Shown here: one piece after another, positions 1-64,000 of the stretch | Layout of the letters: every line of letters begins with the position of its first letter | How positions within the stretch are numbered: the first letter of the stretch is position 1 | Assembly: GCA_964016885.1 (NCBI GenBank) | Contig: OZ024744.1 | Location: 68,448,001 to 68,512,000 of the forward strand | DNA from: Eledone cirrhosa | Taxonomy: Eukaryota | Direction: 5' to 3' | DNA: 64,000 bases | The notes under the pieces: model-generated | The model's input: the letters and a program-made list of their open reading frames with translations, nothing else | Database searches by the model: none | What the model was told of the DNA's origin: nothing | Program-made: the position numbers and the translations under genes

Positions 1-48
<48 letters not shown>

Positions 49-201
49 TATACATATATAATAAATGTAATCTGAGTTTTTTTCAAATATTAATAATAAC
101 ATTCGATTCGTTTGCAATTATGCAAACAAGCCTCAATTTTACAGCCATCTCAGTAGAATGAATCCTTCATTCTTGTTCTTGTGTTGGTATATATATGTGT
201 G

Positions 202-259
<58 letters not shown>

Positions 260-1023
260 ATTTAATTATTTTGTGCAAATTGAAATGTTTTCTAATAAGT
301 CTCAATAACTTTGCCGCTCGCCTCGTATTTATATAACTCCACTTGCTTATGTAACATATTTATAATACGTTTTTGAATGTATGAATGAATTCCGTAAGAC
401 AAAAAGAAAGAATTATTAATACTGTATACAGTTATTAATCTAAATAAACGAATTGTATTAACTGTGTATGCATCATTAGTAACTTCGTATCTTAATTTTC
501 TCATTATTTTCTTTTACAATTACTTTTTTTTGTCAAGCTTCGCTCGTGTTACTTTTTACTAGCATCAAACGGCTAGAAACAATATGATTTACAATTTTGT
601 CAATCTTTAAAATAACATAGTTATCGCCATATTATATATATCGCCATATTATATACGCTTCGTAATTTCTTGCTGTAAGGTTTTTCCATTGCGCATATAT
701 ATTCAACATAGTTTCGGTCGTAACCTTTCATTGCTAATATGATAGTGAAGCTATGTACCTTACATGCATCTGCGTTACTTGCAATGTCATAAATTTACAT
801 ACTCTCCTGTCACTTTAGTCCTGTGTTTTGTACGTTACACAATTTCGGAACCTTTTCATCAACCCATCCCCAACAGCTGTACTGGCTTTCGATTTAATGA
901 CGCTGTTATGAACAACAATTATTTTAACGCTTCGGCACAATAAACGAGTTGTTTTCCTTGCTTACTCTTTTCTGTAAAATACCAGCATCTCTACTTACTC
1001 TCTATCAATCATTATTGGTATCT

Positions 1024-1212
1024 AGGTCGGTGGTTTGGTAGTATCGGTAGAGTGCCAGACACTATGCTTTGCAACACCGAGTTATGGCCCTTTACGTTCT
1101 GAATTCAAATCCCACCGAGGTCAACTTTGCCTTTCATCCTTACGGGATCGATAAAATAAAGTACCAGTAATGAACCGGGATAATTGCTGGCCTTGTGCCA
1201 AAAGTAGAAACA
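1024..1212 (+). mobile_element. tRNA-derived SINE, near full-length
   Basis: A-box-like TGGTAGTATCGG, B-box-like ATTCAAATCC, central GGTCAACTTTGCCTTTCATCCTTACGGGATCGATAAAATAAAGTACC and tail GGCCTTGTGCCAAAAGTAGAAAC. About 13 copies or fragments in the window. Confidence 0.85.
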
Positions 1213-1562
1213 CTTATTTCCTCCTACACACCCACTTTTCTTTTGCTCACATCTCTTTCATTCATTCCCTCCACCTTCAGTTTTACTCGTAATTTACTCT
1301 ACATACATACACGCATTCTTACATACATTCACACACACACACACACATAAATTTCTCTAATGATTGATTTGCGTCTCGCATAACTTTACCAAAATCGATA
1401 GTTGGTGATCAATGATTGATTGCTTCGATCAATGATTGATTGCTATAATCATGAAATGGCGCCATAAGGAAAGAAGAACTTTTTCCACTTTGAAGCACAT
1501 ATTTTTCCTAAATATGTGCTTTGTGTGTGTACAATATACTACGTGATTCTCAAACGATACAT

Positions 1563-1672
<110 letters not shown>

Positions 1673-1833
1673 TCTTTCTTTCTCTCTCTCTCTCTCCCTA
1701 TCTATCTATCTATCTATATATATATATACATATATCTCTAAATTTGAATTATAAATGGACAAATCTCCATTGAGCAGTTCTACTGAGAAACATCAGTATC
1801 ATATATAATAGATATGTCCTGATACCTTAAATT

Positions 1834-1909
<76 letters not shown>

Positions 1910-2054
1910 CAACAGTGACATAAATAGGTACTCAAGTTTCGTTGGGTTCTGGGCCCCAACTCATTCAACCTGTCATGAGAAAAATAAAAACAAAGATGGC
2001 CCCTTTATTTTTCTCATGTGCTCTTCCTCTTGCATATTTCCACTTAACTTATAC

Positions 2055-2131
<77 letters not shown>

Positions 2132-2329
2132 TACACATATATATATATGCATATATATATATATATTTAAAAAAAGCACTTTCATTTTATGTTCATCCTT
2201 TCTACATTTTCTCCGGAATATAATTTATACTCGTTGAGCAAACCTGCACGTACGCTGTTCATCTCTAACGTAACGATATATTATCACTACATTATTGATA
2301 ACCTGAAATTTTATATATATCTATCTATC

Positions 2330-2562
2330 TAAGGCGGGTAAAATTCCCGAGATCCATGGACGAGTTCTCTCCAGCGGTCTCTGTCCCTCATTATCGCTGC
2401 CATGTCCTGCATCTCCAACAGACCAGTGTCTGTCCTTAGGGCATCAACATATGTTAACCTTGGTCTTCCTCTTCTAGTGTATCCATGCAGGAGCTCCCAA
2501 AGGAGCACTGAGTGCAATGTCAACTCTGGATGTCGGTGAGCATGTCCAGCCAACCTCAGTCT
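2330..2562 (-). mobile_element. RTE-clade LINE 3' fragment
   Basis: Translation [48 protein letters not shown] matches the typical RTE ORF C-terminus; flanked by microsatellites. Confidence 0.75.
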
Positions 2563-2606
2563 TCTATGTATATATATATACATATATGTATATATATATA
2601 TACACA

Positions 2607-2670
<64 letters not shown>

Positions 2671-2688
2671 TATATGTATATATATATA

Positions 2689-2890
<202 letters not shown>

Positions 2891-3467
2891 CATGTATATA
2901 TATATATATATATTGATGTTGATTTAGTTATTAATATTAATATTATTGGGCACCCACTGAAGATTTATAAGAGCCCACTTGCATAAGAATCCATTGATCT
3001 TCCACAAGTTTCTACATAACTTGGTATAATTTCACCCACCGTGTAGAAATCTTACAACGAAACGATTCGTTTGGGAAATGAGATCTTTAATATATCTCAT
3101 ATAAAATAATACAGCTAGGTGTCCACACAATACAATATAGTTAGCGCTCCAAACGTATTTCCTAATGTTTGTTGAGTGAGTGGGAAATTGGTCGGAGTAT
3201 CGCTCTTAGCTTTCTCCGTTTATATATATATATATATATATAATTTTTTCAGAAAAATGGATGATGGAGCGCGTATATATATATATGTATATATATATAT
3301 ATACGCGTTCCATCATCCATTTTTCTGAAAAAATTAATCATACACAAAACGCCAGCATCAACAGTTTTCCAAGAGATGTCAACATGAATGGGTCTGTTAT
3401 TTTTATCTAATACCAATTTTCCAATTCCACCCGCCCATCCCTTGAATCTATTTTATTTCTCATTCTT

Positions 3468-3503
3468 TCTTCTGGTGACGGACAAGCGTCCGAAACGTTA
3501 ATA
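3468..3503 (+). ncRNA. minimal type I hammerhead ribozyme motif (degenerate, CUGGUGA)
   Basis: TCTT-CTGGTGA-C-GGAC-AAGC-GTCC-GAAACGTT. Paralog of the minus-strand copy near 35998-36033. Confidence 0.55.
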
Positions 3504-3583
3504 CCCCTTCCTGCTATATTAAGCATTAACCTAATATAGTCCTACCATACACTGTACCGATTGTGTTGTTATTTCTGTTTACC

Positions 3584-3724
<141 letters not shown>

Positions 3725-3989
3725 AATATTTATTAAAATAACAGATTAAAGTTTAAGCAAAGAATCGCTGCTTTCACCCTTAATGGGATATTCTTAAACT
3801 AAAAAAAAAATCAATCTGTGACTTTTGTTTATTCTCTTGTCGATAATTGTTCTCTTAAACCAAATGTTTTGTGTTTTGTTAACTGTACTGAAACTACATA
3901 CACAAGGGTTATGAGCTAATATCGGTTCATGATTCGATCCAATCAATTTATGATGTGTATGTGTGTGGATAAAGGAGTTAGTTGTAATT

Positions 3990-4860
3990 TTGTTAGCTTT
4001 CTGTTGATGTAATTCAAATTTTGAGGTTTCTGTAATAGCTATTGTAATTGGTGCTGTTGTTAAAAGTCATGAACTATAACGTATTATAAGAGTTATCAAG
4101 GTTATTTATTGTACTGATAAAGTCCTTCTTTGCATATGACCTAACGGCATCTCAGAGATATCCTGCAACTCTATATGGCTTTCATATCTCCTGTAAGGCT
4201 TTGTATGTGCTTATACATATCTTGCTTTTACAATCTTTGTTTGTCTATTATGTTAGGAATTTGAACGAGCTCAATACATTAGGTTTTATATAATCTAATA
4301 TGTAGGTTTTGTGTTTATCTCGATTATTTTATTCTTTAACTCTCTCGTTGGCAATAAGAGTGAAGCAAACATGTTCCAACTAGGAATCGAAACTAGATAA
4401 ACCATACAGAATATCAGCTACATAGTTCGTTTAAAGTGTATCTGTACTTTACGTAAACAGACCTGTCAACTCGCCCCGTTCGACGGGAAGATTTTCCACC
4501 CATTAAGGGGTCGGTGAGAGATGGTCTTCTCTTGTGAAAATGGATATAGCTTTCGTGACGTAAAATCTCCTCATTTTGCCTCATTTCTCTCTGTTTCATG
4601 GTATTCCTTGTTTGGGTTATTAGAGGTTGGCAGGTCTTCCTAAAAATCACGTGAAATCCCAATGTTTCGGAGGAAATATTGTATTGTGTAGAATTTAAGA
4701 ATTTTCAAAGAATATTGGCAGAGGAAATGGATTGGATTAACATTGATTGGTAATGATAACCGTGTTGAAGTTTCTACTATTCCCACTAAAAGATTACCAC
4801 TTCTACATATACTGTATGATAATAAACATATCCACAGTATTAGAGTACAGAATTTAATAT
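3990..4860 (-). mobile_element. highly decayed Penelope-like element fragment (tentative)
   Basis: Only weak motifs: YIHFH, and YSIC..VGIVETST resembling GIY-YIG. Lies between hammerhead-bearing repeats. Confidence 0.25.
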
Positions 4861-4898
4861 TCAATGTGATGCAGTCATAGCGGTGTTTTGTACTTCAC

Positions 4899-4973
<75 letters not shown>

Positions 4974-5119
4974 GTGTGTGTGTGTGTATTACCAAGACTA
5001 CCTAACGGTTTTTCTTGTGCTTATTCTCTTTATTTTCGTTTATTTTTATTTTTTTACTTTACTTTGGACTACCTTTTATTTTCTGTATCTATCCTTTGTG
5101 ATCCTGTCCGTACTTTTGT

Positions 5120-5155
5120 ACTCCTGAAGAAGGGCTAAAGTCCGACACGTCGAAC
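5120..5155 (+). ncRNA. degenerate hammerhead motif
   Basis: CTGAAGA-A-GGGC-TAAA-GTCC-GACACGTC, with GAAAC mutated to GACAC. Confidence 0.4.
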
Positions 5156-5255
5156 TTTCTTTCCTCTTTTCCATATAAAGCATGAAACTAAATAGAATTG
5201 TTGTACCTCTGTTTGTTGTTTCCTTGAACTATATATATATATATATATATATACA

Positions 5256-5342
<87 letters not shown>

Positions 5343-5346
<4 letters not shown>

Positions 5347-5487
5347 CCCACTCTACTACCTTAAGTATTGAGTACTCTGGTGCGTTATGGTCCATCTGGT
5401 TCCTTACCACAACTCCTCCGTTATATATATATATATATATATATAACGGAGGAGTTGTGGTAAGGAACCAGATGGACCATAACGCAC
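5343..5487. repeat. (TA)n-associated dispersed repeat (PLE pLTR-like family), partly inverted about a (TA)n
   Basis: The same ~80 bp ACCCACTCTACTACC..GGTTCCTTACCAC unit occurs near 33385-33465, 38248-38328, 49830-49910 and 58240-58322. Confidence 0.8.
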
Positions 5488-5542
5488 TGTCAAGACTGGA
5501 ATTGAACCATCAGCACTGTTGAGATATGTCAGACATCAATTT

Positions 5543-5614
5543 ATATATTTTATCTGATGAGGACGTACTGAAAAAACAGCACAGTACCTGCGAAATATAT
5601 ATAATAAAATATAT
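5543..5614 (+). ncRNA. type I hammerhead ribozyme with palindromic loop III
   Basis: 11-bp stem I ATATATTTTAT/ATAAAATATAT, CTGATGA at 5554, stem II GTACTG/CAGTAC, then GAAA-TATATA-TA. Confidence 0.7.
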
Positions 5615-5755
5615 TTTGATTACGTTGAATGTCTATATTTATTAATATTTTGAATTAATATATATATATATATATAATTGTTTCTACTTTAGGCACAAGG
5701 CCAGCAATTACCCAGTGCATTACTGGTACTTTATTTTATCGACCCCGTAAGGATG

Positions 5756-5830
<75 letters not shown>

Positions 5831-7257
5831 CGCCACATTGTGAACTACCGGAAAAGATAAAGGAATAACAAAACAAGGATATGAAAAATTATAAGGAAAA
5901 TAATAAACAAGACAAACTACGGGATAAATTCTCCCCTAAACCACGCCCTTCCGCCCTAAAAAAGTGGGCACATTGGATAATGTAGTCAATGGTCTCGAAA
6001 TTGACAAACACAAAAACGAATAATTAAAACAGGTTAGTCACGTGTTTCATGACTTTCAAGCAAAATCTTGTTCAATCAGCGTCGAATTGGGTCTAAACAA
6101 CAACAGTAAGAAAGAAACCAATACCACCTCCAACAACAACAACATCATCATCATCATCAATAACAACAATAAAAAGAAGTATCAAGGAGTGACATCAATT
6201 TAAAATAAACCAGAATGTGTGATTGTGAAAGATAAGATATCATATCTATTTAAATTGCCATTAAACATGAGATAAAATATTTGAATAATTCATGTGCTTT
6301 TTTTCACTGATGATGGTGGTGTGGAGCAAACTAAATATACAAAAAAATATAGATACTTCTTAATGATCGTTCATTTAAATACTTTATATAAAATCAATCT
6401 CTAATGAAGGCGTAAAGGTGGAAATATATTTAATTCTAACAAAGGAAATATTTAACAGGGAGTGATTATATTAAATCTGAAAAGTGAAACAACAAAGCTG
6501 AACGCGTTTGTTAAAATAAAACATACTGGAAGAATTATCATATCCGAAACGTCAGAACATATATCTCCTCGCATCACACGAACTTATATTTTTTGAAATA
6601 TTTTACTATTATTTATGGGATGTTGTTTTTTTTCATTCCAGAATTTTACTAATTTCCTCGGATTCTAATGCCCTCTTTCTTATATAATTTGTTGATCATA
6701 ATAAGAAAATATTTTATAGAAGATAGCTCCAGGTAAGCCGCCTCAGTTTAATAGTCTGCTCCGATGTCGAATCTTACAAACTAGTCCATTCGTAATATGA
6801 TTTGCGTGTATAATTTCCTGCCCCTAAAATCGAATCAAGATACAAACACCATGCTACATTCCGCAGCGAGCTGGAATGGCTCTTCCAGAAGGTCACCCTC
6901 ACCATTCTCCGTGGAAATGCCTTCTCTATTCTGTCCACCGGGACGTGGACGGCCACTTCGTGGGCCCTCATTTACTCACAATAGTGAGAGATGGTGAGAG
7001 AGGCAGTGATAGTGGCAGTGTGGGTTTTTTTGTGTTCGAACCTGGTGTATATATGTGTATATAAGAGAGAATGAGTCTTTGCCAAAATGCAATATATGAT
7101 TTATATTTATGACTTATCCTGCTAAGATTGAACTTACAAACTGTAAGTGTGAACTTACAAAGATAACGGTAGAAACATTGTCAACTAGTGATAAGTGGCA
7201 AGCGATTTTGCAGGGTTCCAATCCCGTTAGAGAGTATGTTGCCCTTTTGTCCAAAAT

Positions 7258-7327
<70 letters not shown>

Positions 7328-7335
7328 CATGTGCG

Positions 7336-7373
<38 letters not shown>

Positions 7374-7512
7374 ATCAGAACTATTTGTAATATGCAAATA
7401 AAGTTTGTACATATGCTGCAACACTGACTTCGACTCTTTAAATATATTCGCACTCTGCACTCTACAGCTGTAACAATGTTGTTACATACCTAACACACAC
7501 ACATACACATAA

Positions 7513-7548
<36 letters not shown>

Positions 7549-7596
7549 TGGTCATGTAAAAGACACGGGCAAATAGCACGCAGCACGCACTGTAAA

Positions 7597-7762
7597 TGTG
7601 GTTGGCGTTAGGAAGGGCATCCAGCCGCAAAAATAAAAACAGACAGAAACTCTCCCATATGAGCGAGACACGGTCACCCGACCCAACATGCCTCTAATTG
7701 GGACATACCCGTCTAACCCATGCTAGCGTGGAAGATAGACGTTAAATTATGATGATGATGAT
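7597..7762 (+). mobile_element. SINE 3' portion with (TGA)n tail
   Basis: TGGTTGGCGTTAGGAAGGGCATCCAGC..AACCCATGCTAGCGTGGAA..GACGTTAAA followed by (TGA)n, an RTE-type tail. Confidence 0.55.
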
Positions 7763-8366
7763 AAAGTAGTTTAGTTTATATGAAGCATTGTGAGATATGT
7801 ACTAATTGTTGAGAACTTTAGAAAGGCAGTACAAATCGGTAGTAATATATAAAGGGCAAAGGATGACAAATAATACAAAACAAAGTAATGTTTTTTACCC
7901 AGTATATTTGAACATAATATTTTAGGAGTAGAACCCCCTTTTCAAATGCAAAACAATGAGTTCTGCCTTAACTGGTTCAGGTGTGTGGATTGCACATGAG
8001 CGGAGCAGTCATAGAAGTCACACTGCTCGAAGTAATTCTGATCTATTGATTTTTGTAGCTTCTGAGTGTTAATGATTAAAGCTTTTTAATCCTTAAATCT
8101 CTCACTTCCCTTTCCATTGCTTTTATTGTAACCTTAATGTCTCGGTGGCGTCATTGGTCAATGTGTTTTTGACAGATTATGCTCTCGACGTTATGTGCTC
8201 CTTGATTAGAATGTGTAACATCCTGACAGTACTGCCGATGTATGAGGAGCCAATCCCACTCTCTGAGCGACAGTAGCTATAACCCGAAAAGAAGAAGAGA
8301 TCAACATCATTGGTAACTACTGAGCCGCAGGTTTTATATCGGAGTTATCCCAGTTTCCTGGGATAC

Positions 8367-8459
<93 letters not shown>

Positions 8460-9149
8460 AAGTTATATATATACATACCTCTGCATGATCGGGTCGACGG
8501 CGACTAAGCCGGAAACCCATCACGCTTGCTTAATGAGGATGAAATTTTGGACACCCTGCGAGATGAAAATCAAAACCCGTCAAAGGGCGGTGGTACTCAG
8601 GAAGTACAACGGCCATCCAATAAAGTTTTTCTTTTTTTTGTGGCGGAAGAGACTCCTTGTCTACATCAAGACATCTTTCTAGGAGAAGGCCACTCTTATA
8701 TAAAACTTGCTACTACATTTGCATCCAATGATGTAGACCAGTTCTACTTTTTGTGTAAATGCATTCAATATATATAATTATATATATATATATAAATATA
8801 TCGAATGCATATACTCTATATATACTATATATATCTATGATCCGTCGTGCGGACCATGTATTGATGAACGAATTAATATTCTAAAGAGATTACGCAATAG
8901 CGATTGCCTAAACTGAAGGTGTGAATTCTTCACACGTTGTCCACACGTCTGGAAACACCTCTTACATAACTACAAAGCTCCGGATTGAACAACATCCTAA
9001 TTTTCTTATCAACAGAAACTTTCGGACTTTCGCAGTTATCTCCCTTACACCTCTCGCACGCAATTTCGTATTACCTGGGTGAAGTGACCGTTTCTGCGCA
9101 TGCGCGTCCATACGGTTGTCCTTCCTGTTCCGTATAACCATGTCCATTA

Positions 9150-9187
9150 CGAGCTGAGGATCCGCTAAGGTGAACAATTGTTTTCGG
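9150..9187 (+). ncRNA. degenerate minimal hammerhead motif
   Basis: CGAG-CTGAGGA-TCC-GCTAA-GGT-GAA-CAATTG-TT-TTCG, with one core A missing. The downstream sequence equals one arm of the 10961-11036 palindrome. Confidence 0.45.
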
Positions 9188-9216
9188 TATGGTGAACTAA
9201 CTGTTGTGTAACCCCT

Positions 9217-9247
<31 letters not shown>

Positions 9248-10222
9248 GAAAAGATTCTGGACCACGACGGCTGAGGTTCTGCCTCTTCGACAGCTAGATC
9301 CGAACTAAAGCGCCAGTAGTCGAGCGGTGGGAATCTAGTCGATCTCATCGAGGGGTATTCTCCATATATGGGCAGATTCAAAGCAGAAAAAAAAAATCTT
9401 GAAAACCTCTTTTTTTTTTTTTTTCTCCGGAAGTCGTCAGTGATCGAGGTGGGGATACCTTTATTCAAATTGCTGGTTTAGTCCTGCTAAATGTCTTGAA
9501 TTATCTATTTTCATTACACTCATGGCGGCAAGGAAAGGGGCTAGACAGAATAAAACGCAAGGGGGATTGGGTTAGTAGACACATTGACCTAAAGATGTTA
9601 AGCTAGTCAGTCATGCACACATACTATAAAGAGAGAATCTTTCTTATCAAACATTTCTAATCTGTAAAAATTGCATTGTACTTAACCACATTAAGTTCAA
9701 AAAGAAAAAAACCAACGAGAATTTTTTTATTTCGGCGTATTTAAATCAAAGGGAATAGCATAGTGCATTTATGTGTTTGTTAATTTGCTTTTTATTTACG
9801 ATTTGCTAAAAAGCTAAACATTTATAATTTATTACTATCTCCCCTCCTCATAGAGATTTCTAGTTATCAATTGCTCTACGACCCAGGAAAAGTGCCTTGT
9901 TCACTAATTTACTTATTTCAAACACCAATAAATCTACCATTAATCTTAAAGATAGTTCTAGTTATTTCGGTTTTCGTGCTATCGTAAGTTAGCTAAGAAT
10001 CTATAGTATTATGGATCCCTATTTTATATAAGTGTATTTAAACAGGTATATCAAAGCCATCGCAATACCTTGGCAAAAGGAAGTAATAGAATTGAATGCT
10101 AACTAATAGCTTTCTTTGACATTGCTAACACTATAGTTTTTACGATGGTTCTTACGTATGGATCTACTATATATGTACACATTTACTCTATATAGTAGGC
10201 GTGCCTTTGCTGCAGTACAGGA

Positions 10223-10398
10223 ATGGCGGCGTTTAAACTTGTGTCTCGTGCTTCAGCTGTGTGTCTCTGCCTGTATTGTAGCTATCTAATCGTTGGTGCT
10301 AAAGGACAATATGTTTACAATAATGAAAATATTGTACTTCTATCTAAAGATGCTTTAGGAAAAGGAAAAATGTGCCCTGGGCTTCTTCTGTATAGTGT
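10223..10398 (+). CDS. candidate host first coding exon (signal-peptide-like)
   Basis: ATGGCGGCG start, 58 open codons MAAFKLVSRASAVCLCLYCSYLIVGAKG.., ending at a GTAAGT donor in phase 2. No homology recognised. Confidence 0.25.
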
Positions 10399-10508
10399 GT
10401 AAGTGGGAAGGATTTTAAAACCAAGATCAGCTCACCTGCATTACGAGGGGGTTTGAAGGTAAGATATGTCCTATATATTCTGTGATTACACGGGTTCATC
10501 CCTTTTGT

Positions 10509-10846
10509 TTAATAATTGGTCTTTGGCAAACAGCATCTGGATCGTTTTCTCCGAGCATAAATTTTGCATTGGAAAGTAGGCTCCATTTTCAATGATAGGT
10601 AATAATTATGTGTCTTGGCAGTCCCAAATGTGGCCAGAAAGTGCTGTGCGTGTTGTGTTGCCGGGTTGCTGTAGCGGGCCGGGTGTCTAAATGAATGTTG
10701 GTGTTGGTTGTACCATGTTCTGAACTCGCCGACATAGGCCTTGTTGGAACGTTCCGTCCTCAGGTTGCACTGATAGACCACGTTTCGTTCTCGGCATCTA
10801 TTGTTGAGGGGGCACGATGATCTATCTAGACAGTTACACCTCCTAG
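10509..10846 (-). mobile_element. Penelope-like (Naiad-type) GIY-YIG endonuclease fragment
   Basis: CNC..CPLNNRC..NVVYQC..KAYVG EFRTWYNQHQHSFR pattern. Confidence 0.7.
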
Positions 10847-10895
10847 TTATGTATATATATACACACACGCACACAAACACACACACACACACTCA

Positions 10896-10957
<62 letters not shown>

Positions 10958-10960
10958 GAC

Positions 10961-11036
10961 GTGGTTACACGACAGTTAGTTCACCATACCGAGAACAATT
11001 GTTTTCGGTATGGTGAACTAACTGTTGTGTAACCGC
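10961..11036. repeat. near-perfect palindrome centred on CAATTG
   Basis: GGTTACACGACAGTTAGTTCACCATACCGAGAA-CAATTG-TTTTCGGTATGGTGAACTAACTGTTGTGTAACC. Confidence 0.9.
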
Positions 11037-11177
11037 TTCTACCTAACTCGTCCCATGGACTGAGTGCTCTACCAATACGGATATTACCTTCCAGTGTTCT
11101 ACCACTATATATATATATATATATATATGTATATAATACATAAACATAACCAATTTTCCATAATTTTATAAACATAA

Positions 11178-11282
<105 letters not shown>

Positions 11283-11357
11283 TATACGGAAAAAATGAAA
11301 CGAAATTTCATTTCTCACTCTCACTCTTAGTACGGCTGTTACTTAAATATATGTATG

Positions 11358-11719
11358 TATACGTACATACATATATGTATACAGACGTACAGTAGTATGT
11401 ATATATATATATATATATATACATGCACACGCATATATATATACGTATGGATTCACCGAACATTTATTATAATACGCAGGAAGGTATACCTTGCTGACGA
11501 TAGCTAATAAGCTTGAAACTACTACAGCGTTCCTTTGTCATTGTTGAACAAATGAGCAACGATGGTTGCTAGACTCTGTACGGCTTAATTCGGGATGTTC
11601 GTTTACAAACACACCGAGCATTATAATAAATGTTCGGTGAATCCATACGTACATATATATATGTGTGCATGTGTGTATATATACATACTACTGTACGTCT
11701 GTATACATATATGTATGTA
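11358..11719. repeat. inverted repeat (~115 bp arms) with a hammerhead-like motif in the spacer
   Basis: Arms ..GGATTCACCGAACATTTATTATAAT / ATTATAATAAATGTTCGGTGAATCC..; the spacer contains CTGACGA-T-AGC-TAATAA-GCT-T-GAAAC at 11494. Confidence 0.8.
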
Positions 11720-11735
11720 AGTATACATACTTATA

Positions 11736-11774
<39 letters not shown>

Positions 11775-11781
11775 GTATATA

Positions 11782-11846
<65 letters not shown>

Positions 11847-11865
11847 GTATATGTATATATATATG

Positions 11866-12037
<172 letters not shown>

Positions 12038-12117
12038 TATATACGTTAATCCGGGTTGAATCGGAGGTAACCACAGTAAGTAAGGTAATCAATACATAGC
12101 AGAGTATAACAGTTTTA

Positions 12118-12214
12118 ATATAGATGAGATTCTACAGGACTAGAACTGTTTCATTCATTAGAAATCATATGATTTCTAATGAATGAAACAGTTCTAGTCC
12201 TGTAGAATCTCATC

Positions 12215-12219
<5 letters not shown>
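12118..12219. repeat. perfect 102-bp palindrome
   Basis: Centred on CATATG (12166-12171). Same family as the imperfect palindrome at 37766-37864. Confidence 0.9.
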
Positions 12220-12312
<93 letters not shown>

Positions 12313-12379
12313 TTGTCTCTACTTTAGGCACAAGGCCAGCAATTACCCAATGCATTACTGGTATAATAATAATAATAAT

Positions 12380-13504
12380 GCTTTCTTTATTAACCACAAG
12401 GGTAAAAGTGCACAATGGCAAGACTAATTTAACAATGAACATATAAAAAATATCAAATAAACTATGCATAAATATAACAAAATATATTCCCCGAAAGGGG
12501 TGGACGACCCCGGGGTGACTCAGGTACCCCACCAATCCTGAACCACCCGGCACTTCTAGGGCACCCAGGGAGAGCACCCCTCTCCTCAAGTTAGCTAGAC
12601 TATAGGCGCATGGTCAGAGTAGGCCCATTGACACGGGCCATTCTCGCCACATTCATCCACCTTTTAGCAAATGTACTGGGGGACACCACTTCTCTCTCCA
12701 CCCTCATCTTCCTTTCCAGGTGAAACTTTAAGAAGTTGATGAGGGATTGGCTGAAGATAAAATTGTCTGTCTTCAGTCCTTTTAATCTGGTCCACCATAT
12801 AACCTCTTTCGCAACCGCCACCAGACAGGAAAATTTCCTGCTCTTCCATACCTAAGGAAGGTGGGGGGTCGATCTTCACTATGGACTCGGCCGATAGCCG
12901 GATTCGTTCCACACGCGGCAGTAGCTGTTCGACATAACTCCACAAGTCAGTAATGCACGGACATTGAACAAGTGCGTGCAGAACGGTTTCGTCGTTCTGT
13001 GCGCATCTTGGGCAGGTCCGTCTGACAGCACTTCTGTGCCTGTAGAGTTTATCCCGAACCGGCAGTGCCCCCCGGTAGCACTGCCAAGCGAGGGATTTCT
13101 GGAAATTGTCCATCGTCCCAGGGTCGAAAGTCCTCCAGTACAGACTGGTCAGTTCCACTTCGCCGAGGCCCAAAGCTTCTTCGAGTGCGTCATCGCACTT
13201 GCCCACCACTAATCCTCTATAGAACTCGAGAGTGAAAGTTCCACTGATCGCATTGCCCGCTTGGTAGAGGGCAGTCAGTGCCTGGCAACATTCCAGGTGG
13301 TAGTCACCCAGTCTTGTTCTCTTCTTGACCCAGGACTGCAGTTCAGTCAAAGAAACGAGCTGCGGAAAGGCCCGTCTGACAAACGGCGACCACACCTGTT
13401 CACCGTTTAGGCAGAATATCTGGAGATGTCGCAGCCTCAACCCATGTCTGCGCATCATTAGCCACGGCATTCCCAGCCCTCCGCGTAGAGGGTGCTGGCA
13501 GCAG
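12380..13504 (-). mobile_element. Tx1-clade LINE copy A, 5'-truncated (ORF2 C-terminus plus 3'UTR)
   Basis: zf-RVT-type CPRC..ETVLHALVQC; closely similar to copy B; AATAAA near the 3' end; (AAT)n on both sides. Confidence 0.92.
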
Positions 13505-14064
13505 ATAATAATAATATATATGTGTGTGTGTATTTATTTCATCAATCTCGTAATGATGACAGACGCATTTGGTTTCGGCCTTTTTAGAACATGGAACGTA
13601 AAAGACCATTAGTGAACACCGCGATGCATTTTGTCCGCCACTTAAATGATTCTGTTCATCCACTACATAAAATAAAGAAACATGAAGCCAAGTTAATTGC
13701 ACAAGATGGCTACAAGAATAACTCATTCAATTCTCAGACAAAACGTAATAAAAGATCCAAACGAACAAAAGAGAAAAAATATATACTGAAACGTAACCCG
13801 CTTAATCAGCGATGGACAATTTCTTCAGAAGGTGGTCGACCTAATTCACAAAGAAAAGTTCAAGGATTACCAAATATAAATTTGTTTTAATTGCAGTATG
13901 GAACTCAATGTGTATGTAACTCCTGAAGAAATCGTAGAGGAGCCGTAATGACATACAGCATTTCATGGGTATTTTTACCACCTGGGGGAGCCCATCTCCT
14001 TTCCATAGCATGTGAGAGAGACAGGGGTGAATTGAGGAGGAGATATAGAGGAAGAATCGACTCC

Positions 14065-14210
14065 AGTACTGGCCAGATATTTATTTTATCGACCGTGAAA
14101 GGATGAAGGGCAAAGTTGATCTCGACGGGTTTTGAAATCGGGATTTGAGAGCCGGAATGAATATCGCAAAGCATTCTATCCGACCATTTAACAATTCAAC
14201 TAATTCGCTG
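14065..14210 (-). mobile_element. tRNA-SINE, diverged copy
   Basis: TTTATCGACCGTGAAAGGATGAAGGGCAAAGTTGATCTCG core plus B-box. Confidence 0.6.
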
Positions 14211-14479
14211 GAACACAGTGGAACATATAAAGGTTTGGTATCATTGCTCGAAACAACCAAATAACTAATCTGATAGGAGGAACGCACCAGAATTGGTCAC
14301 TAAAAACTAATCGCTACTAAAAAGAAAAAGAAAAAAAAAAGACATATCATCGAACGAGGAAACCTTTGCGTGCAATCGGGAATGAAGCTTCAAACAACTC
14401 AAAGCTTCTTCTTCTTCTTCTTCTTCTTCTTCTTCGTCTCCCCCCCCCTCCTCGCCGGTACTTTTTTCGGTATCATTAG

Positions 14480-14562
14480 TGTTGAGTTACAAACAAGTAA
14501 AACCCCGACAACTCTAGACAGATACCTACATATTCTCCTGACATCATTCAGTGATAAAGAAT
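14480..14562 (+). CDS. candidate host internal exon
   Basis: Pyrimidine tract plus TTAG acceptor, open frame VELQTSKTPTTLDRYLHILLTSFSDKE, GTAAGT donor. Phase-compatible with 10223-10398. Confidence 0.2.
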
Positions 14563-15207
14563 GTAAGTAATTCCATAAAACATCAATTCTGTGATAGTTT
14601 ACATAACAACCTTTCACAGTTGATGTTAAATTTACATCATCTACATATTTAGAATTTAATGCTTGATCCTAAATATTGTGGGGGAATTGTATTATTTGGC
14701 AGTCTAGAAATTGATCGTGAACTAAAATAATTGAAAGAAATCCTGAATCAATCAACTAAAATAGAAATCTGGAAAAAACTAAACTTTCACTCATTCTCTA
14801 ACCTTAAAAAAGTCAGGTGGAGGTAGATAGTTAGTTCATGATAGTTAGTTTACGATCGTTTCAGAGATCGATGGAGATATATGTATCAACTAGCATGGTA
14901 GTGGTTAAGTTTACTACCTATTTCTAGTCTCGAAATCCTTTACAGACATCGGGAATGGGTTAGAAGAGCGTTCGAACAAAATATTGCGGAGCGAAAGACA
15001 AAGTCATAAATGTGGGAGAACTAAAAAAATGTGGAATTTTCGACAAAATGAGCAATAAGAAACAATATGCTGGAAACTCCCGCATAATGCGTGAAGTTCG
15101 ACAAGCTGGTGATATACACCACAACAACTTGTAATATACAACACACCAGCTCTAATATAAAATAAACCAACACTACAACACACCACACATACACACACAA
15201 AAAGAAG

Positions 15208-15860
15208 GTTTCTGATTTAGGCACAAGGCCAACAATTTTTGAGAAGGAGAAAATCGATTAAATTGACAATAATGTGTTACTAGTACTTTATTTTATCGAT
15301 CCTGTAAGAATGAAAGGCAAAGTTAACCTTGGCAAGAGTTGAACTTAGACCGTAAAGGGCAGTAACTCTATGCTGTAAAGCTTGGCATCGGACCCTCTAC
15401 CGATACTGCCAATCCACCACCCTAAATACCAATAATGGTTTGTTATATCGGCACAAGGCCAACCATTTTGGGGGAAGGGGAAAGTCGATTTAATCGACCA
15501 CACTGGTACCAATGAAGGGCAAAGTTAACCTCAGCGGGATTTGAACTCTGATCGTAAAGGGACGTTATTATCCCACAAAAATGTTTTCCGACGCCCTGTC
15601 GATGCTGTCAGTCTACCGCTCTACAACACAGAAATAATGATTTCTACTATAGGCACAAGGATAGCAATTTGGAGGGGGGGGGGGTCGATTAAATCTCCCC
15701 CAGTGCATTGCTGGTGCTTTATATTATCGACCCCTTAAGACTGAAAGGCAAAGTTAACCTCGGCGGGATTTAAAATCAGAACTCATAATGTTAAGGGTCG
15801 TAACTCCTTGCCGCGACGCAGGGTGTCCGATGCCCTAACGACCCTGCCAATCCAACGTCC
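15208..15860 (-). mobile_element. three tandem head-to-tail tRNA-SINE copies
   Basis: Tails (GGCACAAGG on +) near 15220, 15451 and 15652, each followed by the core and A/B-box head. Confidence 0.85.
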
Positions 15861-15894
<34 letters not shown>

Positions 15895-16172
15895 TATGAT
15901 TTCATTTATTGGGCACAAGGGCTGACATATAGGGGACAATACAAAAGATTGGGACAGTGGGGTTTTACAGAAAAATCGAGTAAACAATATGAATAAACAA
16001 AGTAACAATAACAAAGTAACAATAAAGTAACAAGAAAATTACAACAAGAAAAAATTCCCCAATAGGGGGGATGACCACCTAGGGTTCGCTCAGGTACGCC
16101 ACCAGTCCTGAACGACCCGACGCTTCGAGAGCACCCTGGAAGGGCACCCCTCTCCTCTTCAAATTTACCTAC

Positions 16173-19100
16173 CTACAGCCGCATGACCAGAGTAGGCCCA
16201 CTCACACGGGCCATTCTCGCCACATTCACCCACCTTTCAGCAAATGTACTGAGGGGCAGCACTTCTCTCTCCACCCTCACCTTCCTTTCCAAGTGAAACT
16301 TGAAAAAGTTGATGAGGGATTGGCCGAAGATAAAATTGTCTGTCTTCAGTCCTTTCAATCTCGTCCACCATACAACCTCTTTCGCTACTGCCACCAGACA
16401 AGGGAAAATTGCCTGCCCTTCCTGGCCAAAAGAAGGCGGCGGGTCGATCTTCACTATGGACTCGGCCGATAGCCGGATCCGTTCTACACGCGACAACAGC
16501 TGTTCAACATAAGTCCACAAATCAGTAATGCACGGACACTGGACGAGTGCGTGCAGAACGGTTTCGTCGCTCTGCGCGCATCTCGGACATGTCCGTCTGA
16601 CAGCACTTACCGTGCCTGTAGAATTTATCCCGAACCGGCAGTGCCCCCCCCCCCCCCCGTAGCACTGCCAAGCGAGGGATTTTTGGAAATTATCCATCTC
16701 CCCGGCTCGAAAGTCCTCCAGTACAGACTGGTTAGTTCGACTTCGTTGACTCCCAGAGCCTCTTCGAGTGCGTCATCGCACTTGCCCATCACTAATCCTC
16801 TATAGAACTCGAGAGTGGAAGTTACACTGACCGTATTGACCGCCTGGTAGAGGGCAGTGAGTGCCTGGCAACATTCCAGATGCCAGTCACCCAGTCTCGG
16901 TCTCTTCTTGAACCAGGACTGCAGCTCAGTCAAAGAAACGAACTGCGGAAAGGCCCGTCTGACAAACGGCGACCACACCTGTTCTCCGTTTAGGCAGAAT
17001 ATCTGGAGATGCCGCAGCCTCAGCGCGTGCCTGCGCATCATTAGCCACGACATGCCCAGCCCTCCACGTAGAGGGTGCTGGCAGCAGATGGACCGCCTCA
17101 CCAGCGGAACCTGACCCCTCCACAAGAATTTGAAGAGGAACCGCTCCAAGATGGCGAGGCGCGAACGGGGCAAGGGACGACAGTCAGACGGTAGTATATG
17201 ACGGACGCGATGTACGCGTTCGCCACCTCCGCCCGACCTTTCAGTGATAGCTTCATCCCAGCCCATTTCTGGGTGAGACTGACTACCCTGCCCGTCACCT
17301 CGTCCCAATTCTTATCCACCTGGAGGTCTGGCCCGAACCAAACCCCTAGCAACTTTACCGGTCCGTCCGTCCAGCGCCTAACGACGCTGTTGGACGGCAT
17401 GGACTTGCCTCTCCAGGTGCCGAGTTGCAAGCCTACTGACTTTTTCGGGTTAAGGTTTGCTCCCGTCAACCTTTCATAATCCTCCAATAAGTTACCGACC
17501 ACCACGATTTCTGAGGTGTCCGACACCATCACGGTGATGTCGTCCGCATAAGCCGACACAGCCTTTCCGCGTCCCTGTTTGAGCTGGATGCCCTGCAACA
17601 GCTCCAGCTTCCGCAGTAAAGGCTCGCGAGTCATTACGTACAGAAGGGAGGAGAGAGGGCACCCTTGACGGACCGATCGGGAGACCTGAAACGGTTCCGA
17701 GAGGTGGCCATTAATTTTGACCACCGAGCAGGTGCCGCTGTGCATTGCAGTGATCCAGCTTCTGAAGACGGGGCCGAAGCCAGCCGCCTTGAGGACAGCC
17801 TCCAGGTACCGATGGTCGACCCTATAGAATGCTTTCGATTGATCTAAATTGATCTGAGTCCCACCGAAGCCAGGTTTTCACCCTACCCTCTCTATGATGT
17901 ATCGCATTAGGTGGAGGTTGTCGTGTATAGACCTGGTTGGGATTGCGCAAGTTTGCGCCTCCCCAACCAAATCCCCGACGACAAGCGCCAACCTCTTCGC
18001 TAATACCCTGGCCAAAATCTTAAACTCTGTGTTGAGCAGAGTTATGGGTCTGAAATTGTCTAATGTGTCCCTCTTGTTCTCGTCTTTCCTTATCAGCGTC
18101 ACTACGCCCCGGCTCACAGAACTGGGAATACTCCCGTTTTGCTGCCAGTTGCAGTAGAGGGCTTCGAGGAGATTGGAGAACAAGTCTGGCATATTTACGT
18201 AAAGCTCGTAGGGCAGACCATCCAAACCGGGTGACTTGCGCCTCATGAAGCCTACAAGGGCATCCTGAATCTCGGCTGAAGTAATTGGCCTTTCGCAGCG
18301 CCCAGCGTCAGCCGTCGAGAGTTGCAGCAAGCCATCGAGGTAGGGACTGAAGTCCGCCACCATCTCTGACTCGCCACTTCCCCCGAACAACCGAGCAAAA
18401 TGTTGGCGAAAGGCCTCACACATCCTCTTGGAATCGCTCAGCTCGAGCCCGTCTCGGTCCGTCAAAGACCGAATCGTGGTGTTATTACCACGCTGCGCCT
18501 CTGCCACGCGGGCCCATTGAACAGCTTTGGTTCCCTCGTTTCTCAGAGCACGCGCCTTAGCTCTGACAATGCAACCTTCGTGTTTCGCATTGAAGAAATG
18601 GTCTAATGCCATTCTGGCCGCTAGCACATCAGTTGCAATGCCACTACCAATAGCCTCGTCTAACTTATCTACCAACTCTCCCTCCTTTCTATTTTTCTCT
18701 AATGCTACTTCTTTGCTAAACTCTATCGACATTACTCTAATCTCTCTTTTGAGAGCCCCCCACCATCTATTGTTGACGACTCCCCCTGTCAACTTTTTCT
18801 TAACTAAATTGTTGACCTGGTCCCTGTAAGCCTTACGTGCCGGAAATGACATGTTTAGCTTCCAGTAACCAGGTCCTAACCTACGTGTCTTATCTAGGTC
18901 GACCATACAGATCACAAACTTGTGATCTGAATAGGCGACCGTTTCAAAACGTGGACAGCTTACACTATTTCTGTCTATTTTCCTAATGAATATCCTGTCT
19001 ATATACGATCTAGATTACCCTATGCCGTTAGCCCAGGTCCACACTGGCGCATTAGGGAAATCTAGTCGGTACCTGTCAGACAGTTGGAACTGGCTGATCA

Positions 19101-19601
19101 GGTTCTTGAGGCTTTTGCACCCCCCGCTCCTATTGGATACTCCCACACAGTCCCAGCGTGCGTCTAAGATGCCGTTCCAGTCCCCCGCTAACAGTAAAGG
19201 GCGAGACGTATCCAGAAAGGCTTCCAGGCGTTTAAAGAAGTCCGACCGTCCTGCCCCAGTAGGAGAATAGACGGCCACCAGTCTAAAGGCACCACCTTCA
19301 TTATTGTTCACGTCCAGGACCACCAACTTCCCGTCCGGGTCCCGGAAGATCGACCTTACCTCGAGATCCAGGCCTTTCCTAAACAGCATTGCCACCCCGC
19401 CTCCCATTCCCGGCTGGCTAACAGATGCAAAGATCTGATAGTCGTCGAAAATGGGGGCTAGTGCGCGCGTGTCGGAAAAATGGTCTCGCTGACTGCAATT
19501 ACATCCATTTCTATAGACCTGAGGTCGTTGAGCAGGTGACCCTGCTTCCAGGACGATCCCAGGCCTCGAACATTTAAACATCCTACTCTTAATACGGTCA
19601 T
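16173..19601 (-). pseudogene. Tx1-B ORF2 (APE endonuclease + reverse transcriptase + CCHC), frameshifted
   Basis: MTVLRVGCLNVRGL, GDWN, SDH, GPGYWKLN, KSPGLDGLP, NFRPITLLN, QGCPLS, YADD, CPRC..H..C spread over several frames. Confidence 0.93.
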
Positions 19602-19632
19602 GTTAGCAGGTTAAACAGAGAGAGAGGAAGGT

Positions 19633-21602
19633 TTACTTACCTTCCGGGCTCTTGTGAAGGTCGGGTTGTTCGACTTCCATAGTTAGTGGAGTTTGGAACC
19701 CCTTTAAAAGTCTTGAAGTAGGTTTTACGTTCGGGGTTCCCACGTCCCGAGGAAAGCTGTCTCGTATTTCTTTGAATATGTCGAGCGACATTCGCACCAG
19801 AATCAAATCTTCCGGCACGCGAAATGTGCTTGATTTAAACATTTCCCCCTCTTTTTGTATATTTTCGCTTCGTGCTATGAGGGCCATCAGTTCCTTGTTG
19901 GTCCTCCTGACGAGCACGAAGTTTTGTATGTTTTGTTGATGTGATTTTATTTGTTTGCGTGACTGTGGTGGTGATGGATTTGGTGGTGTTGTTTCGGTTG
20001 TATCTATGTTTGTTGTGAGTGCGATGTCTGTGGTTTCAGATGTTTGTGTGTATATTTGTTCTTGCGTCTGTTTCAGTTGTTTGCGTTTGGGGGATTCTGG
20101 TGATGGTGATGGTGGTGTTGATGTTATTGGAGAGATGTTTGCGTGGGTGGTGTCTGCGTTTTTTTTTATTGTGGGTGCTTTTGTGCTTTGTTGAGTTTTT
20201 TTTTTCTTTTTGTGTTTCCTTTTTTGTATTTTGGGGGATTTGGGATTTCCCTCATCTTCACTACTGGTAGATGAGGGGTCTGTGTCTGTAAGTGTGTTTG
20301 TATGTATGTTTAAGGTTTTATTGGTGTGTGTATTTTTGGGGGGGAGGGGGGAATTTGACAGCTTTCCTCGTTTTCCCCCTGGGTGGTCAATGTTGGTGGT
20401 GTTTTTTCTATTGGTGTTGTTGTTGGTGGTTTTGCCGATGCAGGTGTTGGTTGTGGTCCCGCCCCGGCGTCGGCAGCAGTGGAGCCTTTCGACCCCTTGC
20501 CTCTTTCAGCAGTTGAGGGCAGAAGGCTGGCAAATGGGTTTTTCCCCCACAAACAAAACACTGCGGTCTTTTGCCTTCGGTCATAATGTGAATGACAGTC
20601 CCATTCTGAAGTCGGATATGGTCTGGGATTGTCTTCACATTCTCGGGCCTGATCTGGAGAAGGATCTCCAGGTCAACCCCGGACCAGTCCTCTCTGGCCG
20701 TTCTGGTCACTTCTATAGGGACTGTATCCGTCCCCTCCACAATCACACATCCCAGAAGCCACCGCATGTCAAGTCCTGGTGGGATTCTGGGAATGCGGAG
20801 ACGGGTCGTTCTTTTTTCCATGTGGGAGGGGTACATTATGACCTTGCTGGTTTTGCAAGGAGTCATGGCGTGTTTCATCGCGAGCGCTTCTGACTTGAAC
20901 AACACCGAAATGGTGCCGTACTGTCTGCCCCTCTCTATGTACTGGGTGTCTTCTCTGATGCACCTCAGCGCGACTTCGATATCTTCTTGTGGGATTAACG
21001 CTGCCTTTTTGGTCTGTGCTGAGATGCATCTATAATGCACCGTTTTGCGCTCCACTGCCTCAATAGCTTCTACCGGGACAGTTAAGTTGGCCCAAGTTTG
21101 CTCTTGCTTGATGAGCTTCCATGCCTGGGCCAACTTTTCATCTTTGTTTGAGAGGTCCATGTTGAAGCATGGCCTCTTTTTTGCTGCTGCCGCAGCAAAA
21201 GTAGTCTTGTTTTCGTTGGGGATGTTGTTGACGTTGTTCTTGTTGGTGTTGTTGTTAGCACTGTCGCTGTTATCATTGTTGTCTTTGCTGCCACCGTTGT
21301 TCTCGGTGCAGCTGGTATTGTTGCTATTGGTGTTGTCGCTATTTGTTTTCATGTTAGTGGTGTTGATATTGTTGTTGTATTTGTTATTTTTTTTTTTGTT
21401 ATCTGTATTTTCGTTGTCGCTGTTACTGTCATTTTTTTTTCAAATTAGAGTTCTTATTGGTATCATTGGTGTCTTTGTTTACCTTGTTTGTGGTGGTGTT
21501 TGTGTTATCAATGTGTGTTAATTTCGCTATAGCGCTCCTCTCAACTTCTACGTCGTTGTCGCACGACAGCCGACATATCGCTGGGGGACGTGGCTCAGCC
21601 AT
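19633..21602 (-). pseudogene. Tx1-B ORF1 (Asn-rich N-terminus, RRM-like region, zinc knuckle), frameshifted
   Basis: CFVCGGKTHLPAFC (CX2CX4HX4C); the terminal frame ends ..PEGK*. Confidence 0.85.
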
Positions 21603-21808
21603 GTTTTTTTTTCTTCGTAAATTTTTTAACATGTAAAGAAAAGTTAAAATATTTGGGCCAAGAGGCCCAAATATTATACTTTCCCCTTCACGGGGCAAAG
21701 TCTAAGGGCTTATATCCCTTACACAACAAGAAATATTTAACAACAAATAATTTAAACAGGCAAATAAAGCGACTTACTGTGAGCGAGCAAAATACGTCCG
21801 CTTAGACC

Positions 21809-21841
<33 letters not shown>

Positions 21842-22144
21842 TTCTTTATTGGCCACAAGGGCTGACATCAATAAAAACATTACAGACGGCACAGGACGGT
21901 ACAGGAGGGTACGATGTGGGTTTTGTGCGTGTAAATATTTTTATTATTTATAAAAGAATAGAAAAAAAAAGGACATAGAAACATATATATATATAAACAA
22001 TAAAAATGAAAATTGAAACAAGGAAAAATTCCCCAATAGGGGGGGAAACCTCCGAGGGTTACTCGTGGCGAAAACCACACAAAAGACCACGGCCACCCTG
22101 ACCACCAGGGCAAGCGACCTCTCTCAATGTTTCCATCTCTCAAA

Positions 22145-25100
22145 CTACAGACGTATATTCAGAGCGGTCCATTTCACTCGGACCATTCTCGCTACATTCA
22201 CCCACCTTTCAACAAACTTGCTAGAGGACAGCACTTGCCTCTCCACCCTGATTTACCTCTTCAAGTGAAACTTGAAAAGGTTAATTAGGGATTCGCCGAA
22301 GAGGAAAGTGTCTGTCTTAACCCTTTTAACCTTGTCCACCACACAATCTCTTTCGCCATGGCCATCAGTCAGATGAAACCCGCCTGCCCTTCCTCCTCGA
22401 AGGAAGACGTCGAGACCATCTGCACAATGGACTCAGACGATAACCGGATCAGTCCTAACGCGACAGCAACTGTTCGACATAGCTCCACAAGTCAGCAATG
22501 CTCGGACACTGAACGAATGCGTGCACGACGGTTTCGTTGCTCTGCACGCATTTCGGACAGGCTCGGCTGACAGCATTTCCGTGCCTGTAGTGCTTATCTC
22601 GAACCGGCAACGCTCCCCGGTAGCACAGCTAGGTCAGGGATTTTTGGAAGTTATCCATAGGCCCTGGGCTGAAAGTTCTCCGGAAGAGAGCAAACAGCTG
22701 ATCTTCTTCGACGCCCAGGATCTCTCCGAGAACGTCGTCACTCTTCCCCTCCACTAGTCCTTTATAGAACGCCGAGGTGGATGTTCGACCGATACTGGTG
22801 CCCAGCTGGCAGAGGGCAGTGAACGCCTGGAGACATTCCAGTTTCCAAGCGCTATCAAGGAGACGAGCTGTGGGAAAACGTGCCTGGCGAACGACGACCA
22901 CACCTGTTCACCGTCAAGGAAGCACCAGAGGTGTCGCAGCCTCAGCGCATATTTGCGCATTATCAGCCATGGCATGACCAGTGCTCCACGCAACGGGTGT
23001 TGACAGCAGATGGATCGTCTGACCATGGGAGCGCGTCCCTTCCACAAAAAGCGGAAGGGAGGCGCTCCATTTTAGTGAGAGCTGGGCCGGGGCAAGGGAC
23101 AACGGTGAGGCGGTAGCAGATGACGGATGCGATGTACGCATTCTCCACCTCCGCCCGGCCTTTAAGGGACAGCTTCCTCTCGGCCTATTTCTGGGTCAAG
23201 GAGGCCACCTTGCTCGTCACCTGGTTCCAGTTTTTCTCCATCTGGAGGTCCGGTCCGAACCAGACCCCGAGCAATTTAACCGGACCGTCCGTCCAACGCC
23301 CCATGATGCTGTCGGACAGCATGGACTTGCCTCTCCAGGTGCCGAGCTGCAAGCCCACCGACTTTTCCTGCTTTATCTTTGCTCCTGTCACTGCTTCGTA
23401 TTCCTTGAGAGCGATGCCGAGCATCTGGACGTGTCTGGTGCTCGACACCACCACGGTGACGTCGTCGGCGTAGGCCGACTCGGATTTCCCGCATCCTAGT
23501 TCGCGTGGGACGCCCCTCATCGCCCCCAGTTTGTGCAGTTACGGCTCGAGAGCCAATACGTACAAGAGGGACGAGAGGGGGAATCCCTGGCGGACCGAGC
23601 GCATGATGCTGAACCGCTGCGACAGGTGACTGTTGACCCTCGCAATCGAGCAGATGTCGCTGTACATCGCAGCGATCCAACCCCTGAAAACGGGCCCGAA
23701 ACCAGCTGCCTCGAGGACCGTCGCCAGGTAACGATGGTCGACCCTATCGAATGCTTTGGATTAATCCAAGTTGATCAGGGCCCCACCCGTGCCAGGTTCC
23801 TTAACCACCCTCTCTATGATGTATCGCATGAGGTGGAGGTTGTCGTGTATGGATCTGTCCGGAATGGCGCATGTATGCGCCTCTCCCACCAGACCCTTCA
23901 CGAAAAGCGCTAACCTCGTTGCTAACACCTTGACCAAAATCTTGAACCCTGCCTTTAGCAGGGTTATGGGCCTGAAATTATCGATAACATCCCGCTTGTT
24001 CGGGTCTTTTCTCAGCGGCGCCTCCGCTCCCCGGCTCACAAAACTGGGAATGCTCCCGTTCTGCTGCCAGTTGCAGTAGACGTCTGCCAAGAGGTCACCG
24101 AACAAGTCTGGCATAAATGCATATAGCTTGTAGGGCAGACCATCAACACTGTGCTGCGGTCGTCGAGAGACGAGGCAGTCTGTCGAGGTATGTATTGAAG
24201 TCCATACACCGATCCGGCCCGCCGCTGCTCCCGAACAGTTCAGCAAAGTGCTGCTGAAAAGCTTCGCACATCTCGGGTTCGAGCAACACGCGCCCGTTTT
24301 GATCAGATAAAGACCGAATTGTGGCTTTGTTGCCACGTCGTGCCTCTGCCACCCGGGCCCATTGGACGGCTTTTGTCCCCGCGTGTTTCAGAGCACGCTC
24401 TCTAGCCCTGACAATGCAGCCTTCGTGTTTTGCGTTGAAGAATTGGTCGACTGACAATCTTGCCGCAAGCACGTCGTTTGCGATGCCTGTCCTAAACGCC
24501 TCTTCTAGCTTTCTGATTAGCTCTCCCTCTACTCTATTTTCCTCTTTCACTAGTCCTTTGCTAAACCTAATCGACTCTACTTTAATTGCCCTTTTCAGGG
24601 CGAACCACCACCTGTTGTTTACGACCGCTCTCCTCAACGCCCGCTTAACTAATACGCTAATCCAGTCTCTGTAGGCTTTGCGCGCCGGGAAAGACACGTT
24701 CAGCTTCTAGTAAACGGGTCCTTGTCTGTGCAGTCGACTATTTTAAATTGTGGACAACCTATACTAGCCTTATTTAGTTCTCTGCAGAATACCCTATCGA
24801 GATACGATCTGGATGACCCGATACGGTTTGTCCATGTCCACATTGGCACATTCGGATGATCCAGTCGATACCTGTCAGACAGTGCAAAACGTCTGAGCAA
24901 GTTGGTGAGGCTCTTGCACCCTCCTCCCCTATCCACTAGCCCCACACAATCCCAGGGTGCATCCAAGATACCGTTCCAGTCGCCCACTAACACTAAAGAG
25001 CGGGACGTTCGAAGAAAGGTCTCTAGACGTCTAAAGAAATCTGGCCGTCCTGTCCCTGTCGGAGCATAGACGGCTACTAGCCTGAAAGCGTTGCCTTCGG

Positions 25101-25401
25101 TGCCGCTTACGTCCAACACCACCGACTTACTTTCTGGGTCCAGGAAGATGGTCCGTATGGCGAGACCCAAGCCTTTCCGAAACAACACAGCCACTCCGCC
25201 CCCCGCTCCCGGACAGCTCGGAGATGCGTACACCTCGTAACTGTCGAAGATCGGTGCGAAAGCTTGCGTTTCGGAGATTCTCGTCTCACTGATGGCCACC
25301 ACATCTATGTTTAGTGACCTGAGATCGTTAAGCAAGTGACCCTGCTTCCAAACCGAGCGCAAGCCACGCACGTTTACACTTCCGATCCTGAATACGTCCA
25401 T
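22145..25401 (-). pseudogene. Tx1-C ORF2 (APE-RT), disrupted
   Basis: MDVFRIGSVNVRGL, GDWN, YLDR, NFRPITLL, YADD; contains deletions and frameshifts. Confidence 0.9.
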
Positions 25402-25433
25402 GTTGGGTGCGGAACGGGGCAAGTGAGAAAGGA

Positions 25434-27251
25434 TCACTTACCTTGATCGTCTGGTGAAGGGACCGTTGAATCGTCCCTTCGGCTGGTCGTCGGCTCTTCT
25501 GTGAGTATATCGGAGTATACTCTCCGGTTGAGTGCCCCCCTCCTAGGTCTCTGAAATCACCAAAATTTCATTTTAATGTTTGTGTATTGTTTCTGTGATA
25601 TTCTTACCAGTCTTATGTTCGTTGGTGTTTTGATTGGTGCTGGTATTATGTTGCCGTGCTGTGAAATGTCTGCGTGTTCAATTATGTAAGTCATTAGTTT
25701 CTTGTGTGTATTTATTGCTGTGCATTTCTATTTCTGGGGGTGGTGTGTGGTTCTGCTATTTTCTTGTTGTTGCTGCGTGTGTGTGTTTTGTTGTGTTTGC
25801 GAGGTTGGTGTTTGTGGTGGTGTTGCTGAAGGTGTTGTTGTTGTTGGCGGTGGGGTTGCCGCCGGTGGTGATGGTGGTGCTAGTGTGGGTGGTGATGGTG
25901 TTGGTGGTGTTGCTGCTGTAAGTCTCTTTGCAGTAGCCTTTGCCCTTTTTTCATTTCTTCCCTCCCTTTTCGAAGGCTACGATGCGCTGCTTCTGCGTTT
26001 GTGCCTTCTTGCGACCTTTTGTCATCCCTCTCCCACCTCACACTCCATGTCCGATTCTATGAGGTCGGGGAGGGGTTCCATCTCCACTCTTTCACTTGTT
26101 GTTGTTTGTGATGGTTGCAGTGGAGTCGCTGTTGCATCTGCAGTTGGTATTACTGTTGTTGTTGTTAATACTTCCACTGCTGGTGTTGTTCTTGATTTCC
26201 GTGGCGTGGGTATGGGTGCCACGGACCTATCCTTCCTGGTTGCCGCTTGTCCTGTTGCTGGTAGCCGTGGAGCCGGTTTCGGAAGGAGGGTTTTTTTTTC
26301 TTTTCTCAGGGCCTTCTCATTGCAGAAAGCCCTGAGGTGAGTCTTCGACCCACAGCGAAAGCATTTCGGACGTTTGCCCTCAACACTTATGGGAAGTTGA
26401 GTGCCGTTATCGAAGTCTATCACATCCGGGATAGCTTCGATACACTCCTGGTTGGTTTGAATTAACATCTCAATGGAGGCGCCGACCCAATCTTCTCGTA
26501 CTTTTTTCTGTACTTGCAGTACGGTTGTTTTGTCCTCGTTTCCGACGAGGACAGACGCGGCCAGCCAACAAGGGGCCATCCCGGGGGAGGGGGGACTTGG
26601 GTCAGTTTGACCCTCACAATATTTTGCCCGCAGTAGGAGGGCACTAACACAATTTCCTCGCTCCTTAGGTTCACTAAGGATTCAGCCTTTGCCTCCCGTC
26701 GTGTGGCAAAAAGCACGTCCACGGTGGCACATTTCTTGCCTCGGATGATATGCGTTTTCCGCTGCCACACAGACCCTAAGGCTTTTTGTATTTGAGCCTC
26801 TGTGGCTCTTTCAACCCTACGTGAATTTGTGCTTAGTGTACGGTACGTGACCGGTACAGTGCTGTTGGGTTTCGAAAAATTCTTCGGCTGCCTTGCAGAT
26901 CACTCGGTTACCGGTTTTCGTCCCCATCTTCCTTGCTTCCTGTAATTCCTCATTTGTTATAAGGATGGTTTCCAGGTTCTTTGCGATATCTGCAAACGAG
27001 ATTGGGTTTTCTTTCTTGTTGTTGTTGTTGACGTCAGTGCTGCTGTTACTTTTGTTGTTTCTGCTGGTACTAAGACCACCGCCGCCGCTGTTGCTGTTGA
27101 TGTTGTTGTTGTTGCTAAACTTGTTATTGTTGTTGCCACTGCTGCTGTTGTTGTTTATGCTGCTTCTGATGTTGTTGCAGCTGCTACTAGTATTTTCCTC
27201 GCCACTGTTGTTGATGCTGCTGCTGTTATTACGGCTGCTGCTATTCTTCAT
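25434..27251 (-). pseudogene. Tx1-C ORF1, frameshifted
   Basis: Asn/Ser-rich N-terminus, CFRCGSKTHLRAFC knuckle, ends ..DDQGK*. Confidence 0.82.
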
Positions 27252-27522
27252 GACGTCAGACGAATGAAATGGCTTTCCGTATTTACCGCACACGTCTTTC
27301 GTCGTTGTCGTTGTCGTGGAGAAATGTTCCACGGTACGCGCGTTCTCTTGATGAAGAACGCTAGGAGAAAGTACATTTTTCTTTTTCTTTAGTGGCGTCG
27401 CTTGCGAAAGAGGCGACAGAGGCGAAACCACATTTAGAGAAGGGAGGGAGAGAGACAATCTTTTCTCTGACGTAATGATTACTATACCTTACAGAGCCGA
27501 GCCTCCGTCAACCATGGCATTC

Positions 27523-27568
<46 letters not shown>

Positions 27569-27570
<2 letters not shown>

Positions 27571-28139
27571 GGCTGGAGACATGATGTGATGGGCAGGGTG
27601 ATCCACTGGCACCTATGCAAAGTAAACAATTTACCACATTCTGAGAAGTGGTATGAGCATAAGACAGAGTCGGTGATGGAAAACTATCAGGTGAAGGTGC
27701 TTTGGGATTTTAGGATACAGACGGACAAGAAATTAGAACACAATAGGCCTGACCTGGTGGTTTGGGACAAGGGAAAAAGATCGTGCCTGATTGTGGATGT
27801 GGCCTGCCCATTCGACACGAGAGTGCAAGAAAAGGAGAGGGAGAAAATTAACCGATACCAGGACTTAAAGTGGGAGTTAAAAAGGATTTGGAACTACCAT
27901 GAAATCAAGGTCGTCCCGATTGCCATAGGCGCACTAGGTACTATCTCAAAGAGTTTCCAATGATGGTTAAAGAAGATTAGTCCAGCCTTGCTTTTTGGAA
28001 CACTTCAAAAAGCATGCTTGCTGGGAACAGCAAGAACCCTCCGATACGTCCTGAATATCCGATGCTGCAGGTAGCGGCTTGATATTCATTTCAACAAACT
28101 TTCCAGTTAACTAACATCAATGACTGAGACTGACAGAAC
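27569..28139 (+). mobile_element. R4/Dong-clade RLE non-LTR element, 5'-truncated
   Basis: RHD..WYEH..VLWDF..RPDLVV..IVDVACP..EK..YQDL..VVPIAIGALG..LQKACLLGTARTLR (PD-D/ExK restriction-like endonuclease); (TAA)n on both sides. Confidence 0.88.
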
Positions 28140-28177
28140 AATAATAATAATAATAATGATGATGATGATGATGATAA

Positions 28178-28385
28178 TTTTTACTATAAGCACAAGGCCA
28201 GCAATTTGCGAGAAGGGAAAGTCAATTAAATTGTCTTAACTGGTACTTTATTTTATCGACCCCTAAAGGATGAAAGGCACAGCTAACCGGGGTGGGATTT
28301 GAACTCAGAACGTAAAGGGCTGTAACTCTATTCTACAAAGCATAGTGTCTGATGCTCTACCTTTACTGTTAATCCTCAACACACC
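28178..28385 (-). mobile_element. tRNA-SINE
   Basis: Tail, core and B-box; abuts the (AAT)/(GAT)n tract. Confidence 0.75.
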
Positions 28386-28467
28386 AACCCTACAATATAA
28401 TACACACAAACTACAATACACCATACACGAAATTACCGTAAAATAAAGCAATATTTCTTGTGTAGAC

Positions 28468-28592
28468 ATCAGCGGTATCGATCTCTCCGTTGTCATAAAA
28501 GTCTCTGAAGGCCTTGTATATTGTCTCTGATCAGCGGTATCGATCTCTCCGTTGTCATAAAAGTCTCTGAAGGCCTTTTATAGTGTCTTTGA
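28468..28592. repeat. 62-bp tandem duplication
   Basis: ATCAGCGGTATCGATCTCTCCGTTGTCATAAAAGTCTCTGAAGGCCTT.. present twice. Confidence 0.85.
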
Positions 28593-29319
28593 CTCCAAAA
28601 CCTTCTCAATTATGAATAAATACAAAAAAAAAAAGAAACAAAACAACCCATGAAAATGTAACGTGATGTCTATATAAATAAAAGCCCAATCGTGTCCGCC
28701 CGTCCGTGTGTCAGTCCGTTCGTGAGATGAATGAGTTCAAACGAAAGAAGATCGATAGTAAAAATTCTACGTCGAAAAAAATATCAAACAGCATTTCAAT
28801 TTTTGCACAAAGCTCTGTGTGAGTTTCTGTGTGTGTGTGTGTGTGTGTGTGTGCATGGGTGCGTCTGCGCGTGTGTGCGTGTGTGCGTCTGGGTGTGTGT
28901 GCGTCTGGGTGTGTGTGTGCCTGTGTGTGTGTGTGTGAATGCATGAATGCGTAAAAGGAAGGAAGGGGAACGGTGTAGAAATCTATGCTCTCTGTGAGTG
29001 TATGTGTCTCCAAAGGAGAATGAACTGAATATGTCTAGTATTTTAATAAAAATAAGCATTAGTACCATTGACATGGTAAACATAGAAGACATAGTTTTAG
29101 TGTTGTTCATATGTAACTTAATAACAGATACATTAACTATTTACCTTCTCTTACACAACTCTCTTCATACTCCTTCACACACATACACTTCTCTCCCGTT
29201 ACTTATTGCACCTTCCCAGTACAATATCTGAGCTAAACTCTTAACCGAAGGTCACACATATCATTAACATTATCAACTGGATAGTTTACTACATGATATA
29301 TACCCCCTTACAAATCACA

Positions 29320-29601
29320 TCCACCAACAACACCAACACCGCCACCACAACCAACACCAACACCACCTCCACCACCATCAACAACAACACTGCCACCACT
29401 ACCAAACCACCACAACCACCATTACCACCATGTCAATCAAACAACACCTCCACCAACACATCCACCAACAACACCAACACCACCACCACCACCACCACCA
29501 TCACCAGCAACAACACCTCCAACACCACCACCATTATCAACACCACCAGCACCACCACCAACACCAACAACACCACCACCACCACCACCACCACCACCAC
29601 C

Positions 29602-29656
<55 letters not shown>

Positions 29657-29664
29657 CCACCACC

Positions 29665-29710
<46 letters not shown>

Positions 29711-30035
29711 CCACCACTACCACCAACAACAACATCACCACCACCACCACCACCACCACCAACAGCAACATCACTACCACCACCACCACCACCAACAATA
29801 ACAACAACAACATCACCACCCCACCATCACAAACACCACCACCACCAACAACATCACCACCACCAACACCAACAACAACATCACCACTACCACCACCACC
29901 AACAACAACAACATCACCACCACCACGACCACGACCACCACCACCACCACCACCAACAACAACAACACCACCACCAACAACAACAACAACAACACCACCA
30001 CCACCACCAACAACAACATCACCACCACCACGACC

Positions 30036-30066
<31 letters not shown>

Positions 30067-30440
30067 TCACCACCACCACGACCACCACCACCACCACCAC
30101 CACCACCACGCCCAACAACAACAACAACAACATACCACCACCACCACCTTCCACCACCATCAACAACAACAACATCACCACCACCACCAACAACAACAAC
30201 AACATACCACCACCACCACACCACCACCACCACGAACAACAACAACGACAACAACAACAACACCACCACCACCACCACCACCACCACCATCAACAACAAC
30301 AACAACAACATCACCACCATCACCACCACCACCAACAACAACAACAACATACCACCACCACCACCACCCCCAACAACAACAACAACATCATCACCACCAC
30401 CACAACCACCACAAACACCACCATCAACCACAGCAACACT
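29320..30440. repeat. compound (ACC/AAC)n trinucleotide tract
   Basis: Direct reading of the sequence. Confidence 0.95.
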
Positions 30441-30763
30441 CAACCAAAATTCATTTGACGACAACCCAGCAAACACGACTCGAAATTATCTTAGAAAGTT
30501 CTTTTGAAATGGTTCGACAAACAACGGAAACTGTGACACACATTCATAGAAATAAACAAATAAATAACAACAACAAAAATAGGCAATTATAAGACCCACC
30601 ACCCAAACACACATCCAAACACCAGCCTCCCTCCCTCAAAAAAAAAAAAACCCTATAAACTATTATATAAAACAGCAAAATTAATAATAAAAGTAACGGA
30701 AACTGTGACATGTTAAGAACCAACAAACAAACAAACAAAGGTAGTTATTACAACAACAAACCC

Positions 30764-30985
30764 TCGTCGAGGTTAACTTTGCCTTTCATCCTTACGGGGT
30801 CTATAAAATAAAGTACCAGTAATGTACTGACTAATTGCTGGCCTTGTGCCAAATGTAGAAACAGTTATTAGCACAGTTACGCCGAGGTTAACTTTGCCTT
30901 TCTTCCTTACGGGGGTCGATAAAATAAAGTACCAGTAATGTACTGAGTAATTGCTGGCCTTGTGCCAAAAATAGAAACAGTTATT
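30764..30985 (+). mobile_element. two tandem 5'-truncated SINE copies
   Basis: GAGGTTAACTTTGCCTTTC..GGCCTTGTGCCAAA..AGAAACAGTTATT present twice. Confidence 0.8.
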
Positions 30986-31094
30986 ACAACAACAAACAAC
31001 AAATGCGAAAAGCAAGAGAATAAGTGATTATATAAAACAAAACAACAACAATAACTATAAAAAAAAAAAACAACCAAAATATCATTGACTTTCC

Positions 31095-31453
31095 CCACCA
31101 CCACCACCACCATCACCACCGCCACTACCACGATCGCCAACACTACCACAACCACCATCAACAGCACGCCGACGTCCACCATCACCATCACCACCATCAC
31201 CAGCACTACCAGCACCACCACCACTACCACCACCACCACCATCACCATCACCACAACCACCACAACCACCACCATCACCACAACCACCACCATCACCATC
31301 ACCAGCACTACCAGCACCAGCACCACCACCACCACCACCACCATCACCATCACCATCACCACCATCACCAGCACTACCAGCACCAGCACCACCACCACCA
31401 CCACCATCACCACAACCACAACCACCACCATCACCATCACCAGCACTACCAGC

Positions 31454-31484
<31 letters not shown>

Positions 31485-31624
31485 CCATCACCACCACCAC
31501 AACCACCACAACCACCACCATCACCACAACCACCACCATCACCATCACCAGCACTACCAGCACCAGCACCAGCACCACCACCATCACCATCACCATCACC
31601 ACCATCACCAGCACTACCAGCACC

Positions 31625-31655
<31 letters not shown>

Positions 31656-31862
31656 CCACCACCACCACCACCATCACCATCACCAGCACTACCAGCACCA
31701 CCACCACCATCACCACCACCACCATCACCACCACCACAACCACCACCACCACCATCACCATCACCAGCACTACCAGCACCACCACCACCATCACCACAAC
31801 CACCACCATCACCATCACCACCACCACCATCACCACCACCATCACCACCACCAACAACAACA
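31095..31862. repeat. (CAC)n tract with higher-order CACCAGCACTACCAG units
   Basis: Direct reading of the sequence. Confidence 0.95.
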
Positions 31863-32244
31863 CGACTTCATATACCGAGTCAAACGACGAAATTCGTTTT
31901 TCTTTCGTGTGTTGATGCCAAGCATTACATACAACCCATTGAACGTATTCACTAGACCTGCTAGAAATGACAGCCAAAACTCTTTCAAATCATACCCGCA
32001 GCTTTTTTTTTTTTTTTTACAAAAGAATGATTTCCTGTTTTAACTATGGTTACAAAAGAACAATGTGGTCGTGCATATAGTAAACAATATATATACATAT
32101 ATTTATATATATATATGTATATATTTATATAGATGTGTATATGTATATATATATATATATATATCCTTTTCCACCGGCCTTTTCTACGGTTACTTTTTTG
32201 CATGTGTCTTTCACCTGTGTCTTCCCACGATGGGACCTGTACAC

Positions 32245-32694
32245 TTTTCTTCTATTCCTTTCCTAATTTTCCCCTTTTCCCTTCCCCCTTTCTTCCTCTC
32301 TCCTCATATTTTCACCCCTATTGTTCCTCCTTTCCCTCTCTTTCCTTTTCTCTCTCATTTTTTCTCCCCTTTTTTCTCTCTTTCTCTCTCCTTTTCCACC
32401 TGGCCTTTTGATTAATAAAAGGCCTCGGACGCACCCGAACTACACCGATGTCCTGTAATTCAGCGCCGAAACATGGGTTCGGGAAACATTTACAGATGAC
32501 GATGGAAACTCCTTTCTTCCTTTCTCCTCCTGTTCCGTCTTAACCACCATCCTAAACCTTGTTTTTAGTAACCACACAGCTCCTTTCGTTTCATAACGTT
32601 TTGTATTTACCGCTGTGACCCTACCTGCTTTGGTCGATCTGTGTTCCCTCCACACTTTCGCATCAACCCTCCCCTCTCTCTTCCCTTCTCCTCC

Positions 32695-32755
<61 letters not shown>

Positions 32756-33312
32756 ATCCGCTCGGTTTTGATTGTTGACATGTTTACACGTGCCGTGGTG
32801 GCCTCTCTGTCCGCAATCTTTGCGGCACGTTTTTACCACCGTCATAAAAAAAACCCTTCTGGATTATCTCCCTTTCCCTTCTCACATTTGGTTGCCCGTG
32901 TCTCTCTCTCACTTTCCCCTGTCTATGTGAGAGGCAGCACGATTATACCAGCTCTGAGTCGTAGCTGATCACCAGGCTAAAGTCTCCCAGGTTGGCCACA
33001 ACTTACTTTCCCTATTTTGTTCTCCTATTCCTTTCCTAATTTTTCCTCTTTTCCCTTCCCCATTTCTTCCTCCCCCCCCCTGTTTTTCCTCCTTTCCCTC
33101 TCTTTCCTTTTCTCTCTCCTTTTTTCTCCCCTTTTTTTCTCTCTTTCTCTCTCCTTTTCTACCTGGCCTTTTGATTCTCACCCGAACTACACCGATGTCC
33201 TGTAATTCAACGCCGAAACATCGGTTCGGGAAGCATTTACAGCTGACGATGGAAACTCCTTCCTTCTATTTATCCTCCTGTTCCGTCCTAACCACCATCC
33301 TAAACCTTGTTT
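32245..33312. repeat. ~310-bp direct repeat pair (32245-32563 and 33015-33312), pLTR-like
   Basis: Both copies share a pyrimidine tract and CACCCGAACTACACCGATGTCCTGTAATTC..GAAACAT..GGTTCGGGAA..CCTAAACCTTGTTT. Confidence 0.75.
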
Positions 33313-33314
33313 CA

Positions 33315-33387
<73 letters not shown>

Positions 33388-33589
33388 CGAAGGAAGTGTG
33401 GTAAGGACCCAGATAGACCATAACACACCAGAGTACTCAATACTTAGAGTAGTAGAGTGGGTAATAGGAAAATATTTGACCCCGACAGCAGAGCTCAAGC
33501 CGTTTCGACGGCTATTTCTGGACGTCGAAACGGCTTGAGCTCTGCCGTCGGGGTCAAACATTTTCCTATATATCTCTCTATATATATAC

Positions 33590-34530
33590 CAATGATATTA
33601 ATAAATGGAAACTATATTTATAAAACCATATTTATTCTATTATATATATATTTCAACGTTGGTACGCTCTCATCAGATGAAATACAAAGTTTGTTTTATA
33701 AATATTGACATATCCAGGAAGGAGATCTTAACAGTCCAAGTTTTTTCTTGGATAGTAAAAGAAAAGAGGGGAAATAGAGGAGAAGTCAAATATTTCAAAT
33801 TATTAAGATGAATATGCAAATGAGGTTGAGATATAGGGCTGAAAAAAACGTTATTTTTGGACGCTAGGTAGATTTAAATAATTATTAGGATATATATATG
33901 TATGTGTAGGAAGAAGAAGAAAGAGAAAGAAAGAAAAGCTCGTATTTACGTGAATTTAAAAAGAATTAACAGTGTAAAATCAACATCCTTCGTAACTCAT
34001 ATTAGAAATGTAAACAATTAATACGTGTGTTTTATAATACTTATACTTGCACACTTATTAATCTATATAGATATTTATATACCTGTTGCAATATAATAAG
34101 ATAAAATGTACTTACAACCATAAATCTTCATATAATCTAATTGATTATATATATAATATTATAACTCATAATATAGCTATATATTTTTTTTAAATTCTGG
34201 AATCATATTCCACCATTCCTACAAACTGTTAATTCTTTTTTAAATTTACATAAATACAAGCTTTTCTTTCTTTCTCTTTCTTCTTCCTACACCATACATA
34301 TATACTAATAATTATTTAAATCTACCTAGCGTCCTCTCTTTACCCTCTTTCCTTTTGCTATCCAGGAAAAACTTGAACTGTTAAGATCTCTTTCCTGCAT
34401 ATGTCAATATTTATAAAACAAACTTTGTATTAATATCTGATGAGAGCGTACCAATGTGTTTGTACCCTTGAAATATATATAATAGAATAAATATGGTTTT
34501 ATAAATATAGTTTCCATTTATTACTATCAT
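33590..34530. repeat. large inverted repeat with a hammerhead motif in each arm
   Basis: 33590-33790 mirrors 34335-34530 and 33858-33945 mirrors 34258-34334. CTGATGAGAGCGTACC..GAAATATATA occurs at 34437 (+) and near 33676 (-). Confidence 0.8.
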
Positions 34531-34952
34531 TGATATTATACTCCAGAAAACATGTCGAGTGCTTCGAATCAGTTATAAATATATATATATTTAGAAATGT
34601 AAGCTATCGCCGTATTTGGACTAAAGAAATTAAAGAAATTATTTAGCCTGATAGTGGGGTTAAGAACCCTCGGAGAAATGGAAAAATATGAATATTGACG
34701 GAAAATATTCTTACTTAATATATATATTTGTTGGATTACCAACAAATTAAATATCCCTTTTGCTTATATATATATATATATATAATAATTGAATATAAAA
34801 GAAAGACGAACACAGATATATGTGTTCAAATCGTAAGGGACCAGATTCGCTAAAGTGAAAAGAATACTAACTATTAACAATAGTGTTTGCCACACTCAAT
34901 TTAAGAATTAATCAAGAAAATAAATACAAACTGGAATTGTGGTAACTACCAA

Positions 34953-35033
34953 TCACCCAGACAGCTTTTGGTACTGCTGTTTCGCAAAATTAATTGTCAA
35001 TAGGAATGCCAATTCTTGCTCATCAGTGGGTGA
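34953..35033 (-). ncRNA. complete type I hammerhead ribozyme
   Basis: Stem I UCACCCA/UGGGUGA, CUGAUGA, stem II GCAAGA../..UUUUGC, GAA, stem III ACAGC/GCUGU, GUC cleavage triplet. Confidence 0.85.
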
Positions 35034-35375
35034 AGAATTAGTATCCTAGACATTTCTAAGTATATTAAGAAACTGAATAGTGTGCGTATATATAACAACG
35101 CACATGGTATCTGAACTTAGCGCGTCTCACAAACTTACACCACTAAAAATAGCACCCAGGTTTATTCGACATTTGAATTAGCTCAACAAATTAACGGAGA
35201 CGAATATATCAAAGGTATATATTGAGTTAGAAACTCAAAATAGTCTCTTACAATAAAATAGCTCTAGGAAATAGATTTTTACGAGCCGTTATTATAATTG
35301 AATATAATTGCAAGAGACTATATATATATTGTAAGAGACTATTTTGAGTTTCTAACTCAATATATACCTTTCAAA

Positions 35376-35895
35376 GACAGTCGCAAAGGTTGAGGAAAAC
35401 ATGCGTAAAGATCGGCGGATCACTCTCGATGCTCACTGCATTTTGGTTCCTGAGGTTTCCCGAAGCACCATCCACAGGATTTTAACAGAAAAATTGCGAC
35501 TGTCTCGTCGGAAATTGACGGTCTCCCGCTCCTTTGTCCGTCGTGAATTTTAGTACGACCAGCTGTAAACTCTCTACACCACTTGCGAACGTTTTTGACA
35601 TCCATGCACGACTGTCCATACACTTCCGTCAATTGGCGATGAATTTCAATCGGTTCAACGCCTTTTGCGTTCAAAAACCGAATAACTGCGCGAACTTCGC
35701 ACTTGGCGGTAGCGTTCAACGGGAGCTCCATTCTCAACGGCTGCCAAGCCAAGATTGAGCATCCCAGCGAAGCGCGCGCATGCTTGTTTGGGAGTGAAGG
35801 AAACACCAATCACAACAGTGTTGCCAACACCCGTACGAACAGTTTCTCTGCGTCCCCATCGCTTTGGAGACCTTATTTTGGGGATTACACTCGTA
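35376..35895 (-). mobile_element. mariner-type DNA transposon 5' relic (TIR plus N-terminal HTH), internally inverted
   Basis: TA-CGAGTG TIR start; EVRAVIRFLNAKG..EIHRQLTEVYG..VRKWCREF.AGR..HD..RSGRPS. Confidence 0.85.
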
Positions 35896-35997
35896 TATAT
35901 ATATATATGTGTAAAAGGTAAACAGAAATAACAACACAATCGGTACAGTATATGGAAGGGATATATTAGGTTAACGCTTGATATAGCAAGAAGAGGG

Positions 35998-36033
35998 TCT
36001 TAACGTTTCGGACGCTAGTCTTTCATCAGAAGA
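35998..36033 (-). ncRNA. minimal type I hammerhead motif
   Basis: UCUU-CUGAUGA-AAGAC-UAGC-GUCC-GAA-ACGU-U-AAGA. Confidence 0.65.
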
Positions 36034-36221
36034 AAGAATGAGAAATATATATATCTAGTAGGTTTGGAAAAGCTATCTGAAGAGCTATATCTTTCCATTG
36101 GAAATTCTCTGAATTTCCAATCTTTTGATCAGCGAAACCGTCTGTCATGGCACTAGAAGAGGTAAATATTTAAATTGTATTTTAATTAATTTAAAAGATT
36201 GTTTAATGTTTGCTTGTTCCG

Positions 36222-36288
<67 letters not shown>

Positions 36289-36559
36289 TGTTATACTTTG
36301 GGAGGGTCATGGTATCAATAAAAACATACGCACCTGGTATTTTTCACTTCAATTCATTACAAATTTCGAGTTGGTTGCTTCAATCACCGGATGGTTGTTT
36401 ATATGCTGTCAAATCTCTTTTGTCACACATTCTGTGATCACCTCAGTGACTGACTTCTTATTTTGTGTCCCTCCTTCGTTCCGTCCTAACCGTCAAGTGC
36501 GTGTGTTTTTATTGGCAACATAACCCTTCCAAAGTATAAAAATTTCAGTTTCAACACAT

Positions 36560-37715
36560 GTTGTGGGGTGACCATAACTGTGAGCAATAGATTAGTCTCT
36601 TATGCTGAATGTTCTCAGAATTCAACCTACCAGTCGACTGTACATTGCTGTCATTTTGGTGATGTGTGCATGAAACAATGTATCATTGCTCGTGTTCATA
36701 GCCAGATGCTATATTGATTTTGAGTCGGGGATGTCCATTCAGTGTACCTTTGTTGTGGTGGTCCTATGTTTGTGGGTTGATAGCAGAAGGCTTGAAACTT
36801 ATCTGCATTAAATTACATATTGTGTTTTTTCAGCCCATCTGTATATGGCATCTAAATTCTGTTGTGAGAGAGTAGCATCAACTGGTTTCTTAATTGTCTG
36901 TGCTACTTTCATGTTATCTGCATAGCTTGTGAGAAAGGCTATCCGTATTACAGAGCGTATGACTGAGAGAGCTACCACAAACATTAAGACAGTTCCCTGG
37001 GGCATGCCGCTTGTTATTGACGTTTCCCTTGAGTTGGCTGCAACGTTCTGGCTTCTGTCATGAAGTCATGAAGCCGTTCACCTAGTTTTCTAGCTATGCC
37101 AGAGCTACATAATTTGTGACATATTCCATAATCAACCTTGTCGAAGACCTTCACAAGATCGAGATATATGATATCGGTTCTCGAGCAGTCTCGCAGATGT
37201 TTGAGTATCCAATCATAATGCTGTAAGAGGTGCGTAAGACAACTTCTACCTGGGTGAAAGCCATGCTGAATGTCAGTTAGAAGATCATTTTCCTCTAGAA
37301 AAGTTATCAGTTTCCTTCTGATGATTCGTTCCATGACTTTGCTGATATATGAGGTCAGGGAGACAGGTCTGTAGTTTTATCATCTCTGCTTCCTTCTTTA
37401 TGAATAGGACATATTATGTCTTCTTTTAGTTTTCCGGGTAGTTTACCATTTGCCAGTGATCTTTGGAAGGGACCTGCAGTGTTTTGCTAATGTTCGATTG
37501 CATATTTTTAGGAGGATTGCTGGGAAAGCATCAGGGCCAACTCCCGAATTTGGTCTCATTTCGTCAAGGGCAGATATTAGATCTTTCACCTTTAGAGCTA
37601 TGTGGGTCGTGGTTTCCATTTCTCCGTGTAATGTGGTTGTGCTGAAGAACTCATCTGGCTTATTTATTTTCACGTGACTCATTGGAGGTGTGATAACACT
37701 TTTATATTGTTCAGT
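36560..37715 (-). mobile_element. CR1/L2-group LINE reverse transcriptase fragment, decayed
   Basis: GPDAFPAILLK, YRPVSLTS..KVMERII, QHGFHPGRSCLT, YLDLVKVFDKV, PQGTVL, YADN. Confidence 0.85.
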
Positions 37716-37962
37716 GCTTCACTAATCTCTTAGGAGTCTGCGGTATATATAATTTAATATAACAATTACTTCTACATGACTAGAACTGTTTCATTCATAT
37801 GGAATCACCAGGGATTCCTAATGATTTCATACAAATGAAACAGTTCTAGTCCTGTAGAAGTAATATTTATATTAAAAAAAAACATATACTCTACCAAGGA
37901 AATGAGTACCTTTTTAACTGTGGTTACCCCCTAACACAACTCAAGAATCTACGCACATACAC

Positions 37963-38013
<51 letters not shown>

Positions 38014-38082
38014 TATAGAACCTAATAAACTTTTATTTGTCTGCCTCTCTGTTTTGTTCCCGTATAAATTTGCACTATATAT

Positions 38083-38123
<41 letters not shown>

Positions 38124-38324
38124 AACCAGTAAGACCCCGACAGCTGAGCTCAAGCCGTTTCGACGGCTAATTCTGGACCAGAATTCTGGACCAGAATTAG
38201 CCGTCGAAACGGCTTGAGCTCAGCTGTCGGGGTCTTACTGGTTCCTATTACCCACTCTACTACCTCAAGTATTGAGTACTTTGGTGCGTTATGGTCCACC
38301 TGGTTCCTTACCACATTTCCTTCG

Positions 38325-38369
<45 letters not shown>

Positions 38370-38380
<11 letters not shown>

Positions 38381-38806
38381 CATAAATCATGTCCTTAGAA
38401 TTATTAGATAAAATATATACCATTTCGTCTCCCAATTAGCATAATTAACCATATAAAAAATCAATTAGACGAGGCTATAAGAATAAAGGCTCCTATGAAG
38501 AAATATTTGATAAATAACCGAAAGCGGCATCTTCGCGGTTGACCCCAATTAGGTATAAATTTATACCTAATTGTGTATGGTTGCCGGTATATTTAGTCAG
38601 TTTCTACATGCTGTTGAAATGTTGGGTAAATACCCTATTGGGGTCAACCGCGAAGAGGCCGCTTTCGGTTATTTATCAAATATTTCTTCATAGGAGCCTT
38701 TATTCTTATAGCCTGGTCTAATTGATTTTTTATATGGTTAATTTTGGTAATTGGGAGACGAAATGGTATATATTTTATCTAATAATTCTAAGGACATGAT
38801 TTATGA
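38370..38806. repeat. inverted repeat with ~185-bp arms
   Basis: TCATAAATCATGTCCTTAG.. / ..CTAAGGACATGATTTATGA; the arms are nearly identical. Confidence 0.9.
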
Positions 38807-38902
38807 TATATTGCTCTGATTATTTAATTTATTAATTCTTCATTGAGCCACAACGTGACCGGTTGCCACATATATATCTGTGACTTTATGTATATGTAAA
38901 TC

Positions 38903-38949
<47 letters not shown>

Positions 38950-39039
38950 TTTTACTCTTTTACCTGTTTAAGCCATCCGGCTGAGGCCATGCTGGGGCAC
39001 CGCCCTTGTTGCTACACATTTTATTTCCAGCCTGTATAG

Positions 39040-39258
39040 GTTGACCACTGGTGTAAGAGGGAGTTTGTTACTGCTGCCCTTAGGTTTCCATCGTGCCTTG
39101 CTATGGGCTCATCCGGGATGCTGGATAGCAAGGTGTCGAGATGTTTCTTGAAGACATCCACCTCCACGTCATGCAAATCTCTCAGATCCCTCGGCAGCTT
39201 GTTGAAGAGTTGAGGGTCCTTGAATCCCAGGCTATTGCAATACCTGCTCCTTATTCTA
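39040..39258 (-). mobile_element. CR1-group LINE ORF2 C-terminal fragment
   Basis: RSRYCNSLGFKDPQLFNKLPRDLRD..VFKKHLDTLLSSIPDEP. Confidence 0.65.
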
Positions 39259-39924
39259 AATATAAGTGAAGAATAACATGGTCAACATTATAAACACTAT
39301 CTTTAGTGTTTAGCAATTTTTAAACTACTGTATCATAGAAACAATTGTCAGACTGAAAATAAATCTCCTTGTTTATAATGTTGACCATGTTATTTTTCAC
39401 TTTTTTTTTTATTACTCCAAGATATACTTACATGGGAAAACAAGTGAAGTCATTTACTCGTCACCCACGCAAACCTCTTGTTGAGCCACAGAGCACCGTA
39501 GTACGCTTAAACTATCCATCATAAGTAGTTTTCACAAACTCTTATCCGATTACCTTTAACGATATATTGTTACCCTCTCTCTCTCTATATATATTTATAT
39601 ATATGTATCCAATCCAATCCAGGGTCTTGGTTGACTTCCACCATTTTCTGTTTGGTCATGTCAGAGGTGAAGCCACACTCACCACGCTTGGCCAATTGTG
39701 GGTTGGTGAAATTATTTAACCCATGGCTGGATGACCGTTGACTCTGAGGAGTTCATCCGCCCTTTTAATAGATCTTTTTTGTGTGTGCGGCTGTGGTTTT
39801 ACTTTTGCTCCTTACCAGACAAGTGTCTGGTGGTGGAGACGGTTTAGTCCACCGACTATGAAGCAGGTTGTAATTGGTTATATGATACCAGAAGCACCTA
39901 GAAACCTATTTGATCTCTCCCCCC

Positions 39925-39987
<63 letters not shown>

Positions 39988-40316
39988 AACTTTATCTCTC
40001 TCTCTCTCTATCTCTATCTCTATCTCTCTCCCCCCTCTCTCTCTCAATATATATATATATAGAGAGAGAGATAGATAGATAGATAGATGGATATGTTTCT
40101 TTATTAGCCACAGGGGCACAAAAGAAGGGGGAAGTTTACATACAATAAAAACGTGTAAAATATTAACACAAATGCAAATTAAAAATTAGTCGATTTTCCC
40201 CAATAGGGGGAGACAGTTCATATGGGTAACTCATACCCCCGAAAAAATGTGCAACCCTCATCTCCAGGAGTAAGAAAAGTTTGTATTCCTTTCCTCTCCT
40301 CCTCCTTTTCCTCAAC

Positions 40317-43300
40317 CTACAGGCTGATATAGAGAGAAGGCCCATTCACTCGGGCCATTCTCACCACTTTCACCCACCTTTCATAAAACTTGCTGGGGTA
40401 CAGCACCTCTCTCTCCACCCTGATTCTTCTTCCAAATTGGTATTTGAAAAAAAAGAATCAGTTGTTGGCCAGAGAGAAAGGTGTCTGACCTCAGCCCTTT
40501 TAACCTTGTCCACCATACAACCTCTTTCGCAATAGCTATCACACAAAAGAAAACCGCCTCACTTTCGTTTTTGAAGGAGAGTGGCGGTTTGATTATGACA
40601 ATGGACTCGGTTTCTTCGTCTCGCACGCACCTCGGACAGATCTTTTTTGCAGGGTCCCTGCCCGGGCGCCCATACCTGTAGAGATTGTCTCGAACTGGTA
40701 GAGCTCCTGGGTAGCACTGCCAGGCCAGGGACTTTTGGAAGTTGTCCATCGGTCCCGGGCGGAAGGTCCTACCGAACAGACTGGCCAGTTCATCTTCCTC
40801 TATGCCTAGAGTTTCACCGAGCGCGTCGTCGCACTTGCTGCGGATCAACCCTCTATAGAATGACGAAGTGGAGTCTCCACTGATCGCCGGGACCGCCTGC
40901 CAGAGGGCTATGAGCGCCTGAGTACATTCGATGTGCCAGTCGCCATTTTTCTCGGTTTTTGCTTGACCCAGGACTTCAGCTCGCTCAGCGAGACGAGTCG
41001 TGGGAAGGCTCGCCTCGCGAACGGGGCCCACACCGGTTGTCCGGTTAGGAAAACGTAGAGATGTCGCAGCCTGAGCGCGTGTTTGCGTGTCGTCAGCCAT
41101 GGCAACCCCAGCCCTCCGTTGGAAGGGTGTTGGCAGCAGATGGATCTTCTCACCAAAGGATCCCGCCTCTTCCAAAGGAATTGGAAGAGCGCGCGCTCCA
41201 TTTTGGTGAGCGTTTTGGCTGGGCAAGGCACGACGGTCAAGCGGTAGTAGATGGCGGACGCTATAAAAGTGTTCGCCACCTCCGCTCGACCTTTCAAGGA
41301 TAGTTTGCACTTCTGGGTGAGTGCAAACACCTTGGCCGTCACCTCGTTCCAATTCTCCTCCACCTGGAGGTCCGGACCAAACCAGACCCCGAGCAGCTTT
41401 ACCGGTCCTTCCGTCCAGCGTCCGACGACGCCATCGGAAGGCATCGGTTTGTCTCTCCACGGTCCGAGTTGCAAACTGATGAACTTGTCCGGTTCAGCTT
41501 CGCTCCTGTGAAACTTTCGTATTCCTTCAGTAAGGTGCCGACTTCCTCGATTTGCGAGGCATTCGACACAATTACTGTCTCGTTGTCGGCGTATGCCGAC
41601 GCCGCTTTCCGCAATCCCGGTTCCAGAGGGATGCCCTGCAATAGCTCCAGCTTCCGCAGTAGTGGCTCGAGAGTCAGTACGTAGAGAAGGGAGGAGAGAG
41701 GGCATCCCTGTCGAATGGATCGCGTGATAGGGAACGGCTCCGAGAGGTAGCCGTTCACCTTGACCCTTGAGCAGATGTTGCTGTTGGGCATTGCAGCAAT
41801 CCAGCCCCTGAACACGGGTCCGAAGCCTGCCGCCCCGAGCACCGCATCCAGGTAACGATGGTCAACCCTATCGAAAGCCTTAGACTGATCCAAGTTGATC
41901 GGGGCCCCACCGAAGCCGGGTTTTCACCCTACCCTCTCTATGATGTATCGCATGAGGTGGAGGTTGTCGTGTATGGACTTGGTCGGGATTGCGCATGTCT
42001 GCGCTTCTCCAACCAAGTTCTCGACGACAAGCGCCAGCCTCTTTGTCAACACCTTGGCCAAAATCTGTAACTCTGTGTTTAGCAGAGTTATGGGCCGGAA
42101 GTTGCCTATGTCATCCCCCTTATTCTCGTCCTTCCTGACTAGTGTGACTACGCCCCCGGTCACAGAACTGGGAATTCTCCCGTTCTGTTGCCAGTTGCAC
42201 TAGACCGCTTCCAGGAGACCGGAGAATAAGTCCGGCATTGCTACGTAAAATTTGTAGGGTAGACCGTCGAGACCTGGAGATTTGTGTTTGCCGCATTGGC
42301 TCAGCGTGTACCCTATCTCAGCGGCTGAAATCCGCTTTTCGCAGAACTTTGTCTCGCTGTCCGAGAGTCGCGGTAGGCCGTCGAGGTATGGACCGAAATC
42401 CATAGACCCTCCCGGCGCACCGCACTGCCCGAACAGTTGAGCAAAGTGCCGCTGAAAGGCCGCACACATCTGCTTCGGCTCACGTATCACGCGTCCGTTT
42501 TGGTCATTCAAAGACCGAATCGTGGACTTGTTGCCACTTTTTGCCTCCGTCACTCGGGCCCAGCTAACAGCTTTGGCTCCCTCGTTTCCCAGAGCACGTA
42601 TTTTGCTTCTGATAACGCAGCCCTCGCGCTTTGCGTCGAAGAACTCGTCCAAGGCCGTTCTCGTTGCTATCACGCTGGCTTAGTGGCCTCTTCTACTTTA
42701 TCTACCAGTTCCTTCTCGGTTCTATTTCTATCTAACGTTAATTCTTTACTAAAAACTAACGAGTCTAATCTAACTGCCCTCTTGAGAGAGTACCACCATC
42801 TGTTGTTGACAATGGCCCCTGTCAAGTGCTGTTTAACTAAAGTGCTAACCCGTCTACTGTAGGCTTTGCATGTCGGTAACGACAAGTTCAGCTTCCAGTA
42901 GCCGGGTCCTTGTCTATGGGTTCTATCAAGGTTGGCCATGCAGGTCACTAGTTTGTGATCTGAATAGGCAACCATGAACATTTGTGGACAGCTTAACATG
43001 TCCCTATCCTTATTTCTAACTAGAACCCTATCTAGGTACTATCTAGATGTTCCGCTACGATTAGTCCACGTCCACAGCGGCACAGTCGGAAAATCTAGTC
43101 GATATCTATCGACCAGGTCAAATCGGTCGATTAACTGTTTGAGGCTGTTACACCCCCCCCCCTTTATCGGGACATGCTCCCACATAATCCCAACGTGCAT
43201 CTAGGATTTCATTCCAGTCCCCCACTAAAAGCAAGGAGCGGGACGTTCCCAGAAAAGTCTCTAGACGTTTGAAGAAGTCTGGCCACGGTGTCCTGGATGG

Positions 43301-43641
43301 GACATATGCTGCCACCAGCCTGAAGGCTCCACCTTCACTACCGTCAACGTCTAGGACCACCAGTCGACCCTCCGGGTCCAGATGTGTTACCGTCTGTGTT
43401 ACGAGGCCCAGGTGTTTTCGCAGCAAAACGGCAACCCCGCCCCCACCCCCCGACCGACAGAGACATGCGTAGATCTCAAAGTCATCGAAGATGGGGCCTA
43501 GCTGTCGCTCGCTGTGGATCCTGGACTCGCAAATGGCTACCATATCCATACTGTGCGACCTAGGTTGTTTAAGAGTTTGCCCTGTTTCCAGGGCATCCCC
43601 AGGCCGCGTACGTTCACATATCCAACTCTTATATTGGCCAT
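40317..43641 (-). pseudogene. Tx1-D ORF2 (APE-RT), disrupted
   Basis: MANIRVGYVNVRGL, GDWN, SDH, GPGYWKLN, KSPGLDGLP, NFRPITLLN, QGCPLS, YADN. Confidence 0.9.
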
Positions 43642-43674
43642 GTTGGTGCTGAAAAGTTAAAAGAGGAAAAGAAA

Positions 43675-45589
43675 TCACTCACCCTTCGTCTCCTGGGGAC
43701 CAGGCTGCACGATTTCCATGGCAGTGTTGGAGGGGTTGTCTGGGTGGGTGGTGGTTTGCGGCGGGGTGGGGACGGAGATGTTTGGTGGAGTAGGGTCTGG
43801 TGGGATGGGGGTGTCTGGGGTGGGGAGACATTTGAGAAGGACGCGGTTAAGTGGTTTCACGCAGGAATTCCCCACATCCTTTTGAAATGTTTCTTTTAGG
43901 GACCTATAAGTTTGTATAGGGACCTTAATCAGTTTTAGGTTTAGTTTTTTGTTATTTTTAATAGAGTGGGCGAAAGTTTTCCCTTCGGTTTTCACCGAAG
44001 GGTTGTTTGTGATGGTCTCCATTAGTGTTTTGTTTTCAGTGTTTATGTAAGTGTAAGTGTAATTTTCTTGTGTTTGTTTTTGTCTGTAGTTCTTGTGTGT
44101 GCTTTCGTTTTGTTGTAGGTATTTTGTTTTCAGGAGGTGGGGGTTTTGTTTGTGATGTTTTTGTTGTTTGTGTTGGTGGTTGTAGGTTTGTGGTAGTGTT
44201 TGCTGGTTTTTTGCTTTTGTGATGTCTTTTCTTTCTTTTCGAGCGATGGGGTTCTCCCTCGTCTTCACTGGGTGTTGGCGAGATAGCCTCATTTGTTGTA
44301 TCGTCTGTGTGATTGGGGAGGGGTATGTCTTGGGGAGCTATTGTGTCAGTATGTGATTTTGCAGTGGTTTTAGGTGGAGTGGGGTTGGGTGGGACTGTGT
44401 TTGTTGTGGTTATTTTTGTGTGTTGGTGTTGTTGTTGTTTTGGTGGTGTTGGTGGTTGTGTTGTTTTGATGGGTGTCGGCAGAAGAGGCTTTTTTTATTC
44501 ATTAATTTAGGACAGGAAGCCCTCAGGTGACCCCTGCTAAAGCAATGGTAACATGAAGGCCGCCTACCATCAACCGAAAAGTTTATGTAGCTGAGTCCGT
44601 CCACGACTACACGTTGTGGGATCATAGCTATTCGCTCTGGGCTCATTTGGACCAGAACTTCAATGCTAGTCCCATTGAATACATCTCTGGGGGACTTTCC
44701 TACTGACAGTATTCTGTCTTCATCAAAATTGATGAAGCCGCACAGTATCCACCATATGTTCACCTTAGGTGTGACACTCGTGATTTTAATCTTTTGTGTC
44801 CTTTTTCCCATGTATGTAGGGAAAAAGGTGTACAGGTTGGATACAATTGGCGACACAGAGTAATTTTGGGCCGTCAATTGATCCTTCATGAGTACCGAAA
44901 TACTCCCAAAAAGTTTGCTTCTTTGAATGAATGCAATATCATTCATTGAATTTTTGAAAACCGGTCAATTTCTTTCTGTGACAATTGGACTGGTTTTCGG
45001 GTAGAATTGGAAACTGTCCTAAAAGCTATCGTTTTGAGAGCAGTTTCCTTGCGAATTTCTACCAGAGAATTGATGCTGAAAGCACCATTTCTTTCGAAAG
45101 TGACATATCTCCTAGCGTCCTTTAAAAGTTGTTCGGTATTTGTTATGTCGAGATATGTCAGTTCCTCCTTTTTTTGAACTGTCTGTGCAAAGGAGATTTT
45201 TTTTTTTTTGTGGAATTATCCGTGTTGGTGGTGTTGTCATTATTGTTGTTATTGTTGTTGTTATTCTTGTTGTCACTGATGTTGATATTATTCGTATTTT
45301 CCTTGGTGTTGGTGTTGTTGTCTTTGATGCTGGTGTTATTGGTGTTGTCTTTATTTTTTTCTTTGTTGTTGTTGTCATTGTTGTTTTTATCATCATTATT
45401 GGTGTTGTTGTTATTTTTGTTGTCATTGAACCGTTTGGTGTCATTTGTGTTGTTTGGATATGAATTTGTTTTTACATTTTCATTTCGTCTTTCCATCTCC
45501 ATAGTATCTAGGGAAGAAGACGATGTTGACTGCAAGCTCTGTAGTCTTACCGCCTCTCCACCACCATTATCGTTGAACGCAGCGTTCAT
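43675..45589 (-). pseudogene. Tx1-D ORF1, frameshifted
   Basis: Asn-rich N-terminus, zinc knuckle, ends ..TKGE*. Confidence 0.82.
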
Positions 45590-45815
45590 AACGTAATCAA
45601 ACTTCTTACAATATTTTTTCAAAAATTCGATGGAGAAAAAAATTTTCAAACGAATATTTCGCCCCTGTAGGGTCGAAAATGAGTTGACCCACCACCTGAA
45701 GGTCCAGGCGGGGGATCAAGTTACACAATAATATACAATTTAACTGAAAACTCACGTTTTTTTCTTACATAAAATAACGGAAACTTCTCCGCGAAGTTAG
45801 ACACGTCTGGTAGAG

Positions 45816-45943
<128 letters not shown>

Positions 45944-46042
45944 ATATTAGATTCATTTGCAATTATGCAAACAACCCTCATTTTTAAAGCCATGTCAGTA
46001 AAATGAGCCCCTCATTCTTGCTCTTGTGTTGGCATGTAAACA

Positions 46043-46092
46043 GAACTACAGACACTAATGTTTCTGGATATAACCCTTCATCAGTACTGTTC
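46043..46092 (-). ncRNA. type I hammerhead motif
   Basis: GAACAGUA-CUGAUGA-AGGG-UUAUA-UCCA-GAA-ACA-UUAG-UGU-C-UGUAGUUC. The adjacent 45941-46035 segment is also found near 88-188. Confidence 0.6.
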
Positions 46093-46154
46093 ACTATTCA
46101 CCTGCCAACTGTCAGAGCTAGTGAATATATATGGTATTTTCTAAAATATACAGT

Positions 46155-46262
46155 GACTGATCAGTCTGATTTGTATATTAGCAGACTGGCTGATCAGTCA
46201 GATCTGCATATTAGCAGATCCACTGATCAGCCAGATTTGCATACCAGCAGACTGGTCAGTCA
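46155..46262. repeat. 33-bp minisatellite (~3.3 units)
   Basis: CTGATCAGTCTGATTTGTATATTAGCAGACTGG-like units. Confidence 0.8.
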
Positions 46263-46767
46263 GTTTCCTGTATACGAACGAGGGGAGTCTTGTACTCTCA
46301 GTCGCTTCAAGCCATGAAACCGGGGTTAAGCACCGGCTTGACGAGCCTTCTTCCTCAAGACAGACTTTAGACTTAGACAAACGGTAAAAGGATTATCTCG
46401 TTTGGGTGGTTGCTGCCCCCACAGTCGTAGTAAATACAAGGTTAACAATCTCTTTTTCTTCATTTATGTTATATAATCATTATATGCAGATCTATTAATG
46501 TATATAGAAAAGTAAAGAAGTGAGTTTTAACCAAATGTCCTTCTTCGATTTATATATTTCATCATACCACAGATTTAATATATTGTATTATATCTCTGGT
46601 TAACCGAGCTTTCTTTTTCTAATAGTTTAAAAGCTCCTCGAAAAAACAAAAGAACATGGCCGTAATCTATTATATACTTCTAAATGTTTCTCTATATGTG
46701 TGTCCCATCTTTTTGCCCGTAATATTTTAAGTATTTCTTATTATACATTATTTATTTCCTCTTTACG

Positions 46768-46890
46768 ATCTGAGTTCAAATCCTGCCGAGGTTGACTTTG
46801 CCTTTCATCCTTACGGGGTCGATAAAATAAAGTACCAGTAATGCACTGGGTAATTGGCTGGCCTTGTGCCAAAAGTAGAAACAATTATTT
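46768..46890 (+). mobile_element. tRNA-SINE, 5'-truncated
   Basis: B-box GTTCAAATCC, core, and tail ending AATTATT. Confidence 0.8.
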
Positions 46891-47080
46891 ATCTCCTCCC
46901 CTATTTCGTTTGTATGTGACTATCGCCTGTTTTCTTTTATTGAAACTATCGCTTCTATATTACTATTATAATGTTGAATCAATGTGTTTTCCACTCTATT
47001 TCCTACTGACATTCGCTCTTTCATATTAATATCACCTCATATTTCCTCTCCCCAACCCCTTTCTCTACATTTAATTCTTA

Positions 47081-48061
47081 CTAGCAGTAAAGCCCGGCGT
47101 TGCTCGGGGTCGCTCAGTAGCTGTGTTAAAGTTACAATGTTAAGTTTCTTTTTTGGCTTAAAAACTGTAGTGTCTACTGTGCAGACTTGCATGTGGTGTT
47201 TTTGATTAATATTCCCTCAACCAACAATATACCTTATGAAGTTAAGAAAACATAACGATAACCCGAATGTTATAACAAAAGAGGATGCTGGGGATAAAAA
47301 CTGCACTGGTTATTTATTAACAAAGATCGAAAATGTAAACACTGCAACGCAGAGAAAAACATTAGCGTAACCAAATTATCAGTTATGTCTGTCTGCACGC
47401 CTATATCACCTCTCTGCACGACTATCTGTCTGCACGCCTATATCACCTCTCTGCACGACTGTCTGTCTGCACGCGTATATCACCTCTCTGCACGACTGTC
47501 TGTCTGCACGCGTATATCACCTCTCTGCACGACTGTCTGTCTGCACGCCTAACGAAATTTACAGATACATATATTTTAAATAAACTTATATAATTTTTGC
47601 TTTTTTTTACGAAATATTTGCTTGTTTTACGTAGTCTTTAAATAGACTTGTTTTCAAGTAAAAATATTGTTTTAAAAGGCTTTTAAATGGAAATGAAGCA
47701 AAACGGAAGCTTAGTGTTCGAACTGATGAATTTTGCAGGTCAAAATTTTGCTGGCTCGACAACTGTTCGTGTATTGTGTTAATGTCATTTTAAACGCTGA
47801 GAAAGCCAGCGTAAAACGTAAGACGCTCAATGTAAACAGAACAAAGGGAAATAACTGATCACTTACGCTCAAAAATCGATACATTATATTCGATTTCGTC
47901 AGATAGGGCGGGTCAATTTGAAATATTTTTTTTCCGATGTCTTCGCTAGGGCTCAATGTACAAGTATAGCAATTTCGGTGCAATTCCGTGAGAGATTCTA
48001 AGAGGAGATGTGTGCCAAAAATCGATAGACAGACAGACAACCTCAGTTTTATATATATAGA
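47081..48061 (-). mobile_element. non-autonomous Helitron with internal 37-bp minisatellite (47386-47550)
   Basis: 5' A|TCTATATATATAAAAC..(GTCT)n; 3' hairpin CCCGAGCAACGCCGGG followed by CTAG|T. Confidence 0.75.
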
Positions 48062-48593
48062 TTGTTTCTCCTCCCACCCATCGCTCCCATTCATCGTATT
48101 CATTCAGTGTCTCTTTAACTGTATGATTTCAATTAAAACTGTGTTTCTATAAGTTTTTTACAGAAGCACAAAGCCAGAAATGATTACATCGGCCGGAATG
48201 TAGACGCTTGTTCTATTGCTATAGCTTATGAGGGATAATGCAACTTTGCGCCAATCAAATACTGCCACTTCCGTAGTTTAGCCACCTCCCGGAGGTAAAG
48301 TATGGCTGGAACAGTTACGATCATTTTGTCACTCGTACTGATGTATCCTCTGTTGGAATGTTGTCAGTACTTAGGGTAGAGGACTTGGTTGTGACATGTT
48401 GGTGTACTGTACTGATAGTGATGGAATCGAAGGATCACAGGTTGACGGCAATCGTCTGTGAAGATAGAGCAATCATCAAATATGTCTGTCTGTATGTATG
48501 TATATGTGTATGTGTTCACTTTCATTCAGATGTGTGTGTTCGATTAACATATAAGTGTTTGCAGCCTTGCTGGGTGTGTCTAAGCCTGTGTAT

Positions 48594-48680
<87 letters not shown>

Positions 48681-48690
48681 TAGATATATA

Positions 48691-49765
48691 TACAAATATA
48701 AATTACCGAGAATCGTATTTCGGCTATTGGAAATTAGCGAAAAACAACTTCTGAGATGTGTGGCAAGCGCTCAATAAATTCTAACGAACCAGAGCTATAA
48801 CTTACGTTAAAGGGCCAAACACACTGAGACGATGGTTAAACCATTATCCGCACAGCCATAGAAACGACCAAGTAATTCGGGTCAAACAAATTTAAAAAAT
48901 GTGATTAAAAAATTTACCCGGACCCCTGGATGGTTGGTAAAATCCCGCATTTGGGTCTCTGCGATTCCTAAATCAAGTACTGTCCGCTTAGACAAATAAT
49001 TGTCTCTACTTTCGGCACAAGGCCATCAATTACCCAGTGCATTACTGGTACTTTATTTTATCGACCCCGTAAGGATGAAAGGCAAAGTCAACCTCGGCGG
49101 GATTCGAACTCAGAATGCCAAGGGCCGTAACTCTGTGCGTCAAAGCACAGCGTCCGACCCTCTACCGATACTGCCAATCCACCGCACTAGACAAATAATG
49201 TTAAGCTTTTGGTAAGATGTTTGAACAAGGAAGTCACTTTCTCAACAGGTTTTAGTTCAAGTGCCAGGCCAAGGACTGACCGTTACCAATACCCACGTGG
49301 GGCTCGGCAAGGGAGGCAACCCTTATTTTTGGCGGAAGAATTCAGTGTGTAATATTGCAAAATATCACAAAACGAATTAAGTTCTCAACAGAATGGTTTT
49401 AAAGTTAACAAAAGCTATTCATCAGTCAATAGAATCAACTAAAAAAAATCAAGAAAATTAACTGGTCAATAGCTAGACCCTGGAGATTAATACAAATATA
49501 AATTAGCGAGAATCGTATTTCGGCTATTGGAAATTAGCGAAAAACAACTTCCGAGATGTGTGGCAAGCGCTCAATAAATTCTAACGAACCAGAGCTACAA
49601 CTTACGTTAAAAGGCCAAACACACTGAGACGATGGTTAAACCATTATCCGCACAGCCATAGAAACGACCAAGTAATTCGGGTCAAACAAGTAAAAAAATG
49701 TGATTGAAAAATTTACCCGGACCCCTGGATGGTTGGTAAAATCCCGCATTTGGGTTTCTGCGATA
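48691..49765. repeat. ~275-bp direct repeats (48691-48965 and 49491-49765)
   Basis: Two near-identical copies read directly. Confidence 0.9.
49001..49187 (-). mobile_element. full-length tRNA-SINE with 12-bp target-site duplication
   Basis: TAGACAAATAAT at 48989-49000 and 49188-49199; A-box TGGCAGTATCGG, B-box GTTCGAATCC. Confidence 0.9.
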
Positions 49766-49994
49766 TATATATATATATATATGGGTTTCTCCGATATATA
49801 TATATATATTTATTTATTTATGTATATATAAAACAAAGAAAGTGTGGTAAGGAAACAGGTGGACCATAACGCGCCAGAGTACTCGATACTTAGGGTAGTA
49901 GAGTGGGTAATAAGAAAATAGTCAGGATCCCGACGGCTGAGCTCCAGCCGTTCCGAAACAGCCGGAGCTCAGTCGTCGGGGTCCTGACTCTTTT

Positions 49995-50066
<72 letters not shown>

Positions 50067-50210
50067 CAATAACATTCTCACTATATACAAATGACCATTT
50101 CCAGCCAATGCTTTCTATTTTCTATATGCAAATGTTTATCTCCTACAAATGTTCATCACGTAAAATTATATATGGCGTCTAATCTACTTCTATGACAGCA
50201 CCGATTGATT

Positions 50211-50265
50211 GAGTATCACCGATGAAAGATTAACAAATCTTGAAACAGTACTGTCTGGCATTTTC
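50211..50265 (+). ncRNA. hammerhead motif (CCGAUGA variant)
   Basis: Stem II AAGAU/AUCUU, then GAA-ACAG-UA-CUGU-C (palindromic stem III). Confidence 0.55.
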
Positions 50266-51435
50266 AACTGTACTGTCTTATATTCATAGCGAAAAAATAT
50301 TACTCTATGAAAAATATTACTCTATGATAGAGAGGCCACACATATGTTTGTTGTATATATGCATATAGTGAGTGTTTATATGTTTTCATATACACTCCTA
50401 TATTTATATGTGTGTGTGTATTTGTATGTTTGTGTGTGTATGTGTGCGTGTGTGTGCCTATACTTATACAATGAGTAGTCATTAATTATTGGCAACACAC
50501 TTATAAATATCCTCATCAGAGACCATTTTCAAAGCGATCGAAAAGTTGTTGGCAGATTTTAAGTGGAATTCTGTTAGTTCTTTTTGAGACTCCTCTTACG
50601 TAAATTTTACTAAAGCGAAATTTGTTGTGACTAATTTCATATGCAGAACCATAACTAATTTACATATTATTTGCTACTTCATTAACCACCCGCCCCTCGT
50701 CAGTCCAAAAGAATAATGTCAGAAGCTTATTTAATGGCATTCACAGTAGAGGGTGTGTTTGGGTGTCTGATCTTTTCGCGAACATGGCCTCTGTGGAACC
50801 GTTTCTAAACTTTTCAGCCTACTCATATGCAAATTATCGTTCCCATACTGTTGAAATTTTTTGTTTAACCCACAAAAAAAAAAAAAAAGAATTTGAATAC
50901 AGTATCCTGCTTTTCTTTTAAGCTGATGGTTCCCTTTTTCTTTCTCTAAATATATCTAAACTATAATAAAGTAAGGAGTGCGGTACTGCGTGCGGTTTAT
51001 TTCTTTTAATTCAATAAAATAAGTTGGATTACTTTCAATGAATAGTGAATGAATATTACATAATTTTTCTACTAAATTTCGTAGCTAAATATCTTTTATT
51101 GCTTATTCAAAGATTCACTTCTTTAATATTTTCAAATGTCAACACTTCCGGTTAGCGATCGCGTAAATAAACGTTCATATATTTCCGTCACTAATTTTCT
51201 CCTAATGCAGTTTATACATAATATCGTCTTTTTTTAATGTATCATGGATTACGTTACTGATTACATAAGACAGTGTAACACAGTCTTCATTCAATTTCTG
51301 TGTATATTGTCAATTATGATTATAATTGATGTATCATATCTACATGTATATATACTTGCGTATAATATCAATATACACACTACACATACTAACAGAAAAC
51401 CACACGAAGGGTGGTGTTTCCGCTAGTATATCTAA

Positions 51436-51596
51436 GGCGACGAATTGGCAGAGTTGTTAAGACATCAGATAGAATGCTTTACAGTATTTGTCCCACCTCA
51501 TTGCGCGCTCTGAGTTCAAATCGCACCGTGGTAAACTTTGCTTTGCATCCTTTTGAGGTCGATAAAAAAAGTACCAGTTGAGTACTGGGGTCGATT
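51436..51596 (+). mobile_element. tRNA-SINE, diverged
   Basis: A-box, B-box and core present. Confidence 0.65.
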
Positions 51597-52225
51597 CTTC
51601 CTCTATAGAAAAAATCGGCTTTGTTAAGACCTGGAGAGGGTTGGGTTTCGCTAGGTTTAAAAGTACTCTAGACACGCCGTATGACAGTGCCTCTATGACT
51701 CCACAAGGAGTTATGGGATCTTTATCCTTTATACATATAACTATTGTTTATTTTGTTGTACAAAATAAACTTAGAACTGCTTACTATATATTTATTCATG
51801 TGAAAAGTAAACATGACTACAGTTTCGTCACAAACCGTCTAGGGGGGAATGTAAACATCTGCGGATACAGAAGAAATTATTAATGGCGATTTAAATTACA
51901 TTACAGTGTGTTTGAAGTAGTCACAGAGCAATCACAGGTGGATATGATTTGAAGTTTGTGAGAGGAAATTTGAACATATGTCAACCTGTCGACATATGCT
52001 CATTTGTTATATCTAGGATTGGTGTAGAGTGGCGAATAAAATTAACTTACTCTGTATTACGGAGGTTGCAGTATTACGATCCATTCCTAATTGCTGGCAT
52101 CTTATTTAGTATTTGTCACGTATAGTTTTTGATTTCTCCCTTAATATTTCATCTCCAAAAGTATTTATTAATTACATACACACATATACACGCAAGCGCA
52201 CTATATATATAACTTTAATCTGCTA

Positions 52226-52279
<54 letters not shown>

Positions 52280-52451
52280 TAGCAGATTAAAGTTTAAGCA
52301 ACGAATCGCTGCTTTCACCCTTAACGGGTAGATCCGTTAAGGGTGAAAGCAGCGATTCTTTGCTTAAACTTTAATCTGCTAGTTTAATAAATATTTGCTC
52401 TACGGTTTTTATATATTTTTATATATAATTTTTATACGTAATTTAAATAAA

Positions 52452-52637
52452 TGTTTCTACTTTTGGGACAAGGCCAGCAATTATCCAGTACATTACTGGT
52501 ACTTTATTTTATCGACCCCGTAAGGATGAAAGGCAAAGTTAACCTCGGCGGGATTTGAACTCAGATCATAAAGGGCCATAACTCTATGCTGCAAAGCATG
52601 GCGTCCGACCCTCTACCGATACTGCCATCCACCGCCC
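52452..52637 (-). mobile_element. full-length tRNA-SINE
   Basis: Head, core and tail as in 49001-49187. Confidence 0.85.
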
Positions 52638-53682
52638 AATGCACATAAAACAGAGTTTATTTTAATGCTTTTTGCTTTTGCTGTTGAAGTGTGTATACAT
52701 TATTTTGGGACACCCTGTCTATTGTGTCTGTGTGTGTATGCGTGTATGTGTGTTTGCACGTATGTAAGATGCGTATATGTGTACATTGTGTTTTGGTTGA
52801 CGTTCGTTTGGTGAACATATGTGTATTTACCTGTATGTGTGTGTGTGCGTGCGTTATATACGTATTTATGTGTGTATATTTATATACGTTTATATAATTA
52901 TATGTATATATACACACACGCAATATATATATATATATTTTATGTATATTTGGTGTATACGTTCATATGTGTGCGGGTACAGGTGTCGCGCGGTTTTATG
53001 TACATGCGTGCGTGTTTATGTATACGTGCATGTACGCGCATGGCGGGTGTTTTCGCGTATGCACGTGTATGTACGTATATGTATGCGTGTATGTTTATAT
53101 TTAATTATTATTGAATTTAATAACCTCTGTCATTTTCGTTCTACTAATTTACATCATTCTTAACTCTGAAGCCGAGAATCATTCCTAAATAGAATATTAG
53201 TCTACGACTTCATTTATATCATAAACATGGTTTTGTCTTTACGTTTAATTGTTCTCATCACCCCACATAACGACATATTGTATTCGCTTTTTTCCGTTCA
53301 TTGCCAGGGAACGTCTTCACGAACCAAAGTATCGTCTTCATGTTTTACTTCAGTTGCAACCTTTTTCGAAATATTTACTTCTGCGTTCACAGATTGATTT
53401 TTAGTTTCAGGAGATCCCGTTAAGAGTGAAAGCACCGATTCTTTGCTTAAACTTTAATCTGTTATTTTAATAAATATATATATATATCGATTCCTGGGCC
53501 GGGCGATGCGTTATGTCCTTGAGCAAGACACTTTATTTCACGTTGCTCCTTCTGCCTGGAGTTGCGACCGATAGATAGTATTAGCAATTGGAAAGACCAA
53601 CGGGAACACTGTTCCCTCGGTCCGATTTGACGAAAGTCGATCGTTCCTTTATATATATATATAATATAATATATATATATAC

Positions 53683-53779
<97 letters not shown>

Positions 53780-53782
53780 CAT

Positions 53783-54121
53783 AGTATAGCCCCGGCATTC
53801 GTAGTCCCTACATTCGAGGTACATGTTATTCGCGAAATTTTTCTTAGAACCTAATAGTTGTTTGTGGAAACCTTCGCATATACGCGGAATCGTGACTATC
53901 CTCCACTATGTTTTAATGGCTTTTTTCGCGGCTATATATATTTTTTCACGCTTTATAACGCTACATTATTAATAACAATATACCGTATTTGCCGGCCTAT
54001 ATTTTACGTTACTTTTTTTACGTTGATAGGCATTTTTATGGACAACGTCCAATATTCGCGATTTTTCATTCTTCGCGGCCGTGTAGGAACGCAGCCCCCG
54101 CGAATATCCGAGGACAACCCT
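53783..54121. mobile_element. possible pogo/Tigger-like MITE
   Basis: Degenerate terminal inverted repeats ..CCCCGGCATTCG / CGCGAATATCCGAGGAC... Confidence 0.35.
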
Positions 54122-54154
54122 CTCTCTCTCCTTTTCTATCTCTCTCTCTCTCCT

Positions 54155-54277
<123 letters not shown>

Positions 54278-54325
54278 TAAGGAAAAGCGAAGTAGTTTCA
54301 GATGTTCAAGTCCTTTAATAATAAT

Positions 54326-54399
54326 GCTGTGATATATATTTCAATGACGACACTGGCCACACTGTTCTGTGTGCGAGTGTCGTGTCATCATCAGACAGC
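54326..54399 (-). ncRNA. type I hammerhead ribozyme with long stem II and palindromic loop III
   Basis: GCUGU-CUGAUGA..ACGACACU/AGUGUCGU..GAA-A-UAUAUA-U-C-ACAGC. Confidence 0.7.
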
Positions 54400-54661
54400 T
54401 TGTTACATAATAAGGTTATGTTTCCGAGGCAATCCAAATTGAATCGACATGGGAACGGATGAAGTTCGTGCCTTTGGGTTTTTCATCCGTTCCCTTGTGA
54501 GTACCAATTCACCCCCACCGGTCTGCGCAAGCGCATGTCCGAAGGAAGTTGACCATTAGCCACCGCAGATTTCAACGAAATTCGCTGTCAGTTCACCCTC
54601 TCAGCGAAAACAATGGCCCACCTATGCCATTACACTAATATATATATATATATATATATAT

Positions 54662-55858
54662 AATAATAATAGGCTGCCCGTTGCAGATGGTGGGGCATGG
54701 GAAAAAGTAGGTCCTTCATCAGTGACCCTCCAACCGTCCCAGGCATTTCATCGCTTTAAGGGCCATATGCCTCAGGTTGGTGCGAACAACGGCTAAAAAA
54801 AGTCGTTGGGACACGTAAACAAAAGGGACGCCAGGGTAACAAACAAAAAAGTTTAAGCAACGGAAAGTGAGAGGAAATAGACAAGTCCCAGATCTCTATG
54901 AATATAAACTCGGTGAAATCGTGAACAAGAGACAAAAGACCATCAAACCTGGTTGAAATGTGAGCAAGGAAAGAATTTCGCCCAAGTTTGACGGGGGGGG
55001 GGGGGGAAGAGAGAAGAAGAAGAAGAAGAAGAAGAAGAAGAAGAAGATAAAGGGGTCTGGTCTACGAATTCGGTAAACATAAGTTTTGTGAAGTCGCAGA
55101 CGAAAGAGAGAGAGAGAAAAAAATTTCCATACTAGCTTGGTCAAGACCGCGCGAGAAAAGAATTACACACAGGTCAAACTTGAAGGAGGAGGAGGAAAGA
55201 GGAGGGGGAGAGGTAGTGACAGAGAATGAGTGAGTGAAAGTTGAGGAGGAGGCTAACAGAGAGAGAGACTGCTAGGAAGGGTAAAAACGAACAGACGAGT
55301 GGCAGCAGAAGAAAAATTATGTGTAAATATGATAATAATAGGCTGCCCGTTGCAAATGGTGGGGCATGTGAAAAAGTAGGTCCTTCATCAGTGACCCTCC
55401 AACCGTCCCAGGCATTTCATCGCTTTAAGGGCCATATGCCTCAGGTTGGTGCGAACAACGGCTAAAAAAAGTCGTTGGGACACGTAAACAAAAGGGACGC
55501 CAGGGTAACAAACAAAAAAGTTTAAGCAACGGAAAGTGAGAGGAAATAGACAAGTCCCAGATCTCTATGAATATAAACTCGGTGAAATCGTGAACAAGAG
55601 ACAAAAGACCATCAAACCTGGTTGAAATGTGAGCAAGGAAAGAATTTCGCCCAAGTTTGACGGGGGGGGGGGAAGAGAGAAGAAGAAGAAGAAGAAGAAG
55701 AAGAAGAAGAAGAAGAAGAAGAAGAAGAAGAAGAAGAAGAAGAAGAAGAAGAAGAAAGAGAAGAAGAAGAAGAAGAAGATAAAGGGGTCTGGTCTACGAA
55801 TTCGGTAAACATAAGTTTTGTGAAGTCGCAGACGAAAGAGAGAGAGAGAAAAAAATGT

Positions 55859-55863
<5 letters not shown>
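54662..55863. repeat. tandem ~470-bp duplication including (AAG)n, possibly PLE pLTR
   Basis: 54662-55131 and 55333-55863 are near-identical apart from (AAG)n length; minus-strand TFQPGL resembles a PLE ORF end. Confidence 0.8.
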
Positions 55864-55910
<47 letters not shown>

Positions 55911-55960
55911 GAAAAAGTGGAGAATAACATGGTCAAAGTACATAAAAGAGGATTTATTTG

Positions 55961-56070
55961 CAATCTAACAATTGTTTCACTGATAAAGTTGTCTAAAAAT
56001 TGCTGAACACTAAAAACAGTGCCACTCAATTTTTAATACGATGTTAACTCTACTGTATCATCGGAAACTG
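55961..56070 (-). ncRNA. degenerate hammerhead motif with long stem II
   Basis: CAGUUU-CCGAUGA..GAA-A-CAAUUG-U-U-AGAUUG; related sequence at 39300-39400. Confidence 0.4.
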
Positions 56071-56789
56071 TTTAAAACATATATATGTAACCGGCAAATT
56101 TACAAATTCAAATTACATCCTCAATAATAATATTAATAATAAAGATATAGAGAGAAAAGGAGGAAGAAAGGGAGATAGATACAGTAAAGAAAGAAAGGAA
56201 AGGAAGGAAAAAGAGGAAGAAGGAAAAAGGAAAAAGAAAAAGAGAAAGAAGAAGAAAAGGAGAAATTATTGTAGATAGAAATATAAAGAGAGGAAGATAT
56301 ATAGAACATGATGGTGTATATATGAGAGACAAACGTAAATAAGAATAAACGTATGATAGAGAGAAGAGAAGGATAGAGGGAAAAATAGATGAATGAACGT
56401 TAATGCATGAATAAATGTAAATAAAAATAAAAATATATATATAAAAAATATATATATGAAAAAATGGTGAAAATATGATAATGTTAAATATATTTAGGTG
56501 TGTATTGGTTATTTTAATAAATAAATTAATTAATTAGTTTTATGTTATATTATATGATAAAATAGAATGACAGAGATGAGATAAATTTAGGGAGAGAAAT
56601 ATAAAGATAGAGAGTGAAAGATAGAGATATATAAAATAAGAATGTAAATCTAAGAGGTTTTGATGTTGTTCTTTGATAGATGATGACAATTATAGTTATA
56701 ATTATAATTATATGATGATGTTGATAATGTGATATCATAATAGATCCAAGTGGTACAATCTGGGTTATGGAATAGATAAGATGGAATTA

Positions 56790-57600
56790 AGCTGGTCTAA
56801 AGTTCTCAAATTTAGTTGCTGATTTATGTCGACAAAAAAATGGCTTTTTCAATTTTACTGTTAAGAAGAATCTTGTTGTAATTTAAAATTTGAAAAAGTT
56901 CCATATTACAGAGACCGCAGTGGGACATACCAATTTGATAGCTTTGTCCAGCTCATTTTATATTCCATGTTTGCATCTTCAAGTTGCCAGATTTTATTGG
57001 CGAGAGTCCTTGTCTTTGAGAGATTACTGTTAGTCATAGAGTGTCTATGTACGTACCTCCTTTTCTTAAACTCCCCAGCTGTGGAACCAATGTAATGCCA
57101 TGCTAAGCTACCTGAATATATAGTACATAGGTATACTATATTTGTCTCTAGGCATATCTTTTGTAAAGGACATTTGTCAGGTAGATGGCAGTTACATTTA
57201 TATGCTTTTCTATGCGCCGGTTCTTCTATATGGTTTTGTAGGTTGCTATGTATGGGGTGAGAATTGGGTGAGTATGTGGTGATGTGTTCTGACGTGTGTT
57301 TGGTTGTGATGATGTTATATGCTTATGTTTTGTATTTGGTGTTATGGTACTTATTTGTGGTTTACTTGTATTATGAATTCTTTTATAGTTAATTTTATGT
57401 ATGTGCGATTCTCTGTTGTTGGCAGTGGATTATGATAGTTTGATAGTTTTTCTATTAAAGATTTTATGATATTTATGAATTTTAGGGAAATGTTTGTCAC
57501 CTAATTTGAAGAAAGTGTAAGGTAGCTTAGTTTTTAAAGAGGAGTTAAACATTGGATTGAACCATAAGTAGTTTCTATTTCTGCATCTTCTATAGTTATT
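56790..57600 (-). mobile_element. Naiad-type Penelope-like element 3' part (linker plus GIY-YIG), decayed
   Basis: Manual translation: WFNPMFN..DKHFP..KIFNRKTIKLS; KCNC..CPLQKICLETNIVY..YIGSTAGEFKKR..H..S; CGLCNME..LLN..CRHK. Confidence 0.85.
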
Positions 57601-57826
57601 AGTGGTCTTTGTATTAGTATTCTGTTCCTTTAATTTACGTGGTTGTTGCCAATTTGTATGTTTAGTCCTAGGCTTGTTGTTTCTATAGGTGTGGATGGTG
57701 CCATTAATATTAAGTGTGTTGTTATTTTTTGTATCTGGTATTTGAGTCTCTATTTATGGCCTTCCTTAAGTAAAGCTATGTTGTAGTAGTTAGCGTGTAC
57801 ATTATAAATTTCTATTCTAAGGGACA

Positions 57827-57973
<147 letters not shown>

Positions 57974-58084
57974 CTAGCAGTAAAGCACGGCGTTGCTCGG
58001 GGCTGCTCCCGTTAATGTTGAAAGCAGCGATTCTTTGCTTAAACTTTCTTTCTTTCTCAATCCCTCTCCCTTTTTTGTCACACC

Positions 58085-58121
<37 letters not shown>

Positions 58122-58175
58122 ACTCATACCCACCTCTCTCTCTCTTCCTCTACAGAATGGAGAACAATAAAGAAC

Positions 58176-58239
<64 letters not shown>

Positions 58240-58392
58240 TTAACGAAGGAGATGTGGTAAGGAACCAGATGGACCATAACGCACCAGAGTACTCAATGCT
58301 TAGGGTATTAGAGTGGGTAATAGGAAAAAGCCGTCGAAACGGCTTGAACTCTGCCGTCGGGGTCATACTTTTTCCTATTATCTCTCTGTCAT

Positions 58393-58429
<37 letters not shown>

Positions 58430-58430
58430 T

Positions 58431-58511
<81 letters not shown>

Positions 58512-58935
58512 CAGCGTTCGTTGCCATTCTATCTCTCTCTCTCTGTCTCTCTATCTGATTATCTTGTACTTCTCTCTGTATAACGACCTATTTCACTCTC
58601 TTTCTCTCTACATCTCCATTCCTCCCTTTAGATGTATATGTATATATGTGTGTGTGTGTGTGTGATATATATCTATTGAGAGATGCAACATGTATGTAGT
58701 TTCATAGATTTTTGAGGGTAGTGGTGAGAGTGAATAAGAGAGAGGGTTACAGCATGTATTTAGTTTTATCGATTTTTTTCATAGAAGCAGGAAATTTTTG
58801 GCAAAGTTTATTACGCGTTGACCATCCTTGGTAAATTTGGAGCACATTGGAAAAAATCATCAAAATCGGTAGAGAAATGTGGAAATGCATAAAAATCATA
58901 CACACAGACAGACATCTTCCGTTTTATATATAGAG
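57974..58935 (-). mobile_element. non-autonomous Helitron remnant with nested insertions
   Basis: 3' hairpin plus CTAG at 57974 (same as 47081); 5' TCTATATATAAAACGGAAGATGTCTGTCTG near 58935. Another CTAG end lies at 58939. Confidence 0.55.
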
Positions 58936-60273
58936 AGACTAGCAGAAAACCACCCGGTGGGCGGTTTTCTGCTAGCAAATCTAGTGTATATACTGATATT
59001 GTTGAGATTTGGATGAGAAATGTTTTCGGCACCACATGTTTACCGTCTCTCGGTGTGTCTTTTATGCATGTATAAATATATATGTTATCTATACGGTGAA
59101 ATCTCTGAAATAAATATATGTTAAAACGAAAAAGGAGAAAATAAATAACTGGCGGTTAGAAAAAAATATTCCTATGAAATTTTAATCATACCATTAGGTG
59201 TGAATAAGGAAATATTTTTTTATTGTCAAAACAAATGTTCAAAAGTTAAACTTCAATTTTTTGAATTATTTCCAATTTTTTCATGAAATTGAACACTGGA
59301 CATTGGCTGCTGGAAATGGAAATTAAATCGTATTTAATTGTATTTAAATTTCTAACCTTATTTTATTATTTATATTTTTTCAATAAGAAATTTAAAAAAA
59401 CACCAAAAAAATTAAAGAAAAAAATTGAACAAATCAAACGTAGGTTATGGAACTGCGCAATCTGATTAATAAATTACCTCATCAGCAGCAACCTTCTTCA
59501 AATGGTCATTATTATCAGCAGCAACAACCACAAATTCAATGGCAACCTTCTTCAAACCACAAATTCAATGGCAACCTTCTTCGCATGGTGTCAAGTCAGA
59601 ACCGCCTCAAACTGGTTACTTCTGGCTTGTGCAAGGTGTCTCTATAGCAACCAGCGATTCCCTCGGCCTCAGTGACCAAAGTCAGTGGAGAGGGGAAGCT
59701 AATGTTTCTATAAAGGAAGGGGAAGGTAATATTTCTGTAGCACGTGTTTTAGCGTCTATTCACTCTCTCTCTCCCTCTCCCCCCCCCCCGCTATCCCCCT
59801 CTCGTAGTCTGTCTCTTTCTTTCACTCTCACTCTCTCTCTACGCACGTGTTTCCACTGTCGGACAGACAGACAGAGAAATTGCTGGTTATATATTTAAGT
59901 AGATAGACTATGTCTGTTTCCGGGTAACCTCTACAATTTGCAACCGATTTTCTTCCAATTTAGCACAAACATCTGTTATACTCCTGACCTTCGTACGAAC
60001 TCATTACATTTTCAAATTTGTATCTACAGCGCCTTCTATGAGAGAAATATCGACTTTCAAAAGTCATTTTTGTCAATAACTTCTACAGTTTACATTCGAT
60101 TTACTTCAAATTTGGAACAGACATACATTATATTCCCAATTTTTATATTGGACTAAAAAAATTTTGTTTAGTGCAACACCTAGTCTGAGGGAGTTAACTA
60201 CCGATTAAATGGTAGCATTGACCTTGGATTTTAACTGTTGTGAAATAACCATAGTCAGTATGATCTTTTTCAG

Positions 60274-60353
60274 CTCCAAAGGACGTCATCTGAAACACTG
60301 TAATATACCGCATAACATTGCTTCTGAAGTGTTTAGCTTCGTTAGTACGGACT
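60274..60353 (+). CDS. candidate host internal exon
   Basis: CTTTTTCAG acceptor, open frame SKGRHLKHCNIPHNIASEVFSFVSTD, GTAAGT donor. Confidence 0.25.
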
Positions 60354-60524
60354 GTAAGTAGTATATGGATAAAAGCTGGAGGGTAGATTAATTTCTTTGT
60401 TCTGTAAAATCAAAGATTGTAAAACGACTTCTTGTTAAACCTGTAAAACAACTTCTTGTTAAACATGTACATTGATCTATAGTTTAAGCCGATGTTGGAC
60501 GTCTCTCTTTCTCTGTCTCTCTCT

Positions 60525-60571
<47 letters not shown>

Positions 60572-60670
60572 AATATCTAACACCTTAATTGTATCTCTCT
60601 CTATATAACAGCCTATCTCTCTTTTTCTGCCTCTTCCTCTGTGTGTCTCTCTCTCTTTAGATGTGAGCTG

Positions 60671-60759
<89 letters not shown>

Positions 60760-61091
60760 TGACCTGTTAGCGACTACGAAAGCGGGCGGAAACTACCGAA
60801 ATCGTTATTTATGATTTACTTAGTAAGCTTAAGCTATGTAAATAAAATAAGAATAAATAAAATAAGAATAAAAAAAATAGTAATAATAAGTTAACCACAA
60901 TATACAGTTGTACTTATGTATCATAATTATGAATCGTTATTATAATCATATAAGTTTGGTTGGCTCGGCACAATATGTGTGCATATATACATACAGACGT
61001 ATTCACATAGGTACATTGCATACATATAAATCCATATACATTTACACACATACATATATAGATATACATGCATACATATGCATATATACGT

Positions 61092-61134
<43 letters not shown>

Positions 61135-62185
61135 AACACACACACATGCATACGTACGTAAGTGCATACATACATAGATACATACATACACATATGTACA
61201 TATACACAATACATACGTATATACACATATGCATATATACATACAAACCTAGATACATACGCACTTACACTCAAACAAATATACACACATATATACATAT
61301 ATACATACATACAAAATGTTCCTATAGTATATATCTCTCTCTATATAAAATTCTTCGTCCCTCTGTCTGTTCCTATGCATTCTCTAACGGCCGGACCAAA
61401 TCAATTTTTACAAGGTTAACAGTATTAGAACCAGGGAGTGTCAACATATAATATTTAATTTCATTTGGATTAAAACAATATAAGATTTTATCTAAAATAA
61501 TATTTTTATAGTCAACTATAGTAATCCACCACCACCACAACGACTCACATTTTGTATATGAGTATGTATGTGTCTGTGAGTGTGTGTGTGTGTCTTATGA
61601 GAATTAAACACTCACACATCTATACATACATACACATAATGTGTGTGAGTGTATGTGTGTTGACTGACATAACGATATTTTCTTTAGTCAACTATAGTAA
61701 ACCACCACCACCAACACCACGACAACGTTACATTTTGTATATGAGTGTGCACACAGACAACTAAACACACACACACATCTACACATAGAGATACATATGT
61801 GATGATAGACAGGTGTGTGTGAATGTATATCTGTGTATGTCTGTCTTAGCATATGTGTGTGAGTGTATGTGAGAGTGTGTGTGAGTGTATGTGTGAGTGT
61901 ATGTGTGTGTTAGTGTATGTGTGTGTGAGTGTATGTGAAAGTATATGTGTGTGTGTGAATGTATGTGTGATCATTTTTATTTTCATTTGAATGAAAACAA
62001 TAGGACGTCACATTTTATATATGAATATGTATGTCTGTGAATATATGTGTATTTGCGCGTTCATTAGTTACACAATGAATATTGTTTACCCTAAGGTACT
62101 TCAAGATTAACAGATTTTCATTTACCTTTTACATACATACTGTTATATATATGAGGGGAATAGGACCCAAGACGGTGAACTTTGT

Positions 62186-63950
62186 TCAGGTGATGGGGTG
62201 GTAGGTGAGAGGGAAAGGAACACGGGTGTTGGGAGGGCGGGGTTGAGGTGAGAGGGCTGTGGTGCGGTCTGTTTCACGGGCGCGGGTGAGAGCAGCTTGG
62301 ATCAAGTTGGGGGGATATCCACACTGGATGATGAAGCAGGAAGCCATGCGAAGGGAATGGGTTTCGAAATCGTCGTCCTGGCTACAGAGTCGACGAAGAC
62401 GGAGGAATTGGGAATAGGGTATGGAGTGTTTGGTGTGGGTTGGATGGGAGGAGGTGAAGTCGAGATAAGATTGGGAGTCTGTTGGTTTAATGAAGATGGA
62501 AGTCGAGAGGGTGTGGTGAGAGTGATTAATAGATAGAGAGATATCTAGAAAGGTGACAGAAGAATCGGAGACGGAGGCGGTGAAATTGAGAGCAGGATGG
62601 AAAGATTGAACAAAAGAAAGAAAATAGTCGAGCTGTTCTCTTGATAGAGAGGTGGCGCTGATACAGTCGTCGATATAACGACGGTATAGCTCAGGAGTCG
62701 GTCCAGCGTACTCGGAGAAGATCTGGGCTTCGACGTAGACAACAAACAAGTTGGCATAGTTTGGACCCATTCTGGTTCCCATCGCTACCCCAGAGACCTG
62801 CTGATAAAATTCACCCAAAAAGGAAAATCCATTGAGGGTGACAACAAGTTCAGCCAGACGGTGAAGAGGAGTAGTGCTGGGGTAAGGGGTAGGGCGTAAA
62901 TCTGAAATATGCTGGAGAGCGCGGAGGCCGTCATCTTGAGGGATAACGGTATAGACAGGATGATGACCAGGGTAAAGAGAAGGTGAGAGGCACCAGGAAG
63001 GAAGGAGAAAGAGTTGAAGAGTCTAAGGGCATGATTTGTATCGTGGATGTGGGGGGGGGGGGAGATTGCCGACCAACAGGGCGAGGATGGTGTGTGAATA
63101 TTCAGATATTATCTCGGTGAGGCAGTGGCACGCAAAAACGATAGGGCGGCCAGGATTATTTTGTTTGTGTATTTTAGGGAGGATGTAGATGGTGGGTGTG
63201 CGAGGGGTGCGTACAATAAGGTTGGTGGGTGTGGGGGGTAGGTGAGAGGAGGAGATGAGCTCGTGGATGGTGGAGGACACGAGTTGTTGGTAGCTAGGAG
63301 TGGAGTCGGAGGATAAAGGGCGGTAAAAAAGGGTATGGTCAGCGCTCCAAACCACCACAGCGCCACAGTGGGTTTGATGACAATGTCATCGCGACGCCGA
63401 AGGTTGCGAAGAGCGGAGAGCTCAGTCCGTGTCATGTTAGAGCGACGAGAATGCTGGTGAAACGGAACCGATTGACAGTACGCTGGCAAATATCGACAAA
63501 GGAGTCGAGGGTGCTGAACTGGCCAGGGCACGGCGTCCAATGTGATTGCCGGCGACTGAGACGACTGATGTCATCCGTCTGTGTCGATGATGGCGTGTCG
63601 TGAAAAAAATCTTTCAGCTTTAATCAACGGAAGAACCCTTCAATGTCGGCACGTGTGCGGAACTCGTCGCAGGTAGATGTGGTTGGTATAAAACGCAAAC
63701 CACGGGTGAGGAGAGAGTGCTCAGCTTCGGAGAGTTGTAGGTCTTGGGGTATGGTGACTATAGCGCAGGGGCGTGAGGGAGTGAGAGAGGCGGAGGCGGA
63801 GGGGTCAAGGTGTTTGGGCAAATCGTGTGCAGATACAGTAGTAGGTGCGGGTTAGAGGGTTAGGGTTGGAGGCGATATGAGTATGGGTGGTGACGGCAGG
63901 CGGGGAGCGGAGAGAGTCGAGTTTATGATTTTTTACGGAAGTCAGGAAAT
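62186..63950 (-). mobile_element. Penelope-like element reverse transcriptase, disrupted
   Basis: LLTRGLRFIPT, IVIKP, YILPKIHK..PGRPIV, FYQQVSGVAMGTRMGPNYANLF, RYIDD, FLDI, KPTDSQSYL, IPYSQFLRLRRLCS. Confidence 0.92.
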
Positions 63951-64000
63951 TGAAAAGGAGGCCATTGAGGTAGGCCTTGGGGAGATCTCGGTCGAGAGAA

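Follow-up and report, generated by a model that had tools for sequence, protein, structure and literature searches.

A conserved ORF1-terminal splice donor and a predicted RNA duplex around ORF2 in L1/Tx1-like LINEs of Eledone cirrhosa

The bicistronic RNA of LINEs gives much ORF1p and little ORF2p while an intact template is kept, and how this is achieved is an open question, to judge from the accessible part of a study of ORF2 translation (PMC5972666). Described Tx1-clade elements include Kibi, Koshi and the microsatellite-targeting Tx1 elements of crocodilians (PMC4494074), and L1-Tx1 families are listed for Octopus vulgaris in the part of that account available to us (PMC13282606). The LINEs analyzed here resemble Tx1-clade elements, as far as the excerpted description extends, in having two ORFs, an ORF2 of ~1,150 aa with an endonuclease and a reverse transcriptase, and insertions in microsatellites (PMC4494074). 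They differ in a conserved splice donor, a putative internal splice and a predicted duplex enclosing ORF2, features that do not figure in the available parts of the accounts of Tx1-clade elements (PMC4494074, PMC13282606).

The window, a 64,000-nucleotide stretch of the Eledone cirrhosa contig OZ024744.1, contains the copies designated A, B, C and D (Table 1). Copy C has copy B inserted in its (ATT)n tail. Copy B itself ends in another (ATT)n tail; the copies of its family are ~95% identical, and both of its own ORFs are fragmented. The ORF2 domain calls, taken from other copies of its lineage, were PF03372, PF00078 and PF13966, with the endonuclease followed by the reverse transcriptase, and the closest solved structures were those of L1 ORF2p (E about 1e-43). 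This domain order, together with a separate upstream ORF1, an AATAAA signal, (ATT)n or (CTAT)n tails and no LTRs, places the elements in the L1/Tx1 group; they may belong to the Tx1 clade, the label given by the initial annotation. ORF1, which is 628-654 aa long in intact relatives, gave a weak zf-CCHC match for its CCHC knuckle (E 0.095, under the cut-off). Descriptively, many 5′ boundaries were seen within (CTAT)n/(ATT)n repeats or the tails of other copies.

Table 1. Positions of the LINE copies and of their observed and predicted parts in the window
Feature	Positions	Strand	Status
Copy B, L1/Tx1-like two-ORF LINE, full-length but decayed	15862..21808	minus	
ORF1 of copy B, frameshifted	19633..21602	minus	
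Putative 5′ splice donor of copy B, AAG/GTAAGT, GT 19640-19639, overlapping the ORF1 stop	19635..19643	minus	
Duplex 5′ arm of copy B: final 35 nt of ORF1, donor, pyrimidine-rich spacer, opening ORF2 codons	19582..19675	minus	predicted
ORF2 of copy B, broken: endonuclease, reverse transcriptase, zf-RVT	16173..19601	minus	
TAG stop of copy B ORF2, candidate 3′ splice acceptor	16173..16175	minus	
Duplex 3′ arm of copy B: final ORF2 codons, stop, purine-rich run, 3′UTR hairpin	16104..16196	minus	predicted
AATAAA polyadenylation signal ahead of the copy B tail	15905..15910	minus	
Putative donor of copy C, GT 25441-25440, phase 1	25435..25444	minus	
ORF2 of copy C, TAG stop, own cognate duplex arms	22145..25401	minus	
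Copy D, putative donor (GT 43682-43681) through ORF2 TAG	40317..43682	minus	
Copy A, 5′-truncated, 3′ arm only, TAG 12602-12600	12380..13506	minus	

The end of ORF1 in copy B reads GAAG/GTAAGTAA on the minus strand, as the initial annotation had stated, with the GT in phase 1 and the ORF1 stop TAA at 19635-19633. Scored against the 5′ splice site consensus, this site matched at 8 or more of 9 positions in all 13 lineages, versus 17 of 1084 ORF2 control windows (1.6%), and it agrees with the consensus 5′ splice site of a spliceosomal GT-AG intron. The donor was retained across TAA, TGA and TAG stops and across a change of ORF1 phase, being in phase 2 in families D, D2, E, F, G, H and I, and the phase has switched just once or twice on the tree; copy D of the window only looks phase 1 because one base is missing relative to its family. 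Both this conservation and a historical joint located exactly at the donor (described below) support the view that ORF1 ends in a genuine 5′ splice site, whereas the accompanying claim that splicing to the ORF2 TAG is a universal rule failed.

At the other end of the putative intron, ORF2 of copy B does end CTGTAG at 16173, followed by GT AGG TAA, giving an interval of 3468 nt (19640-16173). All 27 copies examined in the B cluster carry a TAG stop; the motifs of copy B are the family norm, and copy C conforms to the same three-part pattern of donor, TAG and early downstream stop. The proposed recurrence of this signature in the other copies stood for the donor but fell for the strict combination of TAG and stop, which was found in only 7 of the 13 lineages: if the TAG serves as acceptor, B, B2, A, C, D2, G and H meet a stop no more than 2 codons on, while D, F, F2 and I read on for 27-50 codons. 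Nor is a TAG end of ORF2 universal, since family E has TAA in all 11 copies, and the donor phase varies. In E and CE, where the stop is TAA, only GAG or AAG lies close by; the other lineages have a TAG with 60-75% pyrimidine upstream. A YAG acceptor with a pyrimidine tract was not found in every family (13 lineages; absent from E and CE). Sharing of the TAG is by itself weak evidence because four-fold sites are still ~70% identical between clades (291/418). The putative splice at the end of ORF2 remains tenable under a looser rule: if the first AG within the last 20 nt of ORF2 served as the acceptor, 12 of 13 lineages would reach an ORF1 stop within 4 codons, F2 being the lineage with no in-frame solution. 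Families D, D2 and G have a CAG 4 nt upstream of the ORF2 stop, and three of the first-AG acceptors are GAG (in E, CE and I, which offer GAG as their sole first AG). GAG acceptors are rare.

The suggestion that splicing seeds ORF1-only, HAL1-like copies was not borne out, given that the predicted junction was present in 0 copies of families B, F and G compared with 248, 482 and 1240 unspliced copies, respectively, the F and G junction controls being laxer than the tests (23 versus 28 fixed bases; one mismatch per 30 permitted). Amplified ORF1-only copies were likewise not found in these three families, the sole related finding being two single cross-family deletion chimeras. With regard to other uses of the B donor, the 22 copies that have a non-G at +1 all carried a point mutation or a 1-nt deletion ahead of the usual spacer, and the 44 non-standard continuations seen after the C donor included no spliced product. 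Fifteen internal deletions were rejected as splice products, being mostly short microhomology joints; one of them begins at a donor-like site, at a joint that is not an exact GT-AG. Sequence searches of protein collections with spliced ORF1 C-termini gave no match, the spliced end was in 0 of 11 profile matches from a protein database (a result that is uninformative about splicing), and metagenome scans returned nothing closer than distant elements with 25-36% identity.

There is, nevertheless, one historical joint at the donor. The amplified chimeric family CE consists of the ORF1 of family C, ending exactly at the C donor, fused to a CAG of family E, with ~95% identity to C upstream and 96% to E downstream of the joint. 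In E the joint falls right after one of two YAGs within the last 150 exon nt, so that CE keeps both E arms of the duplex described next together. The joint has a 2-nt AG microhomology, and its E side is a cryptic site, not an ORF2 end.

In every family examined, the tract from the last part of ORF1 through the spacer into ORF2 is complementary to the tract where ORF2 ends and the 3′UTR begins, and this complementarity is family-specific. The arms are predicted to pair into a stem (~75 pairs in copy B, 40-100 bp across families), with ORF2 as both the enclosed loop and the body of the putative intron. The initial annotation did not include this duplex, which covers the donor and acceptor sites. 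The cognate 5′ arm for copy A was recovered from other copies, and the G pairing was drawn from full-length copies, replacing one from a chimeric locus. Cognate arms had a mean duplex energy of -60.1 versus -46.8 kcal/mol for swapped arms (as good in 0 of 200,000 permutations), or -29.1 versus -14.4 after subtraction of local folding (0 of 100,000), and spacer length correlated with the 3′UTR purine segment (Spearman 0.76, n=11; Pearson 0.92 leaving out G and I), although the permutation and correlation tests overstate independence because the families are related. Of 80 distant loci, 33 kept an intact ORF2 with its flanks, and the start/stop pair was the best window in 0 of these 33. None of 984 ORF2 control windows bettered the cognate arms, composition-preserving shuffles of the arms gave z of -3.2 to -8.9, sense beat antisense in 9 of 12 comparisons, and the pairing reaches into coding sequence on both sides. 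In one fixed register with no gaps, the A of the ORF2 AUG pairs at a point 2 nt ahead of the ORF2 stop in 11 of 11 cases. Whether paired, as in some families, or looped out, as in others, the donor hexamer keeps to the consensus. When natural sequences of 3.6-3.9 kb were folded blind, the stem was within the global MFE in 9 of 13; it was missing from the folds of window copy B, B2, H and I. The 3′UTR hairpin within the 3′ arm is predicted to compete against pairing of the arms.

Other analyses of the arms were negative or equivocal. Column-wise covariation in blind alignments was 0.49 at paired positions versus 0.39-0.51 in slid controls, a separate family-shuffle test gave p 0.13, and G, with the most matches of all families, had a weaker stem than I (-23.8 versus -38.8). 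The 25 longest of 225 pairs from a DNA inverted-repeat finder did not include the arms, whose pairing needs G-U pairs and bulges, and Rfam gave a single chance-level match, far under the gathering score and outside the arms. As for an A-to-I editing footprint of double-stranded RNA, TGG replaced TAG in 0 of 80 copies, and the idea of amber editing was dropped. A>G was 0.0134 in the arms versus 0.0086 in ORF2, with T>C likewise up in the arms, and 20 B loci chosen by a 5′ anchor had no editing excess in the 3′ arms. Boundaries of 5′ truncation lay within 30 nt upstream of the ORF2 stop in 3 of 92 cases, too few for a verdict on clustering.

An RNA clasp is predicted to close ORF2 into a 3.4-kb loop and likely decides whether ORF2 is kept or spliced out. 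In this model U1 would bind the donor while the donor is being transcribed, and the 3′ arm, emerging 3.4 kb later, could invade the pyrimidine-rich spacer and mask the donor together with the acceptor region and the AUG of ORF2. RNA in the clasped state would avoid splicing and serve as a full-length, low-ORF2 template for retrotransposition, while unclasped RNA would be cut at the donor and joined, in most lineages, to an AG that coincides with or closely precedes the ORF2 stop, which would leave ORF1 with a near-native end. That donor and stem together act as a gate between full-length and spliced ORF1-only RNA is, in our estimate, an evenly balanced proposition; a dual role of U1 has a precedent in the accessible part of PMC5580714, and against the gate stand the 0 spliced copies found for families B, F and G and the position of the CE joint away from an ORF2 end. 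The fuller proposal is more tentative and falls somewhat short of even: that the co-evolving clasp is a splicing switch, with clasped RNA full-length and ORF2 muted and unclasped RNA ORF1-only, and that the same donor spliced the C ORF1 onto the E engine to create the chimeric family.

An unlikely but still serious alternative is that the donor is a U1 landing site and nothing else, guarding the nascent RNA from premature polyadenylation and retaining incomplete transcripts until ORF2 has been completed, when the stem displaces U1 and hides the AUG of ORF2, with little or no ORF1-only mRNA. This would suit a donor kept in all lineages when the acceptor is not, the 0 spliced against ~1,970 unspliced copies (B, F and G) and, from the portion of the source at hand, the ability of U1 to prevent premature termination in the plant element EVD (PMC5580714). 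The TAG could also be explained by pairing, its T and G being predicted partners of the sequence around the ORF2 start, which would offer another reason for this stop, and the TAA family E has T in place of C at the spacer position opposite. However, such a shield leaves unaccounted for the phase-matched early stop under the first-AG rule (12 of 13 lineages), the pyrimidine enrichment upstream of the TAGs and the location of the CE joint at the donor, and AATAAA is scarce within the ORF2 of five intact-length copies. We regard as improbable that the stem is a device of translation or replication, which by bringing the ORF2 AUG beside the ORF2 stop steers reinitiation or ribosome recycling, or guides the reverse transcriptase, the donor-like motif being a mere part of the stem: although the AUG-to-stop register is invariant and ORF2 reinitiation in SART1 requires RNA structure according to the accessible text (PMC5972666), the hexamer is consensus whether paired or looped out and the CE joint is exactly on it. 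An ordinary GT-AG intron, in which the TAG of ORF2 itself closes the intron in every family and splicing gives rise to ORF1-only copies, fits B, B2, A, C, D2, G and H exactly, but as a universal rule it is refuted by TAA in E and CE and by the long read-through in D, F, F2 and I; with junction-bearing ORF1-only copies not found in B, F and G, and the complementary arms left unexplained, we think it very doubtful. Finally, trivial pairing of pyrimidine and purine runs with motifs inherited from one ancestor is scarcely credible, for despite the low complexity of the runs, the relatedness of the families and the equivocal covariation, it is largely refuted by the shuffle z-scores and the cognate-versus-swapped arm tests; the two arms also vary in length together, and their pairing continues into the coding sequence at either side.

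The candidate control element is a short, explicitly defined one, of which about a dozen families supply natural variants that have co-evolved, and swap-and-rescue experiments are therefore ready-made. If the clasp does act as proposed, splicing would be a route to the ORF1 replacement events of LINE evolution. Retroviral splice-donor hairpins attenuate the 5′ splice site, and cyclisation of viral genomes joins distant ends; those hairpins are local and cyclisation pairs genome ends, whereas the predicted stem encloses one internal ORF. We found no description in the literature of an ORF2-enclosing clasp that masks a LINE splice donor.

The nearest parallels each share one part of the proposed arrangement. 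In SART1 and L1, RNA structure by the ORF1/ORF2 boundary governs ORF2 translation, and SART1 is described, in the text available, as having an overlapping stop-start with a downstream structure (PMC5972666); here, by contrast, the partner strand lies 3.4 kb off, across the ORF2 stop. The predicted splice product would be similar to HAL1, an ORF1-only LINE derivative in the part of the source available (PMC5753468), although, unlike HAL1, ORF1-only copies with the predicted junction were not found here in B, F and G. The human L1 SpIREs (PMC5860796) and SpORF2 (PMC2896524), as excerpted, likewise show that LINE RNA can have functional splice sites and that spliced RNA can be retrotransposed, as CE may have been. 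Those splices, in the same excerpts, lie in the 5′UTR and ORF1 or give ORF2-only RNA, and SpIREs are dead ends (PMC5860796, PMC2896524), whereas CE grew into an amplified family and the product predicted here is ORF1-only. Closest in logic is the shGAG RNA of the plant Ty1/Copia element EVD, in which, going by the accessible portion of the report, a conserved U1 site adjoins the structural gene, enables an RNA for the structural protein only and protects the full-length RNA (PMC5580714). EVD is an LTR element that, in the same portion, uses a small intron and premature termination (PMC5580714), while in the LINEs described here the putative intron is the whole of ORF2, the 3′ tail would be retained and a predicted long-range stem lies over the sites; if the proposed model is true, the subgenomic-RNA and U1 logic of copia elements would extend to LINEs.

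The ORF1 end of these LINEs carries a conserved splice donor within a co-evolving predicted long-range stem, a new and directly testable regulatory feature. The material comprised 160 kb surrounding the window and 84 targeted stretches, from which 13 partly overlapping lineages (A, B, B2, C, D, D2, E, CE, F, F2, G, H and I; G and I have a common 5' part, E and CE a common 3' part) were each represented by one natural copy, and most lineage tests were run on 10 to 12 of these. Several orphan 3' ends lacking a matched 5' part were excluded from the arm-pair tests. In a tree built from the final 450 nt of ORF2, B/B2/A (98/97) and a clade of F/D/M/D2/H/G/I (100/100) were supported, and C, E and J had no settled placement.

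The motifs that the initial annotation had read at both ends of ORF2 in copy B were borne out, and their positions are collected in the table. In this copy both ORFs are disrupted, its family is ~95% identical between copies, and the family's ORF1 end gave 248 exact-anchor matches in a genome search. The element belongs to a LINE type already known. Its ORF2 (read from copies other than B) encodes endonuclease, reverse transcriptase and zf-RVT domains, and L1 ORF2p is the closest of the solved structures. Among named proteins the nearest come from Argonauta and Octopus, which makes an octopod the likely host. The label Tx1 is that of the annotation and is putative. Palindromes similar to that in the 5'UTR of B were seen in A and B2, and the 3'UTRs of all families hold a small CCCC..GGGG hairpin with a U-rich tract and AATAAA after it, which may serve ORF2p as a recognition signal.

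Features of copy B and its surroundings (window coordinates)
Feature	Position	Strand	Remark
Copy B element	about 21808 to (ATT)n tail near 15862	minus	inserted within copy C's tail
Palindromic 5'UTR motif	21660-21680		just 5' of ORF1 start
Predicted duplex	19675-19582 with 16196-16104		~75 pairs
Donor GT	19640-19639	minus	preceded by GAAG
ORF1 stop	19635-19633	minus	
ORF2 ATG	19601	minus	from sequence reading
End of ORF2 TAG	16173	minus	followed by GT AGG TAA
CCCC..GGGG hairpin of the 3'UTR	16060-16075		equivalents in all families
Window copies A, B, C and D	12380-45400	minus	
Head-to-tail array	15862-27900		also L163-L202, L283-L302
Repetitive, strongly strand-skewed region	29001-32100		long open frames overlapping on both strands

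All four copies in the window lie on the minus strand, as do 12 of the 13 element ends scored across 224 kb (the window plus 160 kb of flanks), a bias that may reflect a one-strand piRNA cluster or an intron of a gene on the plus strand. The arrays arise where the (ATT)n/(CTAT)n tails of elements host other elements, the repeat setting being ATT for the B and E group and CTAT for the D, F and G group.

Scored against the familiar 5' splice donor consensus, the ORF1 end matched at least 8 of the 9 positions in all 13 lineages versus 17 of 1084 ORF2-internal windows, and GTRRGT was present in 125 of 156 ORF2-start contexts, a set that includes 22 loci chosen for a mutated donor. A, B, B2 and C have a phase-1 donor; in the remaining lineages it is phase 2, and there the ORF1 stop (TAA, TGA or TAG) falls inside the donor motif. 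Since the motif outlasts this change of frame, it is conserved for itself and not for the encoded residues. An Argonauta ORF1 prediction (P0130) has a C-terminal EGKS, the reading expected from a GGTAAGT donor, and this protein end hints at donor conservation outside this genome. A distant metagenome element (L205:455-531) has GTAAGT at its ORF1 end, a TAA ORF2 stop and weak start/stop pairing (-7.4 kcal/mol net).

The pyrimidine-rich spacer 3' of the donor is complementary to a purine-rich stretch 3' of the ORF2 stop, and the pairing of these two arms reaches into coding sequence at both ends, with 40-99 predicted pairs in lineages other than B. Across 12 lineages, which are related families, cognate arms had a mean energy of -60.1 kcal/mol versus -46.8 when swapped (-29.1 versus -14.4 with local folding subtracted); none of 200,000 permutations was as good, no window among 984 in ORF2 gave better pairing, and composition-keeping shuffles gave z between -3.2 and -8.9. 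Spacer and 3'UTR segment vary together in length (Spearman 0.76, n=11). In blind folds of the whole region (3.6-3.9 kb) the stem was recovered in 9 of 13 copies and was missing in the window's copy B and in B2, H and I. The duplex keeps one fixed register: in 11 of 11, the ORF2 AUG has its A paired 2 nt 5' of the ORF2 stop, and the T and G of TAG lie opposite the ORF2 start context. Weighing against the duplex, column-level covariation in the arms was no better than in slid controls, the family-level test of the inner register (p 0.13) is uninformative because that register is almost invariant, and the families are related. No comparable stem was found in the 33 distant metagenome elements (from 80) having an intact ORF2 and flanks. 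We consider the predicted stem itself very probably real. G and I have ORF1 and spacer in common and differ at their 3' ends (L295 versus L290); the predicted stem of I is much stronger (-38.8 versus -23.8 kcal/mol), yet the fetched copies mostly have G-type ends.

We favour, at about even confidence, the reading that the predicted stem is a gate between unspliced RNA and a spliced ORF1-only message. U1 would bind the donor first, given that transcription reaches the donor 3.4 kb ahead of the strand it pairs with. The 3' arm, which by itself is predicted to fold into local hairpins, would next invade the spacer, so that all or part of the donor is covered along with the acceptor region and the AUG of ORF2. 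Clasped RNA would stay unspliced with ORF2 muted, and unclasped RNA would be spliced to yield the ORF1-only message. The main rival, which we consider less likely than the gate, retains the stem and U1 and supposes no real spliced product.

The initial annotation had proposed that a three-part signature of donor, ORF2 TAG as acceptor and early downstream stop recurs among the copies. Of 95 ORF2-end contexts, 90 were anchorable. Were the TAG used as acceptor, ORF1 would end at most 2 codons on in seven lineages (B, B2, A, C, D2, G and H), and another four (D, F, F2 and I) would read through for 27-50 codons. As a universal rule the signature fails, the E cluster ending ORF2 in TAA in 11 of 11, an ending that the annotation itself had named as counting against its proposal. 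Just 5' of the ORF2 stop, phase-2 families mostly have an AG that occupies codon positions 1-2: CAG for D2, G and most copies of D, AAG for F, and GAG for E, CE and I. Such an AG would share the frame of this stop; phase-1 families are without one. A looser rule taking the first AG gives a stop within four codons in 12 of 13 lineages, F2 being the exception. Its better fit than the strict TAG rule is suggestive only, since the phase shifted on one or two occasions and an AG in that position is bound to be in frame.

ORF1-plus-3'UTR copies with the exact junction, which the annotation had thought splicing might seed, numbered 0 versus 248 unspliced in family B in a genome-wide junction search, and 0 versus 482 in F and 0 versus 1240 in G, where both controls were less strict. 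L1-type proteins show cis-preference (PMC5860796), which would hide RNA lacking ORF2; the missing copies thus argue against seeding of ORF1-only families more than against splicing. The putative splice itself is plausible in part, and unproven. Two single cross-family chimeras (L183:8714-9100 and L284:709-1100) lack almost all of ORF2, retain both arms and rejoin 16 and 11 nt 5' of another family's ORF2 stop. Copies only about 5% diverged (L004-L059) often lack internal stretches of 60-2,000 nt, and these deletions have short microhomologies (15 examined).

The chimeric family CE, ~95% C upstream and 96% E downstream, switches exactly at C's donor boundary, directly 3' of a CAG in E's ORF1 tail that lies 43 nt 5' of E's donor. 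Genome-wide, the C exon end had 44 non-standard continuations, every one a variant of this joint, and CE has amplified (L173:- near oriented position 3424; also L015, L146, L157, L164, L170, L175 and L323-L352). CE looks like a splice-made ORF1 swap. It is most simply read as a GT-AG splice between tandem elements or as a template jump onto a released 5' exon, and either route requires the spliceosome to cut at the donor. A chance template switch at a 2-nt AG microhomology may also account for the joint, which is one event in which no ORF2-end acceptor was used.

A search of largely open full-text literature found no account, for Tx1 or cephalopod LINEs, of a duplex enclosing ORF2 or of splicing to an ORF1-only RNA. 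In the retroelement EVD, one U1 site does both jobs, giving a structural-protein-only RNA and shielding the full-length one (PMC5580714).

Follow-up and report, generated by a model that had tools for sequence, protein, structure and literature searches.

A candidate splice donor at the end of ORF1, and a possible optional splice of ORF2, in L1/Tx1-type LINEs of Eledone cirrhosa

Can a LINE use its second open reading frame as an optional intron? The question is raised by a stretch of 64,000 nucleotides of the Eledone cirrhosa genome (contig OZ024744.1, hereafter the window), in which ORF1 of a LINE ends on what reads as a splice donor, and ORF2 on a TAG that could serve as an acceptor. According to the original prediction, made for one copy (copy C), the donor GT lies at 25441-25440 and ORF2 ends at 22145, followed by TT TGA. 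These coordinates hold to the base. The same layout had been claimed for copy B and was indeed found there; it extends to a third copy, A, and for its 3′ side to a fourth, D.

Four related LINEs in the window

Three full-length, decayed L1/Tx1-type LINEs and a 5′-truncated one are present, all on the minus strand. The element at 15.9-21.8 kb was taken as the copy B of the original prediction.

12380..13510, minus strand: copy D, 5′-truncated inside ORF2, a relative of B (87% identical), between (ATT)n tracts
15900..21808, minus strand: copy B, full-length, decayed, in tandem with C, with a shared (ATT)n tract
21841..27522, minus strand: copy C, full-length, decayed L1/Tx1-type LINE, between (ATT)n tracts
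40095..45815, minus strand: copy A, full-length, decayed, between (CTAT)n-type tracts
25434..27488, minus strand: ORF1 region of copy C, broken (pieces 26817-27488 and 26022-26681, and a C-terminal frame ending at 25434), with CCHC knuckle and C-terminal domain
22145..25401, minus strand: ORF2 of copy C, decayed (endonuclease, reverse transcriptase, putative C-terminal zinc finger)

ORF2 identity among copies A, B and C is 70-74%. With 6 frameshifting indels and 5 premature stops in its ORF2, copy C is dead, and any selection must therefore have acted on active ancestors or the source lineage, not on this locus.

ORF2 contains an AP endonuclease (PF03372, E 8.6e-15, positions 24703-25437 in copy C) and a reverse transcriptase (PF00078, E 3e-17), whose best solved relatives are L1 ORF2p (E ~1e-13, versus 5e-5 for R2). 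Its putative C-terminal zinc finger scored under the cut-off (PF13966 zf-RVT, E 4.6e-4, 21.2 bits for a cut-off of 27.5), and the C-C-H-C pattern is seen in copy B. The CCHC knuckle of ORF1 is invariant in all three long copies; Pfam zf-CCHC reached only E 0.048, in copy A, and the Atlas lead for ORF1 was to CCHC and ZCCHC3-like clusters at 0.88-0.92. An ORF1 with RNA-binding domains and a CCHC knuckle is a feature of the Tx1 clade. The layout consists of a separate upstream ORF1, no LTRs, and a simple-repeat 3′ tail after the poly(A) signal; self-BLAST of the window gave no terminal repeats. Each of the four copies is flanked at both ends by one type of microsatellite, (ATT)n in B, C and D and a (CTAT)n type in A, in a window that is itself microsatellite-rich; target-sequence preference is frequent in the Tx1 clade, though not universal. 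By ORF2 domains and layout, the elements are best placed among the L1 group of non-LTR retrotransposons, the Tx1 part of the label being tentative. A Pfam scan of 150 of the 244 non-repetitive open frames produced only transposon matches above cut-off, and no host gene giving the insertion orientation.

These copies resemble the L1-Tx1 elements (Tx1 clade; Kibi, Koshi and crocodilian microsatellite-targeting families) in having two ORFs and an ORF2 with AP endonuclease and RT, in the microsatellite insertion and, more tentatively, in the putative C-terminal zinc finger of ORF2 and the CCHC knuckle of ORF1 (PMC4494074, PMC3812793). They differ by their targets, (ATT)n and (CTAT)n, and the available parts of the same two accounts make no mention of splice sites bracketing ORF2. 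Thirteen recently active L1-Tx1 families are described in O. vulgaris (PMC13282606, Table 1).

The donor motif at the end of ORF1

In all three long copies, a G/GTRAGT motif (the slash marks the putative splice point) overlaps the final ORF1 codons and the stop; its position, two codons ahead of the stop, and its phase, 1, do not differ among the copies.

25436..25442, minus strand: donor G/GTAAGT of copy C, phase 1, overlapping the Gly-Lys codons and the first base of the ORF1 stop
19633..19641, minus strand: donor G/GTAAGT and ORF1 stop TAA of copy B (GAAG/GTAAGTAA at 19640)
43675..43683, minus strand: donor G/GTGAGT and ORF1 stop TGA of copy A (AAGG/GTGAGTGA at 43682)

Copy C reads CAA G/GT AAG TGA, with the stop at 25436-25434 on the minus strand. 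The 300 nt ahead of the donor are only 42-50% alike among the three copies, and amid this divergence eight to nine fixed bases fit the donor consensus. The single change on the intron side, A/G at +3, turns Lys into Glu and retains the consensus. The motif GGTRAGT is depleted in the window, with 8 matches on both strands versus 15.9 expected from shuffles; three of these matches are the ones at the ORF1 stops of A, B and C. On the sense strand, neither C (5681 nt) nor A (5721 nt) contains another match, and B contains one more. No GTRAG column common to A, B and C was present in ORF2 and the UTR.

Could the protein sequence explain the motif? Divergence at synonymous sites is considerable: of 245 four-fold sites, 97 are identical in all three copies. 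Glycine is encoded by GGT in every copy in 2 of 45 Gly columns, and the codon ends in G in every copy in 18 of 56 K/E/Q columns; the joint odds, ~0.014, are codon-level odds that hold even if Gly-Lys/Glu is granted as needed by the protein.

Outside the window, homologs were compared as protein ends, where codons are not visible. A G-K or G-K-S end was found in 2 of 7 ORF1 homologs with the C-terminal domain (P ~0.02): P0009, from an ENA contig, and P0004, from Argonauta, which groups with A, B and C at 94/94 support. It is absent from the other five (P0005, P0077, P0054, P0016 and P0047). Left out of the seven were P0065, which ends G-K and is an 83-aa core fragment, P0056, which stops inside the C-terminal domain, and P0151, a duplicate of P0054; P0151 and P0054, on contigs of 6159 and 3483 nt respectively, end identically. 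In P0005, a RefSeq model, a Gly lies roughly where the donor would be, and the 18 residues after it are unrelated; this protein was counted as without the motif, and may be a spliced model. None of the outside homologs has an unambiguous spliced-type end. Cluster look-ups of 30 of 150 matches, mostly singletons, yielded no C-terminally differing isoform pair. A word-index search of the 90% library, which misses proteins known to be present, gave no more full-length ORF1 proteins (0 of 2302 and 0 of 232 candidates), and among the 7998 proteins scored there, with the same weakness, only the query P0004 was a full-length ORF1. Bacterial and archaeal genome contigs contained no relative.

The original prediction held that the motif looks selectively kept. 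For the donor, its presence in three of three copies, the codon odds and the G-K ends in 2 of 7 homologs lead us to the same view: selection on the motif appears well supported, and we regard this as a strong conclusion, drawn from three DNA-level donors that are all related.

The end of ORF2

The sequences that would form the acceptor side, together with the spacer and 3′ UTR of copy C, are the following.

22145..22150, minus strand: proposed acceptor CTGTAG of copy C, last Leu codon and ORF2 stop (ORF2 ends CGT CTG TAG)
22140..22144, minus strand: TT TGA of copy C, which would complete the split codon (Val) and stop the spliced ORF1
16165..16178, minus strand: acceptor CTGTAG of copy B, then GT AGG TAA (CTGTAG/GTAGGTAA at 16173)
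40312..40322, minus strand: acceptor CTGTAG of copy A, then GT TGA (CTGTAG/GTTGA at 40317)
12595..12605, minus strand: acceptor CTATAG of copy D, then TC TAG, a phase-matched stop (CTATAG/TCTAG at 12600)
25402..25433, minus strand: inter-ORF spacer of copy C, 32 nt, 78% pyrimidine, ending AAC before the ORF2 ATG
21841..22144, minus strand: 3′ UTR of copy C, the proposed last exon, with a small C-run/G-run hairpin at ~22031-22042 and AATAAA at 21850 and 21945

Joining 25442 to 22144 in silico removed a 3297-nt intron (25441-22145) from copy C and gave an ORF1 ending D-Q-V-stop in place of D-Q-G-K-stop, which confirms the Q-V-stop end that had been predicted. In copies B and A, introns of 3468 and 3366 nt were removed, and the spliced ends were G-R-stop and G-stop. 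All four copies end ORF2 with CTRTAG, followed within two codons by a stop in the donor phase (0, 1, 0 and 0 codons before it in C, B, A and D). Three different arrangements provide this stop (TGA, TAG and AGG TAA). Read in the other phases, the sequence gives a stop after 2-88 codons, or none, in seven of eight cases; the remaining one, in copy B, likewise stops immediately. The chance of a phase-matched stop is 0.05-0.13 per copy, and since the four copies share ancestry (3′ UTRs 50-69% alike), the stops count as at most two or three independent observations.

Among the 30 YAG columns common to A, B and C, the terminal TAG is second in pyrimidine content (an ad hoc measure, not a species-trained splice model), is one of two columns with a stop in all three copies, and is the only one to combine both; these ranked features were chosen after looking. 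Its pyrimidine tract is ordinary in C and B (11/18), where 11 of 112 and 14 of 124 YAG sites are richer. No clear branch-point consensus was seen at the ORF2-end acceptor, and in copy A a competing CAG, ending 5 nt before the acceptor AG, could capture the splice. We conclude with moderate confidence, below that given to the donor, that the acceptor and its phase-matched stop were selectively kept.

The acceptor sequence largely follows from a Leu codon and a TAG stop. An RNA helix over the ORF2 stop found no support: the TAG itself does not pair, and in several rows of an alignment of only four sequences the helix predicted next to it is disrupted.

Copies B and C had been said to share little sequence around these sites. 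This stands for the ORF1 tail (46% identity over 287 aligned nt) and was overstated for the 3′ UTR (63% over 235 columns, with identical blocks). The B and C spacers have length, pyrimidine content and AACATG in common; in A, B and C alike, 39-41 nt separate the GT from the ATG, with 77-79% pyrimidines and a common AACATG.

An optional ORF2 intron and its competitors

We propose that ORF2 would be an optional intron of 3.3-3.5 kb, spliced from the donor at the end of ORF1 to the ORF2-terminal TAG and giving an ORF1-only mRNA; from the sequence features above, we give this about an even chance. That donor and ORF2-end acceptor are joined to each other by splicing is what we infer. The would-be intron holds exactly the spacer and ORF2, and leaves the 3′ UTR whole with its poly(A) signal. 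Self-BLAST of the window found no spliced genomic copy with an ORF1-UTR junction.

Full-length RNA would be spliced part of the time, so that a short ORF1-only mRNA would exist beside the unspliced two-gene RNA, and the two ORF1 proteins would differ only in their last one or two residues. A pyrimidine tract downstream of a donor aids U1 recruitment, and the one found here may do so. The spliced RNA would supply the excess of ORF1p needed by the LINE ribonucleoprotein, and would probably escape nonsense-mediated decay because the junction lies upstream of the stop and the 3′ UTR is 220-300 nt, not ~3.7 kb. The unspliced RNA would remain the source of ORF2p and the template for insertion. As the spliced RNA would keep its 3′ end, it might occasionally be copied in trans, yielding ORF1-only insertions.

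Alternatively, the donor may be a real, selected U1 snRNP site that is not spliced to the ORF2 stop and that guards the long RNA from premature 3′ end formation or tunes its processing, the TAG context being incidental. The evidence for the donor is far stronger than that for the acceptor, and in each of the three copies the A-rich ORF1 has AATAAA or ATTAAA ~280-310 nt ahead of the donor. In EVD, a Ty1/copia element, binding of U1 to a 5′ splice site suppresses termination that would otherwise come too early (PMC5580714). However, AATAAA is absent from ORF2, the stretch that follows the donor, in all three copies; the phase-matched stop in four of four copies is not predicted; and a strong donor without an acceptor of its own would probably be spliced to cryptic sites. 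We hold this explanation to be unlikely.

A shade less probable still, in our view, is an absence of any splicing role: the motif would have come down by descent as part of the spacer-ORF2 module, or would serve the protein end (G-K/E) or a stop-restart mode of ORF2 translation, with the downstream stops arising by luck. The small number and relatedness of the donors fit with it, as do the lack of the motif at five of seven outside ORF1 ends and the conserved spacer length and AACATG, which a reinitiation signal might also show. It leaves unexplained the fixed consensus bases amid diverged sequence, a codon choice improbable under protein constraint only, a K/E change that reverses charge, and the depletion of the motif elsewhere in the window.

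Nearer AGs lie 53-55 nt past the donor in A, B and C, and splicing to them would take out the spacer together with the ORF1 stop before it and the ORF2 start codon after it, switching ORF2 off and adding 1-4 residues to ORF1. This AG, in ORF2 codon 5, is at the same place in all three copies (53, 54 and 55 nt), behind a pyrimidine-rich spacer of fixed length, and copy B has a CTAAC 15 nt before it, which fits the fly minima of ~35 and 15 nt (PMC5762160; a donor-to-branch-point pyrimidine tract is the topic of a title in its references). Nevertheless, the branch-point consensus occurs in B only, the AG belongs to an Arg codon, and the product would retain a 3.7-kb 3′ UTR, with no evident benefit; we judge such a mini-intron improbable. 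An in-frame ORF1-ORF2 fusion by the same route is possible in B and A (55, 58 and 57 nt) but not in C, which has no in-frame AG, and was rejected as a general function. Removal of ORF1 as an intron, which would run from a donor in the 5′ UTR to an acceptor ahead of the ORF2 ATG, was likewise rejected, since only A is compatible with it: an AG before the ATG is lacking in B and C, and the 5′ UTR of C contains no GTRAGT.

The optional ORF2 intron resembles known systems in part. The spliced gag RNA of Drosophila copia, whose intron is ~3 kb, and the shGAG RNA of the Arabidopsis Ty1/copia element EVD also arise by a splice that removes or disables the catalytic ORF and leaves a short mRNA for the structural protein (PMC5580714), and the conserved donor at the end of the structural ORF, in three of three copies here, matches one element of this strategy. 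Those are LTR elements with one gag-pol ORF; the present copies, with two ORFs, an AP endonuclease and no LTRs, are not Ty1/copia members. In plant Ty1/copia the intron is centred on the protease region and coupled to premature termination (ibid.). In the present elements, the donor shares bases with the ORF1 stop, and the acceptor would be the stop codon of ORF2 itself. Human L1 RNA also has working donors and acceptors, and its spliced RNAs can retrotranspose as SpIREs, but those splices lie within the 5′ UTR or between 5′ UTR and ORF1, harm the promoter or ORF1p, and are called dead ends (PMC5860796). In the present case ORF1 would be left intact, and the sites appear to be conserved among diverged families. 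HAL1 (half-L1) has the ORF1 and 3′ UTR structure of the proposed spliced RNA; these ORF1-only elements arose several times in mammals (PMC5753468). They are genomic non-autonomous families, while A, B and C carry ORF2, and D is truncated inside it. A published precedent for such an ORF2-removing splice in a LINE was not found in the literature searched.

More tentatively, and with somewhat less than an even chance, a cephalopod LINE lineage, at least in Octopus-like hosts and Argonauta, may have evolved a copia-style control in which ORF2 is a programmed optional intron with its own stop codon as acceptor. Host splicing would then set the ORF1p:ORF2p ratio, could silence transposition tissue by tissue, and would shed ORF1-only "half-LINE" RNAs able to seed non-autonomous families with exact junctions.

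Even if only the donor proves real, a LINE would carry a conserved RNA signal that deserves annotation. A LINE requires ORF1p in large excess over ORF2p, which is usually explained by a single two-gene RNA whose ORF2 is translated inefficiently. A conserved ORF2-removing splice, if true, would be a second solution to this need, convergent with copia LTR elements, and would open a direct route to ORF1-only, HAL1-like elements. It would also place transposition under a switch operated by the host spliceosome, in animals where LINEs are expressed in neurons.

Four LINE copies in a microsatellite-rich window

The DNA of the window is AT-rich and laden with microsatellites. Self-BLAST delimited four LINE copies in it:

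21841-27522, minus strand: copy C
15900-21808, minus strand: copy B, in tandem with C
40095-45815, minus strand: copy A
12380-13510, minus strand: copy D, 5′-truncated, 87% identical to B

Three domains can be recognised in ORF2: an AP endonuclease, a reverse transcriptase and, probably, a zinc finger at the C-terminus; the nearest solved relative is L1 ORF2p. The species named among the sources of ORF1 homologs are Octopus sinensis, O. bimaculoides, O. vulgaris and Argonauta hians, which makes the host an octopod. Within the L1 group the element is unremarkable, and it probably belongs to L1-Tx1. Each of the four copies has one and the same microsatellite on its two flanks, as do many Tx1 elements (available part of PMC4494074). 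The flanks of copy A (40070-40095 and 45815-45930) are of (CTAT)n type, whereas B, C and D sit in (ATT)n; sister families possibly switched target specificity.

The three long copies are dead elements, since most of their private indels shift the frame (6 of 7 in C, 5 of 6 in B, 8 of 12 in A) and premature stops occur within gap-free blocks (5, 2 and 3, respectively). They are not closely related to one another: their ORF2s are 70-74% identical, all three agree at 97 of 245 four-fold sites, and agreement over the final 300 nt of ORF1 is 42-50%. The original prediction held that C shares little with B outside the splice motif; this stands for the ORF1 tail (46%), but was overstated for the 3′ UTR (63%, with identical blocks). 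A small C-run/G-run hairpin at 22031-22042 (minus strand) in C has counterparts in the 3′ UTRs of A, B and D, and a GAGY-NACCC block upstream of it is kept in all four; together they are a candidate ORF2p recognition signal.

Other repeats were found nearby:

27570-28140, plus strand: 5′-truncated restriction-like-endonuclease LINE fragment (weak R2 C-terminus match, E 0.047), from its motifs presumably R4/Dong-like
62186-63570, minus strand: remnant with reverse-transcriptase-like motifs, which we take to be Penelope-type; Pfam and PDB searches gave no match
35423-35809, minus strand: mariner transposase HTH fragment (PF17906, E 2e-6)
37017-37376, minus strand: RT fragment (PF00078, E 7e-8)
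1007-1219, 15277-15437, 28239-28375, 46761-46894, 48994-49200, 52444-52648: short dispersed repeat with many copies (self-BLAST), probably a SINE family

The first of these is bordered by (AAT)n tracts and faces copy C head to head, and one (ATT)n microsatellite thus holds three nested LINEs (B, C and this fragment).

Putative splice-site sequences at the ends of ORF1 and ORF2

In copy C, ORF1 ends CAA G|GT AAG TGA, with the GT at 25441-25440, and ORF2 ends CTG TAG|TT TGA at 22145, a layout that agrees exactly with the original prediction. Splicing in silico takes out 3297 nt and converts the ORF1 end from Q-G-K-stop to the predicted Q-V-stop. The same operation removes 3468 nt from B (G-K-stop to G-R-stop) and 3366 nt from A (G-E-stop to G-stop); copy D, in which ORF1 is absent, has CTA TAG|TC TAG at its ORF2 end. 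The signature is real and non-random, and stronger than first recognised, because two further copies and two outside homologs agree with it.

With both strands counted, GGTRAGT is under-represented in the window (8 matches; 15.9 expected from shuffles), and three of the 8 fall on the ORF1 stops of A, B and C. On the sense strand the ORF1-end match is the sole one in C, as it is in A; B has one other. No GTRAG column common to the three copies was found throughout ORF2 and the UTR. Glycine columns are GGT in all three copies in 2 cases out of 45, and K/E/Q columns all end in G in 18 out of 56; even if the protein needed Gly then Lys/Glu, the joint probability of GGT and RAG codons in all three would be ~0.014. 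The putative donor sequence exceeds chance, and is very likely functional.

Evidence for the putative acceptor is weaker. YYNYAG comes free, since CTN-TAG is a Leu codon followed by the amber stop. A simple ad hoc count of pyrimidines at −22 to −5 (18 positions) gave 11 in C and B, 14 in A and 12 in D, and by this ad hoc measure YAG sites richer in pyrimidine number 11 of 112 in C, 14 of 124 in B, 0 of 111 in A and 2 of 31 in D. In copy A a competing CAG lies 5 nt further upstream; spliceosome scanning might favour it, and it may be private to that copy.

The phase-matched stop is better acceptor-side evidence than the pyrimidine tract. Read in the donor's phase, C, A and D reach a stop after 0 codons and B after 1, as against 6 and 87 (C), 88 and 0 (B), 32 and 50 (A) and 2 and none (D) in the other two phases; the chance of this is 0.05-0.13 per copy. 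Three arrangements of the stop (NN TGA, NN TAG, NN AGG TAA) are found among copies that share ancestry, which suggests that the stop itself was kept, not its letters. Of the 30 YAG columns that the three long copies share, that of the terminal TAG is second by pyrimidine content, and only one other column likewise has a stop in every copy. No other column combines the two features, the joint odds being indicative only because the features were chosen after inspection.

At 16165-16172 (minus strand) in copy B, a single base separates the sequence that follows the acceptor, GTAGGTAA, from the one that follows the donor, GTAAGTAA, so that splicing would nearly recreate the donor, much as recursive splice sites do. 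Such a near-donor sequence is seen in B only, not in A, C or D.

ORF1 homologs outside the window

Relatives of ORF1 retrieved by a profile-free HMMER search number 233, of which 150 were listed. Among the matches listed, 7 distinct relatives extend beyond the C-terminal domain, in three cases through a weak match. Two of these 7 end like the window copies, P0009 with D-Q-G-K and the Argonauta protein P0004 with E-G-K-S (P ~0.02 given tail composition), and the window-like end is missing in the other 5; as codons are not visible from protein ends, the G-K ends are supporting evidence only. A tree built from 50 of the 158 rows places P0004 with A, B and C at 94/94, under the tool's strict mark, and gives P0009 no firm position. 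The donor motif seems to mark one sub-lineage. P0009 sits on a 2209-nt contig, about the length of the predicted ORF1-only message, to which we give no weight because it ends in the G-K of the unspliced form, and a truncated assembly fits equally. In P0005 (XP_036364761.1, a RefSeq model from O. sinensis), 18 more residues follow a Gly that lies at about the donor position, and this may be a spliced model that uses the donor.

ORF2 as a possible intron

The best single reading, with about an even chance of being right, is that ORF2 is an intron, spliced out of part of the full-length RNA. A real U1 site without a splice to the ORF2 stop is an unlikely alternative: it fits the imbalance between donor and acceptor evidence and has a precedent in EVD (available part of PMC5580714), but it does not predict the downstream stops, and ORF2 contains no AATAAA to suppress. 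Slightly less probable again is that the motif reflects inheritance, protein constraint or a reinitiation signal, for which it counts that the donors number three only. A mini-intron of 53-55 nt, from the donor to ORF2 codon 5, is the most doubtful. Fly minima allow its geometry (PMC5762160, in the part available) and it would account for the pyrimidine-rich spacer, but its branch consensus is present in B only.

Splicing out ORF2 would work as for the gag RNA of copia and plant Ty1/copia, although the element here is not copia. In human L1, the SpIREs splices strike the 5′ UTR and ORF1 and are dead ends (available part of PMC5860796). The predicted ORF1-only RNA has the same structure as HAL1 elements (PMC5753468, in the part available). 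An O. vulgaris repeat annotation reports 13 recently active L1-Tx1 families, and "splic" and "intron" are absent from its main text as available (PMC13282606). No description of ORF2-removing splicing in a LINE was found in titles and abstract openings; Repbase, subscription journals and the primary HAL1 paper could hold one.

GTRAGT is also found on the minus strand at 21777 (B) and 45755 (A, as GTGAGT in the 5′ UTR), ~30-60 nt from the 5′ ends and without G at −1; none was found near the 5′ end of C. The spacer of copy A (43648-43675, minus strand) contains a near-perfect 3′ splice site, with a long pyrimidine tract and TTTTCAG, ending 7 nt before the ORF2 ATG. In copy A alone, ORF1 could also be removable as an intron, giving an ORF2-only RNA.

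If ORF2 is indeed an intron, some full-length RNA would be spliced into an ORF1-only mRNA retaining the 5′ UTR, a near-unchanged ORF1p, the 3′ UTR hairpin and the poly(A) signal. With the junction upstream of the new stop and a short 3′ UTR, this message would be stable, as follows from the rules of nonsense-mediated decay. The unspliced RNA would be the source of ORF2p and the template for insertion.

Follow-up and report, generated by a model that had tools for sequence, protein, structure and literature searches.

The ratio of ORF1p to ORF2p in LINEs is thought to be set by the translation of one bicistronic RNA, and splicing of L1 is described as harmful. Splicing that leaves only the structural gene is known from LTR elements. 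In Drosophila copia the whole of POL is removed by splicing (Yoshioka 1990, cited in PMC5580714), and in the plant Ty1/Copia element EVD an shGAG RNA is made from a donor close to where the structural gene ends; this donor is better conserved than its acceptor, and the intron is short and coupled to early polyadenylation (PMC5580714). Among LINEs, human L1 has splice sites in its sense RNA that give SpORF2 and SpIREs, and these spliced RNAs can be retrotransposed; the donor is in the 5' UTR, ORF1 is removed rather than ORF2, and the authors term the products dead ends (PMC2896524, PMC5860796). HAL1 (half-L1) elements are genomic non-autonomous families that consist of ORF1 and a LINE 3' end without ORF2 (PMC5753468). 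In Octopus vulgaris, 13 recently active L1-Tx1 families with 421 insertions have been described, in a report whose main text does not contain 'splic' or 'intron' (PMC13282606). Full-text searches of the main texts of openly accessible papers listed none that describes the removal of ORF2 from a LINE by splicing.

The window that we analysed, a stretch of 64,000 nucleotides from Eledone cirrhosa (contig OZ024744.1), contains four copies, A to D, of what is likely an octopod LINE family (Table 1), with 68-72% nucleotide identity among B, C and D. These are L1-group non-LTR retrotransposons, with an ORF2 that encodes APE and RT and a zinc region, an ORF1 with a CCHC knuckle, a poly(A) signal and a simple-repeat tail, and no LTRs. 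Copy D is decayed, because both of its ORFs carry several frameshifts and stops, and judging from these frames intact proteins cannot come from copy D itself. For active members of the family we predict an intron of ~3 kb that spans the whole enzyme region, so that, as in copia, the RNA left would code for the structural protein only; copia, however, is a single-ORF LTR element whose splicing was shown in RNA, whereas this is a bicistronic non-LTR element and its splicing is predicted from sequence. In having a donor close to the structural gene's end that is conserved, and more so than the acceptor, the family resembles EVD, and we count the two roles of the EVD U1 site as a further likeness, but the poly(A) hexamer that would go with early polyadenylation was not found in these ORF2s. 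Splice sites in the sense RNA are shared with human L1, and ORF1 joined to a LINE 3' end is the structure that a retrocopy of the predicted mRNA would share with HAL1. The Octopus vulgaris elements likely share host group and class with ours.

Table 1. Features of the LINE copies in the window (positions of the whole stretch)
Feature	Positions	Strand	Remarks
Copy D, near full-length decayed L1-group (Tx1-like) LINE	40090..45810 (ends approximate)	-	flanked by (TCTA)n repeats
Copy D ORF1	43675..45589	-	frameshifted; CCHC knuckle region ~44500-44560; ends T-K-G-E-stop
Copy D ORF1-end 5' splice-donor motif	43677..43685	-	AGG|GTGAGT, GT at 43682-43681; top-ranked donor of copy D
Copy D pyrimidine-rich inter-ORF spacer	43649..43674	-	terminal TTTTCAG in D only; B and C without AG there
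Copy D ORF2	40317..43641	-	encodes APE endonuclease, RT and, C-terminally, a zinc region; interrupted by stops and frameshifts
Rival acceptor inside endonuclease	43225..43244	-	present also in B (19188) and C (24987); its use would give an in-frame ORF1-ORF2 fusion
Predicted acceptor of copy D	40317..40340	-	pyrimidine tract and TAG (= ORF2 stop); competing CAG ends 40324
Copy D 3' UTR, predicted last exon	40090..40316	-	GT TGA; GGGGA/T-rich motif ~40201; AATAAA 40105, then (TCTA)n
Copy A, 3' fragment, 5'-truncated	12385..13506	-	ORF2 stop TAG ends 12600, then TC TAG
Copy B	15885..21810	-	donor AAG|GTAAGT at 19640; ORF2 stop TAG ends 16173, then GT AGG TAA
Copy C	21840..27520	-	donor AAG|GTAAGT at 25441; ORF2 stop TAG ends 22145, then TT TGA

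A sequence-only reading of copy D had claimed a splice donor at the very end of ORF1, and it is present there: the frame closes with AAG GGT GAG TGA, with the GT where that reading put it. GGTRAGT occurs nowhere else on the copy D sense strand, and the ORF1-end donor ranks first among all GT sites in each of the three longer copies (1/318 in B, 1/324 in C and 1/272 in D; scored with an approximate matrix). No 31-nt window across the ORF2 of copy D matches its score. The copy D donor also differs at position -2, AGG|GT vs AAG|GT in B and C, and scores 9.7 vs 12.8. Of three further full ORF1 proteins of octopod type, two have the C-termini D-Q-G-K and E-G-K-S, matching G|GT AAG T, while the third (XP_036364761.1) ends in G-K-K-W-K-Q-N, against the donor prediction. 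As controls we took LINEs from 80 metagenome-contig loci and 2 genome loci, dropping those whose ORF1 end could not be placed; of the 29 distinct and distant ends that remained, one had a donor of the score of copy D within 15 nt of the ORF1 stop. The sequence-only reading had argued for RNA-level constraint from the change of GTAAGT to GTGAGT, which turns K into E. Taken from copy D alone this argument is weak, because a single A-to-G substitution is little proof when the copy has decayed; the constraint itself is supported by the other evidence given here and below, which points to the donor as a real, selected feature.

A sister family, with 42% ORF2 identity to the octopod family and ORF1 C-termini that are unalike apart from the donor region, also has a donor at the ORF1 end. 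All 79 of the ORF1 ends read there (overlapping loci counted repeatedly) have the form E-TAA-G|GTAAGT, and the donor ranks 1 or 2 of 368-380 GT sites in four copies. Since the sister donor sits 1 nt past the ORF1 stop, protein sequence cannot explain it. It seems quite improbable that the motif works in some other way, for instance as a signal for translation reinitiation or as a factor site at the DNA level, or that it was inherited by chance. The motif is placed in the inter-ORF region, in human L1 a donor that is seldom used is retained owing to its overlap with a RUNX3 site (PMC5860796), and B, C and D share ancestry and so are not independent draws. However, the retained letters fit the U1 consensus, including the A/G freedom at +3, the spacer differs in length (14 nt in the sister family vs about 35-40 nt in the octopod family) and the neighbouring letters vary around the motif, and a comparable donor is rare among the control LINEs.

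At the other end of the putative intron, the ORF2 of copy D does close as had been claimed, with ...CTCTCTATATCAGCCTGTAG at 40317 followed by GT TGA, and the proposed join reads K-G-stop. The predicted intron runs from 43682 to 40317 (3366 nt). What had been called a good pyrimidine tract holds for copy D, with 15/20 pyrimidines, but is specific to it, A to C having 12-13/20. The ORF2-stop AG ranks 14/71, 42/407, 85/417 and 12/357 among the AG sites of A, B, C and D, and 9/87 among the AG columns common to B, C and D, so as a predicted acceptor the stop is weak in A to C. In copy D it is outscored by the CAG 7 nt upstream at 40324 (rank 7 vs 12 of 357), the use of which would yield a different product. 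All four octopod copies have YAG at the ORF2 stop, and in all four a stop in the ORF1 frame follows within 2 codons. A GGGGA-T-like 3' motif follows the octopod stop TAG at a distance of 107-115 nt. Over the final 60 nt of ORF2, identity at third codon positions is 11/20, compared with 35-50% upstream, an excess that is not significant.

The donor could instead be spliced to one of three AGs within ORF2, at 43225 (in the endonuclease), 41808 or 40897. In copy D alone, the CAG at 40324 or that at 43649 might also serve. The outcome would be a fusion of ORF1 with ORF2 or a partial deletion. The three internal acceptors are common to B, C and D and have mean scores of 6.4, 7.5 and 7.9 vs 3.6 for the stop AG, and splicing to the one at 43225 would carry the ORF1 frame on into G-D-W-N of ORF2 in each of these copies. 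On the other hand, they sit within conserved coding sequence, so their sharing is expected, and the 40897 AG is missing from copy A. The TTTTCAG at 43649 ranks 1/357 among the AG sites of copy D, but it is absent from B and C and would give a 34-nt intron, and we ruled it out as specific to D and very short. In the sister family no fusion is possible, because the donor follows the ORF1 stop. We consider splicing to these sites rather unlikely.

The 3' UTR of the sister family has a clearer candidate acceptor. In all nine subfamily types (82-96% identical), GTRAGT is found at or just past the ORF2 stop, and 237-263 nt past it there is a TAG with 15-19 pyrimidines in the preceding 20 nt; the last 48 nt are AG-free in 8/9 types. 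Between types the sequence of the tract changes and its pyrimidine character is kept. A MAFFT alignment pairs this TAG with the octopod ORF2 stop TAG, and in 3/4 copies tested it lies 112 nt before the GGGGA-T motif. A sliding similarity test, which may track base composition, had its best match at the sister acceptor in 2/3 copies and missed it in the third. The second donor, after ORF2, is nearer and rivals the ORF1-end donor for the same acceptor; in the L106-type subfamily the 3' UTR donor and acceptor are present and the ORF1-end donor is absent. Because this acceptor is conserved and at an equivalent position, we raised our estimate of the splicing model.

The conserved acceptor also bears on the proposal, offered as an alternative in the sequence-only reading, that the donor only binds U1 snRNP and is not spliced, preventing early termination, aiding transcription or retaining the RNA in the nucleus. 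The donor is indeed conserved far better than the octopod acceptor, further motifs that resemble donors recur, both close to the 5' end and 60 nt upstream of the ORF2 stop, and the U1 site at the GAG end of Arabidopsis EVD suppresses early termination (PMC5580714). Yet AATAAA is absent between the donor and the ORF2 stop in B, C, D and three sister copies (there is one ATTAAA in C), poly(A) hexamers are found upstream, within ORF1, and binding alone leaves the sister 3' UTR acceptor and the in-frame stop after the octopod TAG unexplained. The EVD site is also spliced, so both roles can coexist. With no AATAAA in that interval we lowered this alternative and now regard it as unlikely.

We give about an even chance to the reading that active family members splice part of their RNA from the ORF1-end donor to the 3' terminal acceptor, giving a copia-like ORF1-only mRNA. 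The ORF1-end donor would then be used in RNA, with the ORF2 stop TAG as its octopod partner, and ORF2 would be removed as an intron of 3.3-3.5 kb. Unspliced RNA would make ORF2p and also serve as the copying template, since the genomic copies keep the intron. The purpose may be ORF1p in excess over ORF2p, and the weakness of the octopod acceptor would ensure that only part of the RNA is spliced, as the element requires. LINEs already obtain excess ORF1p through poor translation of ORF2 (PMC9115989), so splicing is not required for it. A broader version, plausible if slightly short of even, is that genuine spliceosomal introns are retained in the genomic copies of this LINE clade, and that alternative 5' splice sites give three RNAs: the unspliced template, a bicistronic RNA from which a 3' UTR intron is removed, and an ORF1-only mRNA for which ORF2 is the intron. 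In the octopod family ORF2 would abut the acceptor, its stop codon doubling as the AG. Evasion of HUSH through introns was set aside, as splice sites alone do not protect (PMC8770142).

Four contig runs, none recorded as RNA, were matched at 80% likeness with every bin covered; no joint at the donor or the predicted junction (43683->40316) was among the 15 listed of 2268, and no letter difference at either place was among the 40 listed of 3360. A 2209-nt contig with an ORF1 protein (P0198), near the predicted spliced length, was not counted; its protein ends in G-K like the unspliced form, and the contig was judged from the protein only. In the sister arrays, 79 ORF1 ends and 58 exon-2 starts included none from a copy that lacks the intron, and no HAL1-like copy without ORF2 was found in these arrays or among B, C and D, which keep ORF2.

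If the model is true, the splice sites around ORF2 are under selection and provide a second, programmed route to the ORF1p:ORF2p ratio. The gag strategy of copia would have been reinvented in a LINE, with a one-step path to HAL1-like elements; ORF1p would be supplied in trans, against cis preference, and the question would arise of how unspliced RNA is exported and selected as template. In octopus tissue, LINE expression rich in ORF1 would not by itself indicate retrotransposition-competent RNA. The exact predicted junction gives a target for searches of public cephalopod RNA-seq, and of genomes for ORF1-only retrocopies.

Several searches bear on the relatives of these elements. Pfam found Exo_endo_phos in the ORF2 of D and B and RVT_1 in that of B; zf-RVT was above cut-off in a close relative (P0003), below it in the sister-family ORF2, and the zinc-region domain was not matched in the broken ORF2 frames of copy D. 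Searches of ORF1 word indexes gave no relatives (0/498 candidates in one, the query alone in the other), and none were found in viral contigs. The octopod family profile matches human L1 ORF2p at E 1e-111, vs 1e-40 for R2. In a tree that included no named Tx1 reference, the octopod and sister families form a supported clade apart from other unnamed LINEs. Kibi and Koshi are assigned to the Tx1 clade. These elements target microsatellites (PMC3812793), and microsatellites are found on both flanks of B, C and D, only three copies in a repeat-rich genome.

The window holds four related LINE copies, all on the minus strand: A, a 3' fragment, which is 86% identical to B, and copies B, C and D, which are 68-72% identical to one another. 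These copies have APE endonuclease and reverse transcriptase (RT) domains, their ORF1 has a CCHC knuckle, and a profile built from relatives found its best match in human L1 ORF2p; the nearest named proteins belong to Argonauta hians, Octopus sinensis and O. bimaculoides, which makes an octopod host likely, and we call the family octopod. Microsatellites lie on either side of B, C and D. Copy D is dead: its ORF1 is broken in several places, and the stretch of ORF2 compared shows no fewer than four frame changes and three stops.

The sequence-only reading had described ORF2 of copy D as an intron running from a donor at the end of ORF1 to an acceptor at the ORF2 stop; such an intron would measure 3366 nt. 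The coordinates given for both sites are correct, as is the K-G-stop ending predicted after splicing; the observation is confirmed, and the interpretation is supported in part.

Coordinates of the features described (window positions unless a locus of assembly G001, L084 or L106, is named)
Feature	Motif or detail	Position	Strand
Copy D	LINE	~40090..45810	minus
ORF1 end, copy D	T-K-G-E-stop		minus
Donor, copy D	AGG/GTGAGT	43685-43677	minus
ORF2 end, copy D	pyrimidine-rich stretch and TAG, then GT TGA	TAG at 40317	minus
Bases after donor, copy B	nine bases	19640-19632	minus
Bases after predicted acceptor, copy B	nine bases	16172-16164	minus
Tract between copies C and B	(TTA)n	21810-21840	
Donor-like motif near ORF2 end	AAG/GTGGGT (GTGGAT in A)	40377, 16233, 22205, 12660; L084:8634; L106:4709	
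Motif ~35-55 nt from 5' end	GTRAGT	45755 (D), 21777 (B); L084:3094	
Sister 3' UTR intron, apparently retained	237-263 nt (144 nt in L106)	L084:8748-8984; L106:4825-4968	
3' UTR hairpin	C-rich/G-rich, 4-nt loop	~40198-40209, with equivalents in A-C	
Low-complexity region	strongly skewed	28700-32400	
RT element fragment	different element	62186-64000	minus

Of the 41 loci that a scan of genome contigs gave, 39 lie on host-like contigs within one bacterial assembly, G001, in which the ORF1-end motif matched 65 times and ORF2 89 times. These animal-like contigs are host contamination. They share other repeats with the window and carry tandem arrays of an intact sister family whose ORF2 is ~42% identical to that of the octopod family. 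In the RT tree the octopod copies form one supported clade, and the sister clade comprises the array family and a subfamily we call the L106 type. The array organization is itself unusual, with many contigs (C3-C19, loci L081-L117 and L120-L133) carrying intact LINEs of several subfamilies head to tail, and in the window copies C and B resemble it, lying head to tail with only a (TTA)n tract between them.

By an approximate metazoan weight matrix, the top-scoring GT site is the donor at the end of ORF1 in B (of 318 sites), C (of 324) and D (of 272). In the sister family the donor AAG/GTAAGT comes 1 nt past the ORF1 stop in all 79 ORF1 ends read (a count in which overlapping loci recur, and to which two further regular-expression matches, in unrelated DNA, do not belong), so the donor lies outside the ORF there, whereas in octopods it lies within the last codons; the C-terminal ORF1 residues also differ between the families. 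Of three further complete octopod-type ORF1 proteins, two have the C termini D-Q-G-K and E-G-K-S, fitting G/GT AAG T. A donor matching the score of D within 15 nt of the ORF1 end occurs in one of the 29 distant LINEs in which that end could be placed. The L106 type has no donor at its ORF1 end, and its place in the RT tree implies either a loss of the site in that type or two separate gains. The donor is a real feature of the family, and very probably it is under selection at the RNA level. The claim of RNA-level constraint is supported for the donor by this wider comparison, but the single A-to-G change in D on which it had been based says little by itself because the copy is dead, and its donor has a further weakness at position -2. 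A donor could instead serve to bind U1 without splicing, for which EVD offers a precedent, but no AATAAA that it might guard lies between the donor and the ORF2 stop in the six copies checked.

The octopod acceptor is less sure than the donor. In all four copies ORF2 ends Y-T-R-TAG, and a stop in the frame of ORF1 follows as the first codon after the TAG in A, C and D and as the second in B. No further AG occurs within 26 nt upstream of the TAG in A, B and C, where the tract is modest (12-13 of 20 pyrimidines); the good tract that had been noted is present but confined to D, where a rival CAG lies 7 nt upstream. By matrix score the stop TAG ranks 14 of 71 (A), 42 of 407 (B) and 85 of 417 (C), and the stop AG is ninth of the 87 AG columns common to B, C and D. 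Third-codon conservation showed no clear rise at the octopod acceptor. Internal AGs common to B, C and D outscore the stop AG, and the donor may be spliced to acceptors inside ORF2.

The best support for the terminal acceptor comes from the sister family. Its 3' UTR is 700 nt long and has a second GTRAGT 14 nt past the ORF2 stop (40 nt in L106, and overlapping the stop where ORF2 runs on), which alternates between GTAAGT and GTGAGT among subfamilies. In nine of nine subfamily types a TAG preceded by 15-19 pyrimidines in 20 lies 237-263 nt past this motif (144 in L106); it is kept in 57 of 58 copies read and, of four copies scored, is the top AG site of three and the fourth-ranked of the other. 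In three of four copies tested, 112 nt separate this TAG from a downstream GGGGA-T motif that each element has once, and the octopod stop TAG is 107-115 nt before a similar motif; the first AATAAA follows the TAG at ~180-210 nt in the sister family versus 199-262 nt in octopods. An unguided alignment put both TAGs in one column, and a sliding-window test agreed in two of three copies, which composition may partly explain. These sequences suggest that the clade shares a conserved last exon preceded by an acceptor, and that the octopod ORF2 ends exactly on this acceptor. The apparent retained 3' UTR intron of the sister LINEs, with its conserved donor and acceptor, is a finding in its own right.

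Splicing of a share of transcripts from the ORF1-end donor to this 3' terminal acceptor is, as judged from sequence, the most likely reading; that ORF2 would be removed as an intron in this way has, we believe, an even chance. ORF1p would then be unchanged in the sister family and altered in its last residue or two in octopods. The junction would lie a few bases from the stop and, if the usual 50-nt rule applies in molluscs, the spliced RNA would escape decay. Unspliced RNA would yield ORF2p and be copied as template, which would account for the intron being kept in genomic copies, and a weak acceptor would limit splicing to a fraction. The predicted junction was absent among the 15 joints listed of 2268 from four contig runs, none recorded as RNA, against copy D at 80% likeness, and no intron-less copy was found in the sister arrays, although copies so alike and set head to tail are ill suited to such a search.

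The predicted RNA would resemble the gag-only RNA of Drosophila copia, made by splicing out all of POL, and the shGAG RNA of plant Ty1/Copia, both as described in PMC5580714 (for copia after Yoshioka 1990), but the window element belongs to neither group, being a LINE. Splicing of human L1 removes ORF1 or 5' UTR sequence and is called a dead end in PMC5860796 and PMC2896524. Introns have also been recorded in TART (antisense), L1, Tad, Penelope and Athena transcripts. In searches of open-access papers we found no report of a LINE from which ORF2 is spliced out.

Several other features were noted. In copy B the nine-base stretches that follow the donor and the predicted acceptor match at eight positions, so that its ORF1 would end E-G-R spliced and E-G-K unspliced; this near-repeat is also a possible direct repeat for deletion of ORF2. 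AAG/GTGGGT near the end of ORF2 is the second-best donor common to the window copies and occurs in both sister types, encoding E/K-R-W-V with Arg always AGG; its recurrence may reflect coding constraint or another U1 site. A GTRAGT near the 5' end occurs in D, B and some, but not all, sister subfamilies. All four 3' UTRs are predicted to form the short hairpin, with a longer, variable stem upstream; the hairpin is a candidate ORF2p recognition site within the predicted last exon. Elsewhere in the window, the low-complexity region has long open frames on both strands, and the fragment of a different reverse-transcriptase element, which had no Pfam match, has motifs that we take to be Penelope-like.
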